Origin: a virus
Lineage: Duplodnaviria > Heunggongvirae > Uroviricota > Caudoviricetes
IMG/VR virus record: IMGVR_UViG_3300029702_000002
DNA length: 64,000 nt
Reading direction: 5' to 3' (one strand)
In this document: one piece after another, positions 1 to 64,000 of the stretch
Position numbering within the stretch: the first letter of the stretch is position 1
Layout of the letters: each line of letters starts with the position of its first letter
Program-made: the position numbers and the translations under genes
The notes under the pieces: model-generated
Database searches by the model: none
What the model was told of the DNA's origin: nothing
What the model saw: the letters and a program-made list of their open reading frames with translations, nothing else

Positions 1-388
1 AGATTAGGCTGGACTTATCTGTCAATTCGGAACAAATACGGGCCGTGGTCTGGCAACTAGAGCATTCGCAGTTATCGCGGAAACCGTGATCTACCGGTCG
101 AGAAAGAGGTTTAACTTTTTCATCCAACTTCATCACAGCATCGTGATAAGCGTTCCAGCCGTCATCTTTACCAAGTTGATAAATCTCTGAAGGCTCCATG
201 TAGTCTATATCGCAACCTTCTTCATCCGATCTATCTGGTCGCTTCCCTGGTAATCGCTCATAAAAACGATTTCTGTCTCGACGTTCGGCTCTCAGTGCTA
301 ACGCAAGAAGTTGCTCAAGCGAGGTATTTGCACCAGCAATAATTTCATTGAGAATATCTTCTGTGAGATCTTTCGCTACCGTGCTCAT
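1..388 (-). CDS. hypothetical protein, partial (start codon at 386-388, 3' end beyond window edge)
   Basis: Open minus-strand frame from ATG at 386-388 running off position 1 (MSTVAKDLTEDILNEIIAGANTSLEQ...); ATGA stop/start overlap with upstream ORF 385..768. Confidence 0.4.
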   Translation of the reverse strand, partial: MSTVAKDLTEDILNEIIAGANTSLEQLLALALRAERRDRNRFYERLPGKRPDRSDEEGCDIDYMEPSEIYQLGKDDGWNAYHDAVMKLDEKVKPLSRPVDHGFRDNCECSSCQTTARICSELTDKSSLI

Positions 389-768
389 TTATCTCTCTCA
401 GTATGTTGCGATGGCGTAAATTTGACGACATCAAATATTTTGGATGGCATCAACTTTATCCGCGAGCTTAGTTCGGCTCTTCTCTGTAATGCGGTTAATA
501 ATGTTTTCGTTCTGACGCCTTCGTGTATCCTCATCCCTGGCACAAGAACTACATCGCAGGGGAGATGCTCAGGTGACAAATCATTTTGGGCATCGCTAAT
601 CAGTCGTGTAATCTCTCTTTCAAGCCGACCGCCTAGCTCTGTTTTAGTGCAATGTTCTGACCAATCGCCAGCCTCAAGCAGCGCGAGAATGCTTAAAATA
701 TCGTCCAATAGATCAGTGGTATTATCGACTTCCTTCTGAAACTCACCGGCTACTGATTTATGCATCAT
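385..768 (-). CDS. hypothetical protein (127 aa)
   Basis: ORF track; protein-like composition; ATGA-coupled to neighbours on both sides; preferred over overlapping plus ORF 311..739. Confidence 0.5.
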   Translation of the reverse strand: MMHKSVAGEFQKEVDNTTDLLDDILSILALLEAGDWSEHCTKTELGGRLEREITRLISDAQNDLSPEHLPCDVVLVPGMRIHEGVRTKTLLTALQRRAELSSRIKLMPSKIFDVVKFTPSQHTERDK

Positions 769-1418
769 TCGTCATCCTCATCCGAGTCATCCTCATCACA
801 GGATGAGAGTAGTGGGTTAGTCATTCGCCCTACTTGAGTGGCGTAGCCACGCCGACAGAGATTGCGCAGCACACTGTATATTTCGAACATCTCGGTTCGT
901 TCATCGCCAACATCAAGCTCAGATGCTATAGCGTGGCATTCAGTCGCGAGAGCCGATATTTTCTGAAATAACTCTGCATTATTCACTGTTCGACTCCTGC
1001 GGCGTTCTGGTAGTGGCATCCAGTGTGTGACATTGCTAATCAGACCATATTCATTAGTTTGAGGATGGTTGCCGTTATCGTCTCCGTATTTAAGACTCTC
1101 CATAAAGCCATAATGCCTATCACCATTAACGCTCACAAAGCCGTAATAAGCAGGTATAACGCCGATCTCACACGTAACCAGTAAAGGAAAACTAGTTCTC
1201 CAATTTAGCTCGCCAATTACAGGCATTCGCTCACTACAGCTTATCCAACCATCCTTAGTTGCTGCTGTATTGGCATAGGCCTTACGGTGCTTCTGTAGCT
1301 CTGCTGCAATCGCTCTCACGACTTCAACTGGTGCCCTTGCAGCAAACTCAATGTTGGTGATCAGCTCATTAAGATATTTCTCGCTTGGGTAGCATTTCTT
1401 ATTGTTAACGGTGGTCAT
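765..1418 (-). CDS. hypothetical protein with acidic C-terminal tail
   Basis: ORF track 217 aa, ends DEDDSDEDDE; operon context. Confidence 0.5.
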   Translation of the reverse strand: MTTVNNKKCYPSEKYLNELITNIEFAARAPVEVVRAIAAELQKHRKAYANTAATKDGWISCSERMPVIGELNWRTSFPLLVTCEIGVIPAYYGFVSVNGDRHYGFMESLKYGDDNGNHPQTNEYGLISNVTHWMPLPERRRSRTVNNAELFQKISALATECHAIASELDVGDERTEMFEIYSVLRNLCRRGYATQVGRMTNPLLSSCDEDDSDEDDE

Positions 1419-1639
1419 TAGATAGCTCTCTCAACAACAAGCAATTCGTCGTAGTCATAATCCGTTTCGGAACCATCTGTACCGAACAGAGTCACTTTGT
1501 CACCTTCCATCCAGAAAGATTTAACCGCACATCGTTTGCCTTTAGATGTTATGACCACATCACCTGGGATTACATCTTCAGCGCGAACTTCTACTGTTCT
1601 CATCATGCTGACCCTCTTTGGTGAAAACGCCTGATGCAA
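1418..1639 (-). CDS. hypothetical protein (73 aa)
   Basis: ORF track; start overlaps stop of 765..1418. Confidence 0.4.
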   Translation of the reverse strand: MHQAFSPKRVSMMRTVEVRAEDVIPGDVVITSKGKRCAVKSFWMEGDKVTLFGTDGSETDYDYDELLVVERAI

Positions 1640-2021
1640 TACTGTTTATGATGCTGTCAGTACAGGGAGTAGAAAGCTGGGCATCTCCAGCTATTTTCAT
1701 GACTTCGACATCCGCATATCGAATACCGAGGTGTATCAGACCTGCTATACCTGACTTAAGTCGAACATTTTCCATAAACAGATCCTTTTCCCGCTGTTTA
1801 ACGGTCTCCAGCTCAACACGCAACTTCTCAATTTCGGCAGCCATGTAGTAACCAACCATAGCGAAAGTGGCGAAAGGGTAGTCAGAATCATCAGGAGATA
1901 CGGAGGCCATTAGCAGACCATCGTGCATGTTCTGGCTTCCATCAGTGATGGATACCGCATAAGAATCGCTGGTTTCCCGTTTATACAATACGACGACCGG
2001 GTTCTTGATTTTCTCTCTCAT
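1578..2021 (-). CDS. hypothetical protein (147 aa)
   Basis: ORF track; overlaps downstream ORF by ~60 bp in another frame. Confidence 0.4.
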   Translation of the reverse strand: MREKIKNPVVVLYKRETSDSYAVSITDGSQNMHDGLLMASVSPDDSDYPFATFAMVGYYMAAEIEKLRVELETVKQREKDLFMENVRLKSGIAGLIHLGIRYADVEVMKIAGDAQLSTPCTDSIINSIASGVFTKEGQHDENSRSSR

Positions 2022-2575
2022 TACGATGCCTCTAACTTATCTAACTCTTTCAGCCCTTCACGTACCGCGTTCACAATGCGTTCCAGATACTGGTATTTCG
2101 GGTTTGGTACCGTTGGCCAGTCGGCATACCACGGATCATCACCAAAGAGATTCAGCAGTTTGTTACCGACGCCGAAACAACAGCAGCTTTCTTTTACGTC
2201 ATCGGCGTTTTCCGCCTCGTCCCACATTTCGCGAGCCAGTACGGCGTCTATTTCTCTCTCTCTTCGTAACTTTATGATTTCTGACTTTACGAAAAGCAGA
2301 TTTGCATCGTTGTCATCGTCGACCGTGCTTAGCAGTTGAGGGTCGAAATTGTCGATTAGATAATCGTTGCTAACTCGCTTAATGAACGTCTGCACATCAT
2401 CACCGCCCATAGCAAACCAAGCCGCAGTCCACGCTTTTCCGTAGCAGGTGATGGTGATTCTTCCCTTACCAGGTTCGTAGTTTTCAATCATCACTCGAAC
2501 CGGATCGAGGCGTTCCAGATCCGTCAGCACAAAGGAAAGAACATCTATTTTTTCGACCTTCATGCAGCCTCCCAC
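2021..2575 (-). CDS. hypothetical protein (184 aa)
   Basis: ORF track; operon context. Confidence 0.5.
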   Translation of the reverse strand: MGGCMKVEKIDVLSFVLTDLERLDPVRVMIENYEPGKGRITITCYGKAWTAAWFAMGGDDVQTFIKRVSNDYLIDNFDPQLLSTVDDDNDANLLFVKSEIIKLRREREIDAVLAREMWDEAENADDVKESCCCFGVGNKLLNLFGDDPWYADWPTVPNPKYQYLERIVNAVREGLKELDKLEAS

Positions 2576-3201
2576 GCGCTCCAGATCAGCGATTTGTGTT
2601 TTTCATAACGTTTGATGTGTACCGGTTTCAGAAGCGCAATACCTTCAGTGACTTTCGCCTTTGCGCTTAATAACAACGGGTGTTCTATACCTATCCTCTC
2701 CATGTACTCGACAACATCAGCGTTGGCACCAATCTCCTTCCCGTTAAAAAGTACGTCCAGCATCAGCTCTTTCTCTGCAAGGTAGATAGCTGAAAACTCA
2801 GGATCGCGACTCACGATAGAAGAGGTATTGTCGAGCAGGTCAGCCAGCTTGATCATGCGCGTCTGCATGTCGAGATTTTGCTCCAGCTCCCGGACATTGA
2901 TGATGAAACGCTGTATTCGATTGCCGTCTTCTGGCCTTGCAATGTTGGTCAGAGCCTGAACCATTTCAGCTACGCGCTCACCGAAGTGATCACGAACCAT
3001 CTCTATGGTTACATGGGTGTCTTCGACCACATCATGCAGAAGCGCCGCGATTTGCATCTCCACGGTTCCGTCATGCAATGCAACAATCTCTCGGACAGCA
3101 ACCGGGTGGTTGATGTAGTTTTCGCCGGTATATTTTCTTTTCTGACCAACGCCACCATGAGCGCCAGCGGCGAACATATGTGCTTCGGAAATACTAGACA
3201 T
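2560..3201 (-). CDS. HD-domain (p)ppGpp hydrolase-like protein (small alarmone hydrolase type)
   Basis: Segment ENYINHPVAVREIVALHDGTVEMQIAALLHDVVEDT...FGERVAEMVQALT matches the recalled SpoT/Rel hydrolase HD motif (HPVAV...LLHDVIEDT). Confidence 0.8.
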   Translation of the reverse strand: MSSISEAHMFAAGAHGGVGQKRKYTGENYINHPVAVREIVALHDGTVEMQIAALLHDVVEDTHVTIEMVRDHFGERVAEMVQALTNIARPEDGNRIQRFIINVRELEQNLDMQTRMIKLADLLDNTSSIVSRDPEFSAIYLAEKELMLDVLFNGKEIGANADVVEYMERIGIEHPLLLSAKAKVTEGIALLKPVHIKRYEKHKSLIWSAWEAA

Positions 3202-3320
3202 TCTTAACTCCGTTGTTTTCTAGTTGTGGTTATTTTCACAAATAAGAAAAGGCAGAAAACAATTTATTTAAGGCCACAACTTATGGCCTTTATTTATTCA
3301 CGCAGAAGGATTTGTAGCGT

Positions 3321-3701
3321 CTAATTGCCGGATAAAATGGGGTGAGGTGCTTGCCAGTAGGCTCCACCGTTCCATGTGAATCCCATGCGAATAAGAGTGT
3401 TTATTGCGGCTTTGGTAGACTCAGATTCGACACTGGCTTTTCGAAACTCTTGAACCTCTTTCGCCAACTTGTATGTAATTGTGCTGGGGACGATTGCAGC
3501 CCAGCCTTTCTCATGACTGTTAATGACCATCTGGATGTGACCATCCAGAATAGGTTGATTAGGCATGTTATTGAAAATGTCTGCCTGTTTTTGAATGTGA
3601 AGAAAAAGCCTTGCCAGCTCCATTTGCTCACTACGAGACAAGGGATTATCAAGAGGGCTTTTTGCAAAAGCGGCTATACGCTGTGCGTCAATGCCAAACA
3701 T
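3321..3701 (-). CDS. hypothetical protein (126 aa)
   Basis: ORF track; operon context. Confidence 0.45.
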   Translation of the reverse strand: MFGIDAQRIAAFAKSPLDNPLSRSEQMELARLFLHIQKQADIFNNMPNQPILDGHIQMVINSHEKGWAAIVPSTITYKLAKEVQEFRKASVESESTKAAINTLIRMGFTWNGGAYWQAPHPILSGN

Positions 3702-4405
3702 CAGCGCACCTCACCATCTTTATGGCTGGAGCTAACTTCCGCCATTAAATGTCTTACGTAATCGACAAGAGAGCCACCTGGTGGAATCTGGCATTCCTCA
3801 ACTAACTGGAAGTAGATATCCGCTGCATTACGTGTATTACTACCCGCGCATATTCTTTCTTCCCGAAGTGCATGAAGCTCGTTGATCAAACGGTCACACT
3901 CTCCGTTACGCTGATCCACAACGGCCTCAAGCTCTGCGACGCGTTCACCTGGCGTCTTACCTTCTTTGCGTTGGATGGTAACGACGAAATCGCCAATTGC
4001 AGGGACGTTGTAATCCAGCTCAAGGTAGTTTTTGGCACCGCTGCGGACGAACTCACCCGCGAACATGGTGGCAAACATCGCAGAGGCCACTTCGCCGTTG
4101 AAAAGTGACTCCAGATCTAACGGAGTCCCGGCATCAAGAGCCTCTTTTGCTGTATCCATTGCATCCATGAACCGATCAAACTCATTGGCGCGCTTTTCCA
4201 GGTTTTTCCATTGCTCGCTCCAACGTTTGGCAACGAAGTCTATGAATGTTTTCGCGGATTCATCAAAATCCCCCTCAAACTTAACGATGCCTTTATCAAT
4301 AATGATCTGGCCTACCGCATCCTCTGCATAACCTTTCAATGTAAACTTGAAAGGAAAATCAGAATGGCCTGTGACGTTAAAATGCTCTAACTGGAGGTTG
4401 TTCAT
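3701..4405 (-). CDS. hypothetical protein (234 aa)
   Basis: ORF track; first gene of operon, promoter-type palindrome just upstream at 4448-4470. Confidence 0.5.
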   Translation of the reverse strand: MNNLQLEHFNVTGHSDFPFKFTLKGYAEDAVGQIIIDKGIVKFEGDFDESAKTFIDFVAKRWSEQWKNLEKRANEFDRFMDAMDTAKEALDAGTPLDLESLFNGEVASAMFATMFAGEFVRSGAKNYLELDYNVPAIGDFVVTIQRKEGKTPGERVAELEAVVDQRNGECDRLINELHALREERICAGSNTRNAADIYFQLVEECQIPPGGSLVDYVRHLMAEVSSSHKDGEVR

Positions 4406-4466
4406 GTGTTTTTCTCTTATCGTTTAGTAACTACATTCTTACACAAATTAGGTAAGTATTTACCTA

Positions 4467-6152
4467 TCATTTAACGCGTTTGAAAACGTATACGCTGACT
4501 GTGATCCCTGTGTCTTCAAACTCGTTGGTAAACGACTTCCCTCTGGCATAAACGTAATTATCCATCGTCATCCAGTCCAGTATTGGCGCAGTGCCCGGCA
4601 ATACTGCTACAAGACGCCCGCCGACTTTCAGATGCCCCAGCGCAGCCAGCGTGTGCTCTCTATGACGACCAAGCGAATACGGCGGGTTCATAACGATTTT
4701 GTCGAACTGATAACCTACGTTGTCCTCAGACCACTTTATGAAGTCGCAGCAAATCGTGTTCGTATACCCTTTTCCACGCAGGATATCAGCGAAGAGAGGT
4801 GCGATTTCTATGCAGGTAACATCTTCCAGATCGGCGTTAATATAGGCCAGAAGATCCCCACGTCCGGCTTGAGGCTCCAGCAGCTTCTCACCAGGCTTCA
4901 ATTCAGTGGCTCTGGCAACGTACTCAGCAATCAAGCGTGGGGTAGGGTAGAACTGGTGTGATTTTGTATCCGGTATTAAACCGGTAGCCACAATCGTATT
5001 TAGCGTATGGACGATGTCATACGGGAACTGCCAGTGCTTTTTCTCCTGCACGCCGCCAATGAAGCTCAGTGTGCGCTCAAGCTCTTCCACCTGCGACTTC
5101 TGGAGAGCTGAATCAGAGAAGTACCATACGCCTTTGTCTTTGCTCAATCGCCCGTCACGAAGCGCAGTGCGAACCGGCACGGAGATCGTCTTCTGGATTA
5201 ACCCGAACTGCTTTGGTGCCCGTGTTTTTGGCGCGGTGCGACATGGCGCGGGGATTGCAGCAGGCATACTGTAAGCCAGCACCTCATTCAACTTCCAGGC
5301 CACGTCAGGATGTATTTCAAAGTGAACGTTGCCGTTCTTGAACATCTTCACGCGCATCAGATTTCCATCGACGTTCATCCAGTCACCGGTCTGGCAGTCG
5401 TTTGCCCGATACGCAGCTGATAGCACCTCAGCAGTGCGGTTGATGGTAATAAATTCTTTGTGCGCGAAGAAATGAAGCAAGACACGCAGATCGTCGATAT
5501 AGTCCTCTTTGCGATAGTTCACACTAACGCTGTCCCGCCAGAAATCAGAAATGCAGTCAGCGATTATCAGACGTTCGCTGAAACCGTTTGTCTTATTTGT
5601 CTTGTGCGCAGGACTCAGCGCCTTAAACAAGCCATACACGCGCTCAGAGAGATATTTGTGCCTGTCATTCAGCAAATTAAGCATCGTGGGTATGACCGTT
5701 TCTGCTTTGAACTCCGGTACACCAACGAACTCTTTTACCTTCATCTGATAGCCGGTTCTGTCAGTTTTGATGACTTCCTGCTTACCCTCGATAAACTGCT
5801 CACGCCACTCGTCGCGACGGGAAGCTGGCATGATCAGCAGAACGTTAGTCATATCCGTGACCTTCCTCCAGTACTCGGCCCAAATATTCTGTTTCACCCA
5901 TTCCAGATCGACTTTATCCAGCCAAGCTCGATTCAAACGTGAGCGTTCTTCATCTGGTCGGTGGTTCAGTTGCAGCAGGCGATTAATCATGTTGTGGCGT
6001 TCGTCTCCATAAACGAAGTCGTGAACCTGATACATGAAGGCGATCTCCTTCTCGCACTCGGCCACAATTTCGTGGATGACGTTCATTTCCTGACGATAAT
6101 CGATAGCAGTGTTTGAGTTGGCATCGTCGATGATGGAAAGAGCTGTATTCAT
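4467..6152 (-). CDS. DNA N6-adenine methyltransferase with ~400-aa N-terminal domain of unknown function
   Basis: C-terminal LLEPQAGRGDL (SAM-binding motif I) and DKIVMNPPY (motif IV, NPPY) typical of amino-methyltransferases. Confidence 0.75.
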   Translation of the reverse strand: MNTALSIIDDANSNTAIDYRQEMNVIHEIVAECEKEIAFMYQVHDFVYGDERHNMINRLLQLNHRPDEERSRLNRAWLDKVDLEWVKQNIWAEYWRKVTDMTNVLLIMPASRRDEWREQFIEGKQEVIKTDRTGYQMKVKEFVGVPEFKAETVIPTMLNLLNDRHKYLSERVYGLFKALSPAHKTNKTNGFSERLIIADCISDFWRDSVSVNYRKEDYIDDLRVLLHFFAHKEFITINRTAEVLSAAYRANDCQTGDWMNVDGNLMRVKMFKNGNVHFEIHPDVAWKLNEVLAYSMPAAIPAPCRTAPKTRAPKQFGLIQKTISVPVRTALRDGRLSKDKGVWYFSDSALQKSQVEELERTLSFIGGVQEKKHWQFPYDIVHTLNTIVATGLIPDTKSHQFYPTPRLIAEYVARATELKPGEKLLEPQAGRGDLLAYINADLEDVTCIEIAPLFADILRGKGYTNTICCDFIKWSEDNVGYQFDKIVMNPPYSLGRHREHTLAALGHLKVGGRLVAVLPGTAPILDWMTMDNYVYARGKSFTNEFEDTGITVSVYVFKRVK

Positions 6153-6255
6153 AATTGCACCATTAAGAAAAGATTTGTTTAATGGTGCAATTATTTCAAA
6201 AATGAAAAGGTGCTAAATAGAAATTAACAGGCAATCCTTTAAATAAAGGTATTTG

Positions 6256-6927
6256 CTAATCATACTTTGAGGTATTTATAACCAGGATTTTGTTTGTATA
6301 AATCTTCTTAATATCCCATGTGACATTACCGGAATACCATTGACCGTTATATACTTGGTTTCCAGTTGCACCGGTCATAGTTACATAGACAGGTCTGTCG
6401 TAATCGGTTCGTCTATAGTTATAAACCCCAACCATAGCAGGCATTACCGCACACGGATACCCCACATCTATGGTAAATTGAGGGTCCGAAATAGTGATAA
6501 GTTTCGCATCAAGGGGCATCATCTCACCGTGATACACCATTGCGCCTGCGCTGTTATACATGGCAATGCCATAGCCAGAATGTGGTAACACCATATCAGA
6601 AAAAGCATAAACTGTTATTGTTCCGGGGCTACCATTTACCTGATGCAATCTGAGAGCATTGTATCCGTTACTATGCTCATGAATAAACATCATGTTCGCC
6701 TTATTACTGCTTTTTATGAAGAAAAAGCATGATTTGTTTGATGGGATTGATGTTTGAAAAACAGAACCTTTAGATGTAGACATTGTCCCTTTATTAATCA
6801 GATTTTGCGGAGTAAATTCTGGACTCATCCACAAACTTCCATCTGATTGAGTAATTGACATCCCGAACATAATTATCCCCAGTATGTGTATATGTAAGAA
6901 CCAAGCCCCGTATATAAATTTGACCAA
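6256..6927 (-). CDS. hypothetical protein (223 aa), possibly C-terminal part of a frameshifted gene
   Basis: ORF track; low-GC; overlaps upstream ORF 6873..7154 by 55 bp in another frame. Confidence 0.35.
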   Translation of the reverse strand: MVKFIYGAWFLHIHILGIIMFGMSITQSDGSLWMSPEFTPQNLINKGTMSTSKGSVFQTSIPSNKSCFFFIKSSNKANMMFIHEHSNGYNALRLHQVNGSPGTITVYAFSDMVLPHSGYGIAMYNSAGAMVYHGEMMPLDAKLITISDPQFTIDVGYPCAVMPAMVGVYNYRRTDYDRPVYVTMTGATGNQVYNGQWYSGNVTWDIKKIYTNKILVINTSKYD

Positions 6928-7154
6928 CTAACCGTATTTCCATTAATAGTAACTGTTGGAACAGGTAAATTAATGTAGTTGTCGTTGTTAAGAGGCATCA
7001 ATGACCACACGGCATGTAGCGATTTACCCGGTGGCGGATTGGAGTACGTCTTAGAGCCTGATGACGCAGTAAATCGATCAAGAAAAAAAATAGGAGTAAG
7101 GAAGCCAGTAACGTTAATTCCTTTATTGTTGTAAATCCCTGTACCGTATGCCAT
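6873..7154 (-). CDS. hypothetical protein (93 aa), possibly N-terminal part of a frameshifted gene
   Basis: ORF track; Gly/Asn/Thr-rich beta-type composition; same strand and contiguous with 6256..6927. Confidence 0.35.
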   Translation of the reverse strand: MAYGTGIYNNKGINVTGFLTPIFFLDRFTASSGSKTYSNPPPGKSLHAVWSLMPLNNDNYINLPVPTVTINGNTVSWSNLYTGLGSYIYTYWG

Positions 7155-7209
7155 TTTTCATCCTTGTTTTTTATCAACACAATATGGCCGATCATGCGGC
7201 CATATCAGA

Positions 7210-7779
7210 TCAATTAGAGCTTTGAAAGGCTTTGTGTGGCTGTGTTGCGAGGTTATGTCGATGGCTTAACTCACGCATCATGTCTTCAAGCCGACTCTTT
7301 GTGTCGTCGAGTTGGTCGGCCATTGCTCCCAAAAGCTGACGAACGGCCATCGGATCATCGCTGTTTAGTGATGGCATTTTATAACCCGCCTGAGAAGACA
7401 TAAGATTGAACGCAGACATCAACATCGTTAGAGAGGATTTAAGCCCAGCAATTTCACGATCTTTGCTGGCAATAATCGCCTCACTCTTGTTAGTGTCATC
7501 AGTTCGTTGAGTCTCGCTCACCATATCCAAAGTCGCCTGCAACTTATCAGCGCGCTCTTTTTCAGCAAGATAATGAACACCGAAATGATGTGCTAAAGCT
7601 ACAACCTGAGTTGGCTCTTCAAAGGTGGACTCAAAATTAAGTGCTGTAACCACTCTCTCAAATATGGAAACGTCTTCTATTCCTCGAAGAATGGCTAACA
7701 TTTTGACCAGTTCATTAGCATCCATTTCTTCGAATAAGGCGTTTTGTTCATCAGCTATCGCTTTGCATTTCTTGCACAT
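7210..7779 (-). CDS. hypothetical protein (189 aa)
   Basis: ORF track; conserved RBS/upstream motif at 7780-7815. Confidence 0.5.
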   Translation of the reverse strand: MCKKCKAIADEQNALFEEMDANELVKMLAILRGIEDVSIFERVVTALNFESTFEEPTQVVALAHHFGVHYLAEKERADKLQATLDMVSETQRTDDTNKSEAIIASKDREIAGLKSSLTMLMSAFNLMSSQAGYKMPSLNSDDPMAVRQLLGAMADQLDDTKSRLEDMMRELSHRHNLATQPHKAFQSSN

Positions 7780-7879
7780 GTGTTTTTCCTAATGCTTAAA
7801 CAAGTTGTTTTCTTATTGGCTTTATTGTGATGTGGCATAAAAGGGGAGCAAGCTAAACGTAAAGGTGCAAACTCTCTAT

Positions 7880-7916
7880 TTCGGTCAACGAAACACAAGG
7901 GCCATTTGGCCCTTGT
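7880..7916 (-). terminator. putative rho-independent terminator
   Basis: Hairpin ACAAGGGCC-ATTT-GGCCCTTGT (7895-7916) followed on the minus strand by a U-rich stretch. Confidence 0.45.
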
Positions 7917-8265
7917 CATTAACACGTTGCTTTACGGACTAGCGGATAAGCGAAGTAGATCGCCAGACCAATGAGGACGCCATCAGAAATGACAGACATC
8001 ATCTTTCCCGTAAAATCCACCAACACCGCCATCACCAGAAGAGCAATGACGGTCACAAGCCGGAATCTCTCAAGCATTAGAGATAAGCATCCAGTGACAA
8101 CTGAAGCGCCTGTGCGATCTTTTTCAGGGCCAGCTCTTCTTGTTCGCCAATACCGTCTTGGTCGGCAATATCAAGGCACAGACACAGTACATCTACTGCA
8201 TCATTAGTCCCGGCCACATCAGCCAGCTCACGTAAAGCCTGGGCATTAGCGCGGCGCGGTGAGGC

Positions 8266-8502
8266 TTAGTATTGAGCACGGATATTGGCGCTCATTTGGG
8301 CAATCTCACCAGCAAACGGAGAAAACGCAGGCAGAGCTGCAATTGTTTTCTCAAGAATGGAAATTTCCTTTGCGTCGCATGTGCCATCGGCATAGGAGAT
8401 CATGTACGCGCCCCACACGGTGGCTTCAACCGCATCTCGGTTCTCCATTTTTTTGACCTCGATAACAGCTTTACGAGTTTTCTTTTTGAATAAACCTAAC
8501 AT
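8266..8502 (-). CDS. hypothetical protein (78 aa); frame continues protein-like past an in-frame TAA
   Basis: ORF track; downstream in-frame 61 codons (~8080-8265) read ...DIADQDGIGEQEELALKKIAQALQLSLDAYL. Confidence 0.4.
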   Translation of the reverse strand: MLGLFKKKTRKAVIEVKKMENRDAVEATVWGAYMISYADGTCDAKEISILEKTIAALPAFSPFAGEIAQMSANIRAQY

Positions 8503-8595
8503 GTGCTTTCCTTTTGTTATTTGTTAAAACAAGTTGTTTTCTAGTTACATGAATTGCTTACGAAAAGACGGTCAATGCATATGCACTAACAACCG

Positions 8596-8793
8596 TCAGA
8601 AATAACCAAGTACCGAACCGACTGGAAAAACAAAAATCCCAACAACACGAGCCAAGGTCATACCAGCCTGAAACTGGAGATCACCAGAGCAAACGAGTTT
8701 TACAATGTTCGATACCCAACCGGCGGCCATGAGAGCTATGAAAGCCAGAATCGCCAGCCAAGTTTTTCCAAAGTGATTTGAAAACCAGTTCAT
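8596..8793 (-). CDS. small membrane protein (65 aa, two hydrophobic helices)
   Basis: ORF track; hydrophobic segments; ATGA coupling with 8790..9041. Confidence 0.45.
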   Translation of the reverse strand: MNWFSNHFGKTWLAILAFIALMAAGWVSNIVKLVCSGDLQFQAGMTLARVVGIFVFPVGSVLGYF

Positions 8794-9041
8794 ACAACCG
8801 CCTTAGTCACAGCATGATCCTGAGTAACTGGATGAACTTGAGGTATCGCATCCACCGTCATCCCATCCAGAGTGACAGGACGCTCTACTGGAGTGGTGGT
8901 AATTGTCGTCGACGGAGGTGTGGTGATGGATGAACCCGGCATCAAAAGGCTCTGGCCGGCTGGAACGGCTACCGTCGCCAGTGAAACTATAATGAGAACG
9001 TAGGCCATTGGTTTCAGCCTCTTTCTTTGAAAATTTTCCAT
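8790..9041 (-). CDS. small secreted/membrane protein (83 aa, Thr/Pro-rich)
   Basis: N-terminal hydrophobic segment MAYVLIIVSLATVAVPAG; coupled to downstream gene. Confidence 0.4.
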   Translation of the reverse strand: MENFQRKRLKPMAYVLIIVSLATVAVPAGQSLLMPGSSITTPPSTTITTTPVERPVTLDGMTVDAIPQVHPVTQDHAVTKAVV

Positions 9042-9297
9042 TCGAACTGTCCTTGTTGTTTTTCTCCTTCACTAAAGGCCGTGTACTTTTCGCTTCGCGT
9101 GAAGAACCAGAGGTAACAATCGCCCCCACGTTCGCAACAACTGACGCTTGCTTATCTAAACGTTCATTCAGCAACCGAACGGCAGTCTCTAGTTCATCAA
9201 GACGTGACAGAACACGACCGCTAAATAATTCGGCCAAAATTTGACGTAGTGAACGAGGACGTTTAGTTGCAGAAGTGAAATAGGTTTGACGTGCCAT
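8803..9297 (-). CDS. hypothetical protein (164 aa), overlaps 8790..9041 in another frame
   Basis: ORF track; N-terminal half protein-like, C-terminal half low-complexity; possible frameshift or overlapping genes. Confidence 0.3.
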   Translation of the reverse strand: MARQTYFTSATKRPRSLRQILAELFSGRVLSRLDELETAVRLLNERLDKQASVVANVGAIVTSGSSREAKSTRPLVKEKNNKDSSNGKFSKKEAETNGLRSHYSFTGDGSRSSRPEPFDAGFIHHHTSVDDNYHHSSRASCHSGWDDGGCDTSSSSSYSGSCCD

Positions 9298-9442
9298 GTG
9301 GACTCCATCCAGTGTCAGAAAGAGTTGCGGCTGGCGATTGCCAGCCGCCTTTCTCGTTCCATCCTGGAACTGTGTCTTACCGACACATTGTCATCCTGAC
9401 GCCGATAAGATACATGATTTAAAATGATAGGTAAACACTTAC

Positions 9443-10090
9443 TTACTGCTTGTTGTAAACAAAACCAATATCTTTCTTGTGAGGCATATCTGCTGCGGAA
9501 AAAGCTGCGATCTTCGCGAGTCGATCACATATTTCATTTTCACGATGCCCGGCGTGACCTTTAACCCACTTCCAGCGAACATTATGTCGACTTGCGGCCT
9601 CATCCAGACGCTTCCACAGATCAACATTCTTTACCGGTTTTTTGTCAGAAGTCATCCATCCATTGCGTTTCCACCATTTCATCCACTGTGTCATGCCGTT
9701 TTTCAGATACTGGCTATCAGAGTGCAAAATAACGTTGCATGGATATTTCAAACGCTCCAGCCCGATAAGTGCCCCCATCATCTCCATGCGGTTATTGGTG
9801 GTGCTATGAAAACCATCTGAGAACTCGCGTTCCTCACCACGATACTGGAGAACTATACCGTAACCGCCCGGGCCACCCGGATTTTTAAGGCAAGAGCCAT
9901 CACTGAAGATTTTCACGGTTTTAAGCTGGGGATTGAACTCTACGACAGGCGTTGTGGAATTGGTGCGGGGAGAATTTTTGTTTTTGGCTTTTTTGCGAGT
10001 TTTTTCTTGCGATCGGGCTGGTGTCTTCGTCGTCATATAAACTCCTGAATCAAGCGCCGCGCCGATTTTTTTCCTCGCGCGTGCGCACAC
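9443..10090 (-). CDS. rnhA: ribonuclease H (RNase HI family); true start probably internal Met near 10036
   Basis: VKIFSDGSC...GYGIVL...VILHSDSQY...KGHAGH..NE.CD motifs of RNase HI. Confidence 0.85.
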
Positions 10091-10624
10091 GCGTGCGTGT
10101 TAATAATTATTAAAATAAACAAATTACTTCCCAGAACAGGTTTTTATAAACCTGAACTGAACGAACGAAGTGAGTGAAGTTCACCTCGAACGAAGTGAGA
10201 GGTTGTCTTTTCAGGTAATACTCTCCCAGGGAGGTGAGTATAAAAATCCCTCACCAACCTGGTCGTTTCATAACCTGAAAAGTTATGGTCTAAGTCTACT
10301 GCCAGCTTAGACTTGGGAAGTTATGGATGACAGCACCCCAGAACCGAGATCTTCCCACACTTTATGAAGGGGAGTACTGGATTCAACCTCTCGAAACACC
10401 CCAGACTCGACAATCATAAAGTGACCCTTGTCTCCGCTCACTTTGGTTCCCCCTTCCCCGACACCTAAACGGCACCAGTTCTACGCTGGTAGTGAGCTTT
10501 TTTTAAACCTGACGCCAGTGACGCTTACCCCCACCCATCAGGTCGAGTCTCCAGTCTACGACTGGAAACTATCAGATCTTAGCACTTACAATTCACTTTA
10601 TGAATAGTTTGTACTTATCTATCA

Positions 10625-10876
10625 TTATGATTGATTATTTTCTCTACCATGTAGTTGAACATTCAAGGCAAACACCTCATTGATCAACTCACCTAAAAGC
10701 TGTTCAACAAGTTCGCGATGCTCGCCAAGATGCAAGCACTTAATTGCCCATTCGTACAAGTTGAAAGCCTGCTCACGATCTTTCATCATTTCACGAGCCT
10801 GGGCCAGAAAATCGCTCTCTACGAGCGCAACGACATTAGTCGGGTATGACATGTTGGTTTCCTTAAAGTGGTTCAT
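10625..10876 (-). CDS. hypothetical protein (83 aa)
   Basis: ORF track. Confidence 0.4.
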   Translation of the reverse strand: MNHFKETNMSYPTNVVALVESDFLAQAREMMKDREQAFNLYEWAIKCLHLGEHRELVEQLLGELINEVFALNVQLHGRENNQS

Positions 10877-10957
10877 AAAATCGATTTTAAAGCGTCTGGG
10901 AAGGGGTTCTAGTGGATTCTGTAGTGATGTTCAGGTCTGGAGTCTCTGATACAAAAC

Positions 10958-11016
10958 AGCCTGCTTCCGTATATTAATAATTAATATGTAGTTATTTATA
11001 TATACAGAAGCAGGCT
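10958..11016. repeat. ~60-bp palindromic element (copy 1 of 2): GCCTGCTTCCGTATAT ... ATATACAGAAGCAGGC around an AT-rich spacer
   Basis: Imperfect 16-bp inverted repeat; near-identical element at 58256-58312. Confidence 0.6.
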
Positions 11017-11037
11017 AATTACAGACGCCAGAACAAA

Positions 11038-11631
11038 CTAAGCAGCCTTCTTTGATGGTCTTTTTTTCCTGATCACATTCGCAGGATCATACCCTCCCAG
11101 ACTTTTCATGACGTCCAAAGGGATCTTGCTTATAGAGTGCCCAGCGTCCTGACAGAATCCTCGAAAAACAACGAGCATACTGCCACCTGGGTTGATGTTT
11201 ACTTCTACCTGACCCAGATTGACGTCAGGCTCGACAAACGCTACGCGGCCACCAGACAGAATAATCGTCTCATTCGCACACTCTGTTGCACGCTCATACC
11301 ACTTTGTATCTAGGGATTGAGGAATTAGCATCACTGTTGTAACTCCGCGAGCCTGCTCACGTATAGCCGCATCAATCCAGGGGGAGATTTTGGAGTAGGG
11401 TGGATTGAGGAAGGCAATTGTACCTGGCTGTCCCCATTCAGATTTCAAAGCATCACGCTCAACGCCTATGAAATTAGGCAGCTTTGCATTGTCCTTGTTG
11501 CAGGCAACGTCAACATCAAATGTCACTCCAAGATAACGTTGAATGGCAGAAAACAGCCAGTCAGGTGTTCTCCAGAGGTCACGAAGAGAGTTGTCGCGCT
11601 TTCGCTGTTTGATTTTTTCGGCTGCAATCAT
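11038..11631 (-). CDS. phage Dam-type DNA N6-adenine methyltransferase
   Basis: LWRTPDWLF ... FDVDVACN ... FLNPPY motifs. Confidence 0.8.
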   Translation of the reverse strand: MIAAEKIKQRKRDNSLRDLWRTPDWLFSAIQRYLGVTFDVDVACNKDNAKLPNFIGVERDALKSEWGQPGTIAFLNPPYSKISPWIDAAIREQARGVTTVMLIPQSLDTKWYERATECANETIILSGGRVAFVEPDVNLGQVEVNINPGGSMLVVFRGFCQDAGHSISKIPLDVMKSLGGYDPANVIRKKRPSKKAA

Positions 11632-11814
11632 CTTCTTTCTCGATAGGTAAGTAAATACCTATTTTTGCATTTGATTTTATGTCTGGCAATCAAATAAAAC
11701 GCGCCAGAAATGCAAACGAGAAGCTCTCTGGCGCGTTTTTGTGGTGCTGGGTATGTGATTGGCTTACCCAGCACTATAAAGCTCTCTATGGGCTTTATTT
11801 TCAGTAGGGGAACG

Positions 11815-12624
11815 TCATCCAATAGTGTACTCCGCGACAAACTTCTTAACGATCGGTGATTCTTCGTTCAATGTTAGATTTCCACCGTCTCTAACGGCAA
11901 TTCCTGTCGCTGGAAATACAGCCATCATTTGCCCAGCCTGAGTTGACGCAGTGTTAAGCGGATACGGTTTTTCTGGATTGCTCATTAAAGCAATCTTAAT
12001 ACTATTACTTGTAGCCTTCTTTTCTGTGAGAAGGTGTCTCATGGAAATTACCGTGTAAACACTAATATCTGGACCTCCGCTAAACCAATTAAGAAGGTTT
12101 AATATCTTATCCTTTGCTTTGACAGGCGCGTTATCGTAAGCGTCTAAAAAAATATCTTTCTCTAAACCCGCTTTATTGAAAAACGCATCATCTTTATCAC
12201 TTAGAGCAAAACGAGGACCTCTTGCAGTACGCGCTTTTTTATTTGTGTTGCTATCATTTGACTGTTGAACTTTTAATTCATCATTAATCTCAACACACCC
12301 TTCAACCTCGATGATCCCCAACTGTTCTGGTTCGTTTTCGGCAGCTTCACCACTTTCAGCGTTAATTACGTTTATAGGCTCATGCGCTAACTCCAACTCA
12401 TTTAAAGCTGAGCTGAAATCACCTGCTTTTTCTTCATTGAACAGTTCTTCGGCAACATCATCAGAACTCATGGCTACGCCAGCATCTAGGCCGAGCAGCA
12501 GATCGTCAATATCATCAGTATTTTCAACCTGCGCAGCTTTTTTTACTGGTTCATCAAGTGATTGCAACATGGCTGCCAGCTCGTCCAGATCATCATTTGT
12601 CATTACATTTTCAACCGAACTCAT
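11815..12624 (-). CDS. hypothetical acidic protein (269 aa)
   Basis: ORF track; Asp/Glu-rich N-terminal half. Confidence 0.5.
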   Translation of the reverse strand: MSSVENVMTNDDLDELAAMLQSLDEPVKKAAQVENTDDIDDLLLGLDAGVAMSSDDVAEELFNEEKAGDFSSALNELELAHEPINVINAESGEAAENEPEQLGIIEVEGCVEINDELKVQQSNDSNTNKKARTARGPRFALSDKDDAFFNKAGLEKDIFLDAYDNAPVKAKDKILNLLNWFSGGPDISVYTVISMRHLLTEKKATSNSIKIALMSNPEKPYPLNTASTQAGQMMAVFPATGIAVRDGGNLTLNEESPIVKKFVAEYTIG

Positions 12625-12747
12625 GTAAGTCTCCTTCTGTTTGGTTACATTTGCGTTTCGATGGCTACATTTTGACTAAACCTATCAGGCGGAAAAGTAT
12701 TAAATACAGGCAGGAAATGATTGAAAGGCGACTGTTCTTTAAAAGAA

Positions 12748-12785
12748 AGCCTACTTTAAACTTTTTAAAGTAGGCTTTTGTTTTA
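12748..12785. terminator. putative bidirectional rho-independent terminator
   Basis: 11-bp stem GCCTACTTTAA/TTAAAGTAGGC flanked by A/T runs, immediately 3' of the exonuclease gene. Confidence 0.5.
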
Positions 12786-13340
12786 CACAATTTCAGAGGG
12801 TAATTTAAAAAATCCGTACTTATTACGTGCCTTAAAGAAGCATTGCATCATTAAGTTTGTGTCATATAAGGCACTATGTGCTTTGGCATGATCGTATATA
12901 AAGCCAAGAGAGAAGGCCAACTCTTCAAGGCGGGGACGTTTACCGTCTTCTGTGGCCCACAATCCCGATAACATAGTATCTATAACAGGAACTTCTGGCA
13001 GTCTTACTCCATACCCTGAAAACTCGTGTCGAATAAATGGTATATCAAATGCTTCGCCGTTATGAGCAACCCACACACTACATGCCCCCATATAAGCGCC
13101 AATTTCGCTGGCATGATTTGACAACAAAGGTTCAGCTGCGAGCTGTTCCAATGAAATGCCATGAACGGCTTGAGCTTTCGGATCTATGTTTCTGCGAGGG
13201 TTAAAACGCATCTCCAGACTATCAATATGTCTCTGTGTCTCCAGTTCATAGCGGGTAATTGCGATTTCAATAATTTTATGACCAGCAAGGAAATCCAGTC
13301 CCGTAGACTCGATATCGATGCCTGCAACAATCGTTGTCAT
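12783..13340 (-). CDS. DEDDh 3'-5' exonuclease (DnaQ/epsilon-like)
   Basis: Exo I GIDIESTGL, Exo II WVAHNGEAFDIPF, Exo III HSALYDT. Confidence 0.8.
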   Translation of the reverse strand: MTTIVAGIDIESTGLDFLAGHKIIEIAITRYELETQRHIDSLEMRFNPRRNIDPKAQAVHGISLEQLAAEPLLSNHASEIGAYMGACSVWVAHNGEAFDIPFIRHEFSGYGVRLPEVPVIDTMLSGLWATEDGKRPRLEELAFSLGFIYDHAKAHSALYDTNLMMQCFFKARNKYGFFKLPSEIV

Positions 13341-13349
13341 CAGAACTCC

Positions 13350-13769
13350 TTACAACTTCTTAGCGCCCTTAAGTAGTGCGCTACGTACAAATTGAGCCGC
13401 TTTTTTCAAAGTTTCTTCACTGGTTTCACAGACAATCGGATCTTTCCACTTACCTGACACAGTGTTGAGAATATTGATTTGGTTGCTATCCAGACAAACA
13501 GAGATATAAAGCACCGTGCCACCAGCCAGCATCAAATGCATAGGAAACAGAGGCTTTTTACTGCCTTCACTGAACTGAGACATGGCGATGTTAATGGCTT
13601 CACCCACTTGTGTACCAACAAGCCCCTGCGCAGTTTCGAATATGGCACGAATAGCCAGACGAGCCTCTCGATCGCTCATAAGCGACCGGGAATGTTCGTC
13701 CGCTACACGAATCAAAGCCTCTGTTGTTTTCCGATCCAGTTCATCTTCAAGCAACATTTCACTAAACAT
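13350..13769 (-). CDS. hypothetical protein (139 aa)
   Basis: ORF track. Confidence 0.45.
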   Translation of the reverse strand: MFSEMLLEDELDRKTTEALIRVADEHSRSLMSDREARLAIRAIFETAQGLVGTQVGEAINIAMSQFSEGSKKPLFPMHLMLAGGTVLYISVCLDSNQINILNTVSGKWKDPIVCETSEETLKKAAQFVRSALLKGAKKL

Positions 13770-13830
13770 TTTTTATCCTTAACCCATTTTGAGAGTTTTA
13801 TTGTCGCAATGTCGAAGAGGCGAACAATTT

Positions 13831-14475
13831 CTAATGAACGGTCACTCGGCCACAGAACCGGTTTTCTATCTTTTCTACAGCGTTATCTAGCATTCTCATC
13901 ACTGATCTGGCTCTTGCTTCAACTGTGCGATACCGGTTGGAAACGACGAAGGTTTGCAGATCTCCCCTTTGCGGATGCAGGTGAATTTTTGTCAGTTCCC
14001 CGCACATCAACGCATCAATACGAGCGACATACAGACGGTCTAATGATGCTCGTTGTGACCGCAAGTAATCTCGCTCTGAGAGAGCGACCCCCGGGCGTAG
14101 GCCAGCAATGGCGTTAAAGTTTGAAATAGCAGTTTTGTGGCAAAACTTTTCGATATCGAGGGCTAACTCAATACACCGATCTTCATTTGTATGGCCGACC
14201 AAATCCAACGTGTAGGCCATAACATCAGCAGGTGTGCGATCGATAACAAAGCCTTCAACACCACGCGTAAGTAGCTCTATATGCTTTGCTATTTCCATTT
14301 GAATCTGAAGCCGCTCATATAGAGGCATAGAATCACCTACTCGAACACCGAGGCGGCTCATCAAACTTCCGACACCAGCATCCACGTAAGGGATTCCGTA
14401 ATGTTTGTCGATATATTTAGCCAGGGTTGTTTTCCCACTGCCCTGAGCACCAGTGATCCCAATCCGGTAATCCAT
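13831..14475 (-). CDS. P-loop nucleotide kinase (dNMP kinase-like)
   Basis: Walker A GITGAQGSGKTT at N-terminus; nucleotide-metabolism operon context. Confidence 0.55.
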   Translation of the reverse strand: MDYRIGITGAQGSGKTTLAKYIDKHYGIPYVDAGVGSLMSRLGVRVGDSMPLYERLQIQMEIAKHIELLTRGVEGFVIDRTPADVMAYTLDLVGHTNEDRCIELALDIEKFCHKTAISNFNAIAGLRPGVALSERDYLRSQRASLDRLYVARIDALMCGELTKIHLHPQRGDLQTFVVSNRYRTVEARARSVMRMLDNAVEKIENRFCGRVTVH

Positions 14476-14951
14476 TACGACCTTCTGTATACGATCTGCG
14501 AAAAGCCAGGCTCTTCCTCGCTGGCTCGTTGGGTATAAGCTGTTTCAACAGGCACAAAGCCTAAATTACGCATCATGCTTGCCGGGAAGAATGCATCGGC
14601 GTTTGGCACATCAACGCCGATGTGGGAGAGCCAAATCTCTTCAACATGCGGCATGAATAGCGAGTAAATTTGTTCCCCGCCAATCACCCACACAGGCTCT
14701 GGTAATCGCAACACATCATCCACACCAGCAGGGTAGAATCCATTTGGTACAAAGCCATGAGAGCGCGTCAAAACGAGGTTATGACGCTCTGGAAGAGGGC
14801 GTTTGAGACTTTCCATCGTTTTACGCCCCATAACGACAGTGGCGTTTTTGGTGAGTCTCTTAAATAGCTTCAGATCGGTAGAACAACGCCAGGGGAGTTC
14901 ATTCGCTATGCCGATCTCATAGTTACGGCCAACAGCAGCGATCATCTTCAT
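14475..14951 (-). CDS. dihydrofolate reductase
   Basis: MIAAVGRNYEIGIANELPW...VVMGRKT pattern and ~158 aa length. Confidence 0.85.
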   Translation of the reverse strand: MKMIAAVGRNYEIGIANELPWRCSTDLKLFKRLTKNATVVMGRKTMESLKRPLPERHNLVLTRSHGFVPNGFYPAGVDDVLRLPEPVWVIGGEQIYSLFMPHVEEIWLSHIGVDVPNADAFFPASMMRNLGFVPVETAYTQRASEEEPGFSQIVYRRS

Positions 14952-15361
14952 TTGCTCACCTCATAGATGACCGGTCGATGGTGAGAGTCGGCTAAAGCGG
15001 CACGGAGTCGAGGATCGTGCACCAGCGCAGCGATAAGCAGATCGCCTTTATGCTCCGCTAATGTGCGCTTAATATGCTTCTCATAACTGGTGCCATTCGG
15101 TACGAGATGAAGCCAGTCATAATCAACGCCAAAATCTTTCAGCCATCGTTTAGTTGGCGCTTCAAGAGTTTCAGAGCGGCTACTGATAAGCACCACTTCA
15201 GCCCCTGAGCGAGCAAAACCACGCAACATACGGCTGGTGGGGAAAATGAGTTCATCACCGGCAATGAGCTGGCCTGCATCCGCGTCAGATACTGATTTAC
15301 GATGGCTGGCATTTGCCAGCACACCTTCAATTTCGCATAAGACATACATACCTCTTGCCAT
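14948..15361 (-). CDS. hypothetical protein; start taken as ATG at 15359-15361, 2 nt after thyA stop
   Basis: ORF 14948..15409 trimmed to MARGMYVLCEIEGVL... start; sits between thyA and DHFR. Confidence 0.45.
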   Translation of the reverse strand: MARGMYVLCEIEGVLANASHRKSVSDADAGQLIAGDELIFPTSRMLRGFARSGAEVVLISSRSETLEAPTKRWLKDFGVDYDWLHLVPNGTSYEKHIKRTLAEHKGDLLIAALVHDPRLRAALADSHHRPVIYEVSK

Positions 15362-15362
15362 A

Positions 15363-16493
15363 TCACACCGCCACTGGAACCTTGATCCACGATAGAGGGT
15401 CATAGCCAAGAATTAAAACCTCGTCCCATTTGAAATCATCCAACTCTGACCATTCATGAGGGAAAATAACGACCGGATCTGAATGCTCTGGAGCCTGTCG
15501 TTTCATTAGCTCACACACACCTTCCATGTGGTTGTTGTACAAATGCACGTCAAAGCCAAAATGCACAAATGCACCGGCCATGTGACCCGTAATCTTCGCG
15601 AGAAAATGAGTGAGAATGCCATAGCCAGCAATATTGAATGGCATACCAACAAAAGTGTCTACGCTACGCTGTACGAGGCAGGAGTTGAGGATGCGTTTGG
15701 GGATTCCAAGTTCATCCAGTTCAGCTTCAGTAACACTGCCGTCCATCTCCAGATCGTATAGCATCTTGGTGTAGATAGACTCGTAACCGAGGCGACTGTG
15801 TTGAAGACCAATGTCAGTTGCCATCGTTAAACGGGTTTCAAAATCAAGCTCACGACTCCACAAAGAGAAGACAAAGTGGCAAGGTGGCAGTTTCATATCC
15901 TCAAGCTCGCCTACGTTCCATGCGTTAAGCATGATGCGACGATCGGTAGGGTTCGTGCGCAGTGTATCGACAATACGCTGTAGCTGATCGATTTCACGGG
16001 ACAGCACTACGCGATCTTCACTGATACCTAGGTATCCCTCGACTTTGTACCCGCGTTCACGGAAAGTAGCGATCTTGCTCAGATATTCACTATGGCTCAC
16101 GATGCGGGTATCTTCCCATCGACGCCACTGCTTACCGTAAACTGGCCCCAAATCGCCATTCTCATCGGCCCATGCATCCCAAATCTTAACGCCGTTATCC
16201 TTGAGAAATTGGATGTTGCCCGTGCCTTTCAGATACCACTCAAGTTCGACAAGCAGTGGCTTAAGATTTACCGCCTTTCCAGAAATAAGCGGCACAGTCC
16301 CACCAGTAAGCATGTAGTAAGAGGGAACGTAGCAGGTGCTTAAAGTACCAGTGCCTGTGCGATCATCAGCCTGCACGCCGCTTTTAAGCACCGTCTCAAT
16401 AACTTTTGCATACGATGCGTTTGTTACCTGACCGTTCGTATGCTCACGATTCAAAAGGAGTGACACAAAAACCTCACAAAGATAAGTAATCAC
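15363..16493 (-). CDS. thyA: thymidylate synthase with internal insertion
   Basis: DRTGTGT, WADENGDLGPVYGKQWR, LPPCH motifs; C-terminal PVAV. Confidence 0.9.
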   Translation of the reverse strand: MITYLCEVFVSLLLNREHTNGQVTNASYAKVIETVLKSGVQADDRTGTGTLSTCYVPSYYMLTGGTVPLISGKAVNLKPLLVELEWYLKGTGNIQFLKDNGVKIWDAWADENGDLGPVYGKQWRRWEDTRIVSHSEYLSKIATFRERGYKVEGYLGISEDRVVLSREIDQLQRIVDTLRTNPTDRRIMLNAWNVGELEDMKLPPCHFVFSLWSRELDFETRLTMATDIGLQHSRLGYESIYTKMLYDLEMDGSVTEAELDELGIPKRILNSCLVQRSVDTFVGMPFNIAGYGILTHFLAKITGHMAGAFVHFGFDVHLYNNHMEGVCELMKRQAPEHSDPVVIFPHEWSELDDFKWDEVLILGYDPLSWIKVPVAV

Positions 16494-16636
16494 TTATTCA
16501 TTACGTGAGTTTACATTTATTGAGGGAACAAGGCCAGATAGATAAAAAAATGGTGGCCATAGGCCACCAAAACGAATAGTTGTTTCAGGAATTTAACGCG
16601 CTAACACAATATACATAGATAGATAACTACCTACAA

Positions 16637-17506
16637 TTATTTTTTGATCATTCCGTACATTGCTGAGGCTTTAGCTTGCTCAACAAAGGAGGATAAATCG
16701 ACATCACTATAGGTTGGAGACTTCAGAATCTTTCCATCGGAAATTCGAAAACCGATCATCTTATCGGTACCATCAGCATGGCGAAATCCCAGGTCTGAAG
16801 AGTCGTATTTGCAGTTGGCCACAGCCTGGCGACGTTCCTCGACATCAGCAGGCCATAATTTTGTCATGTTAGACCGATGAATTTCGCCAACCAGCTCGAC
16901 TACATTGATACCGAGGAAATCAGCCAGTCGATAGGTCATCATGCACGCCACATAGATTTTGTTCATGACACGGCGCAGTTCCTGAATCAGCTCAGAATCC
17001 TTAACAGTCTTGTTCTCAAGTTTATCTGCCAGCTCTTCGAGCATATATGACGCCTCACGAGCTTCCTGAAATGGCATTGCCATATCATCGAAAACAGTGT
17101 TACCGGGCACAAAAATTGTCTGCATAAAGCGATCAATGCTCTGTTCCTGCGTGTAATAGGTCATGCCGGTAGAAATACCACCTTTGATGGCGACCATCGT
17201 ACCAACACCAACGTATAAAAAGTCGGCCATTGCATCCAGCAGTTGCTCAATATCCCCATTCATTGCGGCTGGAATACCTTCCACTACAGCTTCTTCATGA
17301 ATCAGGCTTGCACGGAGACGAAGCAGCTCTGGTGTCGGCATAACGCGTCTCGGATGCTGGAAGAGTTCATGAAACTGATCGACCATCTTGTAAATACTTT
17401 CAGTAGCTACACCATGACCTTCATGCAACTCATATGGTTCTGGCTTAAATCCAATGAGACGATCGGTGGCAAGTTTCAGGTGGTCAGTCAGTTTGGTAAA
17501 GTTCAT
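16637..17506 (-). CDS. hypothetical protein, possibly all-alpha NTP pyrophosphohydrolase (MazG / dimeric dUTPase-like)
   Basis: Weak resemblance only (HP..PELLRLRASLIHEEAVVE); nucleotide-metabolism context. Confidence 0.3.
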   Translation of the reverse strand: MNFTKLTDHLKLATDRLIGFKPEPYELHEGHGVATESIYKMVDQFHELFQHPRRVMPTPELLRLRASLIHEEAVVEGIPAAMNGDIEQLLDAMADFLYVGVGTMVAIKGGISTGMTYYTQEQSIDRFMQTIFVPGNTVFDDMAMPFQEAREASYMLEELADKLENKTVKDSELIQELRRVMNKIYVACMMTYRLADFLGINVVELVGEIHRSNMTKLWPADVEERRQAVANCKYDSSDLGFRHADGTDKMIGFRISDGKILKSPTYSDVDLSSFVEQAKASAMYGMIKK

Positions 17507-17583
17507 GCTAGTTTTGTTCCTTCTTAATTCTTGTGATCCATTGTGGCCCAGCGTTGCCAGGCCACATAATGCTTTGTATCGGT

Positions 17584-18726
17584 TTACAGGTCTGCAAACT
17601 GGCTTAGAGAAGCCTTATCCACGGTAGAATCGATCTGACCTACCAGATATGTGCTTTGCTCTGCCTCTTGTGGTGCAATTTGCAGTGTGTCGGTTAACAA
17701 CCACTTGTTCATCCAGACCAGCGGATCTGTGGTAACTTCTGGAAATAAAGCCTTCAGGCCAAGACGATTCATAGCCAGATTGGTGCGGTATTTTACATAG
17801 GTCTTCAGAATATCCGCGTTTAAACCAATCATCGAACCGTCTTTGAAGAGATAGTCTGCCCAGTTCATTTCTTGTTCGGCGACTGATTTCATGGTGTCGT
17901 AAATGACGTTTTCTTCATCAGCAGCAATCTCTTTCCACAATAAACCTTCGCGACCGGTACGCATGAAGCGGATCATGCGTTCAGTTCCTTCGCAATGCAG
18001 AGCTTCATCACGGGCAATAAAGCGCATAATTTTGGTGTTACCCTCAAGCAACTTCCGTTCGCCAAAGGCAAACGTACATGCAAAACTTACATAGAAACGG
18101 ATCGCCTCAAGCGCATTAATGGACACCAACGTGCGGAAAAGCTGACGATGCAAAGGGTATGGCTCCCAGCCATATTCATTTACGTACAGACGTTCAAACT
18201 CCTTCTCACCTAACGACTGGCGCTCGCATGTCATCCCATAAAGCCTGTCATATTCAGCAGAGATACTGATCGCTCGGTTGATGATTTCTTCATCCGTAAC
18301 AATACCGTCAAAAACAATACTCGGATCGTCCACCATGCCACGAATAATGTGGGTGTAGCTACGGCTATGGATAGTCTCAGAGAAAGACCACGTTTCAACC
18401 CACGTTTCCAGTTCAGGAATAGAGATAAGCGGCAGCAGCGTTGCATTTGGGCTACGTCCCTGAACTGAATCGAGTAACGTTTGATAACGGAGATTGCTCA
18501 GAAAAATGTGACGTTCGTGGTCCCGCAGCTTCGTGTTGAAGTCGATACGATCGCTCGAAATATCAACTTCTTCCGGCCGCCAGAAGAAAGACAATTGACG
18601 TTCAATCAACTTTTCAAAATCACGGTATTTTTGCTGATCGTAACGTGCCACGTTGACAGATTGTCCGAGGAACATAGGCTCTTTGGTTGCATCATTAGCA
18701 CCCAAACGGAACGTTGAATATGACAT
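17584..18726 (-). CDS. nrdB: ribonucleotide reductase small (beta) subunit, class I
   Basis: NrdB-like di-iron motifs and length; adjacent to nrdA. Confidence 0.9.
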
Positions 18727-18833
18727 GTGTTTTTCCTTTTTCTTTTTTTGGTGCGTTTAAACAAGTTGTTATCTTATGTGTTTAAACAAGGCTTACAAAT
18801 CAAAGAGAAGGTGGGGATATCCCCCACCATATG

Positions 18834-21149
18834 TCAGATTTTGCAGGCTCCGTCGCACTCATCTTCTGGCTCGACGGCTACAGCTTGCGTCAGTGGATTC
18901 TGCGGTTCGTCGTCATCACGCTTTCCTGCCCCATCTCTGGTGTTGTGGTAGTAAAGCGTTTTAACTCCCATCTTGTAGGCGAGAAGCAAATCTGACAGTA
19001 GCGTCATCATTGGGACTTTATCGCCTTCAAAGCGAGAAGGGTCATAGTTGGTATTGGCTGAAATAGCCTGGTCAAAGAACTTCTGGATGATCGCCACCTT
19101 TGTCAGATAGCCGCGGTTGTCCGGCATATCCCACAGGTATTCATACTGTTCCTTCAGTTTTTCAAACTCAGGCACGACCATCTTGACGATGCCGTCCTTA
19201 GAAGATTTCACTGACACCGGGCCACGAGGCGGTTCGATGCCGTTGGTGGAATTAGTGATCTGGCTGGAAGTCTCGCATGGCATTTGTGCCGTCAGTGTGG
19301 AGTTGCGAAGGCCGTATTTTGCAATACGTTCACGCAGTTCTTCCCACGGCATCTTTAACTCAAAGTTGGTTTCGCCACTTTCGTCTAATGAAGAACGGTA
19401 ATGGTCGATCGGCAACTGACCAATTGCGTATTTGGTCTGCTCAAACCAGTCACACTCACCTTTTGCTTCAGCAAGTCGGCAGCTGGCATCAAGAAGGTAA
19501 TACTGGATAGCTTCGAACGTTTCATGCACCAGTTTATTGCCAGCGGTATCAGAATAACGAACGCCATTCTTTGCCAGGTAATAAGCAAAGTTGGTTACAC
19601 CAATTCCCAAGCTACGACGAGCTTTGGCAGGCACTTCGGCTGCCTCCATCGGATAGTCTTGATAATCCAGTAACGAATCCAGTGCAGCAACGGCATAGAA
19701 CGCCACCTCTTTAAGAGACTCCAGTGAACGGATGGCTCCGAGGTTAAAAGCGGATAAAGTGCATAGCGCGATCTCACCGTTCGGGTCGTCGGTAAATGCC
19801 AGTGGAAGGGTGGGTAGGGTGATCTCCATACACAGGTTTGACTGGCGAACAGGTGCAAGAGCAGGAATGAAAGCGCCATGCTCATTAATATGATCGACGT
19901 TCGCAATATAAATTCGGCCCGTGGACGCTCGTTCCTGCATCAGAGATGAGAACAGCTCAATGGCAGGTACTGACTTCTTGCGAATTGAATCATCGGCTTC
20001 GTATTTATGGTACAGCTTTTCAAACAGCTCCTGGTCTGTGAAGAAGGCTTCGTACATATCAGGCACATCATGCGGGCTGAACAGAGTGATGTTCTCGCTT
20101 CTGACGAGTCGACGGTACATTAGACGGTTACTCATGACGCCGTAATCAAGATGGCGAACGCGGTTTTCATCAATACCACGGTTATTTTTCACCACCAGCA
20201 GACTTTCAACTTCAAGATGCCAGATCGGGTAAAACGCTGTTGCTGCGCCACCACGAACACCACCTTGCGAACAAGATTTAACAGCCGTCTGGAAATGCTT
20301 CAGGAATGGAATAACTCCAGTATGGGTGGCTTCACCATTGCGGATCTCGCTGCCCAGCGCACGGATACGGCCAAAACCAATACCAATTCCAGCACGACGT
20401 GAAACGTAGTCGATAATTGCGGCTGAAGCTGCACTAATCCCTTTCAGACTATCGCCAGACTCAATCAGCACACAACTGGAGAACTGACGGGTTGGAGTAC
20501 GGACGCCGGCCATGATTGGTGTGGGCAGAGACAGTTTGAACGTACTTGTAACGTCATAGAAACCTTTGACCATCTCCATACGTGTTTTGCCAGCGCAGTC
20601 GTCTTCCCAATTCTGGAACAGACACATGCCTACCAGCATATAGATATGTTGCGGTCCCTCATGAATCTCACCAGTAACACGGTTTTGAACGAGGTATTTG
20701 CTTTGCAACTGCACCGTAGCTGCATAGCCAAAAAGATCGTCACGTTTCGGCTTAATGTAATTGCCGAGTTCTTCGATCTCTTCAAACGAATAATGTGTCA
20801 GCAAATCCTTGTCATAAACGCCCTTGTTAACGTTCTTGACAATGTGTTGGTAGAAGTTCGGATAGTCGTAACGACCGAAGGCATCTTTGCGGATTTTAAA
20901 AATGTTCAGGCGGGCAGCCACCTGTGAGTAATTTGGTGCTTCTGGTGAGATCAAATCAGCGGCAGATTTAACCAAAGCCTCATGCAACTGGCTGGTGGTC
21001 ATCCCATCAAAAATGCTGGCCGCAGCTCCCATTGCTACAGCGGATGCGCTTACACCACGAATGCCTTCTACGCCATACATTACGACGCGGTTGTATTTTT
21101 CTTCGGATAACGGCTCTGTTTGGCCGTTACGTTTTACGATGCTTATCAT
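18834..21149 (-). CDS. nrdA: ribonucleotide reductase large (alpha) subunit, class I
   Basis: 771 aa; N-terminal ATP-cone-like MISIVKRNGQTEPL; conserved catalytic core. Confidence 0.9.
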   Translation of the reverse strand: MISIVKRNGQTEPLSEEKYNRVVMYGVEGIRGVSASAVAMGAAASIFDGMTTSQLHEALVKSAADLISPEAPNYSQVAARLNIFKIRKDAFGRYDYPNFYQHIVKNVNKGVYDKDLLTHYSFEEIEELGNYIKPKRDDLFGYAATVQLQSKYLVQNRVTGEIHEGPQHIYMLVGMCLFQNWEDDCAGKTRMEMVKGFYDVTSTFKLSLPTPIMAGVRTPTRQFSSCVLIESGDSLKGISAASAAIIDYVSRRAGIGIGFGRIRALGSEIRNGEATHTGVIPFLKHFQTAVKSCSQGGVRGGAATAFYPIWHLEVESLLVVKNNRGIDENRVRHLDYGVMSNRLMYRRLVRSENITLFSPHDVPDMYEAFFTDQELFEKLYHKYEADDSIRKKSVPAIELFSSLMQERASTGRIYIANVDHINEHGAFIPALAPVRQSNLCMEITLPTLPLAFTDDPNGEIALCTLSAFNLGAIRSLESLKEVAFYAVAALDSLLDYQDYPMEAAEVPAKARRSLGIGVTNFAYYLAKNGVRYSDTAGNKLVHETFEAIQYYLLDASCRLAEAKGECDWFEQTKYAIGQLPIDHYRSSLDESGETNFELKMPWEELRERIAKYGLRNSTLTAQMPCETSSQITNSTNGIEPPRGPVSVKSSKDGIVKMVVPEFEKLKEQYEYLWDMPDNRGYLTKVAIIQKFFDQAISANTNYDPSRFEGDKVPMMTLLSDLLLAYKMGVKTLYYHNTRDGAGKRDDDEPQNPLTQAVAVEPEDECDGACKI

Positions 21150-21222
21150 GTATCACCAAATAAAGAGGGCCACTAAATATAGTGGCCCATGTTAATAGAT
21201 AAGCACTTACCTATCAATGAAA

Positions 21223-21792
21223 TCAAATGAGAGACTTAAGAACATCGCGCACCTGGCGGAACTGATCTGTTTGCATACCGGTATGGATGGCAGCCACCGC
21301 ATCAGCCAAATGTTCGTTTTTGTTCACGAGAACATCCTGTCCAGATTGCTTACGACGCAGCCACGGTGCTTTAGGGTGTTTTTTCGTAGCCCACTGGATA
21401 ATCTCTTCTTTCGATGTAGTAAGTTTATTGCCGACAAAATGCTTGATTTCGTTTGGAGTAACCTGGATCAATGGCTTATCCACACACGCAAGTACACCGA
21501 TACAAATACCGTAAGACGTCTGCGAACGAGAGTTTTGGCTCCCAACCGGTAGCTCACAAAAAACCATATTTGCCTTATCAATGATTGGCTTCGCAACACG
21601 CCATATTTCACTGGCTCGGCGCAGATCGTCACTGTTCACACGAACGGTCTTTTTGTTACTCCCCGCTTTAGTCTCAACAAGAGTAAGGCCGTGAATCTCA
21701 AGTTCGTCCGTCTCAAGGTCTAAAGTGCCCACAGCAAGCCCAAAGTTGCTCATTGAGGGATCAACACCAACTACGCTGATTTTTTTACTCAT
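21223..21792 (-). CDS. RuvC-like Holliday junction resolvase
   Basis: N-terminal VVGVDPSMSNFGLAV and C-terminal EHLADAVAAIHTG motifs. Confidence 0.7.
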   Translation of the reverse strand: MSKKISVVGVDPSMSNFGLAVGTLDLETDELEIHGLTLVETKAGSNKKTVRVNSDDLRRASEIWRVAKPIIDKANMVFCELPVGSQNSRSQTSYGICIGVLACVDKPLIQVTPNEIKHFVGNKLTTSKEEIIQWATKKHPKAPWLRRKQSGQDVLVNKNEHLADAVAAIHTGMQTDQFRQVRDVLKSLI

Positions 21793-21801
21793 ATAGTCTC
21801 C

Positions 21802-22560
21802 TTACCATGTTCCCCATATAGGGTTTTCCAATAATCTCGCCTCCAACGAATTGGCTACTATTGCCGTTTGCAACGTTGGTTGGGGATAGTTTGCAAAGTC
21901 TGAATACTCATTTTCCTGCGTGACACGTTTATCTGCGGCATGTTTATCTGCGGCATGTTTTACACCACTTGCTATGAAATGACGCATGATGCCCAACAGC
22001 CTCCGACTGTCTGCACTATCGTTTGCTAAAACATGAGGGAGCTGAAGTTCGATTTCTACCATTTCTCCATACTTACCAACAAACTGTAGTTTGTCCGCAC
22101 TGTACTTTTTATCCCTCCTTTGGATAAGGAAACCAGTAAAAGCATCACCTGGCGATGCCAAACTATCCACCCGCTTATTGGCAAGTCGAATAAGGTTCGT
22201 GAAAGCCATACAGTGATGCGCACCCATTCCCCCAAAGAACCCTTCGCTATTAATGTTAAGATCTTCAGTTTCATGGGATGCAATAAACCCAGGCCCGACG
22301 TTGGGAAGATATCCCCCCTCAACAAAAGGATTAATCAGGATCGGCGCAATACATCCAGGTGGTAGTGATTTCAAACTTTGCATCAATGGCGTCTCGGATA
22401 TTAGACCAAGCAACGCGGCGAATTGTACTCCGTCAATATTGTTGCTGCCCCACAGAATACGTGGAGCCGCACCATTGGAAGTATGCCCATTGATCAGTTT
22501 TATCGACTGCATCACTGCAAATACCTGCAAAAACTGCGAGCGGCTTAATTTAAACGACAT
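21802..22560 (-). CDS. hypothetical protein (252 aa) containing a KHAAD tandem repeat
   Basis: ORF track; 15-bp tandem DNA repeat at ~21926-21965. Confidence 0.5.
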   Translation of the reverse strand: MSFKLSRSQFLQVFAVMQSIKLINGHTSNGAAPRILWGSNNIDGVQFAALLGLISETPLMQSLKSLPPGCIAPILINPFVEGGYLPNVGPGFIASHETEDLNINSEGFFGGMGAHHCMAFTNLIRLANKRVDSLASPGDAFTGFLIQRRDKKYSADKLQFVGKYGEMVEIELQLPHVLANDSADSRRLLGIMRHFIASGVKHAADKHAADKRVTQENEYSDFANYPQPTLQTAIVANSLEARLLENPIWGTW

Positions 22561-24466
22561 AGCTGCGCCCCTCTTTAACTTCCAGCGTAATAGTTTCCCG
22601 GAACCATGACTTCATCTCTTTATGGGAGATAATCAGCACAGTACCTCGCTCGCGAGCTTTGGACTCCAGAATACCCATGAGGCGTTCAAGACCGGCTGTA
22701 TCGAGTGCATCGTCAATTTCGTCGCCGATAAACAAATCGATGTTTTTACTCGCCCGGTTACTAACTAGATCCTGCAATGCCAAAGAACACGCAATGCGAA
22801 CCTTCCGCTTCTCACCACCAGAGAGGGTCTGGAACGACTTACTTGAACCTTTCTTCTGCACACTAATGTTGAATTTGTCGCGATACTCACCTTTTTTAGT
22901 GACATCCATCGTCGACCACTCAGCAGTAATATTCCCGTCAGACAACGTATTGAGATACTCGGCAGTGCGTGTATTCAGGAAAGGCGTAACAGACGTCAAA
23001 ATATGAGAACGCACCCCGGCAGGAGAGTAGACCTGACGAGCTTTTTCCAATAGCAACGTTTGTTCCTGAATAGCCTTCAACTCATCTTTTAAGGACTTGA
23101 AGGTAGACTTACTGGATACCAGGTTATCTTCGTGTCTGGCGATAAGAGCAATAAACGGATTAATCTCTTTTGATATACGATCGACCTCAGTACGAGCACG
23201 AGTCACAAGAGACTCAATAGCAACAACCTCCTTCTCACGATGACGCAAAGATGAGAGTTGTTTCGTAAGCTCTTCAATCCGGGCAATGATAGCCGTTACA
23301 TCAGGTGTCGTTTTAACAAGGGCAGACTCAATGCTTAACGCTTTCTCAAGATTCGTTTTGTGTTTAGCCATTGCCTCTGCAAGTGTCTTCGCCTGACCAA
23401 TTTCCTGACGTGCTTGTTCAATGAAATTCTCCTTCACCGTTGATAGATCTTCTTCGCAGTAGGCTTTGCCACAAGTAGGGCATGGTGATCCCACTTTAGT
23501 ACCAACCTCTTCTGCTTTGGTCTTAAAATTACGCGCGCGGTTCATTGCATCAGCCTGACTATTTTCTGTAGCTTTGATGCTTGCCCGAATATCAGTTATC
23601 GCACCACGAACTTTGAGCAACTTGGCGTCATGTTCTTCTTTTGAGGCTAACTTTTTGCGCTCACTTTCGATTGCCTTCTCGGTATCACGGATCTGTTCGG
23701 GAAGAGTGCGGATCTCAAGTTCAACTTCCGTTAACTCAACTTCGGCACTGGCCAGCCCAGCCAGGGCATCGTCATAACGTTTAGAACGCTCTTGCTCCCA
23801 TGATTCAGAGGAGGCTTTCGCTGACTCAATTTCTGACTGTGTTGCCTCAATGGTCGAGATTGTCGACTCCAATTTGGTTTTAACCACATCCATACGTGCG
23901 GCAGCTGCATTAGCTCGCTCACGAGCAATAGCGTAGGCGCGTGTCAGTCTGTCAACGCCAGCGGCTTCTTCTACGATGGTTTTGAGGTTTTTGTCGGACA
24001 TTCCAGGTAAATCTGGCATAGCTTCTTGGCTCGCATAGATGGAAGCCATGAAAACCTCTTTAGATGCACCGATCAGACGCTCGACGAACTCTTGCGTCAG
24101 CGCATCTTTGCCTTTCGTCATATCGCCGTCTTCACCACGAACGATAAGCCGATTTTTGAACTCTTTGTGTTTACGGTGACGAATGATCGCATATCTCTTG
24201 CCTTCATCCTCGATGGTTACTGCAACACGACAGTTCTTTTCATGGTCGGTAGACAACACATCGTCACCCTTCACACCATGAGCTGTTTCGCCATAAAGAC
24301 ACCACATCAGGCTATTCATTAGCGTTGACTTTCCAGAGCCATTACTTGATGCGGAACTATCATCACTATTAACACCCTGAATGAGCACTAAACCACGCTG
24401 ATCTAACTCGACCTCCGCGCTGGCGATAGCCATAAAATTCTCAACCTGGAGCTTTAAAAACTTCAT
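22550..24466 (-). CDS. sbcC: SbcC/Rad50-like recombination ATPase
   Basis: Walker A GSGKST, long coiled-coil, CPTCG zinc hook, C-terminal signature/Walker B. Confidence 0.85.
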   Translation of the reverse strand: MKFLKLQVENFMAIASAEVELDQRGLVLIQGVNSDDSSASSNGSGKSTLMNSLMWCLYGETAHGVKGDDVLSTDHEKNCRVAVTIEDEGKRYAIIRHRKHKEFKNRLIVRGEDGDMTKGKDALTQEFVERLIGASKEVFMASIYASQEAMPDLPGMSDKNLKTIVEEAAGVDRLTRAYAIARERANAAAARMDVVKTKLESTISTIEATQSEIESAKASSESWEQERSKRYDDALAGLASAEVELTEVELEIRTLPEQIRDTEKAIESERKKLASKEEHDAKLLKVRGAITDIRASIKATENSQADAMNRARNFKTKAEEVGTKVGSPCPTCGKAYCEEDLSTVKENFIEQARQEIGQAKTLAEAMAKHKTNLEKALSIESALVKTTPDVTAIIARIEELTKQLSSLRHREKEVVAIESLVTRARTEVDRISKEINPFIALIARHEDNLVSSKSTFKSLKDELKAIQEQTLLLEKARQVYSPAGVRSHILTSVTPFLNTRTAEYLNTLSDGNITAEWSTMDVTKKGEYRDKFNISVQKKGSSKSFQTLSGGEKRKVRIACSLALQDLVSNRASKNIDLFIGDEIDDALDTAGLERLMGILESKARERGTVLIISHKEMKSWFRETITLEVKEGRSYVV

Positions 24467-24695
24467 ATAACACCTCTGATACCGTGTGTTAGCTTTTGGC
24501 CTTCTTTCAATCTGAACTCCGTATGCGCCGGGAAGGATCTGCGCCTCAATACGCCTTTTCTTGTTAACCTTCCAAGATAAAACGCTACGGGATTTCCTTG
24601 TGGCGGGTAGGGCTTGTGAAACATCACCGTCTGGCCTCGTTCAAGTCTTTTCATCGTGATGGCAAAGTCTCGAAAGCTCCCATAACGACTTTGCC

Positions 24696-25781
24696 TCACA
24701 CAGCCTCCGAACTCTCCGCTTCGGTGAGGATTTCCTGACACAAAATATCCAACTTGCTCAGATCAAATCCGCCGTCAGTATCGTGGACAATCTTGCAATA
24801 AGCAGATACCGACTCTCCCAGGCTATCGATTTTGCTGGTTTCCGTTGTGCTTGCTGTCCCTTCCATCATTGATGACTTACGGATGAAGTTGCACACAACA
24901 CCTTTTGCACCCATTGTTTTAAGGATGTTCTGGTACTTAATGCCTTCTTCATCGTTCTCGATTACGGCGCGGAAACGCACGTAGTTGCCGCGAATTTGGT
25001 CATCGGCAACATAATCTTCCAGGTTAATGAATTTAGGCGCACTGGTTTCGTAGTGACTGAAACTGCCGTCCGGGTTTACGATCATGTAACCAGCCAGAGA
25101 TCCAACATCTCCCCAATTTTGATGGGTCAGCGCACCGACACTGATAACTCCAGGAATGACCTCTTTGTGGTTGTGGTAATGCCCACTAAGCACGAGACGA
25201 AAGCCGATATCCTTTAACTCCTGCGCATCGATACCGACGTCAGGCATTGTTGGAATGGCTTTGTTAATGGATGTATGGATAACAACGTCATGGTTATCAC
25301 CTTCTACGCTCTTACGTAATGCTTTCAGATCGCTGATAAGCTCCGCATGATTGTTACGCCAGCTAATCAGGTGGACAGTCACATCACCAATTTTTATTGA
25401 GTGTGGGCGCTTGCCACATACGATTACCACGCCGATAGAACTCAGCGATGCTGCTGCGTTGGCGCTATATACTGAATCGTTGGTTTCAAGATCGTGATTA
25501 CCGGCCAGCATTACTACTATCAGATCAAGCTCGTTGATAATCCACTTGTACGTTTCAGTTACGTAATGCAAAACAGAAGGGGACACAGTTCCTCGGACGT
25601 GAAATGTATCACCGGCAACCAACATGTACTTACAACCGGCCTTCTTCATGGCGATGGCTGCTTCTTTCGTTGCTTCCAACTGTATTTCAAGTCTGGAGTT
25701 AAGCCCCTCTGCGTTCGTCGTGGAGAACGCATCCCATTTGTGGTAGTGGCAGTCAGAAATGACGCCGTATGGCAAAGTCAT
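24696..25781 (-). CDS. sbcD: SbcD/Mre11-like nuclease
   Basis: Calcineurin-like phosphoesterase motifs (GDTFH, GNHD, GHYH). Confidence 0.85.
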   Translation of the reverse strand: MTLPYGVISDCHYHKWDAFSTTNAEGLNSRLEIQLEATKEAAIAMKKAGCKYMLVAGDTFHVRGTVSPSVLHYVTETYKWIINELDLIVVMLAGNHDLETNDSVYSANAAASLSSIGVVIVCGKRPHSIKIGDVTVHLISWRNNHAELISDLKALRKSVEGDNHDVVIHTSINKAIPTMPDVGIDAQELKDIGFRLVLSGHYHNHKEVIPGVISVGALTHQNWGDVGSLAGYMIVNPDGSFSHYETSAPKFINLEDYVADDQIRGNYVRFRAVIENDEEGIKYQNILKTMGAKGVVCNFIRKSSMMEGTASTTETSKIDSLGESVSAYCKIVHDTDGGFDLSKLDILCQEILTEAESSEAV

Positions 25782-26035
25782 GTGTTTTTCCTTTGTGGTT
25801 ATTTTGATACAAATTTTAAGAGCAATGAGAAGGTAAACAACTATGCATAACGGTATGTTAGGAATGAAACGAGCGTCTTAATATACAAAATTTATAAGTA
25901 AGTATATACCTATTTATTGTGGCGCAACTTTGCTTGTCTGTATGACTAAAAATAAGACAGGATCACTGTAGAACGCTATGAGAGCTATTTTGAGGAGGCG
26001 TAGATTCTATCTACGCCAATATACGATCTGGAGGG

Positions 26036-26680
26036 TTACAGCGCGTCAGTGGGCTTTTTACGCGCTGCGTTTATGCTTATGACGCCAGCTTTTGGACGTG
26101 GGTCAACAAGGTTAAGCTCTTCTTCGCTGTGGTATTCGAGGTCGAACTCACGTTTTACATGTCTGATGTAGATTGCGGTGAGCAGGCTATCTTTGGTCAG
26201 AAAGTGTCCGTAGGATTTGCGGATCACTTCTTCTACCTTCTCGATTTTCTCACCACCCATACAGAGATGATTAAACCGGCTGTGTTTCCGCAACATTTCG
26301 TCTACTGGGCCTGAGTAAACCTTGTCTACTTTCCCAAAACGGATGATTTTTCCTGTGTCTGCGGATACGAGGCAAATCAGCTTGTCTGGTGATAAACGAT
26401 CTCGCCACGTCACACCTGAACGGAGTGTGTTGAAGTAGGGGGCATCCAATCCGATGATCGGTTTACGAAATGCGAGTAATGGAACGTACCTGATGCAACT
26501 GTTTAAATGAAAATTCACACCAGCCTTATCAAGTTTAATTCTGGTTTCGTAGATCGGGCACTTCGCCGCTATACCGCAGATGTCACAAAGCAACTTCTGC
26601 TTATTCAGGTTGGAATTTGATTCGATAGTGTAGGATCCGTCTTCAAGACGACGAACCCAGCGCGTGCGTTTTAGATCCAT
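26036..26680 (-). CDS. hypothetical Cys-rich protein (214 aa)
   Basis: ORF track; CDICG...C...H..C cluster near N-terminus. Confidence 0.5.
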   Translation of the reverse strand: MDLKRTRWVRRLEDGSYTIESNSNLNKQKLLCDICGIAAKCPIYETRIKLDKAGVNFHLNSCIRYVPLLAFRKPIIGLDAPYFNTLRSGVTWRDRLSPDKLICLVSADTGKIIRFGKVDKVYSGPVDEMLRKHSRFNHLCMGGEKIEKVEEVIRKSYGHFLTKDSLLTAIYIRHVKREFDLEYHSEEELNLVDPRPKAGVISINAARKKPTDAL

Positions 26681-26759
26681 ATGTCATTTTTCTGTGATTG
26701 TTAGCCGAGGCAACGATAACCCACCAGGTGCGCCGAAGGTAGTAAATGCCTGTTTTAAT

Positions 26760-26985
26760 TATTCACATATCCACAGGATAGATCCTAATAAAGAGATCCA
26801 TAGATAGATCCTTGTATAGATCAAATAAGATCCCCGATCGCTGTAAGCCGCGCCACGACTGGTCTGAAGCCATGTTCATGTATGCTGTCAGCGGTAATTG
26901 ATAGTCTGTCAGCGGTTCACCGTATGCTGCCAACTGTTTTTGGTATTCTGTCAGCGGCAAATCAAGTATGCTGTCAGCGGTTGAA
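26760..26985. promoter_or_regulatory. plasmid-type replication origin region: DnaA box, GATC cluster, five iterons
   Basis: ATATCCACA at 26767-26775; six GATC sites within 26782-26839; TATGCTGTCAGCGGT-like repeats at 26881-26981. Confidence 0.7.
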
Positions 26986-27000
26986 TGACAAAGGTGTCCA

Positions 27001-28096
27001 CATGTCCACAAAAAATAAAAAAGGTAAAAATAACAAAGAAGTAGAAGATAATCTCGACAACTTTGAAGAAGGTTCCCTTGAATTGTACACAGGGGAACTT
27101 GTCCCTAATAGCAACAATACAGTCCAACCAATTGCGTTGATGCGGCTGGGATTGTTCGTGCCCACGCTCAAGGGGACAAAATACAGCAAGCGTAACAAGC
27201 CAAATGAGATCGATGCTTCAAAGGAGCTTGTTCAGCTCGAAGTAGCCCGTTCTGAAGGCTATTCCGATATCAAGATAACCGGTCCTCGTCTCGACATGGA
27301 TCATGATTTCAAAACGTGGGTGGGCGTTGTGCGTTCGCTGGCAGAATACGGCGAACCTAACGGTCGTGTCGAGTTAAGCATCACGAAATTTGCGAAGTTT
27401 TGTGGCTATCCATCGTCACAGATCCGCAAAACACTCCGCGACCGGCTTACAAACAGTCTTTTGAAGATCATGCGTACAACTCTGTCTTTCCAGAGAACGT
27501 ATGAAGAAAAGAACGTCGACGGCTCTAACAAGATCTCGCTTCTGATGGTGCACCTCATCAATAGCGTGGACTACAACGAGCAGAAAGATACGGTGGTGTT
27601 CTATGCAGAACCGAAGCTGGCCGAACTATATCGCTTTGACCATAAGGTTCTTTTGCAGTTAAAGGTTATCAATAAGCTACCACGCAAAGAAACAGCACAG
27701 GCTCTGTACACCTTCATCGAAAGTCTTCCAACCAAGCCTGCGCCGGTGTCGCTTGCTCGATTGCGTGCGCGACTCAATTTGAGTAGCAGGAATGTCAGCT
27801 CGCAGAATCAGACTATACGCAACGGCTTAAAAGCTCTCCAAGATTTGGGTTATCTCGAATACAGCGAGATTAAACGAGGGCGGTCGATCTATATCCAGAT
27901 TCACAGCCGCAATCCAAAACTCAAAGTCGCACCGCCAAAACCTGAAGACATCGAACCCAAAAAACTAGATGAGAAAGCTGGGGAAATTGATGCCAAACAG
28001 AACATTATCAACAAGATAACCGAACTTTCGCAGAATTTGACGCCTGAAAATATCAAGATGATTGAGATCCTTTCCAATAGTCTCAAACTGCTTTGA
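27001..28096 (+). CDS. repA: iteron-binding plasmid replication initiator RepA; start moved to ATG at 27001
   Basis: ORF 26882..28096 trimmed because its 5' extension overlaps the iterons; flanked by iteron arrays; recalled resemblance to P1/RepFIB RepA (NSNNTVQP..ALMRLG). Confidence 0.8.
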
Positions 28097-28628
28097 TATG
28101 CTGTCAGCGGTGAAATGTATGCTATCAGCGGCTATTTTTCTGAAAAGTATGCTGTGAACGGTTAAAGATATGCTACCAGCGGTATAGTGAGATGAACGTA
28201 TGCTGTGGGCGGTAAATCATCTATCACCACTCAATGCTCTGTCATACCTCCCCAGTGGTTACTAACCTCGAAGAGTGCATTCCATATAGGTTTGCGCTCA
28301 CTAACATTCTATTGCTATTGCGCTGATTGCTTGTAGTGAAAGGCATTTATTGCCTGCTGCTCCCTGATAGAACGTATGCTGTCAGCGGTGTTTTATTGAG
28401 GAATTTTTGTTTGGATATGCTATCAGCGGTAATTAATGGTATATGTCAGACCTTCGTATGCTGCCAGCGGTAATTTTGTTCTGGTTATACCCATACCGGT
28501 ACACATTATTCATGCAATGTCTTAAGTATGCTGTCAGCGGTAAAAAATCGAGTAAAGTATGCTGTGAGCGGTGAGATAGACTCTCGATATGCTATCAGCG
28601 GTAGTTGATTGTGTATGCTGTCAGCGGT
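28096..28628. repeat. downstream iteron array, 12 copies in three clusters (copy-control type)
   Basis: Copies begin at 28096, 28117, 28147, 28168, 28199, 28374, 28415, 28457, 28526, 28557, 28587, 28613. Confidence 0.85.
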
Positions 28629-28675
28629 GACGACTATGAAATATGACTGCGGAACGTGCCGCAGTCAGTTTGCAT

Positions 28676-28888
28676 TTAGTGTATTTTCTTTAACAGACCC
28701 CAAAGTGTTCCGGCTTTTGTAGTCAGTTTTCCTGTTTCTGGATCGTACATACGCCATTCACGCCGCTGGTGGACGATATACCCATCTTCACGTTCCAGAC
28801 GCTCAAGAATGCCAGGCTGCTTGAAACCCTTAGCACGCCAGTAGCCGCTTGTTTTCTCGATTTCCAGACCTGCCAGTGTTAATGCCAT
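28676..28888 (-). CDS. hypothetical protein (70 aa)
   Basis: ORF track. Confidence 0.4.
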   Translation of the reverse strand: MALTLAGLEIEKTSGYWRAKGFKQPGILERLEREDGYIVHQRREWRMYDPETGKLTTKAGTLWGLLKKIH

Positions 28889-29223
28889 TATCCAACCTCC
28901 TTGCAGTCATCGAAAAGGTAGCTTTGCTGAGAAGCGTGAACACCATAGAAGCCCTTGTATTTGTTGTATACGAAGTGGTCTTCTCCGACGCCGGTTAATT
29001 TGCCATTACGATTTGTGAGATATGGGGATGACAACACTCGATCGTCACGCACAACATAGAACTGGTCGCCGCTGTCTACGACCATCGCTCCATATGGTGC
29101 TTTTATGACGTCGGTAAGAGCGCCATTCTTAACGTCGGCTACAGACATTTCACACTGATAAACAGTGGTGTCGGCCACAACGATCGAAGAAAGGAACAAC
29201 AGCGCGAATGGGATGGCCTTCAT
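28888..29223 (-). CDS. secreted protein with signal peptide (111 aa)
   Basis: N-terminal MKAIPFALLFLSSIVVA signal-peptide-like segment. Confidence 0.5.
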   Translation of the reverse strand: MKAIPFALLFLSSIVVADTTVYQCEMSVADVKNGALTDVIKAPYGAMVVDSGDQFYVVRDDRVLSSPYLTNRNGKLTGVGEDHFVYNKYKGFYGVHASQQSYLFDDCKEVG

Positions 29224-29400
29224 GCTGCCACCTCTTTGATTACATCAAATGCTGAATTAAATACGAGCACGATAGCCAAAGCGTTTATGACTACGTCGTT
29301 CACCGGGGAAAAGACTTTACGAATGACACCGGTGAAAATGCAGTCGATGACAAAAGCTATTGAAACGATGAGTAACAAGTATTCAATAAAAATCTTCATG
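29223..29400 (-). CDS. small membrane protein (~59 aa, below ORF-track cutoff)
   Basis: Manual translation MKIFIEYLLLIVSIAFVIDCIFTGV...; stop overlaps start of 28888..29223. Confidence 0.35.
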
Positions 29401-29438
29401 ATAGGTAGATACTAACTTATATAAATTTTACTGTAAAC

Positions 29439-29714
29439 TCACTCAAAAGTGCTGATGCTTAAAATACGCTCAAGATGTGCGGCATCTTCATCACTGATTT
29501 GTTGAGTCTCTTCTACGTACCAACAGTTGCCGTTATGCCAACAAACACCATCATCATCAACCATCACTGAATCAGCGTCATGACCTGTATATTCAACGAG
29601 AATACGCTGGATCAGCGCGTCAGTTTCTTCGTCGTTAAGGCCATCGGCTTTGACCATAAAAAGCGGAAACACGTCATAGACAGTGCTGGTAACGATTCGA
29701 ACTAAAACTCTCAT
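29439..29714 (-). CDS. hypothetical protein (91 aa)
   Basis: ORF track; conserved RBS motif upstream. Confidence 0.45.
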   Translation of the reverse strand: MRVLVRIVTSTVYDVFPLFMVKADGLNDEETDALIQRILVEYTGHDADSVMVDDDGVCWHNGNCWYVEETQQISDEDAAHLERILSISTFE

Positions 29715-29769
29715 GTGTTTTTCCTTTTGTGGTTAGTGTTTACTTATTTTGTTAGTTATGAATAGGCGA

Positions 29770-30195
29770 TCAATCTTCTTGTTTAGGGAAAAACTGTTCA
29801 ATAACTCTGTCAACGGCTGTGTCTATATGGAGTAGATGCCACACAACCATATCTTTGCTCCCCATGCCTTGTGTGAATATCACGTCATACTTACGCCATG
29901 CGCAGTGGAACCAATATGCTGAGTCATCAATTGGTAAATCCTCTCCCGCCTCTTTGAAGTATTTCAGCAGCATTGCTTGCTCTGCCGTTGGCGTTGGACC
30001 TATTTCCTGAGCGTACATACGGATAAATCGCTGCCAGTCTGTCTCGTCGGTGGTCGGATCTGGTGGATTCATTTCGGCGATAGCGTTTCGTAGCTGATGC
30101 GCCCAATCAGGTTCAGGAAAGCCTTTTGCTGCTTCATCATCAATAACATCCAGAGCCACGTTTGCGGCATCGTAGAGTTTCTTAATAGCTGTCAT
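29770..30195 (-). CDS. hypothetical protein (141 aa)
   Basis: ORF track; conserved upstream motif at 30205-30232. Confidence 0.5.
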   Translation of the reverse strand: MTAIKKLYDAANVALDVIDDEAAKGFPEPDWAHQLRNAIAEMNPPDPTTDETDWQRFIRMYAQEIGPTPTAEQAMLLKYFKEAGEDLPIDDSAYWFHCAWRKYDVIFTQGMGSKDMVVWHLLHIDTAVDRVIEQFFPKQED

Positions 30196-30286
30196 GTTTT
30201 CTTATTTTTTTAAACAAATTGTTTTCTTAATAAGATAATTGCGATAAAAAAGGCGTCCAACTGGACGCCTGAACTTTTTAGGGGAG

Positions 30287-31117
30287 TTATTTCACTGTAA
30301 TGAAAGGAGTGTTAGCCCCTTGAGTCATGTACTGCGGTAACTGGCCATTCCATTTATTGATGGCTTCCAGTTCCATAACGTTCGGGTTTTGACGCAGAGC
30401 TTCACCGCGCAGACGAATGGCGTCTGCTTCTGCTTGCGCACGAGCACGGATAGCATCAGCTTCACCATTAGCCTGTTCACGTAGCATATTCGCCTCAGCT
30501 TTACGTTGTTCAACTTCCTGCTGACGTTGCAGAGTACGCTGGTTAGCCGTTACTTTGGCGTTAATAGATTCAATGACAGTTTTTGGGTAATCAGGCTTTC
30601 CAACCCATGACAGGCTCAGTACCTCAATACCAACCGGAGACATCTCTTTCTGAATATCTTTCAGTGCGTTGTCCAGCAATTGTGCCTTACCACCGTCGAT
30701 AAATGAGTCAGTGGTCATACGGCTGGCCAAACGGTTTAGAGAGTCGGCAATTTTCTGACGCAGATCTGATTCGGTGATATCGTCTACGCCTTTGCGATAG
30801 GTCTGGAACACCGTCGTTACCTTGTCACGATTAACCAGATACGCAACGCCAATTTTGTGACCAATAGCAGTACCGTCACTCATCTGGAATGTGAACGGCT
30901 CGTCGTAGGTCTTCATTTGTTTGAAGGTCGGGAATACGTAAAGTTCGGTGTTAAGACCTGTCCATTGGCGACCAACGCCAACCACTTCACCAATCCCTTT
31001 GTCTTCACCTAATTTGTTTACTTTGATGCCAACGTATCCAGGCTCCACGCGATCACAGCCAGTAAGACCCATTGTGCAAATAGCCGCCAGAGCAACTGCA
31101 AGTAAACCTTTCTTCAT
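30287..31117 (-). CDS. SPFH/band-7 (prohibitin/HflC-like) lipoprotein
   Basis: Lipobox LTGC after signal peptide; SPFH-type core followed by coiled-coil EA/AQ-rich region. Confidence 0.75.
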   Translation of the reverse strand: MKKGLLAVALAAICTMGLTGCDRVEPGYVGIKVNKLGEDKGIGEVVGVGRQWTGLNTELYVFPTFKQMKTYDEPFTFQMSDGTAIGHKIGVAYLVNRDKVTTVFQTYRKGVDDITESDLRQKIADSLNRLASRMTTDSFIDGGKAQLLDNALKDIQKEMSPVGIEVLSLSWVGKPDYPKTVIESINAKVTANQRTLQRQQEVEQRKAEANMLREQANGEADAIRARAQAEADAIRLRGEALRQNPNVMELEAINKWNGQLPQYMTQGANTPFITVK

Positions 31118-31120
31118 TAC

Positions 31121-31321
31121 TTATTTCCCCTTTGCTTTGATTAATGAGTTGATAAACTTACGACCAGCAATAAGACCGATTACAGGAGCACCAAAACCAA
31201 CGATAACTCCAAACATGACGGCTAAATCACTCTTGGTAGAAATCAGCGACGGAACCAGTAAACCGTAGATGAGAGCCACTGAAAGGCCTGTGGCTACTGC
31301 CAATAGATAGATTTTGATCAT
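31121..31321 (-). CDS. small two-helix membrane protein, candidate SPFH partner
   Basis: 66 aa, two hydrophobic helices; immediately upstream of the SPFH gene. Confidence 0.5.
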   Translation of the reverse strand: MIKIYLLAVATGLSVALIYGLLVPSLISTKSDLAVMFGVIVGFGAPVIGLIAGRKFINSLIKAKGK

Positions 31322-31413
31322 GTGTTTTCCTATGTGGTTGTTATGCGAAAATAATAAGTAAGTGCTTATATATTTTCAAGAGATAAAAAAGGCGTCCTGT
31401 GGACGCCTTGTGT

Positions 31414-32487
31414 TTACTCTTCTACTGACTCGGTGGGGTTGTCTTTTGCTCTTCGGTCGTCGATTGCCTGCAAAGCCGCAATGATTTCAGCCAGTGGCTT
31501 CTCCCGATACATCTCGACGATCTGCGATTTGGTGTATTTCTTGTCACCAATTTCAACTCGCCCGCTGGCGTTCTTTGGCAGGTATCCTTCTTCCAGCATG
31601 TACTCGACGAGCGATTCGATAACGTCGAGGCCACGAGTAGGATCGAAGTAGAATTTCCAGGTGCATTTGCCATACGGTGGTGCAACTTTGTTTTTGATGC
31701 ATTCTGCGCCTACGTCCTGGCCGATCTTCTCTTTACCATCCTTCATCACCGATGCACCAAGACGGATACGTACAGAAGCGTAGAACTTCGGTGAATCTCC
31801 ACCTGGCGACGTAGTAGGGTCGCCAAACATTACACCGATTTTTGTGCGAACCTGATTCAAGAAGATGATGCAGGCGTTGTATTTGCGTGCCCACAAAGCC
31901 AGAGTAGGGAAGTTCGCACTCGTCGCACGAGCCAGTGCCGTATTGTCGTTCATGTTTAGCTGATCTTTGTCTTTGGCAGTGCCTTCAGCCATCTTTTCGA
32001 ACTTCTCCGCTTTGGAGTTCGGAACCATAGACGCAAGAGAGTCAGCCACGATACAGATTGGTGCTGATTCGGGGATAAGCTCTTCATCACGAACCAATTT
32101 AAGTATTGTGCCGATCAACTCTACAGAGTCTTCGAAGGTATCTGGCTGCTTGTATACCCACTGACCGTCATCCTCATCTGCGTTCAGGCCATTGGCGACA
32201 GCCAGGCCAACGTCAAAACTGTTTTCATGATCGAGGAATACCGCCAGACCATCTTGTTTTTGAGCGGAGATCATCGCTGCTGTTGCAAGGAACGTTTTCC
32301 CTGCACTTGGAGGACCGAATACTTCGACGATACGACCACATGGGAAGCCGCCATCGTAACGACCAGAAATAGCTTTGTTTAACGGTGGAAAGCCTGTATC
32401 AATCCAATGAGTTACTTTCTGAATTTCGTCGTTGCTACCGATTTTCTTTTTCAGAGCAAGTGCCAGTGCGGATTTTCCTTTTGCCAT
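31414..32487 (-). CDS. RecA/UvsX-like recombinase
   Basis: Walker A GPPSAGKT; RecA-fold core; 357 aa. Confidence 0.85.
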   Translation of the reverse strand: MAKGKSALALALKKKIGSNDEIQKVTHWIDTGFPPLNKAISGRYDGGFPCGRIVEVFGPPSAGKTFLATAAMISAQKQDGLAVFLDHENSFDVGLAVANGLNADEDDGQWVYKQPDTFEDSVELIGTILKLVRDEELIPESAPICIVADSLASMVPNSKAEKFEKMAEGTAKDKDQLNMNDNTALARATSANFPTLALWARKYNACIIFLNQVRTKIGVMFGDPTTSPGGDSPKFYASVRIRLGASVMKDGKEKIGQDVGAECIKNKVAPPYGKCTWKFYFDPTRGLDVIESLVEYMLEEGYLPKNASGRVEIGDKKYTKSQIVEMYREKPLAEIIAALQAIDDRRAKDNPTESVEE

Positions 32488-32489
32488 GA

Positions 32490-32762
32490 TCAGGCTCCTT
32501 TTGTTTCGTTGATTCGTTTTAAAGCGGCGGATTCATCGAATACAATCGCATCGTGGTTAAGGAGTCTGGATACACGAGCGAGGATTTTTACGACCTGCTC
32601 GCTGACTAATCCAAACTCGCGATCTGTCGCTTTCATTCCGGCAGCGCCTAGAATTGACGGCAGTGCGATGACAGCGTACTCACCGTGATAAAAGACAATC
32701 TCTTTTGCCAGTTGGGCAGGGGTGGTTGTAGCGCCATTGATAATCGATTTAAGCATTAGCAA
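32490..32762 (-). CDS. hypothetical protein (90 aa)
   Basis: ORF track. Confidence 0.45.
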   Translation of the reverse strand: MLMLKSIINGATTTPAQLAKEIVFYHGEYAVIALPSILGAAGMKATDREFGLVSEQVVKILARVSRLLNHDAIVFDESAALKRINETKGA

Positions 32763-33751
32763 TACCTTTCGAATGGAAGAACAAACACTTCAAGGTCTTC
32801 AAGGAACGAACGGAAATTCAGCTCGTAGCACAGTTGCTCGAATGCTTTCACGTCACGATTGCCTTTGATTGTTTCGATTTCGGTAGGCGGAAACTTCGTC
32901 TCAATCAGGTTCATTAGCGTGATGTTTCTCTTGAACGCTTCGAGCATTCGACAGCCTGTTTTCTCGTTGAAGGCATTCTTCGCTAGTTTGTTGAAGGCGG
33001 TCTTATGACGCCCTTTATTAACCACGATTGAGCCGTCGTTGATGCCGCGTACCATCGTTGCGACACTTCCCCATTCATGCAGCAGCTCTTTCGCACCGCC
33101 AGCACCAATGCCACCAACACCGCTAATGTTGTCCGAGTTATCGCCTTGTAATGCTTTTGCTTCCAAAAATGCGCGAGGCGTGGCGAATCCTGTCAGCTCC
33201 GCAAATTGCTCAAAATTAACCTGCTTGTTTTTGGCGTCTTCACGCAGGCTTACCCAGCTTACGTTTTCACGAACTAACTGAAGCCAGTCGCTATCGCCTG
33301 TTAACAGATAGATGTGTTCAACGATTGGCTGCGGTGCAATGCTGGCTACCAGCAGCCCGGCCAGATCATCCGCTTCTGCATCTTTTGCAATGAGTTGGGT
33401 AACTCCAAGCGCGGTCATCATTTTGAGGATGTATGGCTTCTGGATAGCAAAGCCTTCCTTCATCTTTTTCATATCAGGATCGTCGTCGCGATTTGCTTTG
33501 TAGTCCGGGTAAAAGTCGCGACGCTTGTCACTAAATCCATCCCAAAGAATCATAGGTCGGGCATGGAGGATGGAGGCATAACGACGGACGTTCTTAACAA
33601 AGCCGAAAGCAGCCTGTACTTCCATTTCGCCGTTGTGCAATTTGTCAGATTGTTGGTGGTAATAACCCAGGCTATTGCCATCTACGAAGAGATAATTCAC
33701 CGGTACATTCCTTCCAAAAAGTAAGGCGTCCGTAGACGCCTTACTGGTCAC
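32756..33751 (-). CDS. 5'-3' exonuclease / flap endonuclease
   Basis: LFVDGNSL, LTGDSD, GDNSDNISGVGGIG motifs. Confidence 0.85.
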   Translation of the reverse strand: MTSKASTDALLFGRNVPVNYLFVDGNSLGYYHQQSDKLHNGEMEVQAAFGFVKNVRRYASILHARPMILWDGFSDKRRDFYPDYKANRDDDPDMKKMKEGFAIQKPYILKMMTALGVTQLIAKDAEADDLAGLLVASIAPQPIVEHIYLLTGDSDWLQLVRENVSWVSLREDAKNKQVNFEQFAELTGFATPRAFLEAKALQGDNSDNISGVGGIGAGGAKELLHEWGSVATMVRGINDGSIVVNKGRHKTAFNKLAKNAFNEKTGCRMLEAFKRNITLMNLIETKFPPTEIETIKGNRDVKAFEQLCYELNFRSFLEDLEVFVLPFERYC

Positions 33752-33760
33752 GTAATGGGA

Positions 33761-34789
33761 TTACAGAGAGTCCAGCTCTCTCAGTAGGTCATCCAGACCT
33801 TCATCTTCCGTCGCAGATGCGGCTGCTACAGATGTCGCTGCGACTGCTTCAGACTCTTTGACTGATACTGCAACGGCAGCGGAACTTGCTTCTGGTTTAA
33901 ATTCAGTTTCAACGGCACGGAGGATTTCTTCATCAACCAGACTGGTTGGTTCAGAAGCTGGGGTATGAGCGGTAGCTACAGCCGTCGCTCCTTCTGTATG
34001 ACCAGTGACAGAGCCAAATCCAGGTAGTGCCGCAGCCGATGTTTTCGCGGTTGAGGAAATTGCTGGTGCAGATGCTGCGGCAGTTGGTGCAGCGATGCCA
34101 ATCAGACGACCCATAGTGCGAACTGTCGACAGAAGACGAGTTTCATCAGCCTGATTTGCGTATGCGATCAGATCATGCTGGGTATTCCAGAATTTATCTT
34201 CGATATCGCCTTTGTAGACTTTACGCTTAGGCGAGACGTCATATTTGGTATCGCGACCAGAGCCAGTACGTTTAATCAGGAATGCGTAGCCTTCCTCTTT
34301 GCTCAGTGGATTGCCGATATCATCAGCGATGTCTTCGGTGATTGCTTTGCAGATATCATCGAATACAGTAGACGGCAGCTCGATTAACTGGCATTTCTCA
34401 GCATCTGCGAAATCCTCACGAGCAGAAAGAATGCCGTTGACCAGGTAGCGAGGAGTGGCACGCATTTGACCGATGCGTTCTTCCATTGCTTTGTTACCCT
34501 TGTGACGAGCGCGACCTTCCATCACCATTTCGCATAGCTGACAAGCGCGACCGTGAGTATGTTGCTCACAAATATAAGCGTTGGTTGCTTCTTTACCTTC
34601 CTCGTTCTGATACTTAACGTAGTGCATACCGAAAGTCTGGAAGAACTTACCGTTTGGGTCGTCTTTATTCGGGAAGATGCGGATATAGTTGACGCCGTCT
34701 TTTAAGCGAGTCAGATCAACGTTGTTACCACGTTTGGCGGCAATGTCTTCACGAGTTTTGTTAAGCAAATCAAGTAATGTCTTAGACAT
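33761..34789 (-). CDS. T4 gp32-like single-stranded DNA-binding protein
   Basis: IRIFP...YICEQHTHGRACQLC zinc-site pattern resembling recalled gp32; acidic C-terminal tail DEGLDDLLRELDSL. Confidence 0.7.
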   Translation of the reverse strand: MSKTLLDLLNKTREDIAAKRGNNVDLTRLKDGVNYIRIFPNKDDPNGKFFQTFGMHYVKYQNEEGKEATNAYICEQHTHGRACQLCEMVMEGRARHKGNKAMEERIGQMRATPRYLVNGILSAREDFADAEKCQLIELPSTVFDDICKAITEDIADDIGNPLSKEEGYAFLIKRTGSGRDTKYDVSPKRKVYKGDIEDKFWNTQHDLIAYANQADETRLLSTVRTMGRLIGIAAPTAAASAPAISSTAKTSAAALPGFGSVTGHTEGATAVATAHTPASEPTSLVDEEILRAVETEFKPEASSAAVAVSVKESEAVAATSVAAASATEDEGLDDLLRELDSL

Positions 34790-34906
34790 GTGTTTCTCCT
34801 TGTTGTGATTTGGCCGATGGCGCTATGCGCGTTGGGCTTTCGTTCATTCGTGGCTCTTTCGAGCTGTTAAATGATAGATCAGCACTTACTTATTATCTAT
34901 CAAAAA

Positions 34907-35338
34907 TCAACGGGGAGTAATAAAGCGTTCAGAGCCTAATCGCTCTAATTCAACAATGGCCATCTTCGACGCCTGAACAATCATGTCTCGGCGATGCGAA
35001 AAGGCGGCAACAGCATGTTTGTATATGTCTGCGATGTGCCGTGCTTCATCCAACTTCTGCCGTTTAGATAGATACTGTGGGTTTGTTTTAACCTTAGCGT
35101 CTAGTACAGATTCGTTGAACTTAATGCCGTTCATACTCAAGTTTTTACGCTCTGTGTCGTATAGCTTTGCTTCAACAGCTTCAAGGTTAAGTTTTGCCTC
35201 TGCGACACTTCTTTCTGCATGGGCGAGCTTTGAACCATACTCCATCAACAGGCGAGGTTGCTGACGCCAGACTTCCTCCAGATTGTCGCGGTCGAATTCA
35301 AGATCGGACATGATTTTTTCGTAGATATCTGCACTCAT
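34907..35338 (-). CDS. hypothetical protein, possibly UvsY-like recombination mediator
   Basis: Size and position next to gp32-like/UvsX-like genes; weak resemblance only. Confidence 0.35.
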   Translation of the reverse strand: MSADIYEKIMSDLEFDRDNLEEVWRQQPRLLMEYGSKLAHAERSVAEAKLNLEAVEAKLYDTERKNLSMNGIKFNESVLDAKVKTNPQYLSKRQKLDEARHIADIYKHAVAAFSHRRDMIVQASKMAIVELERLGSERFITPR

Positions 35339-35482
35339 TTTTGATAGGTTCCAACTTACTTTAGTGTATTTGATTGTATCAAATAAAAAGAGCTTTACTG
35401 CTATGATTAGCGGTAGACAGTATGGGAGCTAAAGGGCAGAATCAGGGCATAAAGCGAACAGAACAAAGTGAGAATAAAATCA

Positions 35483-36448
35483 ATGAATAAAGCTAACAAT
35501 CAAGCAAAAGCAGAAAAGCCTGTGCCGACTAAAGAACTGTCCCCACCCCCAAAAGTTAAGACTGCGAGGTCAGCAGCAGAAAAAAATAAAACTGAAGGCA
35601 TGACATATCCGAAGACCAGCGCAGAAGGACACGCTGGTGAGTACTTATTTGCTTATTGGATTTCTCGTTATTTCAAATGGCCTTGTCGACTGCTGGATAT
35701 TGATATGGGGTTGGATGCACAGGTTGAAATCTATGAAAATGAACTTTCTACCGGTATGTTTATTGGCGTTCAGGTAAAAACCACCTCACGCACAATGAGT
35801 AGTAGTCTAGGAGTACAGATCCCCTATAAAAATTTAAAGTATTGGGGGGAATGCGATTTCCCTATAGTGATCGTTTTAATTTGTCTAAACGAAGATAATA
35901 AGCATGAAGAGCCAGATATTTACTGGCGGCATTTAGACAAACAAACCATCGCATCGTTATCAAGTACAGCGGATTACAATAACTCAGGAAGTACATCAGT
36001 AACATTTAACGAAGACCAATATCTGAAATCTCCAAGGGATAGAGAGAAATGGCTTAGATTATGGCTATCTAGTGAAGATCTGAAGATCATTGAACGATGC
36101 GAAGGTATTGAGAGAAACATTACTGCATTAGGGAAATTCTTTGAAGAAACAATTGTGGACGGGGATTTAAAACAGGGACTACCAACTCTTGATTTTTTTC
36201 GTAATTTAAACGATTTGTTGGACTCATATGATGAGGTGGAATTGGCTATTAGAGGTAACAATCGACTAGAGTATCTATCAGAGGAAGTTAAATCACTTAA
36301 AAAATGTCATGAGCGCTATATGCCTAAAATTATGTATGCCTTTGAACAGGCGTGCGAATCAAATAGTGTCATGATGAGTGATTTCGATCCGTATTCCCCT
36401 ATAAATAATAAACTCCATACTATACTAGTTAATAATAGAATTTATTAA
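35483..36448 (+). CDS. PD-(D/E)xK nuclease-like protein of unknown function (start may be GTG at 35468)
   Basis: GEYLF...D.GLDAQVEI...IGVQVKT resembles a D..E.K nuclease core; lower-GC plus-strand insert with own terminator. Confidence 0.55.
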   Translation: MNKANNQAKAEKPVPTKELSPPPKVKTARSAAEKNKTEGMTYPKTSAEGHAGEYLFAYWISRYFKWPCRLLDIDMGLDAQVEIYENELSTGMFIGVQVKTTSRTMSSSLGVQIPYKNLKYWGECDFPIVIVLICLNEDNKHEEPDIYWRHLDKQTIASLSSTADYNNSGSTSVTFNEDQYLKSPRDREKWLRLWLSSEDLKIIERCEGIERNITALGKFFEETIVDGDLKQGLPTLDFFRNLNDLLDSYDEVELAIRGNNRLEYLSEEVKSLKKCHERYMPKIMYAFEQACESNSVMMSDFDPYSPINNKLHTILVNNRIY

Positions 36449-36454
36449 CTAAAA

Positions 36455-36482
36455 GGCCCGTTATATAACGGGCCTGTTTATT
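36455..36482 (+). terminator. rho-independent terminator
   Basis: GGCCCGTT-ATAT-AACGGGCC hairpin followed by TGTTTATT. Confidence 0.7.
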
Positions 36483-36623
36483 ATATTAAGCGACCTTCTT
36501 ACCAAAAATGTTGGATAGCGAGACTCTGGTTTGGCACTTCAGCCTGTACTGTCTTACATCGCCAATCTTGTTTACTTCCATAAACTCTTTTCTCTCTGGC
36601 CACCTTCATGGTGTTCTCTTTGT

Positions 36624-39600
36624 TCATTTGCTAATAGTCTCCGCTACCTCTGCAAGAATTGCTTCCAGCTTTTCGCCTTCCTCTGGGCGAAAGTACAAAA
36701 TATTCGGGTTAAATCCGTAGAAAACGGTCACATCCAGCTCCGGCAGATACTCTTTGCGTCCAACCAGGTCGGATGGTTTGCTCTTGTTGTTGAAGAGCGA
36801 CGTCGCCCGGCTGCCACACGTCAGCACATAGGTCGGATGCACCAGATTGATCTCTTCACGTATAAAGTCGGTGAACTGGCCGATCTCGTCTTTGGTGTAG
36901 TCTTTTTCTTTGTCTTTAACCTTCTTGCAAACGCCTGTGACATAGAGATCGCCCATGCGTAAATCTCCAGCCGTCAATAGCTTGGCCTTAAAATCGTCGT
37001 ATCCGTTCTCCATGAAGTAACCGGTTCGAGCATCATTGCCGTTCGCATTGTCCAGAATGATCATGATTTTCGGCTTAATGCCAATGCTGGGGCGGATTAG
37101 TTCATCACCTAAGCCCATTTCAGCCGCCATCCGTGTCATGAGTGCGTTAATTTCAGCCGATCGTTTGGGGTTCATCTCAAACGGACGTGAGGCTTTAACT
37201 GCGTCTATGACAAGGTTTCCCATCAATTCTGCCTGGTCGCGGAGACGCTCTGGATCAGTTGCTGGCAGACTACCTGGCTCGATGGATGCAAACGCACCTA
37301 CTTTTTGCAGTGATTCGCGCACTCGACTATTACAGGCACGTTTCTCGACAGCTTCTTCGAATTGCGCCAGTGACTCGAATTTGCCGCCAACTTTTTCTCG
37401 CGCTCTCATGATGGCTTGGCAGCCATTCTCAGAACACCCCTTCACAGCAGAGAAGGGCGCATACAGAACCTGGCTGCCATCTTCAAGCGTGCGGATCTCG
37501 ATTCGGTTAGATGACACGTTAACGTCTGGTGGCAATACGCGAATACCATAGGTCAGCGCATCTTTAACCAGCCCTTGGTGTTTATCTTCGCCAAGAATAG
37601 TGAGAGCAGCAGCGAAAAACTCTGCGGGATAATGAGTTTTCAACCACATAGATTGATAACTGATTAAAGAATAAGCAACGGAGTGTGATTTATTGAACTG
37701 ATAGGCTCCGTTTTTCTCAAATGCGGTCCAGATCTCCTTCGCTTTCATCTCTGATAGCCCTGGATGTGACGCTGTAACGCGTACTGCGTTTATAGGTAGT
37801 TTTGCGCCGTGCTCAAGTGCCTCTTCGACAGTTTTCAGAGTTCCGTCTTCGCATTTAAAATGTTCCGCACGGTGAATGCGCTGTGTAGTGCCATCTTCCA
37901 GCTCAACGTCTATCCAGCCAGCTTGAGCCTGAACGATGAACTTCTCGCCCATGCTCTTCATTTTTTCCATGTTCTTCTTACCGATTGCGGAACGCACAGC
38001 GTCAGCTTCAGCCATTGTGAAGCCGGCAAGCAATCGAGTCGCGTTCATCGTCTGTTCCTGATAGAGAATCACGCCATTTGTTTCCGCGGTAAGTTCATCA
38101 AGAACGGGGTGTAATGATTCCGGCGTCATAAAGCCTTTGGCGACAGAAACATAGTCATCCAACATGCCTGATTGAATTGGCCCCGGCCGGAAGAGCGCAG
38201 TTGTAGCGACGACCGTTTTAAAGCTCATTGGCTCAATTCCACCACCTAAATCTTTAAGCAGCTTGCGCATTGGGCCTGATTCAAGCTGGAAAACACCTTG
38301 AGTGTACCCAGCAGCAAAACCATCCAGCACCTTGCGATCTTCAAGAGAAATGGCATCAAGATTGATATCTTCACCTGTGTTCTCTTTTATGTAGCGTTTT
38401 GCACTATCGAGCAAATCGAGAGTTGCCAGGCCAAGCACGTCCAGCTTAATTAGGCCCATAGCCTCGCAGTAACGCTTGTCAAATGCGATACAACGCGCGT
38501 CACCACGGCGCTCAACCGGTGTACGTTCTGTCAGAGGAACACCTGCTACGATCATCCCTGCCGCATGTCTACCAAAGCCACGCATAAGGCTTTGTAACTT
38601 GCAGGCTGCATTGAATGCATCAGGATATTTTGTTGCGTATTTGTCGAGACTTGCCAGTTGTTCGCGCAGCTCTTCCAATGGAAGGCTATCATCCTCGACG
38701 TTCTTCAGTTCTTTTGATACCGCCATATCTGCGGACTCCACACCATAAATACGAGCGGTATCACGTAGTGCAGAGGCTGCGCCCAGGTAGGTGAAGTTCG
38801 GAATACCCGCAACGTAATCTTCGCCGTAGCGTTCATTCAGATACTCGATCACCTCATGGCGACGTGCCTGGCTGAAGTCCAAGTCCGCATCCGGCAAGTC
38901 GAGACGCTCAGGGTTGATGAAACGCTCAAACAGAAGACCGTGACGGATTGGGTCGACGTTGGTTATGCCTATGCACCACGCCACCAGAGAACCGGCAGAG
39001 GAACCACGACCAGGCCCAACGGGAATGCCAGTTTCACGACTATGATTCATCAGATCGCGTACCATCAGGAAGTAACCACAAAATCCCAGGCGAGTCAGCG
39101 TGTCCATTTCGTACTTTAGCCGCTCAACATAAACCCTGTTCTCAGAAGCAGGTGGTGTGTAGCCAAACTCTTTTGTGGTAAGACGTTTACGCAGCCCTGC
39201 AACAGCCAGTTTCATAAGCGTTGCAGGCTCGTCGTCTGCCATCTTTGGCAGTGCTGGCGGCAATTCATGCCAGCGCCATGTGCAGGCATCGATAATGGTA
39301 TCCTGCGTTGTTGAGGCCATTGCAGCTGTTACCGGCACATCCATGCGAACGGAGAAGGCTTTAAGCGCCTCAAGGAGATGGCGGCGACCATTGACGGCGT
39401 TATCTCGCTGGTGGGGGATACGCAGACGATGCGGCTGGTCGATTTTGATGTTGTTCGTAACCATGTGCGCAATGTCTTTAATGTCTGCATCGTCGATCGA
39501 TTCGTAATAAGCGGGATAGAACGCCACTGGCTCTATTTTCAATGCGCTGGCGACTTTCATCGCCCGGACGTTAATCTGGTCGTAGAATGGGGTAGGGTGC

Positions 39601-40142
39601 GGATAAACCACACTATAGAAGTTGTCTTTTCCACCCGCTGTAATCAGTGTGCTTATGATTTTTGCAAAATCGTTGCGTTGGAACACGCTACCGATGTCGG
39701 AAGTAAGCAGGATGATGTTGCCTTTGGCATATGTAGAAACCAACTGTTCGAGCGAGAGACGCGGTACAAAGTAGAACTGTTCTCGTGTGTTGGCCGCCGT
39801 CATTAGTTCGCAGATGTCGCGATATCCTTGCTCATTTTTAATTAGAGCGGTAAACGAGTAGTTACGTCCCCGCTCTAATGATTCCATACATCTCATAGAT
39901 TCTTTAGCAAGTTTAGCCCGGTGCTCGTATGTGGGATCATCAACAATGTTTAGTTTCACACCACAAATAACCGCCATGTCGTCACCAGCGGCACGTTGTA
40001 GTGGAATAACGCTCGCAATATTCATGCTATCTGCTGAAATTACAGCGGTGTAGCCAGCTTCTCTGGCAATCTTCACCGCGTTTTCTGCTTTTAGAGCCGA
40101 CTCCCCAAGTGAGAAGTCAGTTCGAACCATCAGTGCCTTCAT
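36624..40142 (-). CDS. dnaE: DNA polymerase III alpha-like replicative polymerase
   Basis: 1172 aa; degenerate N-terminal PHP region, C-family polymerase core motifs. Confidence 0.85.
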   Translation of the reverse strand: MKALMVRTDFSLGESALKAENAVKIAREAGYTAVISADSMNIASVIPLQRAAGDDMAVICGVKLNIVDDPTYEHRAKLAKESMRCMESLERGRNYSFTALIKNEQGYRDICELMTAANTREQFYFVPRLSLEQLVSTYAKGNIILLTSDIGSVFQRNDFAKIISTLITAGGKDNFYSVVYPHPTPFYDQINVRAMKVASALKIEPVAFYPAYYESIDDADIKDIAHMVTNNIKIDQPHRLRIPHQRDNAVNGRRHLLEALKAFSVRMDVPVTAAMASTTQDTIIDACTWRWHELPPALPKMADDEPATLMKLAVAGLRKRLTTKEFGYTPPASENRVYVERLKYEMDTLTRLGFCGYFLMVRDLMNHSRETGIPVGPGRGSSAGSLVAWCIGITNVDPIRHGLLFERFINPERLDLPDADLDFSQARRHEVIEYLNERYGEDYVAGIPNFTYLGAASALRDTARIYGVESADMAVSKELKNVEDDSLPLEELREQLASLDKYATKYPDAFNAACKLQSLMRGFGRHAAGMIVAGVPLTERTPVERRGDARCIAFDKRYCEAMGLIKLDVLGLATLDLLDSAKRYIKENTGEDINLDAISLEDRKVLDGFAAGYTQGVFQLESGPMRKLLKDLGGGIEPMSFKTVVATTALFRPGPIQSGMLDDYVSVAKGFMTPESLHPVLDELTAETNGVILYQEQTMNATRLLAGFTMAEADAVRSAIGKKNMEKMKSMGEKFIVQAQAGWIDVELEDGTTQRIHRAEHFKCEDGTLKTVEEALEHGAKLPINAVRVTASHPGLSEMKAKEIWTAFEKNGAYQFNKSHSVAYSLISYQSMWLKTHYPAEFFAAALTILGEDKHQGLVKDALTYGIRVLPPDVNVSSNRIEIRTLEDGSQVLYAPFSAVKGCSENGCQAIMRAREKVGGKFESLAQFEEAVEKRACNSRVRESLQKVGAFASIEPGSLPATDPERLRDQAELMGNLVIDAVKASRPFEMNPKRSAEINALMTRMAAEMGLGDELIRPSIGIKPKIMIILDNANGNDARTGYFMENGYDDFKAKLLTAGDLRMGDLYVTGVCKKVKDKEKDYTKDEIGQFTDFIREEINLVHPTYVLTCGSRATSLFNNKSKPSDLVGRKEYLPELDVTVFYGFNPNILYFRPEEGEKLEAILAEVAETISK

Positions 40143-40320
40143 GTGTTTTTACCTTTCTGGTTTTTTTGATTTTGTCATTGGGGAAGCCTACGAACTTCCC
40201 ATGCATCGAAATCGCAACTTCTTTTGCTGATTGGTGACAATCGGGCTTGTCTGGACACACCAGACAAGCCTTACCAGTTTCAGAAGCAGCGATAAGAGAG
40301 CCGAAACATCCTTTACGCAC
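40117..40320 (-). CDS. small Cys-containing protein (67 aa)
   Basis: ORF track; CLVCPDKPDCH cluster. Confidence 0.35.
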   Translation of the reverse strand: MRKGCFGSLIAASETGKACLVCPDKPDCHQSAKEVAISMHGKFVGFPNDKIKKTRKVKTHEGTDGSN

Positions 40321-40322
40321 GA

Positions 40323-41558
40323 TTAACCAAATATTTTTTGAACAACTTCACGAGCCGCTTGTGCAGAAGCTGAAGGGAGTTTGTTAATGAAAGAACGCTC
40401 AATACCTGTCACAAAGTCGCCTCGCATCATTCCAATCTTGGCCGACAACAAAAGTTCACGAGGGCCAATTGGCTGACTGATAAGGTGTTCTTCGTATCCA
40501 TCGCGAACGATACCGGCAAACTTAACCATCTTTTCTGCGTATTCATCCACGATACCGGCATTTATCAACATGTTGATCTCTGCCTCTTTGCTCATGTATT
40601 TCACATTCGAAACGATGCCAAAACGCGAAAAGTTCGCGGCGTTCTGGATGTTTGTACCCTGGTACAAGCCGGTTTCATCACCAGATCCGTTCGTGTTGCC
40701 AGTGCCAATGAAAGCAAACCGTTCATGCGGAGTAATGCGACGCCATTCTGGAGTCGCCTCTTTGATGACCAACGCTTCACCTTCCAGCACTGGCTGATAC
40801 ACGCCAAGAATCTGTGGAAACGCAAAGTCGTATTCATCCGCGAGGTAAACCCAGCCATGCTTCATTGCGAGCGCAAGCAAGCCAGGCTCGAAATACGTAG
40901 AGCCATCACGCGCCAGAATTTGTCCCGTAACATGAGCCTCTTCCATTGATGCTGTATGTTGGGCACGGATTAACGGACGATTGAGCAAAGCACATAGTTG
41001 TGTAGGCAATGAAGATTTGCCTGTTCCTGCATGACCCCACAAATAGCCAGGTATGCCAAGTTCAAGCATCATGAAAATGTCTTTGATCAGTTCGAAGTCG
41101 CCATATACGTATCCCTTCTTCACTTCTGGAACGAACTCTGGAAACGGCGTATTGACGTTGACGCTAACCATGAGCGGCGTCCCACGTTTTGTTCCGAGTT
41201 CTTTCACCGTTACATTTAGCAGTTCGTGAGCTGCGACCAGATCTGTCTTGTACTCAACTGTGCCTGTGTAGCCTGGGCTACTGGTCACGCCAGATGATTT
41301 GGCCATTTCGCTTTTTTGCTCGGCACGTTTAGCTTGAATTGCATCAAGTGCCTTTTTCGATAGCGTTGGCTCATCTGGAAACTGTGTTGTGTACATTTTC
41401 AGTACGGTGTCAGGATCGGCATCTTTTACTGACTCAGGAATGCCCTCGCAATTACCATTGGCTACATGGGACTTAAAATAGTGAAATGATTTTCCGCACC
41501 ACTTGCAAACAAGGTAATCAGAAGGATTTTTTTCATTTTGCAGTGCAGTAGTAGTCAT
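40323..41558 (-). CDS. MoxR/CobS-like AAA+ ATPase
   Basis: Walker A GHAGTGKS, Walker B YLADEYD; N-terminal Cys cluster CKWCG...C. Confidence 0.75.
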   Translation of the reverse strand: MTTTALQNEKNPSDYLVCKWCGKSFHYFKSHVANGNCEGIPESVKDADPDTVLKMYTTQFPDEPTLSKKALDAIQAKRAEQKSEMAKSSGVTSSPGYTGTVEYKTDLVAAHELLNVTVKELGTKRGTPLMVSVNVNTPFPEFVPEVKKGYVYGDFELIKDIFMMLELGIPGYLWGHAGTGKSSLPTQLCALLNRPLIRAQHTASMEEAHVTGQILARDGSTYFEPGLLALAMKHGWVYLADEYDFAFPQILGVYQPVLEGEALVIKEATPEWRRITPHERFAFIGTGNTNGSGDETGLYQGTNIQNAANFSRFGIVSNVKYMSKEAEINMLINAGIVDEYAEKMVKFAGIVRDGYEEHLISQPIGPRELLLSAKIGMMRGDFVTGIERSFINKLPSASAQAAREVVQKIFG

Positions 41559-41653
41559 GCGTTTTTCCTTTGTTTTCTAATGAGCGTTCAACTTCTTATA
41601 TAAATATATCATTATCTATCGTAAGTGGTTACTTATCGTTAAGGCTGTTTTGT

Positions 41654-43762
41654 TCACTTTAAAATGATACGAGATAGTTCAGTAACTACAGATGAACCAA
41701 GACTATCAACGCTCGTTACCAGGGCATGATTTGAGTAAAATCTCTCCGGTGCGTCAGTCATGATGCCAATTGCCATCAAATCAATATCAGTCTGCGTTTC
41801 AATTTGCTTCGCAACTGAACGCAAATGAGCGTCAAAACCTCTCCCAACAGCCCACGGCGCGCCATCACTCAGAACAAGCATGATCTTCCTGTCCTCCATG
41901 CGACCGGAAAATAACGATGCAAGGCTGGCTATGCTTTCACCATCCACGTTATTAAGAAGTGGGAATGTGTAGCCTACGCACCCCATACGTGAGCGAACTT
42001 CGCGAGAATTTACCTTTTCATTCCAATTTTTGATGATAGGTAGCATTAAAGATTCAAAGCGAGAGAACTCATACTTGACAGCCTTAAGTTCTCCTGCCGC
42101 CATATGACTACCAAATGTAGTGAAGCCGGTGATAATGTTGGGAACATTTATTCGATCAAGTGCATCGGCGATGGTATATGCACTTGCAAGAGCTAGTTTT
42201 ATCGTTTCGCCACTCATTGAACCCGATAAATCAATCACTTGTTGAACACAGGCGTTAACGGCTTTAGATTCTTCTTTTTTACGAAACACGCGATCATCAT
42301 TCATTGTTAATCTGTAGATACTTGAACCATGAATGCGCCCCCGACGCTGGCCAGGTATAAACTGAACTCTGTTTCTGCTTGCTATTGCACGTTCCAGGTC
42401 TTTTGCCAGCGTCGACGAAACACCTGACGAAAGGTGCTTTTCAATATATTTGTCGAAGAGTTGGTTGCCTTCAGGAACGATGCGATAACGGCTGATTGGA
42501 TATCCACCTAAATCAATATCGGAGAATGTTTTAATAAGCCGTTTGATATGGGCTTCTGCCTGATCAATCGAGCCGATGAAGTCGTATGAGCGATTGTATG
42601 GCCTGTATTCGCTTTTCGAGCTTTCTGTTAACTCGCTTTTAATCGTTTCGGATAGCGCATCTTCTGTCATGCCTCCGACTTCATCTTCCATGCTATCCAA
42701 CTCCTCTAAAGCCTCTTCCAGACTCATTTTTGACGGAGTTGGAATGTCTGAAGAGCCGTCTTCTGTCGATTTTCTTTTTTCGTGGTCAGTGGTAAATGAT
42801 TCTGACGCCGCGTTATCAGAAGCACCAGAATCTGATACCTCTTTATCATTTTCTGTATCATCGAATATTGTTTCTGATGATTCAGAATTATCTGAATCAT
42901 CACTGTCGTTATTATCATGTTTGTGCTTACTGTGTGATTCTGATATGATAGATTTGTGATTATCTAACGCTGAGGGTGTCTCATGATCTTCGTTGTCTTC
43001 ATTGTTTTCTCCAGAGGCATCCGTCTGGTCAGCGTCTGAAGGATCGGAAGTTTTTCCCGGAGCTGACTCCTTACCTTTGCTTTCACTTTCAGTGTCTTTG
43101 AGGATCTTAGCTATGGTCGCAGCCACCTTTACACAATCCTCGGTGCAAGACATGTTACGCACGGCCACATCGATACCATGTTCTTTTAATAATGAAATTG
43201 GTTTCTCAATGACATGCCAATATTCATCCATGAAATCTACGAACGGTGCTTGGCCATCCCAGGCTCTTACAACCGGACAGAGAAAGAAGTTTAGAAAAAG
43301 CGCGCGCTGATCTTTGCCACAATAAGCAATAGCCTCTGAAGCCTTTGGTTTAAAGACTTTTTCGATTATAAGGCGCTGAGTTGCCATCAGATTACGTCTT
43401 GTTCCGTTAAAGACCTGACCCATTTTTCGCTCGATGAACACGTCTTCTAAGGCATTCCATAGCGACCAGGAAGGAACGCGTCCTTTTTCTCTCATTTTGT
43501 TGGACACACGAATATCGGTAAACAAAATGTGAGCAACCTCATGATCGAGAAATCCGCGCACAGCATTCATCAATGCCGGTGTTGCGTTATCCGGGATTGA
43601 TGGGATGTTTACGAGAATTGGCTCTCCATCATCGTTATAGCGTACATAAGCGTCGTCCCCTCGTTCTGCAACAGGGATGTTTTTACCTGAAAGGAGAGCG
43701 ACTACTCGTTTTACACTGTCACGGAAGTCCTGAACCTCTTTGATGGAACGTTTTTTAGACAT
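41654..43762 (-). CDS. CobT-like protein with acidic disordered region and C-terminal VWA domain
   Basis: MIDAS-like DLSGSMSG motif; long Asp/Glu/Ser-rich central region. Confidence 0.75.
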   Translation of the reverse strand: MSKKRSIKEVQDFRDSVKRVVALLSGKNIPVAERGDDAYVRYNDDGEPILVNIPSIPDNATPALMNAVRGFLDHEVAHILFTDIRVSNKMREKGRVPSWSLWNALEDVFIERKMGQVFNGTRRNLMATQRLIIEKVFKPKASEAIAYCGKDQRALFLNFFLCPVVRAWDGQAPFVDFMDEYWHVIEKPISLLKEHGIDVAVRNMSCTEDCVKVAATIAKILKDTESESKGKESAPGKTSDPSDADQTDASGENNEDNEDHETPSALDNHKSIISESHSKHKHDNNDSDDSDNSESSETIFDDTENDKEVSDSGASDNAASESFTTDHEKRKSTEDGSSDIPTPSKMSLEEALEELDSMEDEVGGMTEDALSETIKSELTESSKSEYRPYNRSYDFIGSIDQAEAHIKRLIKTFSDIDLGGYPISRYRIVPEGNQLFDKYIEKHLSSGVSSTLAKDLERAIASRNRVQFIPGQRRGRIHGSSIYRLTMNDDRVFRKKEESKAVNACVQQVIDLSGSMSGETIKLALASAYTIADALDRINVPNIITGFTTFGSHMAAGELKAVKYEFSRFESLMLPIIKNWNEKVNSREVRSRMGCVGYTFPLLNNVDGESIASLASLFSGRMEDRKIMLVLSDGAPWAVGRGFDAHLRSVAKQIETQTDIDLMAIGIMTDAPERFYSNHALVTSVDSLGSSVVTELSRIILK

Positions 43763-43860
43763 GGCTAATCCTTTGTTATGAAAACAAATTATTTACTAGT
43801 GTGTTTAATGTAGCACTGCGCGAACAGGGAACTAAGCCATTCGCGCAGGGAGAAGAGGGG

Positions 43861-44073
43861 TTAACAGATTCTGACGGCTAAAGACCCGGAGCCGGTATTG
43901 AGAAGCGTGAAGCGTTTGTTGTTAAGTTCGAATATAAAGCCAGTTGTGTCATTCACACCAACCTGAATCTGCTCATTCGGTAGATCGGTGAGGATGTCAG
44001 CTACACACTCATCAGCTAATTTCTGTACGTGTCCGATCTCAAGAGCGATTAGGCTGGAAATAGTGGTGTTCAT
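43861..44073 (-). CDS. hypothetical protein (70 aa)
   Basis: ORF track; divergent from HTH gene. Confidence 0.4.
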   Translation of the reverse strand: MNTTISSLIALEIGHVQKLADECVADILTDLPNEQIQVGVNDTTGFIFELNNKRFTLLNTGSGSLAVRIC

Positions 44074-44250
44074 TCAATCAATCCATTCTAACTTATACTA
44101 TGGTAAGGAATACTACTAAAATTTATATCAATACTGAATACATTCATATCATATGCAAGTTGATTTTCTTACCTGTTTTGGGCTAATTTTTCTCCGTGCA
44201 ATGGCCTTTAACCGGTCTTTTAAGTGCCTATCGAAAAAAATGATAATAGC

Positions 44251-44278
44251 TTTACAACCCTAACCTTTGATGTAATAT
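44251..44278 (+). promoter_or_regulatory. putative sigma70-type promoter for the HTH regulator gene
   Basis: TTTACA (44251-44256), 16-bp spacer, TAATAT (44273-44278); flanked by TTACAACC/GGTTGTAA inverted repeat. Confidence 0.4.
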
Positions 44279-44324
44279 CGGTAAGCACTTACCAGAGAGA
44301 ATTGAACGCGCAAAGGTTGTAACC

Positions 44325-44711
44325 ATGTCTGATAACAAGATTGAATTTATAGAAAGTCGCTACGCTGCTTTTATCGCAGGGTTGATTGAATCCTCACCTA
44401 TGAGCCAGGCCCAGATAGCCAAAACAATTGGGTATAAAAACGCCAACAACCTTTCTTTAATTAAAAGCGGCAAAATTCCTTTGCCTATCGATAAGGTTCG
44501 TCCGCTGGCGCTGGCACTGGGCATTGAGCCAAGTCGTCTTATGATGATGGTGCTGGAAGAACGCCAACCCGAACTCGCAGCATTTTTATACAAAGAAGGC
44601 ACTGCTCCTCTTAACGAGGACGAAAAACAGGTTCTTGCTGCATATAACGAGCGATTCGGTAAAGAGAAAGGCGCATCACAAAAGGTTGTTGAGGCCATAA
44701 AGTCTCTATGA
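44325..44711 (+). CDS. helix-turn-helix transcriptional regulator
   Basis: MSQAQIAKTIGYKNANNLSLIKSGK HTH-like segment; 128 aa. Confidence 0.6.
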   Translation: MSDNKIEFIESRYAAFIAGLIESSPMSQAQIAKTIGYKNANNLSLIKSGKIPLPIDKVRPLALALGIEPSRLMMMVLEERQPELAAFLYKEGTAPLNEDEKQVLAAYNERFGKEKGASQKVVEAIKSL

Positions 44712-45809
44712 AAAATTTACACGAATAAGCTCTGTTGATAGACGATCTCCCTTAAATTTGTGGTCAATTTCGTCTAAATCCGGTTGCTCTACGATTGATG
44801 CGATGTACGTCGAGAAACTTTCTAAGGCGTCTCGCATCTCGTCCATATAATCGTGCCGGTCGTAGACCCGATCTATCCCCTCAAGACTGTGGTTCATGAT
44901 TTTACGTGATACCTCCTGGCTTATGCCTAATGCTGGGAAGTAACTACGCGCAGTACGGCGCAAATCTCGGGGTGTAAATGGCTCAAGCTCCATCAGTTCT
45001 GGTCGTTCCAGAATACGACGTAATGCCTGGGCTATTGCCACTTTAGACATAGGAAGGTCTTTCCCGATTTTTTTATTCGAAGGCACGAGCCACTGGCTGT
45101 CTTTACCATATTCGAACAACTCTTCAATACAAGTGCGCATTAATGAGCTTAAAGGCAGAGAATGCTCACGGGCAGATTTGTTCCTCTTGCCTTGATTCCA
45201 AACCCCACGCTTAAGATTGAACTCACTTTTTTTAGCCCGCAGTACTTCGTCAGGTCGTCTTGCGGATACAAGACATAGCCTGGCCGCCCATTTTGTACCA
45301 GCACACACATTGAAGTAGTCCCATATATTCCAGAACACCCATACCTCTGCGTCGGTCAGCTTCCGCTCGCGAGGTGTGGGCTTTGCGCCACCGGCAACTT
45401 TGTTAAGTGACATATCGTTTAACGGTGACACGTCTATCATCCCCTGGAAGGCGCACCAGCTAAGGAACTGCTTCATCAGAGAGAAAACGCGGCGGCCCAT
45501 AACAATTTTGCCATCCAGTATTAGTGGGTTGACCAGTTGGTTCACCATGAACCTATTAATGTCACTTACTTTTACATCGGCAATGTGCGGCAAAACATGT
45601 ATCAAAATACAATGAACAGCGATCTCTGGCCGACGTCTGGTTATCAGCAGAGATAAGCGAGTGAATAACATGAATGCGTCCGAGAATCTCATGTCATTGC
45701 TGACCTGGGAGATCATAACGGCCTGCATTTGAGATGCTCTTTCGAGATACTCTATCGCCTCTTTTGAGGTGTTCTCCGCAGCGCGTGCTCTGTCAAAGCT
45801 ATTTTTCAT
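44706..45809 (-). CDS. int: tyrosine recombinase / phage-type integrase
   Basis: C-terminal TPRDLRRTARSY ... NHSL ... VYDRHDY catalytic pattern. Confidence 0.8.
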   Translation of the reverse strand: MKNSFDRARAAENTSKEAIEYLERASQMQAVMISQVSNDMRFSDAFMLFTRLSLLITRRRPEIAVHCILIHVLPHIADVKVSDINRFMVNQLVNPLILDGKIVMGRRVFSLMKQFLSWCAFQGMIDVSPLNDMSLNKVAGGAKPTPRERKLTDAEVWVFWNIWDYFNVCAGTKWAARLCLVSARRPDEVLRAKKSEFNLKRGVWNQGKRNKSAREHSLPLSSLMRTCIEELFEYGKDSQWLVPSNKKIGKDLPMSKVAIAQALRRILERPELMELEPFTPRDLRRTARSYFPALGISQEVSRKIMNHSLEGIDRVYDRHDYMDEMRDALESFSTYIASIVEQPDLDEIDHKFKGDRLSTELIRVNFS

Positions 45810-45907
45810 ATGACAATCACCGAGTTACGCCGATGCACTGTATAAGTAAACAGTATATTAGGCATAGATTCTTATAGGATCAAGAGTAAAAGTAACTCAT
45901 TTTCAGC

Positions 45908-45940
45908 AATGATTCCATACATAGTAGGTATGGAATCATT
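45908..45940. repeat. perfect 13-bp inverted repeat AATGATTCCATAC / GTATGGAATCATT, 7-bp spacer
   Basis: Read directly; half-site recurs at 48975-48990 and 49988-50003. Confidence 0.8.
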
Positions 45941-46059
45941 GTGGGCATTTTTTATAAAATCTGTGATTCTTCTCAGGATAAATTATCTAAACTAAAAATT
46001 GTGTTTTGTGTTGGCATCTGCTTGAATAGACGCATGTTTATTCAGATATGGAATAATCA

Positions 46060-46596
46060 GTGAACAACCAAATTCATTGGGACTACCCATTCTCAGAAGA
46101 ATTCGGCAGTGGGATGGTACACAGACAATTCACTGTGGGAAGCACTATTTATGCCGTTGGGTTTGAACAAATATTGACGATGGATGATTTCACACGTAAG
46201 GGAGTTGATATCCTAAATGTACATCCAACATTCCGGTTTCCTCTGAGTGGTGTATGGGGAGTGATTTTTGACGAAATTGACCCTGTAGAAATGGATTTCA
46301 AAGGATTTCGGCATATCCAACATCAAGGCTTGGCAGGTGGTCAAGTGCTTTTGAATGTTGCAAGTATAATCTTTGACCATTATACTGTTTGTAACGCAGG
46401 AGCTTATGTCTTCTCCGCCGCAGTCGACCATCAGCATTTACGCAGAACTGACTTGGTAGACATTTACTGTAAGATACTGGGTCTAAATGGAAAACGTAAA
46501 AGTAGATTGTTCGCCAATGGTTTTCCTGGATGGGAGGCATACTGTGATGTACCAACAGGAGGAAGAGGCTATGTCGTCACGACTGAAAGTTATTAA
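46060..46596 (+). CDS. hypothetical protein (GTG start, no clear RBS)
   Basis: ORF track only. Confidence 0.3.
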   Translation: MNNQIHWDYPFSEEFGSGMVHRQFTVGSTIYAVGFEQILTMDDFTRKGVDILNVHPTFRFPLSGVWGVIFDEIDPVEMDFKGFRHIQHQGLAGGQVLLNVASIIFDHYTVCNAGAYVFSAAVDHQHLRRTDLVDIYCKILGLNGKRKSRLFANGFPGWEAYCDVPTGGRGYVVTTESY

Positions 46597-46798
46597 TTAT
46601 TACCCCACCTCTGCAGAACGTTTGAGCCTTGAAATGGGCGAAAGACTACAGAAAGCTGCTGGTCAGGATTTAAAGAACAAGTTGGGTTCAGGGGAAATTA
46701 AACTGATTAACGGTAAATATGTAGGTGAAAGCCTGAAAGTTAATAGCACCTCTATGCTAAAAGCGCGGTTGCGTAAAGCGTATATCCCCGCTAAATGA
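46571..46798 (+). CDS. hypothetical small protein (start at internal ATG with GGAGG RBS)
   Basis: ORF 46487..46798 trimmed to ATG at 46571 preceded by GGAGG. Confidence 0.4.
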   Translation: MSSRLKVINYYPTSAERLSLEMGERLQKAAGQDLKNKLGSGEIKLINGKYVGESLKVNSTSMLKARLRKAYIPAK

Positions 46799-46802
46799 AA
46801 AG

Positions 46803-46830
46803 GCCTATATGGGCCTTTTCATTTTTATAG
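46803..46830. terminator. putative bidirectional terminator between convergent genes
   Basis: GAAAAGGCC ... GGCCTTTTC hairpin flanked by A/T runs. Confidence 0.5.
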
Positions 46831-47070
46831 TGTACTCACCAGCGCCGCAAATTCCGTATACCCCCCAATATGCTCTCCATGTATGAATATCTGAGGTATG
46901 GTATCCACTGGTTTACCAACCAGGTTGCTCAACGTTTCTTTGTTGATCCCCGCAGATGTAATATCTATATACTCATAATCACCGTAGCCATGTCCCTTTA
47001 GTTGCTTCGCCAGCTCGACCGCACGTTTGCAGTATGAGCAGTTATCTCGTCCGTAGATAGTGATCGTCAT
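46825..47070 (-). CDS. glutaredoxin / NrdH-like redoxin
   Basis: IYGRDNCSYCKRA CxxC motif; 81 aa. Confidence 0.8.
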   Translation of the reverse strand: MTITIYGRDNCSYCKRAVELAKQLKGHGYGDYEYIDITSAGINKETLSNLVGKPVDTIPQIFIHGEHIGGYTEFAALVSTL

Positions 47071-47243
47071 AACTTAACAAATACCTTTATAAATATTGAT
47101 TCGAACATATCAGACTATACTACAAACAGATTTTTTTGATAAGTATGTAGTAACTTATTGATTGACTAGTAAACAATTGAAGTGATTACGACAATAGATT
47201 ACAGTAAGGATTGCCTTGAAATGTACATTTTATAGAGGTTTTA

Positions 47244-48152
47244 ATGATTGGTAAGTTGTCTGATTCTTTGATTGAAAATAAATACAACGAATTTAGAGAA
47301 GAAATATCTTTACTTTTTGACTATTTAAATCAGATAAATGATACAACAAAGAAAAATATAAAACGTCTTCTTAAAGAAGTGGAGTATGCACAAAATCCAG
47401 ATACTATTATTAATATTAATGAAACTATTAAGATTAAGTGTGGCACAACGTTAGCTCGCCATTTATGTTCAAACCCATATACAGGTTCAACATTAGAGAT
47501 AGGTAACAGCGCCATTGATTTAGAAGAAAAGATAAGATTGTGTAATACTTTGAAAAATAAACAATATCAGTGGGTTATTACTGAAGCCTATGAGTTACTG
47601 GAAGACTATATTGAGGCAATATATGTCTATACTGTATGTGTTCGAAATGATTTATGGTCCTCAAGTGATTTTGGTAAGGTTGAAGATGATGAAATTGGGA
47701 AAAGGGAAGTTTATTACAGATTATTAAAAGCAAAAAGTAACCCATCGAAAAAAATAACTAAAATTTTCAGAAATAAAATACCTGGCTTCAAAGAGATAGA
47801 AACAAACAACAAGATTGGCAAAAACTATCGCTTTAACATCAAGCTAATTGAACTACTAAGACATACAATAGTACACAATAGTGGACGATTCAATGATACA
47901 GAAAAATTTATAAATAAGGTTTTAGATGAATCTGAAATAAACGGTAAGAAAAGAGTTATTGGAGAAAGAGCTGTTAGAAGTTACATTACTAAAGTGCAAG
48001 AAGATGATATTGTGATGCTCTTAGAAAGACCATCTGAAATTTTAGGTTCTTTTGGTGGGTATTTTAACAGAGCAAAATTTTTACTAAGTGATATTTTAGA
48101 ATACTCACTAATCATTAAAGAAGAACTAAAATCATATCTAGGCAATCATTAA
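47244..48152 (+). CDS. HEPN-like (Abi-type) protein, candidate abortive-infection factor
   Basis: R-x4-H motif in LLRHTIVHNSG; AT-rich gene with AGAGG RBS and own terminator. Confidence 0.5.
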   Translation: MIGKLSDSLIENKYNEFREEISLLFDYLNQINDTTKKNIKRLLKEVEYAQNPDTIININETIKIKCGTTLARHLCSNPYTGSTLEIGNSAIDLEEKIRLCNTLKNKQYQWVITEAYELLEDYIEAIYVYTVCVRNDLWSSSDFGKVEDDEIGKREVYYRLLKAKSNPSKKITKIFRNKIPGFKEIETNNKIGKNYRFNIKLIELLRHTIVHNSGRFNDTEKFINKVLDESEINGKKRVIGERAVRSYITKVQEDDIVMLLERPSEILGSFGGYFNRAKFLLSDILEYSLIIKEELKSYLGNH

Positions 48153-48157
48153 CAAAA

Positions 48158-48185
48158 AAGGGGCCGAAGCCCCTTTGGATTTTGC
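48158..48185 (+). terminator. rho-independent terminator
   Basis: AAGGGGC-CGAA-GCCCCTT hairpin followed by TGGATTTT. Confidence 0.65.
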
Positions 48186-48330
48186 GCTTAAAAAAGTGTT
48201 GCTAGGATGTTAGCAAGCTATGGTTAAGAACGTCTGCCGTAATTGTCTATCACAGCGTTGAGCTGTCTGGTTTATGTTAGCGGAGTCTTAATCGAGTTGA
48301 TTAAAAGGCCAAACCGCTCAACGCTGTGTC

Positions 48331-48417
48331 TGGCGGAGAGTAATGGAATCGAACCATCATCGCTTGCGCAATGGGACGGTTTTCAAGACCGCTTGAGCAC
48401 CATGCTCCCTACTCTCC
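48331..48417 (-). tRNA. tRNA-Ser (anticodon UGA), class II with long variable arm
   Basis: Manual fold: acceptor GGAGAGT/ACTCTCC, anticodon loop CUUGAAA, long variable arm, T-loop TTCGATT, encoded CCA. Confidence 0.75.
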
Positions 48418-48630
48418 AATTGTTGTGGTGCCGGGTGCTTCCCGGTGTCCTTTGGCTGGTTATCCACCGTGGACGGAGCCAATAGTCATCACAAAGGATC
48501 AATATAACCATTTCCCCGCGTGCGCTTAGCCGCATTCACCACAACGAAAAGAGCACTGTATGACGTTTGCACGGACTTACGCTTCAAACAGGGCAGTCTC
48601 GGCGGTTCTCAATGCTCTTTCCTGTTGTGT

Positions 48631-64000: not shown

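Follow-up and report, generated by a model that had tools for sequence, protein, structure and literature searches.

A two-gene unit of an SSU5-like phage-plasmid predicted to encode an SPFH lipoprotein and a small hairpin membrane partner

SPFH systems closest to the phage pair

The cages formed by SPFH proteins (HflK/C, prohibitin, erlin, stomatin and flotillin) have been seen structurally only from about 2022 on, and debate continues over their clients and logic. HflK/HflC, the FtsH cage of E. coli, has a historic link to phages through the stability of lambda CII. In SPFH-NfeD operons, the NfeD-type partner is thought to sit inside the SPFH cage.

We analyzed a stretch of 64,000 nucleotides (hereafter the window; IMG/VR record IMGVR_UViG_3300029702_000002), which was found to be an SSU5-like E. 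coli phage-plasmid; an earlier reading made from the letters and open reading frames only (the sequence-only reading) had rightly taken the element for a phage. A two-gene unit was located on the minus strand, in which a 66-aa ORF (31321..31121) is followed by a 276-aa ORF (31117..30287). Hydropathy, PHROG 1130, a family alignment and omega identified the first (feature 31121..31321) as the gene for a two-helix (hairpin) partner predicted for the inner membrane, and Pfam, PHROG 200, an AlphaFold2 model and Foldseek identified the second (feature 30287..31117) as the gene for an SPFH lipoprotein. The gap between them is 3 nt (the hairpin stop TAA, GTA, then the SPFH ATG), and the G-rich Shine-Dalgarno AAGGGG of the SPFH gene lies within the 3' end of the hairpin ORF. 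The layout agrees with the translational coupling of the two genes that had been proposed.

HflK/HflC (PDB 7vhp, 7vhq, 7wi3 and 9cz2) gave the best full-length structural match to the 276-aa protein. In common are the SPFH1/2 domains, a wall helix of about 65 residues, a C-terminal cap segment and, by prediction for the phage protein, the periplasmic face of the inner membrane, and HflK also showed a weak sequence match over residues 115-233 of the phage protein. However, HflK/HflC comprises two paralogous SPFH subunits, whereas the phage unit holds a single SPFH gene with the 66-aa hairpin as its neighbour, and the uncleaved N-terminal TM anchor of HflK/HflC is replaced in the phage protein by a predicted lipid anchor, with the TM part supplied by the separate hairpin. 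The scores against the NCBIfam equivalogs (TIGR01933, TIGR01932 and NF008259) were far below the cut-offs (HflC 30.2 bits against 134.4, HflK 18.7 against 159.4, PRK11029 16.8 against 427), and orthology with HflK/HflC was therefore rejected. The label prohibitin/HflC-like, which had been given to the lipoprotein, thus stood for the fold, which matches full-length HflC/HflK and prohibitin, but not for family membership.

The SPFH-NfeD operons (QmcA-YbbJ, PDB 8z5g; YqiK-YqiJ; archaeal PH1511-PH1510) resemble the phage pair in having an adjacent, co-expressed small membrane protein, and QmcA was one of the fold matches of the phage protein. In contrast, QmcA and YqiK face the cytoplasm, whereas the phage SPFH protein is predicted to be exported, and the phage partner gene lies upstream of the SPFH gene and is fused N-terminally to it in some lineages, unlike the SPFH-NfeD arrangement. 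The phage partner is also without the OB-fold domain of NfeD, for which its 66 aa leave no space. The Pfam NfeD profile did not match the 66-aa protein of the window at E<=1, nor any of 13 diverse partner homologues at E<=10, and no relative of the partner was found in the PDB. NfeD identity was rejected on these grounds, and by these comparisons the partner is a small family of its own, distinct from NfeD. The echo of SPFH/NfeD pairs that had been noted is accordingly one of operon logic and not of protein identity.

Prohibitin 1/2 and erlin 1/2 (PDB 8rrh, 9o9z, 9vvg and 9o9u) were among the top fold matches, and the coiled-coil region of prohibitin-2 was the best PDB sequence match of the phage protein. 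These cages are also placed on the non-cytoplasmic side of a membrane, but they are eukaryotic, TM-anchored and hetero-oligomeric, with 15-18% identity to the phage protein.

The window pair belongs directly to PHROG 200/1130, without structural difference from the other members, which include N4 gp20/gp19, PVP-SE1 gp118, SSU5 gp062/061, P88 gp12/gp11 and Cyrano CYRAN_57/56. The family is thus already annotated in databases; the function of no member has been studied, and a 2026 paper called the reason for the presence of an SPFH gene in a phage unclear. The upl-plp genes of P1, a small ORF and, downstream of it, a putative lipoprotein gene, which occupy the same dmt-ban interval where P1-like relatives hold the SPFH pair, were considered as the same pair and rejected; Plp is an unrelated 125-aa lipoprotein encoded on the opposite strand, so P1 itself is without the pair. 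The "band 7" of a phiCbK genomics paper proved to be a gel band, not a protein.

The lipoprotein, its hairpin partner and their distribution

The 276-aa protein starts with MKKGLLAVALAAICTMGLTGC followed by DRVEPG, that is, a basic n-region (M1-KK), a hydrophobic core, a lipobox L18-T19-G20-C21 and Asp at position +2, which satisfies the lipobox consensus [LVI][ASTVI][GAS]C and predicts lipidation at Cys21. The signal peptide (residues 1-20), Cys21 and the +2 residue Asp22 are encoded at 31055..31117 on the minus strand, and their assignment rests on sequence and conservation; the mature lipoprotein would have 256 residues. Among 18 homologues, Cys21 was nearly invariant and Asp22 invariant, although the +2 residue is Tyr or Glu in N4-like and rV5-like homologues. 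In about 80% of the 150 best family representatives a lipobox Cys stood right before the first SPFH strand, while about 9% had a Cys-less hydrophobic N-terminal anchor instead, so that such members can be in the inner membrane only. The residue at +3 can weaken the retention conferred by Asp(+2), as is known from the Lol-avoidance literature. In the window protein this residue is Arg, so that the SPFH lipoprotein might instead be sorted to the outer membrane.

The SPFH/Band_7 domain was assigned to residues 23-209 (30491..31051, minus strand) from Pfam PF01145 (E=2.6e-30, 106.2 bits against a gathering cut-off of 23.6), whose match spans profile positions 2-176 of 176, and from the pLDDT. PHROG 200 "lipoprotein" matched residues 1-275 at 3e-108. 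The AlphaFold2 monomer model had a pLDDT of 79 overall and 89-96 over residues 61-180, and it contained a continuous 65-residue helix at residues 179-243 (30389..30583, minus strand), which the model, conservation and PDB matches mark as the counterpart of the SPFH cage wall helix. It is here that prohibitin-2 and HflK aligned in the PDB sequence search, and the helix is followed by a conserved C-terminal motif, LEAINKWNG..P..M....PF. In the Foldseek search the best matches were whole HflC/HflK chains (7vhq, E=8.6e-14), then erlin1/2 and PHB1/2, the three groups in which the cage lies on the non-cytoplasmic side, and the probability was 1.00 for HflC/K, erlin, prohibitin, stomatin, flotillin, MVP and QmcA. 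As modelled, the long helix and the C-terminal motif are compatible with assembly into a cage. The lipobox LTGC, the SPFH core and the coiled-coil tail of the sequence-only reading were all recovered in these analyses, the core by profile search and the tail as the continuous helix. Of the two outcomes that would have overturned that reading, a missing SPFH profile match and a structural place in the virion, neither was seen.

In the 66-aa protein, hydropathy showed hydrophobic segments at about residues 3-27 and 33-53, joined by a loop of 4-5 residues (TKSD), and it ended in a basic C-terminal tail, RKFINSLIKAKGK; the whole length is thus taken up by two TM helices and a tail of 13 residues. 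Residues 1-65 matched PHROG 1130 "membrane protein" (moron/host takeover) at 2.1e-25. Both results confirmed the small two-helix membrane protein that had been described. The predicted topology is a hairpin with both ends inside (N-in/C-in), a periplasmic turn at P24-S28...D32 and the basic tail in the cytoplasm. P24, S28 and G38 were invariant in the alignment of the partner family, which gives a signature of use in annotating this small protein, P-x-[LM]-[ILV]-S ... G ... P.

A homologous 2-TM ORF was found directly upstream of the SPFH gene in at least 79 of 83 close loci. The pair occurs in SSU5-, P1-, P2-, lambda-, N4-, rV5- and T7-like phages, and its adjacency is kept across phage families at 40-47% identity of the SPFH protein. 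The same layout was seen in P88, a P1-like element, phiP27 (where the small ORF is unannotated), N4-like Jura (gp19/gp20), rV5-like phages, Vibrio CKB-S1, Pseudomonas U2, the T7-like Desulfovibrio phage ProddE and prophages of P. putida and Nevskia, with a 3-nt gap or an overlap of 4-20 nt between the two genes. In Pseudomonas TL and phiCbK, other small membrane proteins are encoded upstream of the SPFH gene. The partner is short and hydrophobic, so tblastn against phages reached only SSU5-like copies, and a word-indexed search with the partner returned close relatives only; adjacency in distant phages was checked locus by locus. SPFH homologues were present in 413 phage and 671 plasmid records. 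Virulent phages and environmental bacteria carry many members of the family, and the pair is also carried by strictly virulent phages, beside DNA-metabolism genes. The SPFH protein was repeatedly found under a wrong name, "serine protease" or "transposase".

About 15 of the 150 family representatives were in-frame fusions from metagenomic lineages, in the order hairpin, basic linker, lipobox segment and SPFH domain, a count that may be too high since the representatives are probably biased to the longest cluster member. Fusions were found on independent contigs for P0157 (three assemblies), P0198/P0305 and P0218/P0307, and five lineages recur, while most fused representatives are metagenomic singletons. 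One natural fusion is a 332-aa ORF at L095:2643-3641. Some of the fusions may be assembly errors. Only if the hairpin is N-in/C-in and the SPFH domain after it is exported does the order of the fused parts make sense.

Both genes are under purifying selection far beyond chance, as judged by comparison with SSU5-lineage copies, omega being about 0.025 in the SPFH gene and 0.13-0.34 in the hairpin gene. Identity of the SPFH protein was 73-79% between unrelated types of temperate enterobacterial phage, which together with its omega agrees better with a conserved partner than with an arms race. Between the window and Cyrano, pS was 0.43 for the hairpin gene and 0.005 for the SPFH gene, and the Cyrano SPFH protein has the same amino-acid sequence as that of the window. 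The hairpin gene thus recombines independently of the SPFH gene, so any contact surface between the two products must be tolerant.

Cassette organization and expression

The unit sits amid replication and recombination genes, with the structural module far off, and its site after recA is a variable cargo slot, in which Klebsiella pJN2-26 holds other genes. The 5' boundary of the cassette is the intrinsic terminator of the upstream recA-like gene (31389..31409, minus strand), recognized by its stem and T-run: a 9-bp stem, AAGGCGTCC-ACA-GGACGCCTT, then TTTTAT. Compensatory changes (GGCGCCC/GGGCGCC) accompany its conservation in 27 distinct SSU5-like sequences. A second intrinsic terminator, AGGCGTCC-AGTT-GGACGCCT then TTTTTAT, lies at the cassette end (30251..30270, minus strand). 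The matching halves of these two flanking terminators form a 16-nt direct repeat, GATAAAAAAGGCGTCC (family D2; 30243..30258 and 31382-31397, without strand), whose copies are 100% identical and 1139 nt apart.

Between the upstream terminator and the hairpin gene is a sigma-70-type promoter-like site (31351..31379, minus strand) with TTGAAA, a 17-nt spacer and TATTAT, matching the consensus at 10 of 12 positions. The stretch TTGAAAAT(A/G)TATAAG(T/C)ACTTACTTAT(C/T)AT was almost invariant in SSU5-like lineages despite diverged flanking coding DNA, and it was found once in the window. The promoter spacer contains an operator-like element, TAAGCACTTAC (31358..31368, minus strand), a near-palindrome TAAGYRCTTA that was picked out by motif count: TAAGYAYTTAC occurred five times in the window against 0.13 expected, and none of 100 shuffles reached five. 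One copy lies 33 nt upstream of the ORF of a 128-aa HTH protein, a putative repressor (44325-44711), and we infer that a repressor binds the element and controls the unit.

The orthologues of the pair in Cyrano were at background in an LB-grown lysogen. In macrophages at 6 h they reached log2 values of 7.3-7.7, a rise of 10- to 40-fold, while the adjacent recA and exonuclease genes stayed at 3-4 (log2), and expression of the pair varied independently of recA, the exonuclease and CYRAN_58. With its own promoter-like site, terminators on both sides and uncoupled expression, the unit is an autonomous moron-like cassette; in contrast to classic morons, however, the pair is silent in the LB-grown lysogen. 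In other elements the pair is found within the Cox-to-A early operon (P88), between an exact bivalent C1 operator and ban (the P1-like element), and just downstream of a CI-like repressor on the same strand (the P. putida prophage). The last position resembles that of lambda rexAB and would fit expression in the prophage.

Possible roles of the pair

We give about equal weight to belief and to doubt in the following account, in which the two proteins, made in lytic growth, would together build an SPFH cage on the inner membrane that faces the periplasm and acts on a conserved host membrane component. The 276-aa product would be exported, lipid-modified at Cys21 and kept in the outer leaflet of the inner membrane, which would place the SPFH domain and the long helix in the periplasm; bacterial HflK/C and the prohibitins and erlins of organelles lie on the corresponding side. 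Indirect support for the inner-membrane location comes from the TM-anchored and hairpin-fused members of the family. We infer that the lipoprotein assembles into a ring- or dome-shaped cage enclosing a patch of the inner membrane, and that the hairpin, made in step from the shared mRNA, contacts it as a dedicated membrane-spanning subunit. The hairpin would give in trans the TM segments absent from a lipid anchor, and its basic tail would tie the cage to the cytoplasmic face. The unit would be off in the plasmid prophage and on in lytic growth with the early replication and recombination genes. Its likeliest task would be to sequester some conserved machine of the host inner membrane or to modulate it, for which the FtsH protease is the leading candidate on the precedent of HflK/C, a link suggested by the resemblance of fold.

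The locus would then be a minimal portable SPFH system, consisting of a 256-residue mature lipoprotein and a 66-residue hairpin, with natural fusions, tight regulation and hundreds of homologues, among which gp19/gp20 of N4 belong to a model phage. Should the pair prove to form a cage whose client can be defined, the question of what an SPFH cage does could be addressed in a tractable system, and the cage account, if true, would reveal a common, little-studied step in phage takeover of the host envelope. A wider proposal, which we consider to be rather improbable but worth stating, is that the pair exemplifies a widespread class of "split" SPFH cages, with a lipid-anchored wall and a separate hairpin, which temperate and virulent phages install early on the periplasmic face of the inner membrane so as to trap or seal off one specific machine of the host or of a competitor, for instance FtsH, a DNA-entry port or a pore-forming abortive-infection effector. 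If true, the split cage would be the first SPFH cage of a virus for which a client is defined.

The rival that survives best, although we think it unlikely, is superinfection exclusion or another membrane defence, in which the SPFH assembly and the hairpin block DNA entry or the insertion of the tail tube or tape measure of secondary phages at the inner membrane and so shield the infected or lysogenic cell, like T4 Imm/Sp, P22 SieA or lipoprotein Sie factors. Early expression of the pair would match that of T4 imm/sp. Both proteins are predicted to be in the envelope, the architecture is moron-like and autonomous, the slot after recA carries variable cargo, the P. putida pair lies directly downstream of a CI-like repressor, and the hairpin shows the rapid evolution and recombinational swapping that one might expect of a specificity determinant. 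However, the predicted periplasmic domain is, at an omega of about 0.025, highly conserved across unrelated phages, unlike arms-race proteins, and a cage covers only small patches of membrane. No defence model of PADLOC was matched: PADLOC-DB v2 returned no family at E<=1 for the two proteins and their four downstream neighbours. In the literature on SPFH proteins in superinfection exclusion, in anti-phage activity or encoded by phages, we found no functional study. The background expression of the Cyrano orthologues in the LB lysogen also counts against exclusion, and this silence, together with the presence of the pair in strictly virulent phages, argues against an exclusion gene that is expressed constitutively from the prophage.

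Control of lysis or permeability, with the hairpin as a holin- or viroporin-like pore former that the SPFH cage holds back or times, in the manner of stomatins regulating ion channels, appears decidedly improbable. Two TM helices, N-in/C-in topology and a basic tail are also features of class II holins, two partner homologues had weak matches to Pfam Phage_holin_3_6 (best E=0.009), a stomatin-channel complex (9zd2) was among the structural matches, and some carriers of the pair, N4 for one, have long latent periods. But matches of such weakness are typical of hydrophobic noise, and the hairpin of the window had no holin match in Pfam or PHROG. In Cyrano, whose genome is nearly identical, the lysis cassette (holin, endolysin, Rz/Rz1) is at 26.7-28.2 kb and the pair at 57.5 kb, about 30 kb apart, and the unit goes with early, not late, genes.

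The probability is lower still that the protein is a lysogenic-conversion or virulence lipoprotein, produced by the lysogen within host cells and acting on the animal host, one way being release in outer-membrane vesicles as a TLR1/2 agonist. The reported precedent is PM0222 of Pasteurella multocida, a prophage HflK/C-like protein of 25-35 kDa that is found in outer-membrane vesicles and activates TLR1/2, and whose deletion attenuates virulence; it is a putative homologue of the phage SPFH family. The 10- to 40-fold rise of the Cyrano orthologues in macrophages would fit such a role, but this rise is modest and is common to the capsid and tail genes of Cyrano, which suggests partial derepression, and the plentiful members in virulent phages and environmental bacteria involve no animal host.

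That the genes are chance neighbours, or that the small ORF is no gene and the SPFH protein works alone, is hardly credible. The partner is indeed short, hydrophobic and unannotated in, for example, phiP27, and tblastn finds it in SSU5-like phages only, but adjacency persists across phage families, the P/S/G motif of the partner is invariant, its gene is under purifying selection, and in-frame fusions exist. A structural role of the SPFH protein in the virion can be practically dismissed, for although 3 peptides of a distant SPFH lipoprotein were retrieved in mass spectrometry of a Vi01-like virion, true structural proteins gave hundreds and the 3 look like membrane carry-over, while the location of the gene, well away from the structural module and amid replication and recombination genes, and its product, a lipoprotein predicted to be exported by Sec/Lsp, point away from a virion part.

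The coupled genes and the SPFH protein

In the ORF reading of the window, the hairpin gene (31321..31121, minus strand) encodes 66 aa and the SPFH lipoprotein gene (31117..30287, minus strand) encodes 276 aa. The hairpin stop codon TAA is followed by three bases and then by the SPFH ATG; the SPFH gene has a G-rich ribosome-binding site, which falls within the end of the 66-aa ORF. The 276-aa protein begins with a typical lipoprotein signal peptide (MKKGLLAVALAAICTMGLTGC, followed by DRVEPG) with the lipobox LTGC; it matched Pfam Band_7/SPFH over residues 23-209 (E = 2.6e-30) and PHROG 200 'lipoprotein' (3e-108). The 66-aa protein contains two hydrophobic stretches (~3-27 and ~33-53) separated by a turn of 4-5 residues, has a basic tail, and matched PHROG 1130 'membrane protein' (2e-25). 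The sequence-only reading had described an SPFH/band-7 lipoprotein coupled to a small two-helix membrane protein, and the ORFs, coupling, lipobox, and Band_7 and PHROG matches show that this description was accurate.

An AlphaFold2 model of the SPFH protein, built with 18 homologues, had a mean pLDDT of 79 (89-96 over the core) and comprised a beta-rich SPFH1, an alpha/beta SPFH2 and a single helix (residues 179-243). In a Foldseek search of the PDB, HflC and HflK aligned over the entire chain (7vhq, E ~1e-13), followed by erlin1/2, prohibitin1/2, stomatin, flotillin, major vault protein and QmcA, all with probability 1.00; the closest folds were HflK/C, prohibitin and erlin. Searches by sequence alone detected just prohibitin-2 and HflK (E ~1e-3), and the cut-offs of the curated HflK and HflC models were missed by a wide margin. 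The term 'HflC-like' used earlier thus holds for the fold, given the whole-chain 7vhq match, but not for the family, and identity as an HflK/C orthologue was rejected. The model, the structural matches, the weak sequence match and the missed curated models indicate that the protein, as modelled with a complete cage-type fold and a predicted lipoprotein anchor, is a divergent SPFH protein with the full architecture of cage-forming members, not an HflK/C orthologue.

Asp22 was invariant in the 18 close homologues, and Cys21 nearly so. Enterobacteriaceae classically use Asp at +2 to retain lipoproteins in the inner membrane; how far Arg at +3 influences this retention is uncertain. A library-wide search for the SPFH family gave 2816 representatives at E<=0.001, of which 195 remained at E<=1e-30. 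Among the best 150, a lipobox Cys stood immediately ahead of the first SPFH strand in ~80%, a Cys-less hydrophobic N-terminal segment, read as an inner-membrane anchor of type II like that of HflK/C, was present in ~9%, and the hairpin was fused N-terminally in ~10%. The Cys21/Asp22 conservation and these three classes point to the periplasmic face of the inner membrane as the probable location of the family, where we infer that it is retained. This predicted orientation is the same as that of its three best structural relatives.

The hairpin partner

In at least 79 of 83 close viral loci, the SPFH gene was immediately preceded by a 2-TM ORF. The hairpin sequences formed several divergent classes with a common signature: Pro-x-[Leu/Met]-[Ile/Leu/Val]-Ser at the periplasmic end of helix 1, Gly at the start of helix 2, Pro late in helix 2, and then the basic tail. 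P24, S28 and G38 were invariant in 13 diverse members. The same family was found upstream of SPFH lipoprotein genes of only 40-65% identity, for example in N4-like Jura (gp19/gp20), rV5-like 19-1-2, Vibrio CKB-S1, Pseudomonas U2, T7-like Desulfovibrio phage ProddE and phiP27, as well as in prophages of P. putida and Nevskia. The hairpin gene was one gene further upstream in 4MG and pEa55, and other small membrane proteins occupied the upstream position in Pseudomonas TL and phiCbK. The phiP27 member is an unannotated ORF of ~62 aa (MRLYFTIVILLAIIACIYGLLVPFLISMKDT...; ~2310-2500, plus strand, upstream of L05), directly adjoining the SPFH gene. In rV5-like 4MG (1329-1493) and pEa_SNUABM_55 (1284-1457), a soluble 54-57-aa ORF (MLLNLKASTWEKLQHLARVKNKS...) stands between the hairpin and SPFH genes and may be a third component or regulator in this lineage.

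About 15 family representatives were single polypeptides in which the hairpin, a basic linker and a hydrophobic lipobox-Cys segment precede the SPFH domain. One fusion, representative P0157, was identical in three assemblies and lay within a phage-like early region; others recurred on separate contigs with sequence differences. Such fusions are topologically possible only with an N-in/C-in hairpin and an exported SPFH domain. The hairpin is a dedicated, co-translated and sometimes fused partner, and accidental adjacency of the two genes is very unlikely. The proposed resemblance to NfeD did not hold for the partner: no partner homologue matched NfeD profiles, nor did any match a solved structure.

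The omega of the hairpin gene (0.13-0.34) indicated purifying selection; its evolution is far faster than that of the SPFH gene (omega ~0.025). Between the window and Cyrano, pS was 0.005 for the SPFH genes versus 43% of synonymous sites in the hairpin genes, which implies that recombination at the gene junction swaps hairpin alleles. The two hairpin proteins share 73% aa identity, with a sharp mosaic boundary at 31117/31121.

Regulation and genomic setting

On the minus strand, the intrinsic terminator of the recA-like gene (31409-31389) is followed by a promoter (TTGAAA-17 nt-TATTAT, 31379-31351; 10/12 match to the sigma-70 consensus), the two genes and a second terminator (30270-30251). A 16-nt exact repeat is common to both terminators. 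A comparison of 27 distinct SSU5-like sequences showed an almost unchanged promoter stretch beside variable coding DNA, and compensatory changes in the terminator stem. Published RNA-seq of an LF82 lysogen of Cyrano (PMC9928086, S1 Table) agrees with an autonomous unit: in stationary LB, CYRAN_56/57 were at background (log2 2.3-4.3, versus 6.4-6.8 for the repressor), and in THP-1 macrophages at 6 h they reached 7.3-7.7, with the neighbouring recA and exonuclease genes still at 2.4-4.1. The pair is an autonomous unit, silent in the LB-grown lysogen.

The promoter spacer contains a candidate operator, TAAGCACTTAC (31358-31368, minus strand). The window has five copies of its 11-nt motif, TAAGYAYTTAC, where 0.13 would be expected (4453-4463, 21200-21210 and 44282-44292 on the plus strand; 31358-31368 and 49541-49551 on the minus strand). 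A -10-like hexamer followed each copy after 1-2 nt, and one copy was 33 nt upstream of a 128-aa HTH 'putative repressor' ORF (44325-44711). The motif may define a regulon of operators or promoters in the phage-plasmid. One copy precedes the tRNA cluster, Ser(tga), Thr(tgt) and Asn(gtt) (48331-48417, 48631-48706 and 48709-48783, minus strand), of which the Rfam gathering threshold gave only Thr(tgt) and Asn(gtt).

Over the 2.8 kb around the pair, identity was 100% with E. coli plasmids of 109 kb, 96-99% with the Escherichia phages CMS-2020a, PhiR41_1 and Cyrano, and 81% with the Salmonella phage SSU5, which identifies the window as a phage-plasmid of the SSU5 type. The pair (SSU5_061/062 and CYRAN_56/57 in the annotations of relatives) is flanked by the RecA-like recombinase gene and by small genes leading towards repA; a Klebsiella SSU5-like relative carries other cargo in the slot after recA. 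The RecA-like gene (31414-32487, minus strand) is uninterrupted (357 aa). Cyrano (CDS of 2340 nt), PhiR41_1 and plasmid NZ_CP027358 have a ~1.27 kb insertion in this region, annotated as a LAGLIDADG homing endonuclease; the pattern suggests that an intein or homing endonuclease is present in some members and absent from others. About 15 iterons (core GTATGCTGTCAGCGGT; 26876-26981 and 28092-28628) flank repA (ORF 26882-28096) in a layout resembling P1 oriR/incA. RepA translation probably begins further downstream than the longest repA ORF suggests, since the upstream set overlaps the start of that ORF; in Cyrano, RepA has 351 aa. Downstream of the cassette (28888-29399, minus strand) are genes for a membrane protein of 59 aa and for a 111-aa protein whose N-terminus resembles a signal peptide. 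Their orthologues CYRAN_60/61 were at floor level in LB in LF82 and rose >50-fold in macrophages at 6 h, exceeding the induction of the SPFH pair.

In a P1-like element, the pair replaces the tciABC region of P1; an exact bivalent C1 operator, at the end of dmt, lies on one side and the ban helicase gene on the other. In P2-like phage P88 the pair belongs to the early operon, between cox and the replication gene, and annotators placed terminators on either side of gp19-gp20 in Jura. The pair is associated with early genes in many phage types, and a virion role is very unlikely.

Distribution and possible function

SPFH homologues were present in 413 of 50,697 phage records. Temperate carriers included SSU5-, P1-, P2- and lambda-like phages, with Stx2a phages among these; strictly virulent carriers included N4-like, rV5-like, FelixO1-like, LUZ24-like, phiCbK, T7-like, crAss-like and Lak phages. 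The locus also matched 671 plasmid records, mostly non-mobilisable phage-plasmids, and both chromosomal copies examined were in prophages.

The locus works like an SPFH-plus-membrane-partner operon. Membership in HflK/C and in SPFH-NfeD was rejected after negative membership tests, and the locus differs from both in its lipid anchor, its hairpin partner family and its phage carriage. We propose that the SPFH lipoprotein, retained in the inner membrane, would form an oligomeric ring or dome that faces the periplasm; the hairpin would be its transmembrane subunit, the conserved turn contacting the membrane-proximal SPFH1 surface, and a repressor would control the pair. The predicted periplasmic protein is very strongly conserved, and its 73-79% identity in unrelated phages of the same hosts favours a conserved host inner-membrane component as the probable target. 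By analogy with HflK/C, FtsH is the obvious candidate, albeit a doubtful one. Superinfection exclusion, also raised by the sequence-only reading, is about equally doubtful as a function for the pair. Control of a holin-like hairpin by the SPFH protein is much less probable, and a role as a virulence or immune-stimulating lipoprotein slightly less again.

In the literature we found no functional study of the phage SPFH lipoprotein; genome papers just list the gene, and a 2026 genome paper states that the reason for an SPFH gene in a phage is unclear. The genes are already catalogued in PHROG 200, PHROG 1130 and RefSeq ('SPFH domain-containing protein') and are therefore not new sequence; the conserved two-part module, its fusions, orientation and regulation appear unreported. 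GenBank repeatedly mis-annotates the SPFH family as 'serine protease' or 'transposase (fusion protein)'.

Follow-up and report, generated by a model that had tools for sequence, protein, structure and literature searches.

How does a polymerase of bacterial type come to share a locus with T4-type recombination proteins and a plasmid origin? A sequence-only reading of positions 31414-40142 of the window, the whole stretch of 64,000 nucleotides analyzed here, had proposed that a chimeric replisome, working by recombination-dependent replication, was grafted onto a RepA origin. The genes of this span are long open reading frames with E-values far beyond chance in profile searches, and all genes named in that reading were found at or near the expected positions with strong profile assignments, except for the DnaG-like primase, which is weak. 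In particular, the polymerase was assigned to DnaE families and the SSB to the gp32 family (PF08804), not to unrelated families. At the nucleotide level the span matches deposited E. coli plasmids with 100% identity, the phage-plasmid Cyrano (pLF82) with 94.5% and SSU5 with 83%. By these comparisons the element is an SSU5-like phage-plasmid of E. coli, a temperate siphovirus predicted to persist as a low-copy plasmid; Cyrano itself is a virion producer with about 5.5 copies per cell (PMC9928086). The span appears to be the core of a phage-type DNA replication and recombination module, which has been sequenced before and represents an old viral gene set instead of a new chimera: the public annotation of Cyrano already lists DNA pol III alpha, RecA, 'SSB T4 gp32-like', UvsY, an exonuclease, Pol III epsilon, helicase, primase and RepA. 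Experimental work on these replication and recombination proteins was not found in the literature searched. SSU5, pHCM2, pMT1 and pLF82 share the gene order with 83-100% nucleotide identity over the span and differ in the RepA cassette and in an accessory slot that separates dnaE from uvsY. Many of these relatives also carry homing endonuclease or intein insertions, whereas dnaE and recA are intact here.

In phage T4, the machinery for recombination-dependent replication consists of UvsX, UvsY, gp32, gp46/47, UvsW and gp49. A comparable set is encoded here, with all genes on the minus strand unless stated otherwise. The 357-aa RecA-family recombinase (31414..32487; PF00154, E=2.2e-42; phrog_97 'UvsX-like', E=1e-91) had been described as RecA/UvsX-like, of which the first half holds by sequence: among solved structures, bacterial RecA matches with E about 6e-35 and T4 UvsX (3io5) far more weakly with E=1e-5, so that the protein is nearer to bacterial RecA. 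In function it is the counterpart of T4 UvsX, and the T4 flavour of the module stems from the gp32-family SSB and a UvsY-fold mediator, not from the recombinase. The SSB (342 aa, 33761..34789) matches PF08804 over the full profile length (E=1.7e-66) and shows the pattern H56...C74...C83-x2-C86, an Ala/Ser/Thr-rich linker and an acidic C-terminal tip. The UvsY-like mediator (143 aa, 34907..35338) was detected with phrog_231 (E=1.3e-4) and by AF2 modeling combined with Foldseek; the model has a pLDDT of 91.3 and its best 19 PDB matches are T4 UvsY (TM 0.72-0.93, rmsd 1.3-3.2 Å). Its gene occupies the same position in nickie and in Rhizobium phages. As further T4 analogues, SbcC (22550-24466) and SbcD (24696-25781) correspond to gp46/47, a RuvC-type resolvase (21223-21792), separated from SbcC by a conserved ORF (21802-22560), corresponds to gp49, and a 5'-3' flap endonuclease of the Pol I N-terminal-domain type (FEN, 32756..33751; PF02739, E=1e-23; PF01367, E=7e-12; phrog_107), with a role in primer removal, corresponds to T4 RNase H. 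UvsW was seen only in the Cyrano annotation, beyond the present window. A conserved 90-aa ORF (32490..32762; phrog_2207, E=5e-54) lies between the FEN and RecA genes and is also found in SSU5 and L005; nickie has no annotated ORF between its exonuclease and RecA genes. Besides the mediator, one more gene of the span had gone unnamed in the earlier reading, namely a DUF4365/restriction-endonuclease-like gene on the plus strand (35468..36448; PF14280, E=2.6e-16; PADLOC Aga_REase, E=2e-10). It sits outside the replisome in the variable slot, where Cyrano has HicAB, SSU5 an AlpA-like regulator and L005 DUF7740.

Judged from gene content only, recombination-dependent replication is plausible for this element. 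Alternatively, the RecA-like and UvsY-like proteins, gp32, SbcCD and RuvC might serve only repair, inter-element recombination, multimer handling and concatemer processing, while lytic replication is started at a dedicated origin and passes from theta to sigma. We regard this as doubtful, but it has points in its favor. Among the persistent genes of the SSU5 supergroup, Pfeifer et al. (PMC7969092) place RecA-like proteins and resolvases under 'recombination' and draw no link to replication. Profile searches did not find a gp59-type helicase loader, a T4 polymerase or counterparts of the gp45 clamp and gp44/62 loader, and clamp and clamp loader are absent from the scanned ORFs and from the Cyrano annotation. 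The element also differs from T4 in its helicase-primase pair, which is of DnaB/DnaG type, is complete and could serve at an origin (DnaB-like helicase, 56016-57356; PF03796, E=4e-13; DnaG-like primase, 54753-56006; TIGR01391, E=5e-9, plus Toprim); both proteins are 39% identical to their nickie homologues. However, a lytic origin was not identified, albeit without a systematic search, and the genes for gp32, UvsY and the recombinase are adjacent to each other and beside dnaE, a layout that is kept down to 24-30% protein identity. This conservation over very distant lineages fits a replication-linked role, and we favor the use of the set in replication.

The polymerase itself (1172 aa, 36624..40142; PF07733, E=1e-73; PF17657, E=8e-44; PF14579; PF02811) is of the bacterial DnaE type, as had been suggested. 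It is a C-family enzyme, whereas T4 gp43 belongs to family B, and it scores 630 bits on TIGR00594 (cut-off 434), with 29% identity to E. coli DnaE and 36.5% to the DnaE of nickie. The domain order is PHP, Pol3 core, fingers, (HhH)2 and a UDG-like domain, with a family-specific insertion of about 52 aa in the finger domain (residues 742-795, 37758..37919) at the site where a homing endonuclease splits the gene in relatives. An alignment of the PHP domain (residues 1-300, 39243..40142) to the DnaE of E. coli and the DnaE1 of Mtb covered the nine positions at which Barros et al. (2013) place metal ligands. None of the nine canonical ligands is kept (M5, R7, E14, S39, K63, a gap beside F97, S148, P210, Y212), compared with four in E. 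coli, which confirms the degenerate state noted before; the loss is also found in 45 related clusters.

Separate proofreading had been tentatively attributed to the DnaQ-like 3'-5' exonuclease encoded at 12783..13340 (185 aa; PF00929, E=6e-22). The gene is present and the DEDDh residues are intact (5/5), with D9, E11, D99, H155 and D160 aligning with D12, E14, D103, H162 and D167 of E. coli epsilon, to whose catalytic domain the protein is 31% identical. The E. coli Pol III core likewise pairs a C-family polymerase whose PHP domain is inactive with a separately encoded DEDDh exonuclease. In contrast to E. coli, genes for theta, tau, clamp loader and clamp are absent, and the exonuclease consists of the exonuclease domain only, without the C-terminal tail that binds alpha and the clamp in E. 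coli epsilon; one report (PMC2528190) assigns the alpha-binding role to this segment. Coupling to DnaE can therefore not work in the E. coli way. It is unlikely, but conceivable, that the exonuclease acts in repair, nucleic-acid turnover or counter-defence and that the polymerase works without proofreading or with host epsilon. Apart from the missing tail and clamp motif, this would agree with the location of the gene 23 kb away from dnaE amid nucleotide-metabolism genes and with a score of 71 bits against a cut-off of 196, under every NCBIfam epsilon equivalog cut-off. On the other hand, the catalytic residues are complete, and lost PHP ligands generally track with a separate epsilon homologue (Barros et al.; PMC3666897). 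The gene furthermore occurs together with the PHP-dead DnaE-UDG polymerase in three distant lineages, and it accompanies this polymerase type in the relatives examined (SSU5-like elements, nickie and RHph_X66, the latter two with 40-45% identity). A further point against a loan of host epsilon is that it docks on the PHP domain of host alpha, whereas the PHP domain here shares only 19% identity with that of E. coli. Proofreading in trans is plausible, with the DnaQ-like protein as candidate and a putative physical link to DnaE.

At its C-terminus the polymerase lacks the OB fold and the tau-binding domain of E. coli alpha, and a UDG-fold domain (residues ~992-1172, 36627..37169; TIGR00758, E=3e-7; PF03167, E=0.0024) takes the place of both, a feature overlooked in the earlier reading. 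The AF2 model of this domain (pLDDT 81.7) matches the family-4 UDG 4zbx in Foldseek (E=5e-11, TM 0.77), but its motifs, DNANG and NPN, are non-canonical for family 4 and the invariant Cys is absent. Between the HhH and C-terminal domains, at the place of QADMF in E. coli alpha (register ambiguous), the motif R-x-x-D-Q-x-x-L-[LM]-[PG]-G (residues 966-978, 37209..37247) is kept in nearly all of 40 aligned clade sequences and might bind the beta clamp. A DnaE with C-terminal UDG domain was noted in 2014 by Timinskas et al. (PMC3919608) on plasmids of Y. pestis and S. enterica, the two species in which pMT1 and pHCM2 reside, as an unassigned 'DnaEX' variant with the same PHP, Pol3 and (HhH)2 domains and with a UDG-superfamily domain in place of the OB and C-terminal domains. 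What was a rare oddity then comprises at least 59 clusters at 50% identity here, forming one clade with a PHP-dead and a PHP-intact subclade. The same authors (PMC3919608) call it an 'additional polymerase' of certain Y. pestis and S. enterica strains and note that most plasmid-borne C-family polymerases are DnaE2, which might suggest an accessory error-prone polymerase (DnaE2/ImuC-like) for the host rather than a replicase of the element. This reading is highly improbable, because the enzyme scores 678 bits with the DnaE model NF004226 and 401 bits with the error-prone DnaE2 model NF004225, sits in a module with helicase, primase, SSB, FEN and ligase, also in nickie where this plasmid replicon is missing, and lacks imuA/imuB-like neighbours in profile searches.

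We turn next to the proposed plasmid origin. The replicon of phage P1 is built of oriR, RepA and the incC/incA iterons. The claim of a RepA origin proved correct: a P1-oriR-like replicon is located at 26759..28632 on the plus strand, with two DnaA-box-like sites (26759-26775), six GATC sites (26779-26845), five iterons (26880-26985), a Rep3-family repA gene (about 27002-28096, plus strand, probable ATG at 27002; Rep3_N PF01051, E=5e-9) and downstream iteron clusters (28096-28217 and 28374-28632), giving at least 15 iterons flanking repA. The layout is that of P1, but the iteron sequence is its own (GTATGCTGTCAGCGG) and the cassette is embedded in the phage replication module, with the recA-like gene on one side and the ASCH gene on the other. 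RepA shares 43.5% identity with P1 RepA, 87.5% with that of Klebsiella SSU5-like phages and only 48% with that of Cyrano and SSU5, even though in the DnaE region the nucleotide identity to Cyrano reaches 94.5%.

The module order, by contrast, is conserved. In Pseudomonas phage nickie (Nickievirus) and in phages like Rhizobium phage RHph_X66, siphoviruses of about 110-120 kb, it is the same as here: DnaB, primase, ligase, CobT, CobS, DnaE-UDG, UvsY-like, SSB, FEN and RecA, followed by SbcD, SbcC, RuvC or Nrd, Thy and DnaQ, with 29-48% protein identity. This order recurs in metagenomic contigs as well, and the CobS-like AAA+ ATPase (40323-41558) and CobT-like VWA protein (41654-43762) adjoin dnaE in every lineage examined. 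Neither Rep3 RepA nor iterons were found in nickie and RHph_X66; the latter has a RepC-type initiator instead, located between ligase and CobT. The shared order indicates that a broad siphovirus lineage inherited the mosaic from its ancestor, so that the chimera is no local graft. The P1-like RepA/iteron cassette is the inserted, exchangeable part, which is the reverse of a replisome grafted onto a plasmid.

As best explanation, which we consider fairly probable, the phage-plasmid combines two coexisting replication systems. In the plasmid state the RepA cassette, whose downstream iterons would serve for control, would start replication and host enzymes would do the work. During lytic growth the element would use its own replisome with the DnaB-like helicase, the DnaG-like primase and the viral DnaE, with its catalytically dead PHP domain and its UDG fold instead of OB and tau-binding domains, while the DnaQ-like exonuclease would proofread in trans and the gp32-family SSB, FEN, RNase H and an ATP-dependent ligase (50211..51533; PF01068, E=6e-13) would complete the machinery. 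As neither clamp nor clamp loader is encoded, the host beta clamp is the most likely source of processivity, possibly via the conserved DQxxL[LM][PG]G motif. Finally, the T4-style set of gp32, UvsY-fold mediator and RecA-family recombinase together with SbcCD, RuvC and, in relatives, UvsW likely loads the recombinase onto SSB-coated ssDNA, which may allow replication to start or restart from invading 3' ends and may provide concatemers for packaging.

Four deposited E. coli plasmids of ~109-111 kb match the region at 31414-40142 with 100% identity; the region is 97% identical to the Escherichia phages PhiR41_1 and CMS-2020a, 94.5% to Cyrano and 83% to Salmonella phage SSU5. Altogether, 800 plasmid records match this span, which are mostly non-mobilizable and originate from Klebsiella, Escherichia, Enterobacter, Yersinia and Salmonella. 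Therefore, the element can be assigned to the phage-plasmids of the SSU5 supercommunity of Pfeifer et al. (PMC7969092). Its relative Cyrano is plasmid pLF82 of E. coli LF82, which forms virions and is maintained at ~5.5 copies per cell (PMC9928086). The GC content is uniform over the region.

All genes that the sequence-only reading had named are present, and profile searches gave strong assignments for them. These are, all on the minus strand, the RecA-family recombinase (31414-32487, PF00154 E=2e-42), the flap endonuclease FEN (32756-33751), the gp32-family SSB (33761-34789, PF08804 E=1.7e-66 over the whole profile), DnaE (36624-40142, PF07733 E=1e-73 plus fingers, (HhH)2 and PHP), the DnaQ-like exonuclease (12783-13340, PF00929 E=6e-22) and the DnaB-like helicase (56016-57356); for the DnaG-like primase (54753-56006) the assignment is weak but consistent (TIGR01391 E=5e-9 plus Toprim). 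The window further encodes an ATP-dependent ligase, SbcCD, a RuvC-like resolvase, RNase H, ribonucleotide reductase, thymidylate synthase, DHFR and a nucleotide-kinase-like P-loop protein. Public records already cover the element and its gene content. A Sel1-repeat protein on the opposite strand (53571-54761, +) adjoins the primase gene, and a 561-aa DUF4942 protein with a methyltransferase-like C-terminal part (PADLOC mad2 and MTase_II matches) is located at 4467-6152 (-).

The polymerase (1172 aa) contains the Pol3 catalytic domain (palm/NTPase; PF07733 E=1.3e-73) and the finger domain (PF17657 E=7.8e-44) together with an N-terminal PHP domain (PF02811 E=5e-13) and an (HhH)2 domain (PF14579 E=1.7e-16), and reaches 630 bits against the DnaE profile TIGR00594 with a cut-off of 434. 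The SSB scores 224.7 bits against PF08804 (cut-off 26.8). The polymerase does not qualify as a DnaE1, as it scores 678 bits with NF004226 and stays under the cut-off of 1002, and an error-prone DnaE2 was rejected from the scores and the gene context. It is 29% identical to E. coli DnaE overall and 37% in the core. Its gene was not acquired recently from the host. A CobS-like AAA+ ATPase and a CobT-like VWA protein (40323-43762, -) are encoded directly upstream of dnaE in every lineage examined, namely the SSU5-like elements, the Pseudomonas phage nickie, the Rhizobium phage RHph_X66 and the metagenomic contigs L012 and L015, often with a sigma-70-like gene between CobS/CobT and dnaE.

The PHP domain had been described as degenerate, and this is borne out. 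Barros et al. defined nine metal-ligand positions with the consensus H H D/H H E H C/H D/N H, which are occupied in E. coli by R10, H12, D19, F44, D69, H83, G134, D201 and R203 (PMC3666897). In an alignment of the window protein with E. coli DnaE, Mtb DnaE1, SSU5 and Cyrano, these positions correspond to M5, R7, E14, S39, K63, a gap beside F97, S148, P210 and Y212. As none of the nine ligands is canonical, the PHP domain is more degenerate than that of E. coli, and the ligand loss is common to nickie and about 45 related clusters. A phmmer search with the PHP domain alone retrieved no solved structures; the alignments were supplied by full-length and 400-aa queries.

What the sequence-only reading missed is the C-terminal part of the protein. 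Neither an OB fold nor a tau-binding domain was found by profile in DnaE, including residues 956-1172, and a uracil-DNA glycosylase (UDG) fold is present instead. Residues 1053-1170 align to family-4 UDGs with TIGR00758 (E=3e-7, 30.3 bits, under the NCBIfam cut-off of 125.3), and the isolated C-terminal region matches the Pfam UDG family PF03167 with E=0.0024 and 18.4 bits, again under the cut-off (24.3). An AlphaFold2 model of residues 950-1172 (pLDDT 81.7, pTM 0.79) shows the UDG alpha/beta fold and was matched by Foldseek to family-4 UDGs and UdgX (among them 4zbx, 1ui0 and 1l9g) with E-values of ~5e-11 to ~1e-10, a probability of 1.00 and TM values up to 0.77. Family-4 UDGs are characterized by the motif A GE[AG]PG, the motif B HPS and four Fe-S cysteines. 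Mapped by inspection, the window domain has DNANG in place of the first and NPN in place of the second motif, and there is no invariant cysteine across 14 family members, so the domain should lack an Fe-S cluster. As neither the motifs nor the Fe-S cysteines are kept, catalysis by this putative glycosylase domain is doubtful. The arrangement of PHP, Pol3 and (HhH)2 followed by a UDG-superfamily domain, which replaces the OB and C-terminal domains, is that of the DnaE-UDG variant reported by Timinskas et al. in 2014 (PMC3919608), and the architecture is therefore not new. With the element in public records as well, novelty is low.

The DnaQ-like protein scores 79.4 bits with PF00929 (cut-off 24), is 31% identical to the exonuclease domain of E. 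coli epsilon and aligns with all five DEDDh residues intact (D9, E11, D99, H155, D160). Homologues with 40-45% identity occur in nickie and in Rhizobium, Stenotrophomonas and Xanthomonas phages, and in nickie and RHph_X66, which were both inspected in full, the exonuclease gene co-occurs with the same type of polymerase. According to Barros et al. (PMC3666897), loss of the PHP ligands goes along with a separate epsilon homologue. Taking the intact active site, the co-occurrence and this correlation together, proofreading in trans by the DnaQ-like protein is the most likely reading. E. coli epsilon is described as tethered to alpha via 57 extra C-terminal residues (PMC2528190). In contrast, the window protein stops ~20 residues past the exonuclease domain, has neither the alpha-binding segment nor the clamp-binding motif and stays under the cut-off of the epsilon equivalog (NF004316, 71 versus 196 bits); any physical coupling to the polymerase would have to differ from that in E. 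coli. A 139-aa ORF (13350-13769, -) starts 10 bp upstream of dnaQ and shows a weak similarity (BLASTP E=2e-4) to the ORF that immediately precedes dnaQ in nickie; as a possibly conserved partner of the exonuclease it is a candidate only.

Neither the scanned ORFs of the window nor the complete annotation of Cyrano contained a sliding clamp or a clamp loader. A 214-aa P-loop protein at 13831-14475 (-) has a PHROG match to "clamp loader of DNA polymerase" (E=4e-11), which was rejected because its Pfam and PDB matches are nucleotide kinases that share the P-loop only; its counterpart is annotated as "ABC transporter" in Cyrano, and the name is an annotation trap. Between the HhH and the UDG-like domains of DnaE, the motif R-x-x-D-Q-x-x-L-[LM]-[PG]-G (residues 966-978) is kept in nearly all of 40 aligned sequences of the clade. 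In E. coli alpha the internal clamp-binding motif QADMF is located at the corresponding position, with an ambiguous alignment register, and MAFFT does not place the QAELM of the window opposite QADMF. On the basis of the clade-wide conservation we infer that the host beta clamp might be engaged via this motif.

In the T4-type set, the SSB covers all positions of the gp32 profile (1-208 of 208) and contains the pattern H56...C74...C83-x2-C86, read from the window sequence itself, as a candidate for the zinc-binding His/Cys3 ligands of the gp32 family; phmmer retrieved no PDB structures for this protein, and the assignment is based on Pfam. Between the SSB gene and an accessory slot next to dnaE lies a small ORF (34907-35338, -, 143 aa) with a weak PHROG match (phrog_231, E=1.3e-4), for which neither a single-sequence search nor a profile of 15 homologues found UvsY in the PDB. 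Its model (pLDDT 91.3) matched T4 UvsY in all of the top 19 PDB hits (TM 0.72-0.93, rmsd 1.3-3.2 A), and matches to other structures had a TM of 0.5 or less. The mediator is thus identified as UvsY-like by its predicted fold, and the genes for gp32, the UvsY-fold mediator and a recombinase lie next to one another on the element. The recombinase had been called RecA/UvsX-like: it is of the RecA type and not closer to UvsX, as bacterial RecA is matched with E=6e-35 versus 2e-9 for the phage UvsX 9gbg and 1e-5 for T4 UvsX (3io5), and it is also under the RecA equivalog cut-off (153.7 versus 325.3 bits). SbcCD, the RuvC-like resolvase and FEN are encoded within the window, and a UvsW helicase is annotated elsewhere on Cyrano. 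This gene content fits a putative T4-style recombination-dependent replication.

The accessory slot between dnaE and the uvsY-like gene varies and is occupied by HicAB in Cyrano, an AlpA-like regulator in SSU5 and DUF7740 in a relative with a split dnaE (L005). In the window it contains a DUF4365 protein (35468-36448, +) with a restriction-endonuclease-like domain (PADLOC Aga_REase, E=2e-10). The slot looks like an accessory or defence hotspot.

A RepA plasmid origin, as had been claimed, is present. The product of repA carries a Rep3 WH1 domain (PF01051, 37.1 bits, cut-off 22.4) and is 43.5% identical to P1 RepA, and on both sides of the gene there are three clusters (26860-26985, 28096-28217 and 28374-28632) with at least 15 copies of GTATGCTGTCAGCGG in all, which together indicate a Rep3/P1-RepA iteron replicon. 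Upstream of repA there are two DnaA-box-like sites and six GATC sites within ~70 bp. The two DnaA-box-like sites (26759-26775) have one mismatch and lie beside the GATC cluster; window-wide there are 22 such matches versus 15.8 expected, which is not above chance. The layout matches that of P1 oriR. The mechanical ORF start of repA (ATG 26882) falls inside the first upstream iteron, and the in-frame ATG 27002, which is located just past the iterons and yields 364 aa, is the likely start codon judging from this position.

The proposal that the replisome was grafted onto this origin has to be turned around. In nickie the order DnaB, primase, ligase, CobT, CobS, DnaE, SSB, FEN, RecA, SbcD, SbcC, RuvC, NrdA, NrdB, ThyA, DHFR and DnaQ is the same as in the window, and no replication initiator is annotated between RecA and SbcD. 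In RHph_X66, an ASCH gene and SbcD come immediately after RecA; in the window, ~5 kb with repA and several small genes separate RecA from the ASCH gene. Rep3 RepA homologues were found only in enterobacterial phage-plasmids, with identities of 99% in CMS-2020a, 87.5% in Klebsiella elements and only 48% in Cyrano and SSU5, and the 48% to Cyrano compares with 94.5% (nucleotide level) for the dnaE region. The gene order in nickie, the RecA-ASCH junction of RHph_X66 and the distribution and divergence of RepA identify the RepA cassette as the added part. RHph_X66 has the same replisome backbone and carries a RepC-type initiator (5512-6624 of locus L010) with CopG and XRE regulators at a different site. 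The plasmid initiator is exchangeable, and the RepA variants and this RepC suggest that conversion into plasmids occurred independently. At the level of gene content nothing new is added by our analysis, which provides a clearer evolutionary reading, in which a plasmid cassette was inserted into an ancestral viral module.

When DnaE was searched exhaustively against 1.84 billion representative proteins, 32,473 matches were obtained. The best ~40 full-length representatives among these all have a UDG-like C-terminus, with ~34-41% identity and 1080-1140 aa, plus one at 65%, and ordinary DnaEs of 1150-1200 aa rank lower. In a neighbour-joining tree built from the catalytic core, a single split has 59 of the 60 UDG-bearing sequences on the same side; as a distance tree that lacks named outgroups, it is indicative rather than a formal phylogeny, and monophyly was scored on unrooted splits, as the midpoint-rooted version is misleading. 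The PHP-dead sequences, to which those of the window, SSU5, nickie and RHph_X66 belong, form a coherent group of 45 clusters. Also coherent is a PHP-intact sister group of 12-13 clusters with 9 of 9 ligands (the DnaE homologues P0081, P0083, P0087, P0088, P0093, P0094, P0096, P0097, P0111, P0112, P0135, P0140 and P0155). In three of the four members whose contigs were looked up (P0083, P0087 and P0140, not P0094) the UDG domain is detectable with Pfam, and P0140 and in part P0083 and P0094 are located in the same replication module as in the window. The same module surrounds a PHP-intact DnaE-UDG on a 191-kb metagenomic contig (ERZ27247105 k141_36759), with the order DnaB, primase, CobS/T, sigma factor, DnaE, small ORF, gp32, FEN, RecA, SbcD and SbcC; a further PHP-intact DnaE-UDG is encoded on the 130-kb contig GCA_018903175.1 JAHIQL010000025.1. 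From the module on the 191-kb contig it follows that the mosaic of bacterial-type and T4-type replication proteins is older than the loss of the PHP ligands. No DnaQ was found within the 5-23 kb stretches read of the PHP-intact metagenomic contigs, and no cultured phage relative of the PHP-intact DnaE-UDGs was recovered, with 33% identity for the closest match.

A family-specific finger insertion of ~52 aa (37758-37919 in the window, residues 742-795) is the site at which dnaE is interrupted in many relatives (2918-7170 in L005), giving a 787-aa ORF, a free-standing 231-aa HNH/NUMOD4 homing endonuclease and a 389-aa ORF with HhH plus the UDG-like domain. The cluster of the 389-aa piece has 1459 member sequences, and many ~780-aa N-terminal representatives with 38-42% identity suggest that the split is widespread. 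NCBI uses the name "uracil-DNA glycosylase" for split C-terminal fragments. The window dnaE is intact and unsplit. The replication genes of relatives carry other mobile insertions as well: a LAGLIDADG endonuclease is found at dnaE in some plasmids (NZ_CP029421 and NZ_AP027572), a 1271-aa DnaE-UDG (9311-13126 of locus L013) has a weak Intein_splicing match, and the RecA CDS of Cyrano (5974-8313 of its locus L001) encodes 779 aa versus 357 aa in the window, with the extra length probably being an intein.

As a tentative scenario, which we regard as possible but on balance doubtful, the DnaE-UDGs would form a lineage of their own among the C-family replicases, mainly in viruses, in which a repurposed UDG-fold domain, for instance as a non-catalytic uracil/ssDNA sensor or as a dock for the tail-less DnaQ-like exonuclease or the acidic tip of gp32, replaced the OB and tau-binding domains. 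The PHP exonuclease would have been lost once within this lineage, alongside reliance on a DEDDh proofreader in trans, and the replisome backbone would have turned plasmid more than once via host-appropriate initiators (Rep3 in enterobacteria, RepC in Rhizobium). The polymerase represents a natural experiment on how a C-family replicase can work when it lacks tau, an OB fold and an active PHP domain, and the PHP-intact sister group allows a natural test of whether the loss of PHP is accompanied by a separate DnaQ. Clinical Enterobacteriaceae commonly contain SSU5-like phage-plasmids, which, according to the literature retrieved, often carry resistance genes; which of their two replication systems runs in which state bears on copy number, induction and spread of these elements.

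What the first reader, a model, noticed from the sequence alone, without database searches (positions are those of the whole stretch)
40323..43762. MoxR/CobS-like AAA+ ATPase paired with a CobT-like VWA protein, downstream of dnaE
The ATPase (GHAGTGKS, YLADEYD) and the VWA protein (DLSGSMSG with a long acidic disordered region) form a two-gene module in the replication operon. Such AAA+/VWA pairs have no assigned role in phages; the placement suggests a chaperone-like role in replisome or nucleoprotein remodelling rather than cobalt chelation.
Basis: partly seen in the sequence, partly recalled or inferred. Interest (0 to 1): 0.55.

Follow-up and report, generated by a model that had tools for sequence, protein, structure and literature searches.

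The report
Phage CobS/CobT-like ATPase–protease pair
Two neighbouring phage genes that databases label as vitamin B12 (cobalt chelatase) genes more likely encode an ATP-driven motor and an adaptor with an intact zinc-protease site, transcribed with the phage's DNA polymerase gene; the family is already known and its target is still unknown.

Summary
The two ORFs are real. Both lie on the minus strand, so the pair is upstream of dnaE in the transcription direction, not downstream. The window is an SSU5-type phage-plasmid of E. coli.

The 411-aa protein is a CobS-like MoxR-class AAA+ ATPase with every catalytic motif. The 702-aa protein is CobT-like: an N-domain, an acidic disordered linker, a "shaft" and a VWA domain with a complete MIDAS site.

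They are homologues of cobaltochelatase CobS/CobT but not equivalogs, scoring 85 and 74 bits against cut-offs of 559 and 759. The main difference is in the CobT N-domain. The phage type keeps an invariant HExxH…N..ED…E zinc-peptidase signature, while 55 of 55 cellular CobTs have [SA][MIL]AL[RK] at that position.

Pair and polymerase sit in one apparently repressor-controlled unit that is near-silent in a lysogen. In unrelated phages with three different polymerase systems (DnaE, PolA, T4-type) the pair also sits among replisome genes.

Most likely this is an ATP-driven, MIDAS-guided protein remodeller/protease of the early lytic programme, not a B12 enzyme. The client is unknown. The family was already described, so this is a new member of a known kind, of moderate interest.

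The parts
44325..44711 (+). HTH regulator, the putative lysogeny repressor, transcribed divergently from the operon that holds the pair.
   Evidence: Pfam HTH_19 and PHROG 8 transcriptional regulator. In the Cyrano record the gene at the equivalent position (same gene order; orthology by synteny, not aligned) is CYRAN_45, 'putative repressor', shown as the master repressor in PMC9928086.
44074..44324 (.). Divergent intergenic control region between the repressor gene and orf70. It is the presumed site of the early lytic promoter and operators.
   Evidence: Sequence read. The consensus scan found only one weak plus-strand sigma-70-like site at 44251-44278. No promoter has been mapped; this is an inference from gene layout.
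43861..44073 (-). orf70, the first small gene of the operon. Function unknown.
   Evidence: ORF. PHROG 2627 at 9e-41, function unknown. A 70-aa hypothetical gene (CYRAN_46) holds the same position in Cyrano.
41654..43762 (-). CobT-like adaptor, 702 aa: zincin-like N-domain, acidic linker, shaft, and VWA domain with MIDAS.
   Evidence: Pfam CobT and CobT_C. PHROG 1576 at 4e-301. Brucella CobT 4e-17. AlphaFold2 model with pLDDT 84.9 and pTM 0.78. Foldseek places the VWA domain closest to NorD and MDN1/Rea1 MIDAS domains.
43073..43762 (-). N-domain, aa 1-230. HExxH (H74, E75, H78) at 43529-43543; NALEDVFIER (N103, E106, D107, E111) at 43427-43456.
42728..43072 (-). Acidic, Ser-rich disordered linker, aa 231-345.
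   Evidence: 29% D+E. pLDDT below 50 for residues 243-324. Only 12-38% identical among SSU5-type relatives, against 65-88% for the folded parts.
42254..42382 (-). Shaft segment, aa ~461-503. It is equivalent to Brucella CobT Q373-R413, which inserts into the pore of the CobS ring.
   Evidence: Aligned to Brucella CobT. G475 is invariant; G471, L482 and F493 are nearly invariant. The shaft's role is taken from bioRxiv 10.64898/2026.07.21.739949.
41654..42253 (-). VWA domain, aa 504-702, with a complete MIDAS site: D511, S513, S515, N605, D633.
   Evidence: All five MIDAS residues align with Brucella D422/S424/S426/N518/D546. All five are invariant in 113 homologues.
40323..41558 (-). CobS-like MoxR-class AAA+ ATPase, 411 aa. 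Motifs: Walker A 41013-41036, Walker B 40827-40847, sensor-1 N288, arginine finger R312, sensor-2 R367.
   Evidence: Pfam AAA_5. PHROG 249 at 2e-106. PDB sequence matches to Brucella CobS 1.8e-25, midasin, CbbQ and NorQ. G175, G178, G180, K181, D241, E242, R312 and R367 are invariant across six phage lineages.
41466..41507 (-). C2H2-like zinc-finger motif CxxCGxxxHxxxxH at the N-terminus of the ATPase (aa 18-31). It is specific to this lineage.
   Evidence: Located. Present in 20 of 27 loci of the DnaE class; found in none of the PolA- or T4-class CobS proteins and in only one other locus, L132. No Pfam match.
40117..40320 (-). orf67, a Cys-rich small protein. Its start lies 2 nt after the ATPase stop codon, and it overlaps the dnaE start by 26 nt.
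   Evidence: ORF. PHROG 6337 at 3e-45, function unknown.
36624..40142 (-). DnaE-type DNA polymerase III alpha subunit, 1172 aa. Last gene of the unit.
   Evidence: Pfam PHP, DNA_pol3_alpha, finger and HHH_6 domains. PHROG 405.
36454..36475 (.). Bidirectional terminator-like hairpin (9 bp stem, 6 GC pairs, T-runs on both strands). It lies 149 nt after the dnaE stop and closes the unit.
   Evidence: Consensus scan. This is a prediction only.

Best explanation
The pair is the phage-type version of the CobS/CobT motor-adaptor machine. It most likely acts as an ATP-driven protein remodeller and protease, not as a cobalt chelatase.

Proposed mechanism:
1. The CobS-like protein forms an AAA+ hexamer. 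(Inferred from homology; all catalytic motifs are shown to be present.)
2. The hexamer grips the conserved shaft of the CobT-like adaptor. (Inferred from the Brucella CobST structure; shaft conservation is shown.)
3. The adaptor's VWA/MIDAS face binds an acidic residue of a client protein. (Inferred; the complete MIDAS site is shown.)
4. In the true chelatase the client, CobN, is held between the N- and C-domains of CobT. In the phage type the N-domain, tethered by a flexible linker, keeps an intact HExxH...E zinc-peptidase site. It is therefore placed to cut the held client. (The motif is shown; the activity is inferred.)
5. The genes lie in one transcription unit with dnaE, divergent from the putative lysogeny repressor, and are near-silent in a lysogen of the near-identical phage-plasmid Cyrano. 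The machine therefore probably works at the start of lytic growth.
6. Because the pair sits among replisome genes in several unrelated phage lineages, the most likely client is a phage or host protein at the replication/recombination apparatus. (Inference from neighbourhood only.)
For: Architecture and motifs:
- All AAA+ motifs, the shaft and the five MIDAS residues align with Brucella CobS/CobT and are conserved.

Not an equivalog of the chelatase:
- TIGR01650 CobS scores 84.8 bits against a cut-off of 558.6. TIGR01651 CobT scores 73.8 against 759.1.

Peptidase signature:
- G70, D73, H74, E75, H78, N103, E106, D107 and E111 are invariant in 113 homologues of about 30% identity.
- HExxH is present in 143 of the best 150 cluster representatives of a family of more than 5000 clusters.
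- At the aligned position, 55 of 55 alphaproteobacterial CobTs have [SA][MIL]AL[RK].
- The Brucella CobT N-domain has an M48C-like fold (bioRxiv 10.64898/2026.07.21.739949).
- Iyer et al. independently called the N-domain of such phage vWA proteins a metallopeptidase (PMC7824862).

Operon and timing:
- The genes are tightly packed, with a bidirectional terminator after dnaE.
- The unit is divergent from the putative repressor.
- In an LF82 lysogen, expression was 7.8 (CobT-like), 6.7 (CobS-like) and 10.1 (DnaE), against 95.8 for the repressor.

Neighbourhood in other lineages:
- 27 IMG/VR loci show CobT-CobS-...-DnaE-UvsY-gp32-Exo-UvsX.
- 9 loci carry PolA; in 8 of them the pair lies just upstream of (primase-)helicase-PolA, and in L131 between primase and PolA.
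- 12 T4-like loci have gp46 and/or gp45/44/62 beside CobT. The full order gp46-CobT-CobS-gp45 is seen in the longer ones (for example L142, L151, L154, L162).
- All are on the same strand.

No B12 rationale in the window:
- The phage ribonucleotide reductase is class I NrdA-like, which does not need B12.
- No B12 gene is present in the window.
Against: - No experiment on any phage CobS/CobT-like pair turned up in six literature searches. ATPase activity, protease activity and the client are all unshown.
- The profile-profile link between the phage and cellular N-domains is modest (E 7.8e-5, probability 62%).
- The HExxH motif is lost in the Pseudomonas phage nickie lineage (SEISK, also L111). 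Catalysis is therefore not indispensable everywhere.
- In Gordonia Woes, Roseobacter phage CRP-810 and 12 IMG/VR loci with the CobS-then-CobT order no replication neighbour was recognised.
- Early and middle regions of phage genomes are rich in replication genes anyway, and no formal null model was computed.
- T4 itself replicates without such a pair.
Confidence: 0.45

Rival explanations
1. Auxiliary metabolic gene. The pair is a true cobaltochelatase CobS/CobT that joins a host CobN to raise vitamin B12 synthesis during infection. This is the usual reading in the literature.
For: - Real homology to CobS/CobT, the best solved relatives, with shaft and MIDAS conserved.
- The hypothesis is stated in PMC8651126, PMC3037004 and PMC11288001.
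Against: - Scores lie far below the equivalog cut-offs.
- The N-domain keeps a peptidase site that all 55 cellular CobTs examined have lost.
- By established knowledge (not tested here), E. coli has no CobN and no de novo corrin pathway, Salmonella uses the CbiK route, and Vibrio cholerae makes no B12. Yet all three carry phages or plasmids with the pair.
- There are no B12 genes in the window, and the phage ribonucleotide reductase is class I.
- The pair always lies among replication genes, never among metabolic ones.
Confidence: 0.04
2. Virion assembly chaperone and protease. The MoxR-vWA-peptidase pair helps fold, assemble or process structural proteins, as proposed for jumbo phages and as reported for the MoxR-vWA system of the Acidianus two-tailed virus.
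For: - Proposed for the same architecture in PMC7824862.
- MoxR-VWA systems are assembly chaperones in several known cases.
Against: - Wherever neighbours could be identified, the pair lies in the replication/early module on the same strand as replisome genes, not in the structural module.
- Here it shares a unit with dnaE beside the putative repressor.
- Gene position does not prove timing.
Confidence: 0.12
3. Host-takeover or counter-defence protease. The machine captures and cuts a host protein unrelated to replication, such as a defence factor or regulator. It sits near replication genes only because both are early genes.
For: - Early position next to the repressor-controlled region.
- The folded domains evolve faster than DnaE among SSU5-type elements. 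The CobT-like protein is 65-88% identical and the CobS-like protein about 78% identical, against 87-94% for DnaE. This would fit adaptation to host targets.
Against: - No match to known defence or anti-defence families (PADLOC).
- The family spans hosts from E. coli to cyanobacteria, actinobacteria and haloarchaea. That argues for a very conserved client or a phage-encoded one.
- The embedding between replisome genes recurs in lineages with quite different genome layouts.
Confidence: 0.25
4. Plasmid-state maintenance function. The pair serves replication or stability of the prophage-plasmid during lysogeny.
For: The pair and dnaE co-occur in about 1000 plasmid records of the same taxa.
Against: - Transcripts are near-silent in a lysogen, more than tenfold below the repressor and toxin-antitoxin genes.
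- The family is core in strictly lytic cyanomyoviruses and in ICP2.
Confidence: 0.03

Closest known systems
Aerobic cobaltochelatase motor CobS/CobT (Brucella melitensis CobSTN; PDB 9ujv, 9uka; bioRxiv 10.64898/2026.07.21.739949)
   Same: - Closest solved relatives by sequence.
- Same domain order in the adaptor: M48-like N-domain, acidic disordered linker, shaft, VWA with MIDAS.
- Same AAA+ motifs in the motor.
- The two genes are adjacent.
   Different: - Only 85 and 74 bits against equivalog cut-offs of 559 and 759.
- The phage N-domain keeps HExxH where cellular CobT has [SA][MIL]AL[RK].
- The ATPase carries an extra N-terminal region of about 140 aa with a C2H2-like finger.
- No CobN or corrin pathway in the host (established knowledge).
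- The genomic context is DNA replication, not B12 synthesis.
Phage 'cobST' / MoxR-vWA-metallopeptidase pairs (PHROG 249 and PHROG 1576; SSU5 'porphyrin biosynthesis proteins'; cyanophage cobS plus 'peptidase'; ICP2 ORF41/42; PMC8651126, PMC7824862)
   Same: The same family, with E-values of 2e-106 and 4e-301. Architecture, motifs and gene adjacency are identical. The window's genes are 97-100% identical to those of Escherichia phage Cyrano, PhiR41_1 and E. coli plasmid CP091393.1.
   Different: Nothing essential. This copy belongs to the DnaE-linked siphovirus/phage-plasmid branch, which has the zinc-finger extension on the ATPase.
NorQ/NorD, CbbQ/CbbO, RavA/ViaA and Rea1/midasin (MoxR-class AAA+ motors with a VWA-MIDAS adaptor)
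   Same: - Same working principle: a hexameric MoxR-type motor plus one VWA adaptor that binds a client through MIDAS.
- NorD and MDN1/Rea1 MIDAS domains are the best structural matches of the VWA domain.
   Different: - Those adaptors carry no peptidase domain.
- Their clients are known: nitric oxide reductase, Rubisco, respiratory complexes and pre-60S assembly factors.
M48 / minigluzincin zinc metallopeptidases (Ste24, ZMPSTE24, HtpX-like, projannalysin)
   Different: No significant sequence or Foldseek match. The domain is soluble and fused to a VWA domain. Activity is untested.

Membership tests
Cobaltochelatase CobS/CobT (EC 6.6.1.2; NCBIfam equivalogs TIGR01650 and TIGR01651) | Scores above the curated equivalog cut-offs. 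| tested here: not met
   CobS-like: 84.8 bits against 558.55. CobT-like: 73.8 bits against 759.05, and only the C-terminal half matches.
Cobaltochelatase CobS/CobT (EC 6.6.1.2; NCBIfam equivalogs TIGR01650 and TIGR01651) | A competent AAA+ motor, a CobT shaft and a VWA MIDAS site. | tested here: met
   Walker A and B, N288, R312, R367, the shaft with G475, and MIDAS D511/S513/S515/N605/D633 all align with the Brucella residues.
Cobaltochelatase CobS/CobT (EC 6.6.1.2; NCBIfam equivalogs TIGR01650 and TIGR01651) | The CobT N-domain has the cellular form, with a degenerate M48-like site ([SA][MIL]AL[RK]). | tested here: not met
   The window has HEVAH. 55 of 55 cellular CobTs lack HExxH. 143 of 150 phage-type representatives have it.
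Cobaltochelatase CobS/CobT (EC 6.6.1.2; NCBIfam equivalogs TIGR01650 and TIGR01651) | A CobN catalytic subunit and the substrate hydrogenobyrinate a,c-diamide are available in the cell. | not testable with these tools
   Among the window ORFs checked, the only two of about 700 aa or more (DnaE and NrdA) are not CobN-like, and none matched a B12 family. That E. coli lacks cobN and the de novo corrin pathway is textbook knowledge (Lawrence & Roth 1995; Rodionov et al. 2003), not checked here.
Cobaltochelatase CobS/CobT (EC 6.6.1.2; NCBIfam equivalogs TIGR01650 and TIGR01651) | Genomic association with cobalamin biosynthesis genes. | tested here: not met
   The neighbours are dnaE, uvsY, gp32, an exonuclease, uvsX, sbcCD, nrdA and a ligase. 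The same holds in 48 of 77 viral loci.
MoxR-class AAA+ ATPase with a VWA co-factor | A MoxR/dynein-related AAA+ domain (AAA_5 type). | tested here: met
   Pfam AAA_5 at 2.1e-15. PDB sequence matches to CobS, midasin, CbbQ and NorQ.
MoxR-class AAA+ ATPase with a VWA co-factor | An adjacent gene for a VWA protein with an intact MIDAS site. | tested here: met
   The adjacent gene is 95 nt away on the same strand. MIDAS is invariant. Foldseek matches to NorD and MDN1/Rea1 MIDAS domains at 6e-9 to 1e-7.
Phage CobS-like / CobT-like pair (PHROG 249 and PHROG 1576) | Full-length profile matches and the paired gene arrangement. | tested here: met
   2e-106 over profile positions 4-375 of 380, and 4e-301 over 2-729 of 729. 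A CobS-like gene was detected beside CobT in 60 of 77 viral loci.
Zincin (M48-like gluzincin) metallopeptidase | An HExxH motif plus a downstream acidic zinc ligand, conserved. | tested here: met
   H74, E75, H78, E106, D107 and E111 are invariant in 113 homologues.
Zincin (M48-like gluzincin) metallopeptidase | A zincin fold. | tested here: inconclusive
Zincin (M48-like gluzincin) metallopeptidase | Zinc binding and peptide-bond hydrolysis. | not testable with these tools
   This needs biochemistry.

The most novel reading that the evidence does not exclude
The phage-type CobS/CobT pair is a widespread, so far unrecognised accessory of phage DNA replication. It would be an ATP-driven, MIDAS-guided zinc protease that removes or processes a protein at the replication/recombination apparatus. 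Possible clients are a host DNA-bound protein or a hub protein with an acidic tail. It would serve phages that use three different polymerase systems. Cellular cobaltochelatase CobT would then be a derivative that lost the protease site.
Probability: 0.25. Interest if true: 0.75.

Novelty: new member of a known kind. Interest (0 to 1): 0.5.

Why it matters
These genes are routinely counted as vitamin B12 "auxiliary metabolic genes" in phage, plasmid and virome surveys. They are core genes in marine cyanomyoviruses. They are also carried by about 1000 sequenced plasmids of Klebsiella, Escherichia, Acinetobacter, Enterobacter, Yersinia, Salmonella and other genera.

If they are instead a protease/remodelling machine of the lytic programme, those ecological readings are wrong. 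A common phage function would also still lack its substrate.

The contrast between an intact HExxH in phages and a dead site in true CobT gives a simple rule for separating the two in annotation. It also gives clear point mutants for finding the client.

Tried and rejected
1. PDB sequence search with the N-domain alone, and with a six-sequence profile, gave only noise (MHC, SOD). The link to the CobT N-domain rests on the Pfam CobT model (5e-27) and on hhalign.
3. PADLOC gave nothing for the ATPase and only a weak DrmE match for the VWA protein (6.7e-4), which I treat as noise. I therefore rejected the idea that the pair is a defence system.
4. Six literature searches for an experimental function of phage CobS/CobT found only predictions.
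5. The tblastn hit in Xanthomonas phage JGB6 falls under fragmented 'DNA polymerase III' annotations in a record with broken ORFs. I set it aside as uninformative.
6. The first homologue search returned only SSU5-type proteins in its top 120. Diversity came from the representative search instead.
7. Two attempts to find a citable statement that E. coli lacks de novo B12 synthesis did not yield an explicit sentence. That point stands as textbook knowledge only.
8. I considered a clamp-loader-like role for the ATPase. I rejected it because the protein is MoxR-class rather than RFC-class, and because T4-like carriers already have gp44/62.


Full report
**What the window is.** The 7.1-kb stretch holding dnaE and the pair is 95-97% identical to Escherichia phages PhiR41_1, CMS-2020a and Cyrano, and 81% identical to Salmonella phage SSU5. 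The CobT-like and DnaE proteins are 100% identical to those of E. coli plasmid CP091393.1. The window therefore comes from an SSU5-type phage-plasmid.

**The observation.** Both ORFs exist at exactly the stated coordinates, on the minus strand: 41654-43762 (702 aa) and 40323-41558 (411 aa).
- GHAGTGKS at aa 175-182
- YLADEYD at aa 238-244
- DLSGSMSG at aa 511-518
- a 115-residue acidic, Ser-rich linker, predicted disordered

Family matches are overwhelming:
- Pfam AAA_5, CobT and CobT_C
- PHROG 249 at 2e-106 and PHROG 1576 at 4e-301
- Brucella CobS and CobT as the best solved relatives

One point needs correcting. Transcription runs orf70 -> CobT-like -> CobS-like -> orf67 -> dnaE. The pair is therefore upstream of dnaE.

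**Anatomy of the ATPase.** All residues that build the nucleotide pocket of Brucella CobS have counterparts: Walker A, Walker B D241/E242, sensor-1 N288, arginine finger R312 and sensor-2 R367. The Walker residues, R312 and R367 are invariant across six phage lineages. The first ~140 residues have no counterpart in cellular CobS. They begin with a CxxCGxxxHxxxxH motif found in 20 of 27 relatives of the DnaE-linked branch, in none of the PolA- or T4-linked branches, and in only one other locus, L132.

**Anatomy of the adaptor.** The AlphaFold2 model is confident outside the linker (pLDDT 84.9, pTM 0.78). The C-terminal part aligns with Brucella CobT from the shaft (Q373-R413 there, about aa 461-503 here) through the VWA domain. 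All five MIDAS residues (D511, S513, S515, N605, D633) are invariant in 113 homologues of about 30% identity. Structurally the VWA domain is closest to NorD and to the MIDAS domains of MDN1/Rea1.

**The N-domain is the key difference.**
- The recent CobSTN structure paper reports that the CobT N-domain has an M48C peptidase-like fold and that CobN is held between the N- and C-domains of CobT (bioRxiv 10.64898/2026.07.21.739949).
- The window's protein has HEVAH at aa 74-78 followed by NALEDVFIER.
- A full HMMER search of 1.84 billion cluster representatives found 5122 relatives. 143 of the best 150 carry GF[LIV]DHE[VI][AG]H; three of the seven without it are short fragments.
- In a 113-sequence alignment, G70, D73, H74, E75, H78, N103, E106, D107 and E111 are invariant.
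- I then fetched cellular CobT genes from 80 alphaproteobacterial genomes. None of the 55 full-length proteins has HExxH. The aligned position reads [SA][MIL]AL[RK], and the downstream motif reads AVEQARVE.
- The profile-profile alignment that equates the two motifs is only modest (E 7.8e-5, probability 62%). MAFFT gives the same register, and both groups match Pfam CobT.
- The motif is lost in the Pseudomonas phage nickie lineage, which has SEISK.

In short, the phage type keeps what looks like a live peptidase site under strong constraint, and the true chelatase adaptor has a dead one.

**Membership.** Against NCBI's equivalog models the proteins score 84.8 bits (cut-off 558.6) and 73.8 bits (cut-off 759.1). 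They are homologues of CobS/CobT but not the same function class. They are full members of the phage family PHROG 249/1576. That family has been described twice from sequence:
- as a 'cobST' cluster proposed to hijack host CobN (PMC8651126). That paper also notes that the cyanophage CobT is usually annotated as a peptidase.
- as a MoxR-vWA chaperone pair with an N-terminal metallopeptidase, proposed to act in virion assembly (PMC7824862).

Other papers simply list the genes as B12 auxiliary metabolic genes and say the function is uncertain.

**Context in the window.**
- The ATPase stop codon is 2 nt from the orf67 start, and orf67 overlaps dnaE by 26 nt.
- A strong bidirectional terminator-like hairpin lies at 36454-36475, 149 nt after the dnaE stop.
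- Upstream, the unit faces an HTH gene. In Cyrano the gene at the same position (same gene order; not aligned here) is the putative master repressor.
- In the LF82 lysogen transcriptome the CobT-like, CobS-like and DnaE genes read 7.8, 6.7 and 10.1. The repressor reads 95.8 and the HicAB pair 141-294. The unit is therefore near-silent in lysogeny.
- Further along the same strand lie UvsY-like, gp32-like, exonuclease, UvsX-like, SbcCD and a class I NrdA reductase.
- Among the ORFs checked, none resembles CobN and none matched a B12 family.

**Context elsewhere.** Annotated phages:
- Rhizobium phage RHEph10 and Pseudomonas phage nickie have DnaB-primase-ligase-CobT-CobS-(1-3 genes)-DnaE.
- Vibrio phage ICP2 has CobT-CobS-three small genes-primase-helicase-PolA.
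- Prochlorococcus phage P-SSM4 has gp47-gp46-'peptidase' (the CobT-like protein, with HEVGH and a DWSGS MIDAS motif)-pcyA-cobS-gp45-gp44-gp62.
- Gordonia phage Woes and Roseobacter phage CRP-810 show no replication neighbour.

For numbers I fetched 77 IMG/VR loci and labelled neighbours by phmmer with reference proteins:
- 27 loci have the DnaE arrangement.
- 9 carry PolA near the pair.
- 12 have T4-type neighbours (gp46 and/or gp45/44/62).
- 12 have the CobS-then-CobT order with a long ATPase and no recognised replication gene.
- The rest are short or uninformative.
- All arrangements are on one strand.

Caveats:
- Two of the four fishing patterns were the peptidase motifs. These loci therefore cannot be used to estimate HExxH frequency.
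- My reference set would miss divergent replication genes.
- I computed no null model.
- Within the SSU5 group the near one-to-one co-occurrence with dnaE (999 against 984 plasmid records, same genera) reflects common descent, not independent evidence.

**How it most likely works.**

Shown:
- A complete MoxR-type motor.
- An adaptor with shaft, MIDAS and an intact HExxH...E signature.
- Co-location in one tightly packed gene string with dnaE that is near-silent in lysogeny.
- Recurrent placement among replisome genes in phages that use DnaE, PolA or T4-type replication.

Inferred:
- The hexamer holds the shaft.
- MIDAS binds an acidic residue of a client.
- The N-domain, which in the chelatase touches the held client CobN, here cuts it.
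- The client belongs to the replication/recombination apparatus or to DNA-bound host proteins.

I put about 0.9 on 'not a cobalt chelatase in this host', about 0.7 on 'the N-domain is an active metallopeptidase', and about 0.45 on the full statement including a replication-linked client.

**Rivals.**
- *B12 reading.* It fails on the equivalog scores, the live peptidase site, the context, the class I reductase and, by textbook knowledge, the absence of CobN and of corrin synthesis in E. coli.
- *Virion-assembly reading.* It is not excluded, but it is at odds with gene position wherever neighbours could be identified.
- *Host-takeover or counter-defence protease.* This is the strongest rival. 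The folded parts of the adaptor (65-88% identical among SSU5-type elements) and the ATPase (78%) evolve faster than DnaE (87-94%). Early genes cluster near replication genes anyway.
- *Plasmid-maintenance role.* It is unlikely given the silence in lysogeny and the presence of the family in strictly lytic phages.

**Verdict.** The object is a new member of a family already known from sequence, whose usual B12 label is very probably wrong and whose substrate is unknown. Interest is moderate (0.5). The phage-versus-cellular HExxH contrast and the three-polymerase synteny make a long-standing annotation puzzle directly testable, but nothing here is categorically new.

Noticed in passing
window 35468-36448 (+), with the terminator at 36454-36475: A plus-strand DUF4365 gene sits between dnaE and the uvsY-like gene, against the direction of the operon. 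PADLOC matches it to an Argonaute-associated REase-like family at 2e-10. Phage Cyrano carries a HicAB toxin-antitoxin pair at the same spot. This looks like a variable hotspot for defence or toxin-antitoxin cargo.
   Followed up: partly
window 36624-37400 (-), C-terminal ~120 aa of DnaE: The C-terminus of the DnaE polymerase resembles family-4 uracil-DNA glycosylase. TIGR00758 gives 2e-8 at 34 bits, which is below its cut-off of 125. The Rhizobium phage RHEph10 record notes the same fusion.
   Followed up: partly
relatives: plasmid hits H151-H153; loci L091, L092, L094, L108: In several Klebsiella and Enterobacter plasmids and IMG/VR relatives, dnaE is split into two pieces. In the plasmids a NUMOD4 HNH endonuclease gene lies between the pieces. 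This suggests a homing endonuclease, intron or intein insertion that the window's dnaE lacks.
   Followed up: no
locus L088 (Escherichia phage Cyrano, OV696614), CYRAN_47 and CYRAN_48: The public record names the CobT-like gene 'dimethylbenzimidazole phosphoribosyltransferase' and the CobS-like gene 'cobalamin synthetase'. These are the unrelated Salmonella-nomenclature CobT and CobS, so this is a name-collision annotation error.
   Followed up: yes
window 46001-48200; ORFs 46060-46596 (+) and 47244-48152 (+): A low-GC island (36% against about 45-47% elsewhere, with positive GC skew) carries two plus-strand ORFs. Neither has a Pfam or PADLOC match. In Cyrano this neighbourhood holds CYRAN_43, by far the most highly expressed gene in lysogeny. 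Probably recently acquired cargo.
   Followed up: partly
window 48331-48783 (-): A cluster of three tRNA genes, Ser(tga), Thr(tgt) and Asn(gtt), lies between the integrase region and the ligase/primase genes. It is also annotated in Cyrano.
   Followed up: no
window 40117-40320 (-): orf67 is a Cys-rich small protein (C5, C19, C22, C28; PHROG 6337). It is wedged between the ATPase and dnaE, with a 26-nt overlap into dnaE that suggests translational coupling. Other lineages have different small genes at this position.
   Followed up: no
window 53571-54761 (+): A 396-aa protein with six Sel1 repeats (Pfam 1e-52) is encoded on the strand opposite to its neighbours. This is unusual cargo for a phage replication region.
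   Followed up: no

What the first reader, a model, noticed from the sequence alone, without database searches (positions are those of the whole stretch)
43861..48185. Mosaic accessory locus beside the tRNA cluster: integrase, HTH regulator, HEPN-like protein, glutaredoxin
Strand orientation flips repeatedly, several genes are AT-rich with their own terminators, and a tyrosine integrase converges on an HTH regulator. The 47244..48152 protein carries an R-x4-H HEPN-type motif, as in Abi-type abortive-infection proteins. Integrase next to tRNAs could mean a small mobile island inside the phage, a multimer-resolution recombinase, or a defence/exclusion cargo.
Basis: partly seen in the sequence, partly recalled or inferred. 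Interest (0 to 1): 0.6.

Follow-up and report, generated by a model that had tools for sequence, protein, structure and literature searches.

The report
Phage-plasmid recombinase site and cargo hotspots
This stretch is not a small mobile island: it holds the conserved recombinase, its probable lox-like target site and a regulator of an SSU5-type E. coli phage-plasmid, followed by two slots where relatives carry different accessory genes, one slot here holding an uncharacterised, probably HEPN-type toxin-like gene.

Summary
All the genes, the strand flips, the AT-rich 302-aa gene (GC about 0.30) and the terminators are present. The window is an SSU5/pHCM2/pECOH89-type E. coli phage-plasmid, 100% identical to CP057798.1.

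The integrase and the HTH regulator are core genes, present in at least 576 PLSDB plasmids. They do not belong to a tRNA-targeting island, and the site next to the integrase is never chromosomal in 5,426 complete E. coli genomes.

About 100 bp upstream of the integrase lies AATGATTCCATAC-N7-GTATGGAATCATT. The arms are invariant, the 7-bp spacer varies by lineage, and the site is linked to an integrase homologue in 107 of 107 testable contigs. I read it as a lox-like resolution or circularisation site. Homology between relatives breaks at its right arm.

Two cargo slots follow, on either side of the core grxA gene. Slot A here carries a 178+75-aa two-gene cassette. Slot B here carries the 302-aa gene; relatives carry AbiGi, AbiH, an HNH nuclease or membrane proteins there.

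Three solitary half-sites are conserved in all lineages and remain unexplained.

The parts
43861..44073 (-). Conserved 70-aa ORF divergent from the HTH gene; function unknown; part of the core module.
   Evidence: phrog_2627, E 8.8e-41. Present in all annotated relatives.
44251..44293 (+). Probable HTH promoter (TTTACA-16-TAATAT, 44251-44278) followed by the conserved palindrome GGTAAGCACTTACC (44280-44293), a candidate operator for the HTH regulator itself.
   Evidence: Promoter scan. The block is conserved across lineages whose flanks have diverged. Near-copies lie at 4451 and 21198, each upstream of a minus-strand gene; 3 matches against 0.08 expected.
44325..44711 (+). 128-aa XRE-type HTH regulator, core gene. 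Its homologue in phage-plasmid Cyrano (CYRAN_45) is annotated 'putative repressor'.
   Evidence: HTH_19, HTH_37 and HTH_3 hits, and phrog_8 at E 1.3e-11. Conserved convergent with the integrase even in L075, where the integrase is 56% identical. PMC9928086 lists CYRAN_45 as putative repressor, expressed 10-fold above the prophage background.
44706..45809 (-). 367-aa tyrosine recombinase, core gene. No arm-binding N-terminal domain was detected.
   Evidence: PF00589 at 40.6 bits against a cut-off of 27.1, and phrog_1 at E 4.8e-47. Present at 80% coverage or more in 576 PLSDB plasmids. NCBIfam PRK09692 matches only profile positions 137-393. Candidate catalytic residues read from the sequence: R (SARRPDE), K (GKRNK), R-x-x-R (RDLRRT, where the first His is replaced by Arg, also in L075), H (MNHS) and Y (RVYDR).
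45908..45940 (.). Candidate recombination site: AATGATTCCATAC (45908-45920), spacer ATAGTAG (45921-45927), GTATGGAATCATT (45928-45940). It lies about 100 bp upstream of the integrase start codon and forms the left boundary of cargo slot A.
   Evidence: Inverted repeat I10. The arms are invariant in 75 loci while the spacer varies by lineage. 114 IMG/VR contigs carry the site; 107 of 107 testable ones have an integrase homologue (55-100% aa identity) starting 46-102 bp away. Homology between relatives ends 0-2 nt after the right arm in 137 of 210 flank pairs.
46060..46596 (+). Slot A cargo, gene 1 (178 aa, no known domain).
   Evidence: No Pfam, PHROG, PADLOC or NCBIfam hit. 43 homologous clusters in Enterobacterales. 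Always paired with a 75-aa gene. Complete in only 10 PLSDB records.
46571..46798 (+). Slot A cargo, gene 2 (75 aa), overlapping gene 1 by 26 nt.
   Evidence: Annotated in CP057798.1. The same 178/189 + 75-aa pair with the same overlap occurs in a Yersinia aldovae prophage region and in the Dickeya chromosome.
46793..46824 (.). Palindromic, probably bidirectional terminator between the slot A cargo and grxA.
   Evidence: Inverted repeat I14, 16-nt arms, 94% complementary.
46825..47070 (-). GrxA-family glutaredoxin, a backbone gene between the two slots. It is probably the electron donor for the plasmid's own NrdAB.
   Evidence: NF008401 at 110.6 bits against a cut-off of 84. Found in most relatives at 75-86% aa identity whatever the cargo. 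nrdA and nrdB are on the same plasmid.
47244..48152 (+). Slot B cargo: 302-aa AT-rich gene of an unannotated family with an invariant E...Rx4H signature. Candidate HEPN-type single-gene abortive-infection or exclusion effector.
48157..48176 (.). Bidirectional intrinsic terminator (GGGGC-TTCG-GCCCC with T runs on both strands). It ends both the 302-aa gene and the tRNA operon and is the right boundary of slot B.
   Evidence: It belongs to the block 48151-48300, which is conserved in Escherichia, Klebsiella, Enterobacter and Salmonella whatever the cargo.
48186..48330 (-). Conserved, strongly structured segment directly downstream of tRNA-Ser, with a 20-bp stem (48251-48270 pairing with 48309-48328).
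   Evidence: Inverted repeat I5. Fold energy -58.7 kcal/mol, z = -5.8, with 0 of 200 shuffles as stable. Conserved across genera.
48331..48783 (-). tRNA cluster Ser(tga), Thr(tgt), Asn(gtt), with a 213-bp insert between Ser and Thr.
   Evidence: ARAGORN and Rfam. Relatives carry 1, 3 or 4 tRNAs.
39877..39889 (+). Solitary half-site AATGATTCCATAC followed by ATC, inside the dnaE coding sequence and antisense to it (codons C-M-E-S-L).
   Evidence: Conserved at -6.0 to -6.3 kb from the full site in every lineage that has enough sequence.
48978..48990 (-). Solitary half-site AATGATTCCATAC followed by ATC, upstream of the tRNA operon and pointing toward the full site.
49991..50003 (-). Solitary half-site TATGATTCCATAC followed by ATC, coinciding with the start codon of a 50-aa ORF.
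   Evidence: It lies about 1.01 kb beyond the previous half-site in all E. coli-type loci.

Best explanation
The segment is the junction between a conserved recombination and regulation module and two cargo hotspots in an SSU5/pHCM2-type phage-plasmid.

(1) Recombinase module. The integrase is a core, simple tyrosine recombinase. I infer that it acts on the 13-7-13 site about 100 bp upstream of its own gene. The likely tasks are resolving plasmid multimers and perhaps circularising incoming phage DNA, as Cre does at loxP in P1. It does not appear to move an island or to integrate at a tRNA.

(2) Regulator. The convergent HTH protein is the element's repressor-type regulator. It has its own operator, GGTAAG-N2-CTTACC.

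(3) Cargo slots. To the right of the site there are two replaceable slots, one from the site to grxA and one from grxA to the tRNA-operon terminator. Each slot is insulated by terminators. Related plasmids carry different accessory genes in them, mostly toxin-like or abortive-infection genes.

(4) Cargo in this plasmid. Slot A carries a 178+75-aa two-gene cassette of unknown function. Slot B carries a 302-aa protein of an unannotated family. I predict this protein to be a HEPN-type RNase that acts alone as an abortive-infection or superinfection-exclusion effector, with E117, R206 and H211 as its active site.

Shown here: gene content, conservation and variability, site architecture and its linkage to the integrase, sharp homology breaks at the site, invariant residues, and the confidence of the structure model. 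Inferred: binding of the integrase to the site, the resolution function, the HEPN RNase chemistry, and the defence phenotype.
For: Identity of the element: 100% match to plasmid CP057798.1, and SSU5-like phage records such as Cyrano.

Core status of the integrase: present at 80% coverage or more in 576 plasmids of four genera.

The site:
- The arms are invariant in 75 loci, with lineage-specific 7-bp spacers.
- 107 of 107 testable IMG/VR contigs that carry the site have an integrase homologue starting 46-102 bp away, down to 55% aa identity.
- No chromosomal copy in 5,426 complete E. coli genomes.
- No arm-binding domain detected in the integrase.
- The HTH gene has a different conserved palindrome at its own promoter, with near-copies upstream of nrdA and another gene. 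This makes the integrase the more likely binder of ATGATTCCATAC.

The hotspots:
- 11 slot A clusters and 17 slot B clusters among about 60 loci.
- Homology ends 0-2 nt after the right arm in 137 of 210 flank pairs, while the left flanks are always conserved.
- L029 and L064 are 76% identical left of the site and 92% identical to the right.
- In PhiR41_1 the homology stops at window position 45940.
- Slot B of relatives holds AbiGi (4.2e-25), AbiH (3e-62), an HNH nuclease matching PDC-M68A (8.3e-25), and a protein carrying IRNIMAHNDG.
- The slot A gene of Cyrano is expressed 723-fold above the prophage background in lysogens (PMC9928086).

The 302-aa protein:
- 453 clusters in the exhaustive search.
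- E117, R206 and H211 are invariant in 142 sequences.
- AF2 model at pLDDT 92.5 and pTM 0.89.
- The most recurrent weak PADLOC hit among 142 members is the Csx1/Csm6 CARF+HEPN model: 3 members, best E 0.0033.
- A 33%-identical paralogue sits alone between tam and uxaB in E. coli chromosomes.
Against: There is no experimental or sequence-trace evidence that the integrase cuts at the site. No excision circles, dimers or site-bounded inversions appeared in the loci examined.

A symmetric palindrome about 100 bp upstream of a gene could also be an operator. It was also flagged by the simple terminator scan.

The first His of the HxxR box is Arg in this integrase family.

For the 302-aa protein:
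- No HEPN or Abi profile from Pfam, PADLOC or NCBIfam reaches significance.
- Foldseek against the PDB finds nothing at E 0.001 or better.
- I could not inspect coordinates to check that E117, R206 and H211 lie together.
- In the model, Rx4H lies at the C-terminal end of helix 195-212. From memory, in canonical HEPN domains the motif lies near the start of the last core helix.
- No partner antitoxin or sensor gene is present.

Cargo exchange may be driven by ordinary homologous recombination between conserved flanks rather than by the integrase.
Confidence: 0.6

Rival explanations
1. One reading: the integrase belongs to a small mobile island that inserted next to, or into, the tRNA cluster inside the phage and brought the HTH, HEPN-like and glutaredoxin genes with it.
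For: Integrases are often found next to tRNA genes. The 45.9-48.2 kb region is variably present. GC drops to 0.30 over the 302-aa gene.
Against: The integrase and HTH genes are present in 576 related plasmids whatever the cargo. grxA is backbone. The variation falls into two independent slots, not one island. No direct repeats of tRNA ends were found; the only 15-nt match to tRNA-Asn lies inside the integrase coding sequence (D14). The site next to the integrase is a symmetric palindrome unrelated to any tRNA and is never chromosomal.
Confidence: 0.04
2. The 13-7-13 palindrome is not a recombination site. It is an operator or a transcription element, such as a hairpin terminator or attenuator, that controls the integrase or the slot A cargo. 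The solitary half-sites are further binding sites of the same regulator, and the integrase acts elsewhere or is idle.
For: The site lies about 100 bp upstream of the integrase start codon, where regulators bind. The simple terminator scan flags it: 15-pair stem and a T-rich tail. Half-sites with a shared ATC extension are scattered over 10 kb, like the asymmetric operators of the P1 C1 repressor. That comparison rests on my own knowledge.
Against: The T-rich tail is not conserved, because homology ends at the right arm. No + strand gene upstream needs terminating there. The arms never show the compensatory drift expected of an RNA stem, while the loop/spacer varies freely. That pattern, together with 13-bp arms and a 7-bp spacer, is the usual geometry of tyrosine-recombinase core sites (my own knowledge). 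The neighbouring HTH regulator has a different conserved palindrome at its own promoter and at two other promoters. The motif occurs nowhere else in the 109-kb plasmid, unlike a global operator.
Confidence: 0.2
3. The 302-aa protein is not a HEPN nuclease or a defence effector. It is an all-helical protein with some other role, for example anti-defence, regulation or a structural/membrane-associated function, and the conserved R-x4-H is a family-specific motif unrelated to RNA cleavage.
Confidence: 0.3
4. Cargo turnover has nothing to do with the integrase. The two slots vary by homologous recombination between co-resident phage-plasmids using the conserved flanks (integrase plus site, grxA, terminator plus tRNA), and the site merely happens to be the last conserved sequence.
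For: Each slot is bracketed by conserved backbone blocks. The slots vary independently. Spacers differ between lineages, which should hinder site-specific exchange across lineages. This model is compatible with a pure resolution role for the integrase.
Against: Homology breaks within 0-2 nt of the right arm rather than at scattered points. The mosaic L029/L064 junction joins backbones only 76% identical, a poor substrate for RecA-dependent exchange.
Confidence: 0.45

Closest known systems
Cre-loxP of phage-plasmid P1 (and XerCD-dif/cer multimer resolution)
   Same: A tyrosine recombinase encoded by a plasmid prophage. Its putative target lies just upstream of its own gene and consists of two 13-bp inverted arms around a short asymmetric spacer. 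No arm-type binding domain was detected. The element is never found integrated. The expected role is dimer resolution or circularisation.
   Different: The recombinase has no detectable sequence similarity to any solved recombinase (phmmer against the PDB: 0 hits). The spacer is 7 bp, not 8. The first His of HxxR is Arg. Three conserved solitary half-sites lie 3-6 kb away, which loxP does not have. No activity has been shown.
HEPN-domain abortive-infection and toxin proteins (HEPN/MNT toxins such as HI0074 and SO_3166; AbiD/F, AbiJ, AbiU2, AbiV, AbiA C-terminal domain, RnlA, HepS)
   Different: No profile of any described HEPN or Abi family matches. The protein is 302 aa with a long N-terminal helix and beta-hairpin in front of the helical domain. 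It has no MNT, antitoxin or sensor partner. The fold evidence does not separate it from generic helical bundles.
Defence/accessory hotspots of temperate phages and satellites (for example the P2 and P4 hotspots) and the variable plasmid-like regions of phage-plasmids
   Same: Fixed positions between conserved backbone genes where relatives carry different, often AT-rich, terminator-insulated toxin, Abi or nuclease genes. Published surveys already report defence systems in SSU5-group phage-plasmids (bioRxiv 10.1101/2025.09.12.675607).
   Different: Here one hotspot boundary coincides to the base with the putative recombinase site. None of the papers I read located the hotspot in the SSU5 group or mentioned the integrase.
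R64 shufflon (Rci recombinase with sfx sites) and integron attI/attC platforms
   Same: A tyrosine recombinase next to a primary site, plus several further sites in which only one roughly 12-bp arm is conserved (as in sfx, from my own knowledge). Variable genes lie between the sites.
   Different: No inversion of the intervening segments was seen in about 60 loci. One half-site lies inside dnaE. The half-sites carry no attC-like structure. Variation occurs in two sub-slots rather than as whole cassettes bounded by the sites.

Membership tests
HEPN superfamily | Conserved R-x4-6-H motif, usually with a polar residue after the Arg | tested here: met
   R206-H-T-I-V-H211. R206 and H211 are invariant and H207 is conserved in at least 90% of 142 family members.
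HEPN superfamily | All-alpha up-down helical bundle that superposes on solved HEPN domains | tested here: inconclusive
HEPN superfamily | Significant sequence-profile match to a described HEPN family | tested here: not met
   Pfam: 0 hits for the protein, and only HEPN_Apea at E 0.022 in 1 of 51 members. PADLOC: Csx1/Csm6 CARF+HEPN in 3 of 142 members, best E 0.0033, and Cas13a in 1 member at 0.013. PDB profile search: no HEPN entry.
HEPN superfamily | Metal-independent RNase activity that depends on the R and H residues | not testable with these tools
   Needs biochemistry.
Described Abi systems (AbiD/F, AbiJ, AbiU, AbiV, AbiH, AbiG and others) | Profile match to the family model | tested here: not met
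   No PADLOC or Pfam Abi model matches the 302-aa protein. AbiGi and AbiH do match other cargo proteins in the same slot of relatives.
Tyrosine recombinase (phage integrase family) | Catalytic-domain profile above the curated threshold | tested here: met
   PF00589 at 40.6 bits against 27.1, and phrog_1 at E 4.8e-47.
Tyrosine recombinase (phage integrase family) | Catalytic R-K-H-R-H/W-Y residues | tested here: inconclusive
   Read from the sequence only: R (SARRPDE), K (GKRNK), RDLRRT (first His replaced by Arg; same in L075), H (MNHS) and Y (RVYDR). No structural alignment was possible, because no solved homologue was found.
Cre/lox-like or Xer/dif-like simple resolution system | Core site of two inverted recombinase-binding arms around a 6-8 bp spacer, genetically linked to the recombinase | tested here: met
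   13-7-13 site with invariant arms. 107 of 107 testable contigs with the site have the integrase 46-102 bp away.
Cre/lox-like or Xer/dif-like simple resolution system | Recombinase-dependent resolution of directly repeated sites, giving plasmid monomerisation | not testable with these tools
   Needs a two-site deletion assay and plasmid stability assays.
Integrative island or prophage integrase at a tRNA gene | Island bounded by direct repeats of the tRNA 3' end; integrase present only with the island; chromosomal attB | tested here: not met
   No such repeats. The integrase is core. 0 chromosomal places in 5,426 E. coli genomes.
Accessory/defence hotspot | Different unrelated gene sets at the same position between conserved flanks in close relatives, including known defence genes | tested here: met
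   Slot A has 11 clusters, including an empty 78-81 bp form in 29 loci. Slot B has 17 clusters. Known defence genes found there: AbiGi, AbiH and an HNH nuclease matching PDC-M68A.
GrxA glutaredoxin | Equivalog model above the cut-off and a CxxC active site | tested here: met
   NF008401 at 110.6 bits against 84. C-S-Y-C at residues 11-14.
Integron or shufflon-type multi-site platform | Cassettes or segments bounded by secondary sites and seen inserted, excised or inverted among relatives | tested here: not met
   Half-sites are conserved in place, but no inversion of grx or the tRNAs was seen in about 60 loci, and variation occurs in sub-slots not bounded by half-sites.

The most novel reading that the evidence does not exclude
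The conserved integrase, its 13-7-13 site and the three or four conserved solitary half-sites (TGATTCCATAC-AYC) all point toward the full site. One of the half-sites is kept inside the dnaE coding sequence. Together they could form a previously undescribed multi-site recombination platform in SSU5-type phage-plasmids. Such a platform would capture, exchange or topologically organise cargo at the base-precise boundary of the hotspot, much as an integron or shufflon does, and so drive the turnover of defence genes between phage-plasmid lineages whose backbones are only about 75% identical. In that reading the 302-aa gene would be the founding member of a new single-gene HEPN-like abortive-infection family.
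Probability: 0.12. Interest if true: 0.8.

Novelty: new member of a known kind. Interest (0 to 1): 0.45.

Why it matters
SSU5/pHCM2-type phage-plasmids are common. The integrase-linked site occurs in 216 of 5,426 complete E. coli genomes, and relatives include Yersinia pestis pMT1-like and Salmonella Typhi pHCM2-like plasmids. Yet their 'integrase' has no assigned role.

A defined lox-like site with naturally heterospecific spacers would explain how these large low-copy elements stay monomeric. It would also add a new orthogonal recombinase/site pair for genetic engineering.

Pinning down two base-precise cargo slots gives a simple way to mine new anti-phage or exclusion genes from hundreds of sequenced plasmids. 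The 302-aa E...Rx4H family (453 clusters, no annotation anywhere), the 420-450-aa membrane proteins and the 178+75-aa cassette are immediate candidates.

The conserved half-sites, including one embedded in dnaE, are an unexplained regularity worth an experiment.

Tried and rejected
(1) tRNA-derived att repeats. The repeat finder over 43.7-48.9 kb gave only a 15-nt, one-mismatch match between the integrase coding sequence and tRNA-Asn. Rejected as chance.

(2) Chromosomal integration. A search with the 71-bp site against 5,426 E. coli genomes gave 0 chromosomal places.

(3) Direct family assignment of the 302-aa protein. Pfam, PHROGs, NCBIfam, PADLOC and PDB sequence searches with the single sequence and with profiles of 51 and 142 members gave nothing significant.

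(4) Foldseek against the PDB returned only helical noise. The afdb50 library was not available.

(5) hhalign of the family profile against the IRNIMAHNDG protein from a relative's slot aligned the two motifs, but at a probability of only 2%. Uninformative.

(6) Genomic context of distant family members. P0008 sits next to an unknown 562-aa gene, which tells nothing. P0010 is a solitary chromosomal gene.

(7) Scattered-operator idea for ATGATTCCATAC. The motif occurs only five times in the whole plasmid, all within 10 kb of the integrase, so it is not a genome-wide operator like those of P1 C1.

(8) Shufflon-like inversion. No relative has grx or the tRNAs inverted. The flipped spacers in PhiR41_1 and L068 are not tied to any particular right-flank arrangement: L068 keeps grx in the usual orientation, and L038 has PhiR41_1's right flank with the unflipped spacer. 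They may reflect hairpin-mediated flipping.

(9) PhiR41_1 as a site-bounded cassette swap. The left end is exactly at the site, but the right end is 526 bp beyond a half-site and involves an IS remnant, so the case is not clean.

(10) Literature. A full-text search for the arm sequence found only unrelated papers. The SSU5 and phage-plasmid papers I read do not discuss the integrase site or the location of this hotspot.

Full report
WHAT THE WINDOW IS

The segment 43000-49000 is 100% identical to E. coli plasmid pRHB14-C22_3 (CP057798.1, 108,954 bp). It is 94-99% identical in parts to the phage records Escherichia phage Cyrano, CMS-2020a and PhiR41_1. These are SSU5/pHCM2/pECOH89-type phage-plasmids. 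The flanking genes are dnaE, cobS-like and cobT-like genes on one side and DNA ligase and primase on the other. The same replicon carries nrdAB, tail, capsid and terminase genes.

CHECK OF THE OBSERVATION

- a 70-aa ORF (43861-44073, -);
- an XRE-type HTH regulator (44325-44711, +);
- a tyrosine recombinase (44706-45809, -), with PF00589 at 40.6 bits against a cut-off of 27.1;
- GrxA (46825-47070, -), with NF008401 at 110.6 bits against 84;
- a 302-aa ORF (47244-48152, +).

GC falls to 0.29-0.31 across the 302-aa gene. Two palindromic terminators, at 46793-46824 and 48157-48176, insulate the cargo. The RHTIVH motif is real. The only correction is that the second gene of the 46.0-46.8 kb cargo is the 75-aa frame at 46571-46798.

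CORE VERSUS VARIABLE DNA

In PLSDB the integrase gene is found at 80% coverage or more in 576 plasmids: 229 Escherichia, 297 Klebsiella, 63 Yersinia and 8 Shigella among all 601 matches. The 302-aa gene region is complete in only 29 records, and the 45.9-46.8 kb cargo in only 10.

I fetched 71 IMG/VR loci through the integrase and six annotated records, and placed anchors on them. The architecture is always the same:

cobT - 70-aa ORF - HTH -> <- integrase - [site] - slot A - grxA - slot B - [terminator + structured block] - tRNAs

Slot A is 'empty' (78-81 bp) in 29 loci. Elsewhere it holds one of ten other contents:
- a YafO-like toxin plus a 202-aa gene;
- a 329-aa low-GC gene;
- the Cyrano 184-aa gene;
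- a RelE/ParE-type pair in L075;
- the 178+75-aa cassette of this window, among others.

Slot B has 17 contents:
- only a Gp49-family gene;
- the 302-aa gene, or a 57-60% identical allele of it;
- 420-450-aa membrane proteins in several alleles, with GC 0.30-0.34;
- AbiGi (PF10899, 4.2e-25) plus a 403-aa gene;
- AbiH (PF14253, 3e-62);
- an HNH nuclease matching PADLOC PDC-M68A (8.3e-25) plus a lipoprotein;
- a 242-aa protein carrying IRNIMAHNDG;
- a 529-aa membrane protein.

The tRNA set also varies, with 1, 3 or 4 genes. The 'mosaic accessory locus' is therefore real. It consists of two hotspots around a backbone glutaredoxin, not one island. The integrase, the HTH gene and grxA are not cargo.

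THE INTEGRASE AND ITS PROBABLE SITE

About 100 bp upstream of the integrase start codon lies AATGATTCCATAC-ATAGTAG-GTATGGAATCATT (45908-45940, I10).

In all 75 loci where the motif was found, both arms are identical. This includes loci whose integrase is only 84-86% identical in protein and whose flanking DNA no longer aligns. The 7-bp spacer differs by lineage: ATAGTAG, TTAATAG, CTTACAA, CTAAGGA and others.

An independent scan of IMG/VR for TGATTCCATAC-N7-GTATGGAATCA found 114 contigs, of which 113 were retrieved as loci for analysis. In 107 of the 107 that have enough sequence, an integrase homologue (55-100% aa identity) starts 46-102 bp from the site, with a median of 101 bp. At least 15 spacer variants occur.

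Invariant 13-bp inverted arms around a free 7-bp spacer, tightly linked to a tyrosine recombinase gene, is the geometry of a recombinase core site. That comparison with loxP, FRT, dif and lambda core sites rests on established knowledge.

The recombinase has no detectable arm-binding N-terminal domain. The site occurs in 216 of 5,426 complete E. coli genomes, always on plasmids and never on a chromosome. No tRNA-derived repeats exist in the segment.

My best reading is a Cre/loxP-like system for multimer resolution, and possibly circularisation, of the plasmid prophage. This is an inference. Nothing here shows catalysis, and the first His of HxxR is Arg in this family.

The rival reading is that the palindrome is an operator. 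It is weakened, though not excluded, by two findings. The adjacent HTH gene has a different conserved palindrome, GGTAAGCACTTACC, immediately after its own -10 element. Near-copies of that palindrome lie upstream of nrdA and of another gene: 3 matches against 0.08 expected. PMC9928086 lists the Cyrano homologue as the putative repressor.

THE SITE IS THE EDGE OF THE HOTSPOT

Among 43 E. coli-type loci the 80 nt to the left of the site are homologous in every pairwise comparison. To the right, 137 of 210 pairs of distinct flanks lose homology within 0-2 nt of the right arm. Three further observations agree with this:
- PhiR41_1 matches the window up to position 45940 and then carries a fimbrial cluster.
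- L029 (E. coli-type integrase) and L064 (Klebsiella-type integrase) are 76% identical left of the site and 92% identical over 5 kb to its right.
- Several cargo clusters are shared between lineages whose backbones are about 75% identical.

This fits exchange at or next to the site. It does not prove that the integrase is involved. Homologous recombination between the conserved flanks remains a good alternative.

AN UNEXPLAINED REGULARITY

The 12-mer ATGATTCCATAC occurs exactly five times in the whole 108,954-bp plasmid, against 0.013 expected. Two copies are the arms of the full site. The other three are solitary copies, each followed by ATC:
- 39877(+), inside dnaE and antisense to it;
- 48978(-), upstream of the tRNA operon;
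- 49991(-), at the start codon of a 50-aa ORF.

All lie within 10 kb of the integrase and all point toward the full site. Equivalent half-sites are present in every lineage, including L075 (integrase 56% identical), although their flanks differ. Klebsiella-type elements have one more half-site inside the integrase gene. In dnaE, the synonymous positions of the C-M-E-S-L codons are frozen.

I found no inversion or deletion bounded by these half-sites. A shufflon-like or integron-like role is therefore not supported, and I cannot explain them.

THE 302-AA PROTEIN

The word-indexed search found only 8 clusters, all from E. coli phage-plasmid-sized contigs. The exhaustive profile search found 453 representative clusters at E 1e-3 or better, 142 of them at 1e-30 or better, and nearly all 285-320 aa long. 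Every member that carries a name is called 'hypothetical'.

In an alignment of 142 members with a mean column identity of 24%, the only invariant residues are E117, R206 and H211. N105, Q107, W110, E120, H207, V210 and G214 are conserved in at least 90%.

No model from Pfam, NCBIfam, PADLOC or PDB sequence searches matches. The most recurrent weak PADLOC hit is the Csx1/Csm6 CARF+HEPN model: 3 of 142 members, best E 0.0033.

AlphaFold2 with the 51-sequence alignment gives a confident model, with pLDDT 92.5 and pTM 0.89. The model has a long N-terminal helix, a beta-hairpin, and a helical domain from residue 93 to 302.

I therefore rate HEPN membership as likely but unproven. The motif criterion is met, the fold criterion is inconclusive, and the profile criterion is not met.

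Context supports an accessory, toxin-like or defence role. The gene is AT-rich, has its own terminator, and is interchangeable with AbiGi, AbiH and HNH genes in relatives. A 33%-identical paralogue sits alone between tam and uxaB in E. coli chromosomes.

Proposed mechanism (inferred): a HEPN-type RNase, probably dimeric, is held inactive through its N-terminal helix and beta-hairpin region. Infection activates it to cleave RNA and abort infection or exclude competing phages.

THE SLOT A CARGO OF THIS WINDOW

The 178-aa and 75-aa genes overlap by 26 nt. They recur as a pair in a Yersinia aldovae prophage region, next to an antiterminator Q gene and an Mrr-type nuclease gene, and in the Dickeya chromosome. 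They match no known domain. This is a mobile two-gene cassette of unknown function.

In Cyrano, the non-homologous gene in the same slot is expressed 723-fold above the prophage background in lysogens (PMC9928086). Slot A cargo therefore behaves as a moron.

COMPARISON WITH WHAT IS KNOWN, AND NOVELTY

The element type, the presence of defence genes in SSU5-group phage-plasmids (bioRxiv 10.1101/2025.09.12.675607) and the idea of phage hotspots are all known. The exact sequence is already public.

I did not find the following described in the literature searched:
- the integrase-linked 13-7-13 site with heterospecific spacers;
- the base-precise position of the two slots;
- the conserved half-sites;
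- any annotation of the E...Rx4H family.

I class the finding as a new member of known kinds: a lox-like resolution module, a defence hotspot, and a HEPN-like Abi candidate. It is of moderate interest. There is a low-probability but more novel reading, in which the multi-site arrangement is a cargo-exchange platform.

Noticed in passing
window 39877-39889(+), 48978-48990(-), 49991-50003(-): Solitary copies of the recombinase-site arm (A/T)ATGATTCCATAC, each followed by ATC. The 12-mer occurs only 5 times in the 109-kb plasmid, against 0.013 expected. The copies are conserved at equivalent positions in all lineages, and one sits inside the dnaE coding sequence with frozen synonymous positions. 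All point toward the full site. Function unknown.
   Followed up: partly
window 44280-44293; near-copies at 4451-4464 and 21198-21211: The palindrome GGTAAG-N2-CTTACC lies right after the -10 element of the HTH gene. One-mismatch copies lie in the intergenic regions upstream of a 234-aa gene and upstream of nrdA (3 matches against 0.08 expected). This is probably the operator set of the putative repressor.
   Followed up: partly
window 48186-48330 (-): About 145 nt directly downstream of tRNA-Ser fold very stably (z = -5.8), with a 20-bp stem. The segment is conserved in Escherichia, Klebsiella, Enterobacter and Salmonella relatives whatever the neighbouring cargo. It could be a processed sRNA or a degenerate tRNA-like element.
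   Followed up: partly
window 48395-48563 (-): The 213-bp insert between tRNA-Ser and tRNA-Thr gives an Rfam match to the sRNA family STnc100 just below the gathering score (44.1 against 47 bits, E 2.8e-7). Cyrano lacks the insert; its Ser and Thr genes are 8 bp apart.
   Followed up: no
window 48331-48783 and relatives L001-L070: The tRNA repertoire varies among relatives: Asn only (Klebsiella type), Ser-Thr-Asn (this window, Cyrano) or Ser-Thr-Tyr-Asn (most E. coli-type loci). The Thr-Asn (and Ser) genes are about 90% identical to those of phage-plasmids P1, P7 and D6, which suggests exchange between unrelated phage-plasmid families.
   Followed up: partly
slot B of relatives, e.g. L007 (oriented slot coordinates 175-1437), L009, L037, L043, L008, L063: A family of 420-450-aa proteins with an N-terminal membrane segment and the conserved motif ATAWNAYEA(R/K)KSAKAA is the most frequent slot B cargo, in several diverged alleles with GC 0.30-0.34. 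It has no Pfam or PADLOC hit. It is another candidate defence or exclusion gene.
   Followed up: partly
window 45941-45975 and the equivalent position in relatives: About 15-30 bp to the right of the site, most otherwise unrelated cargo types share a loose motif (T-run followed by GAA(A/T)TCTG or AAATTCTGA). The functional site may therefore extend beyond the right arm, or incoming cargo may bring a common promoter or accessory element.
   Followed up: no
full-site spacer in L002 (PhiR41_1) and L068: The 7-bp spacer is the exact reverse complement of the spacer of the respective lineage (CTACTAT against ATAGTAG; CTATTAA against TTAATAG), while the arms and, in L068, the neighbouring genes are unchanged. 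The spacer can therefore flip on its own.
   Followed up: partly
L079 27195-30486 (CP057798.1 77195-80486, outside the window): The plasmid carries metG (methionine-tRNA ligase) and apbC, which look like a captured piece of chromosome.
   Followed up: no
L081 (PhiR41_1, PV340561.1 80.6-86.6 kb): In PhiR41_1 the whole stretch from slot A to the ligase gene (window 45941-51504) is replaced by a GadW-like regulator plus a chaperone-usher-type fimbrial cluster and an IS remnant. This phage-plasmid therefore lacks grxA, the tRNAs and the ligase.
   Followed up: partly
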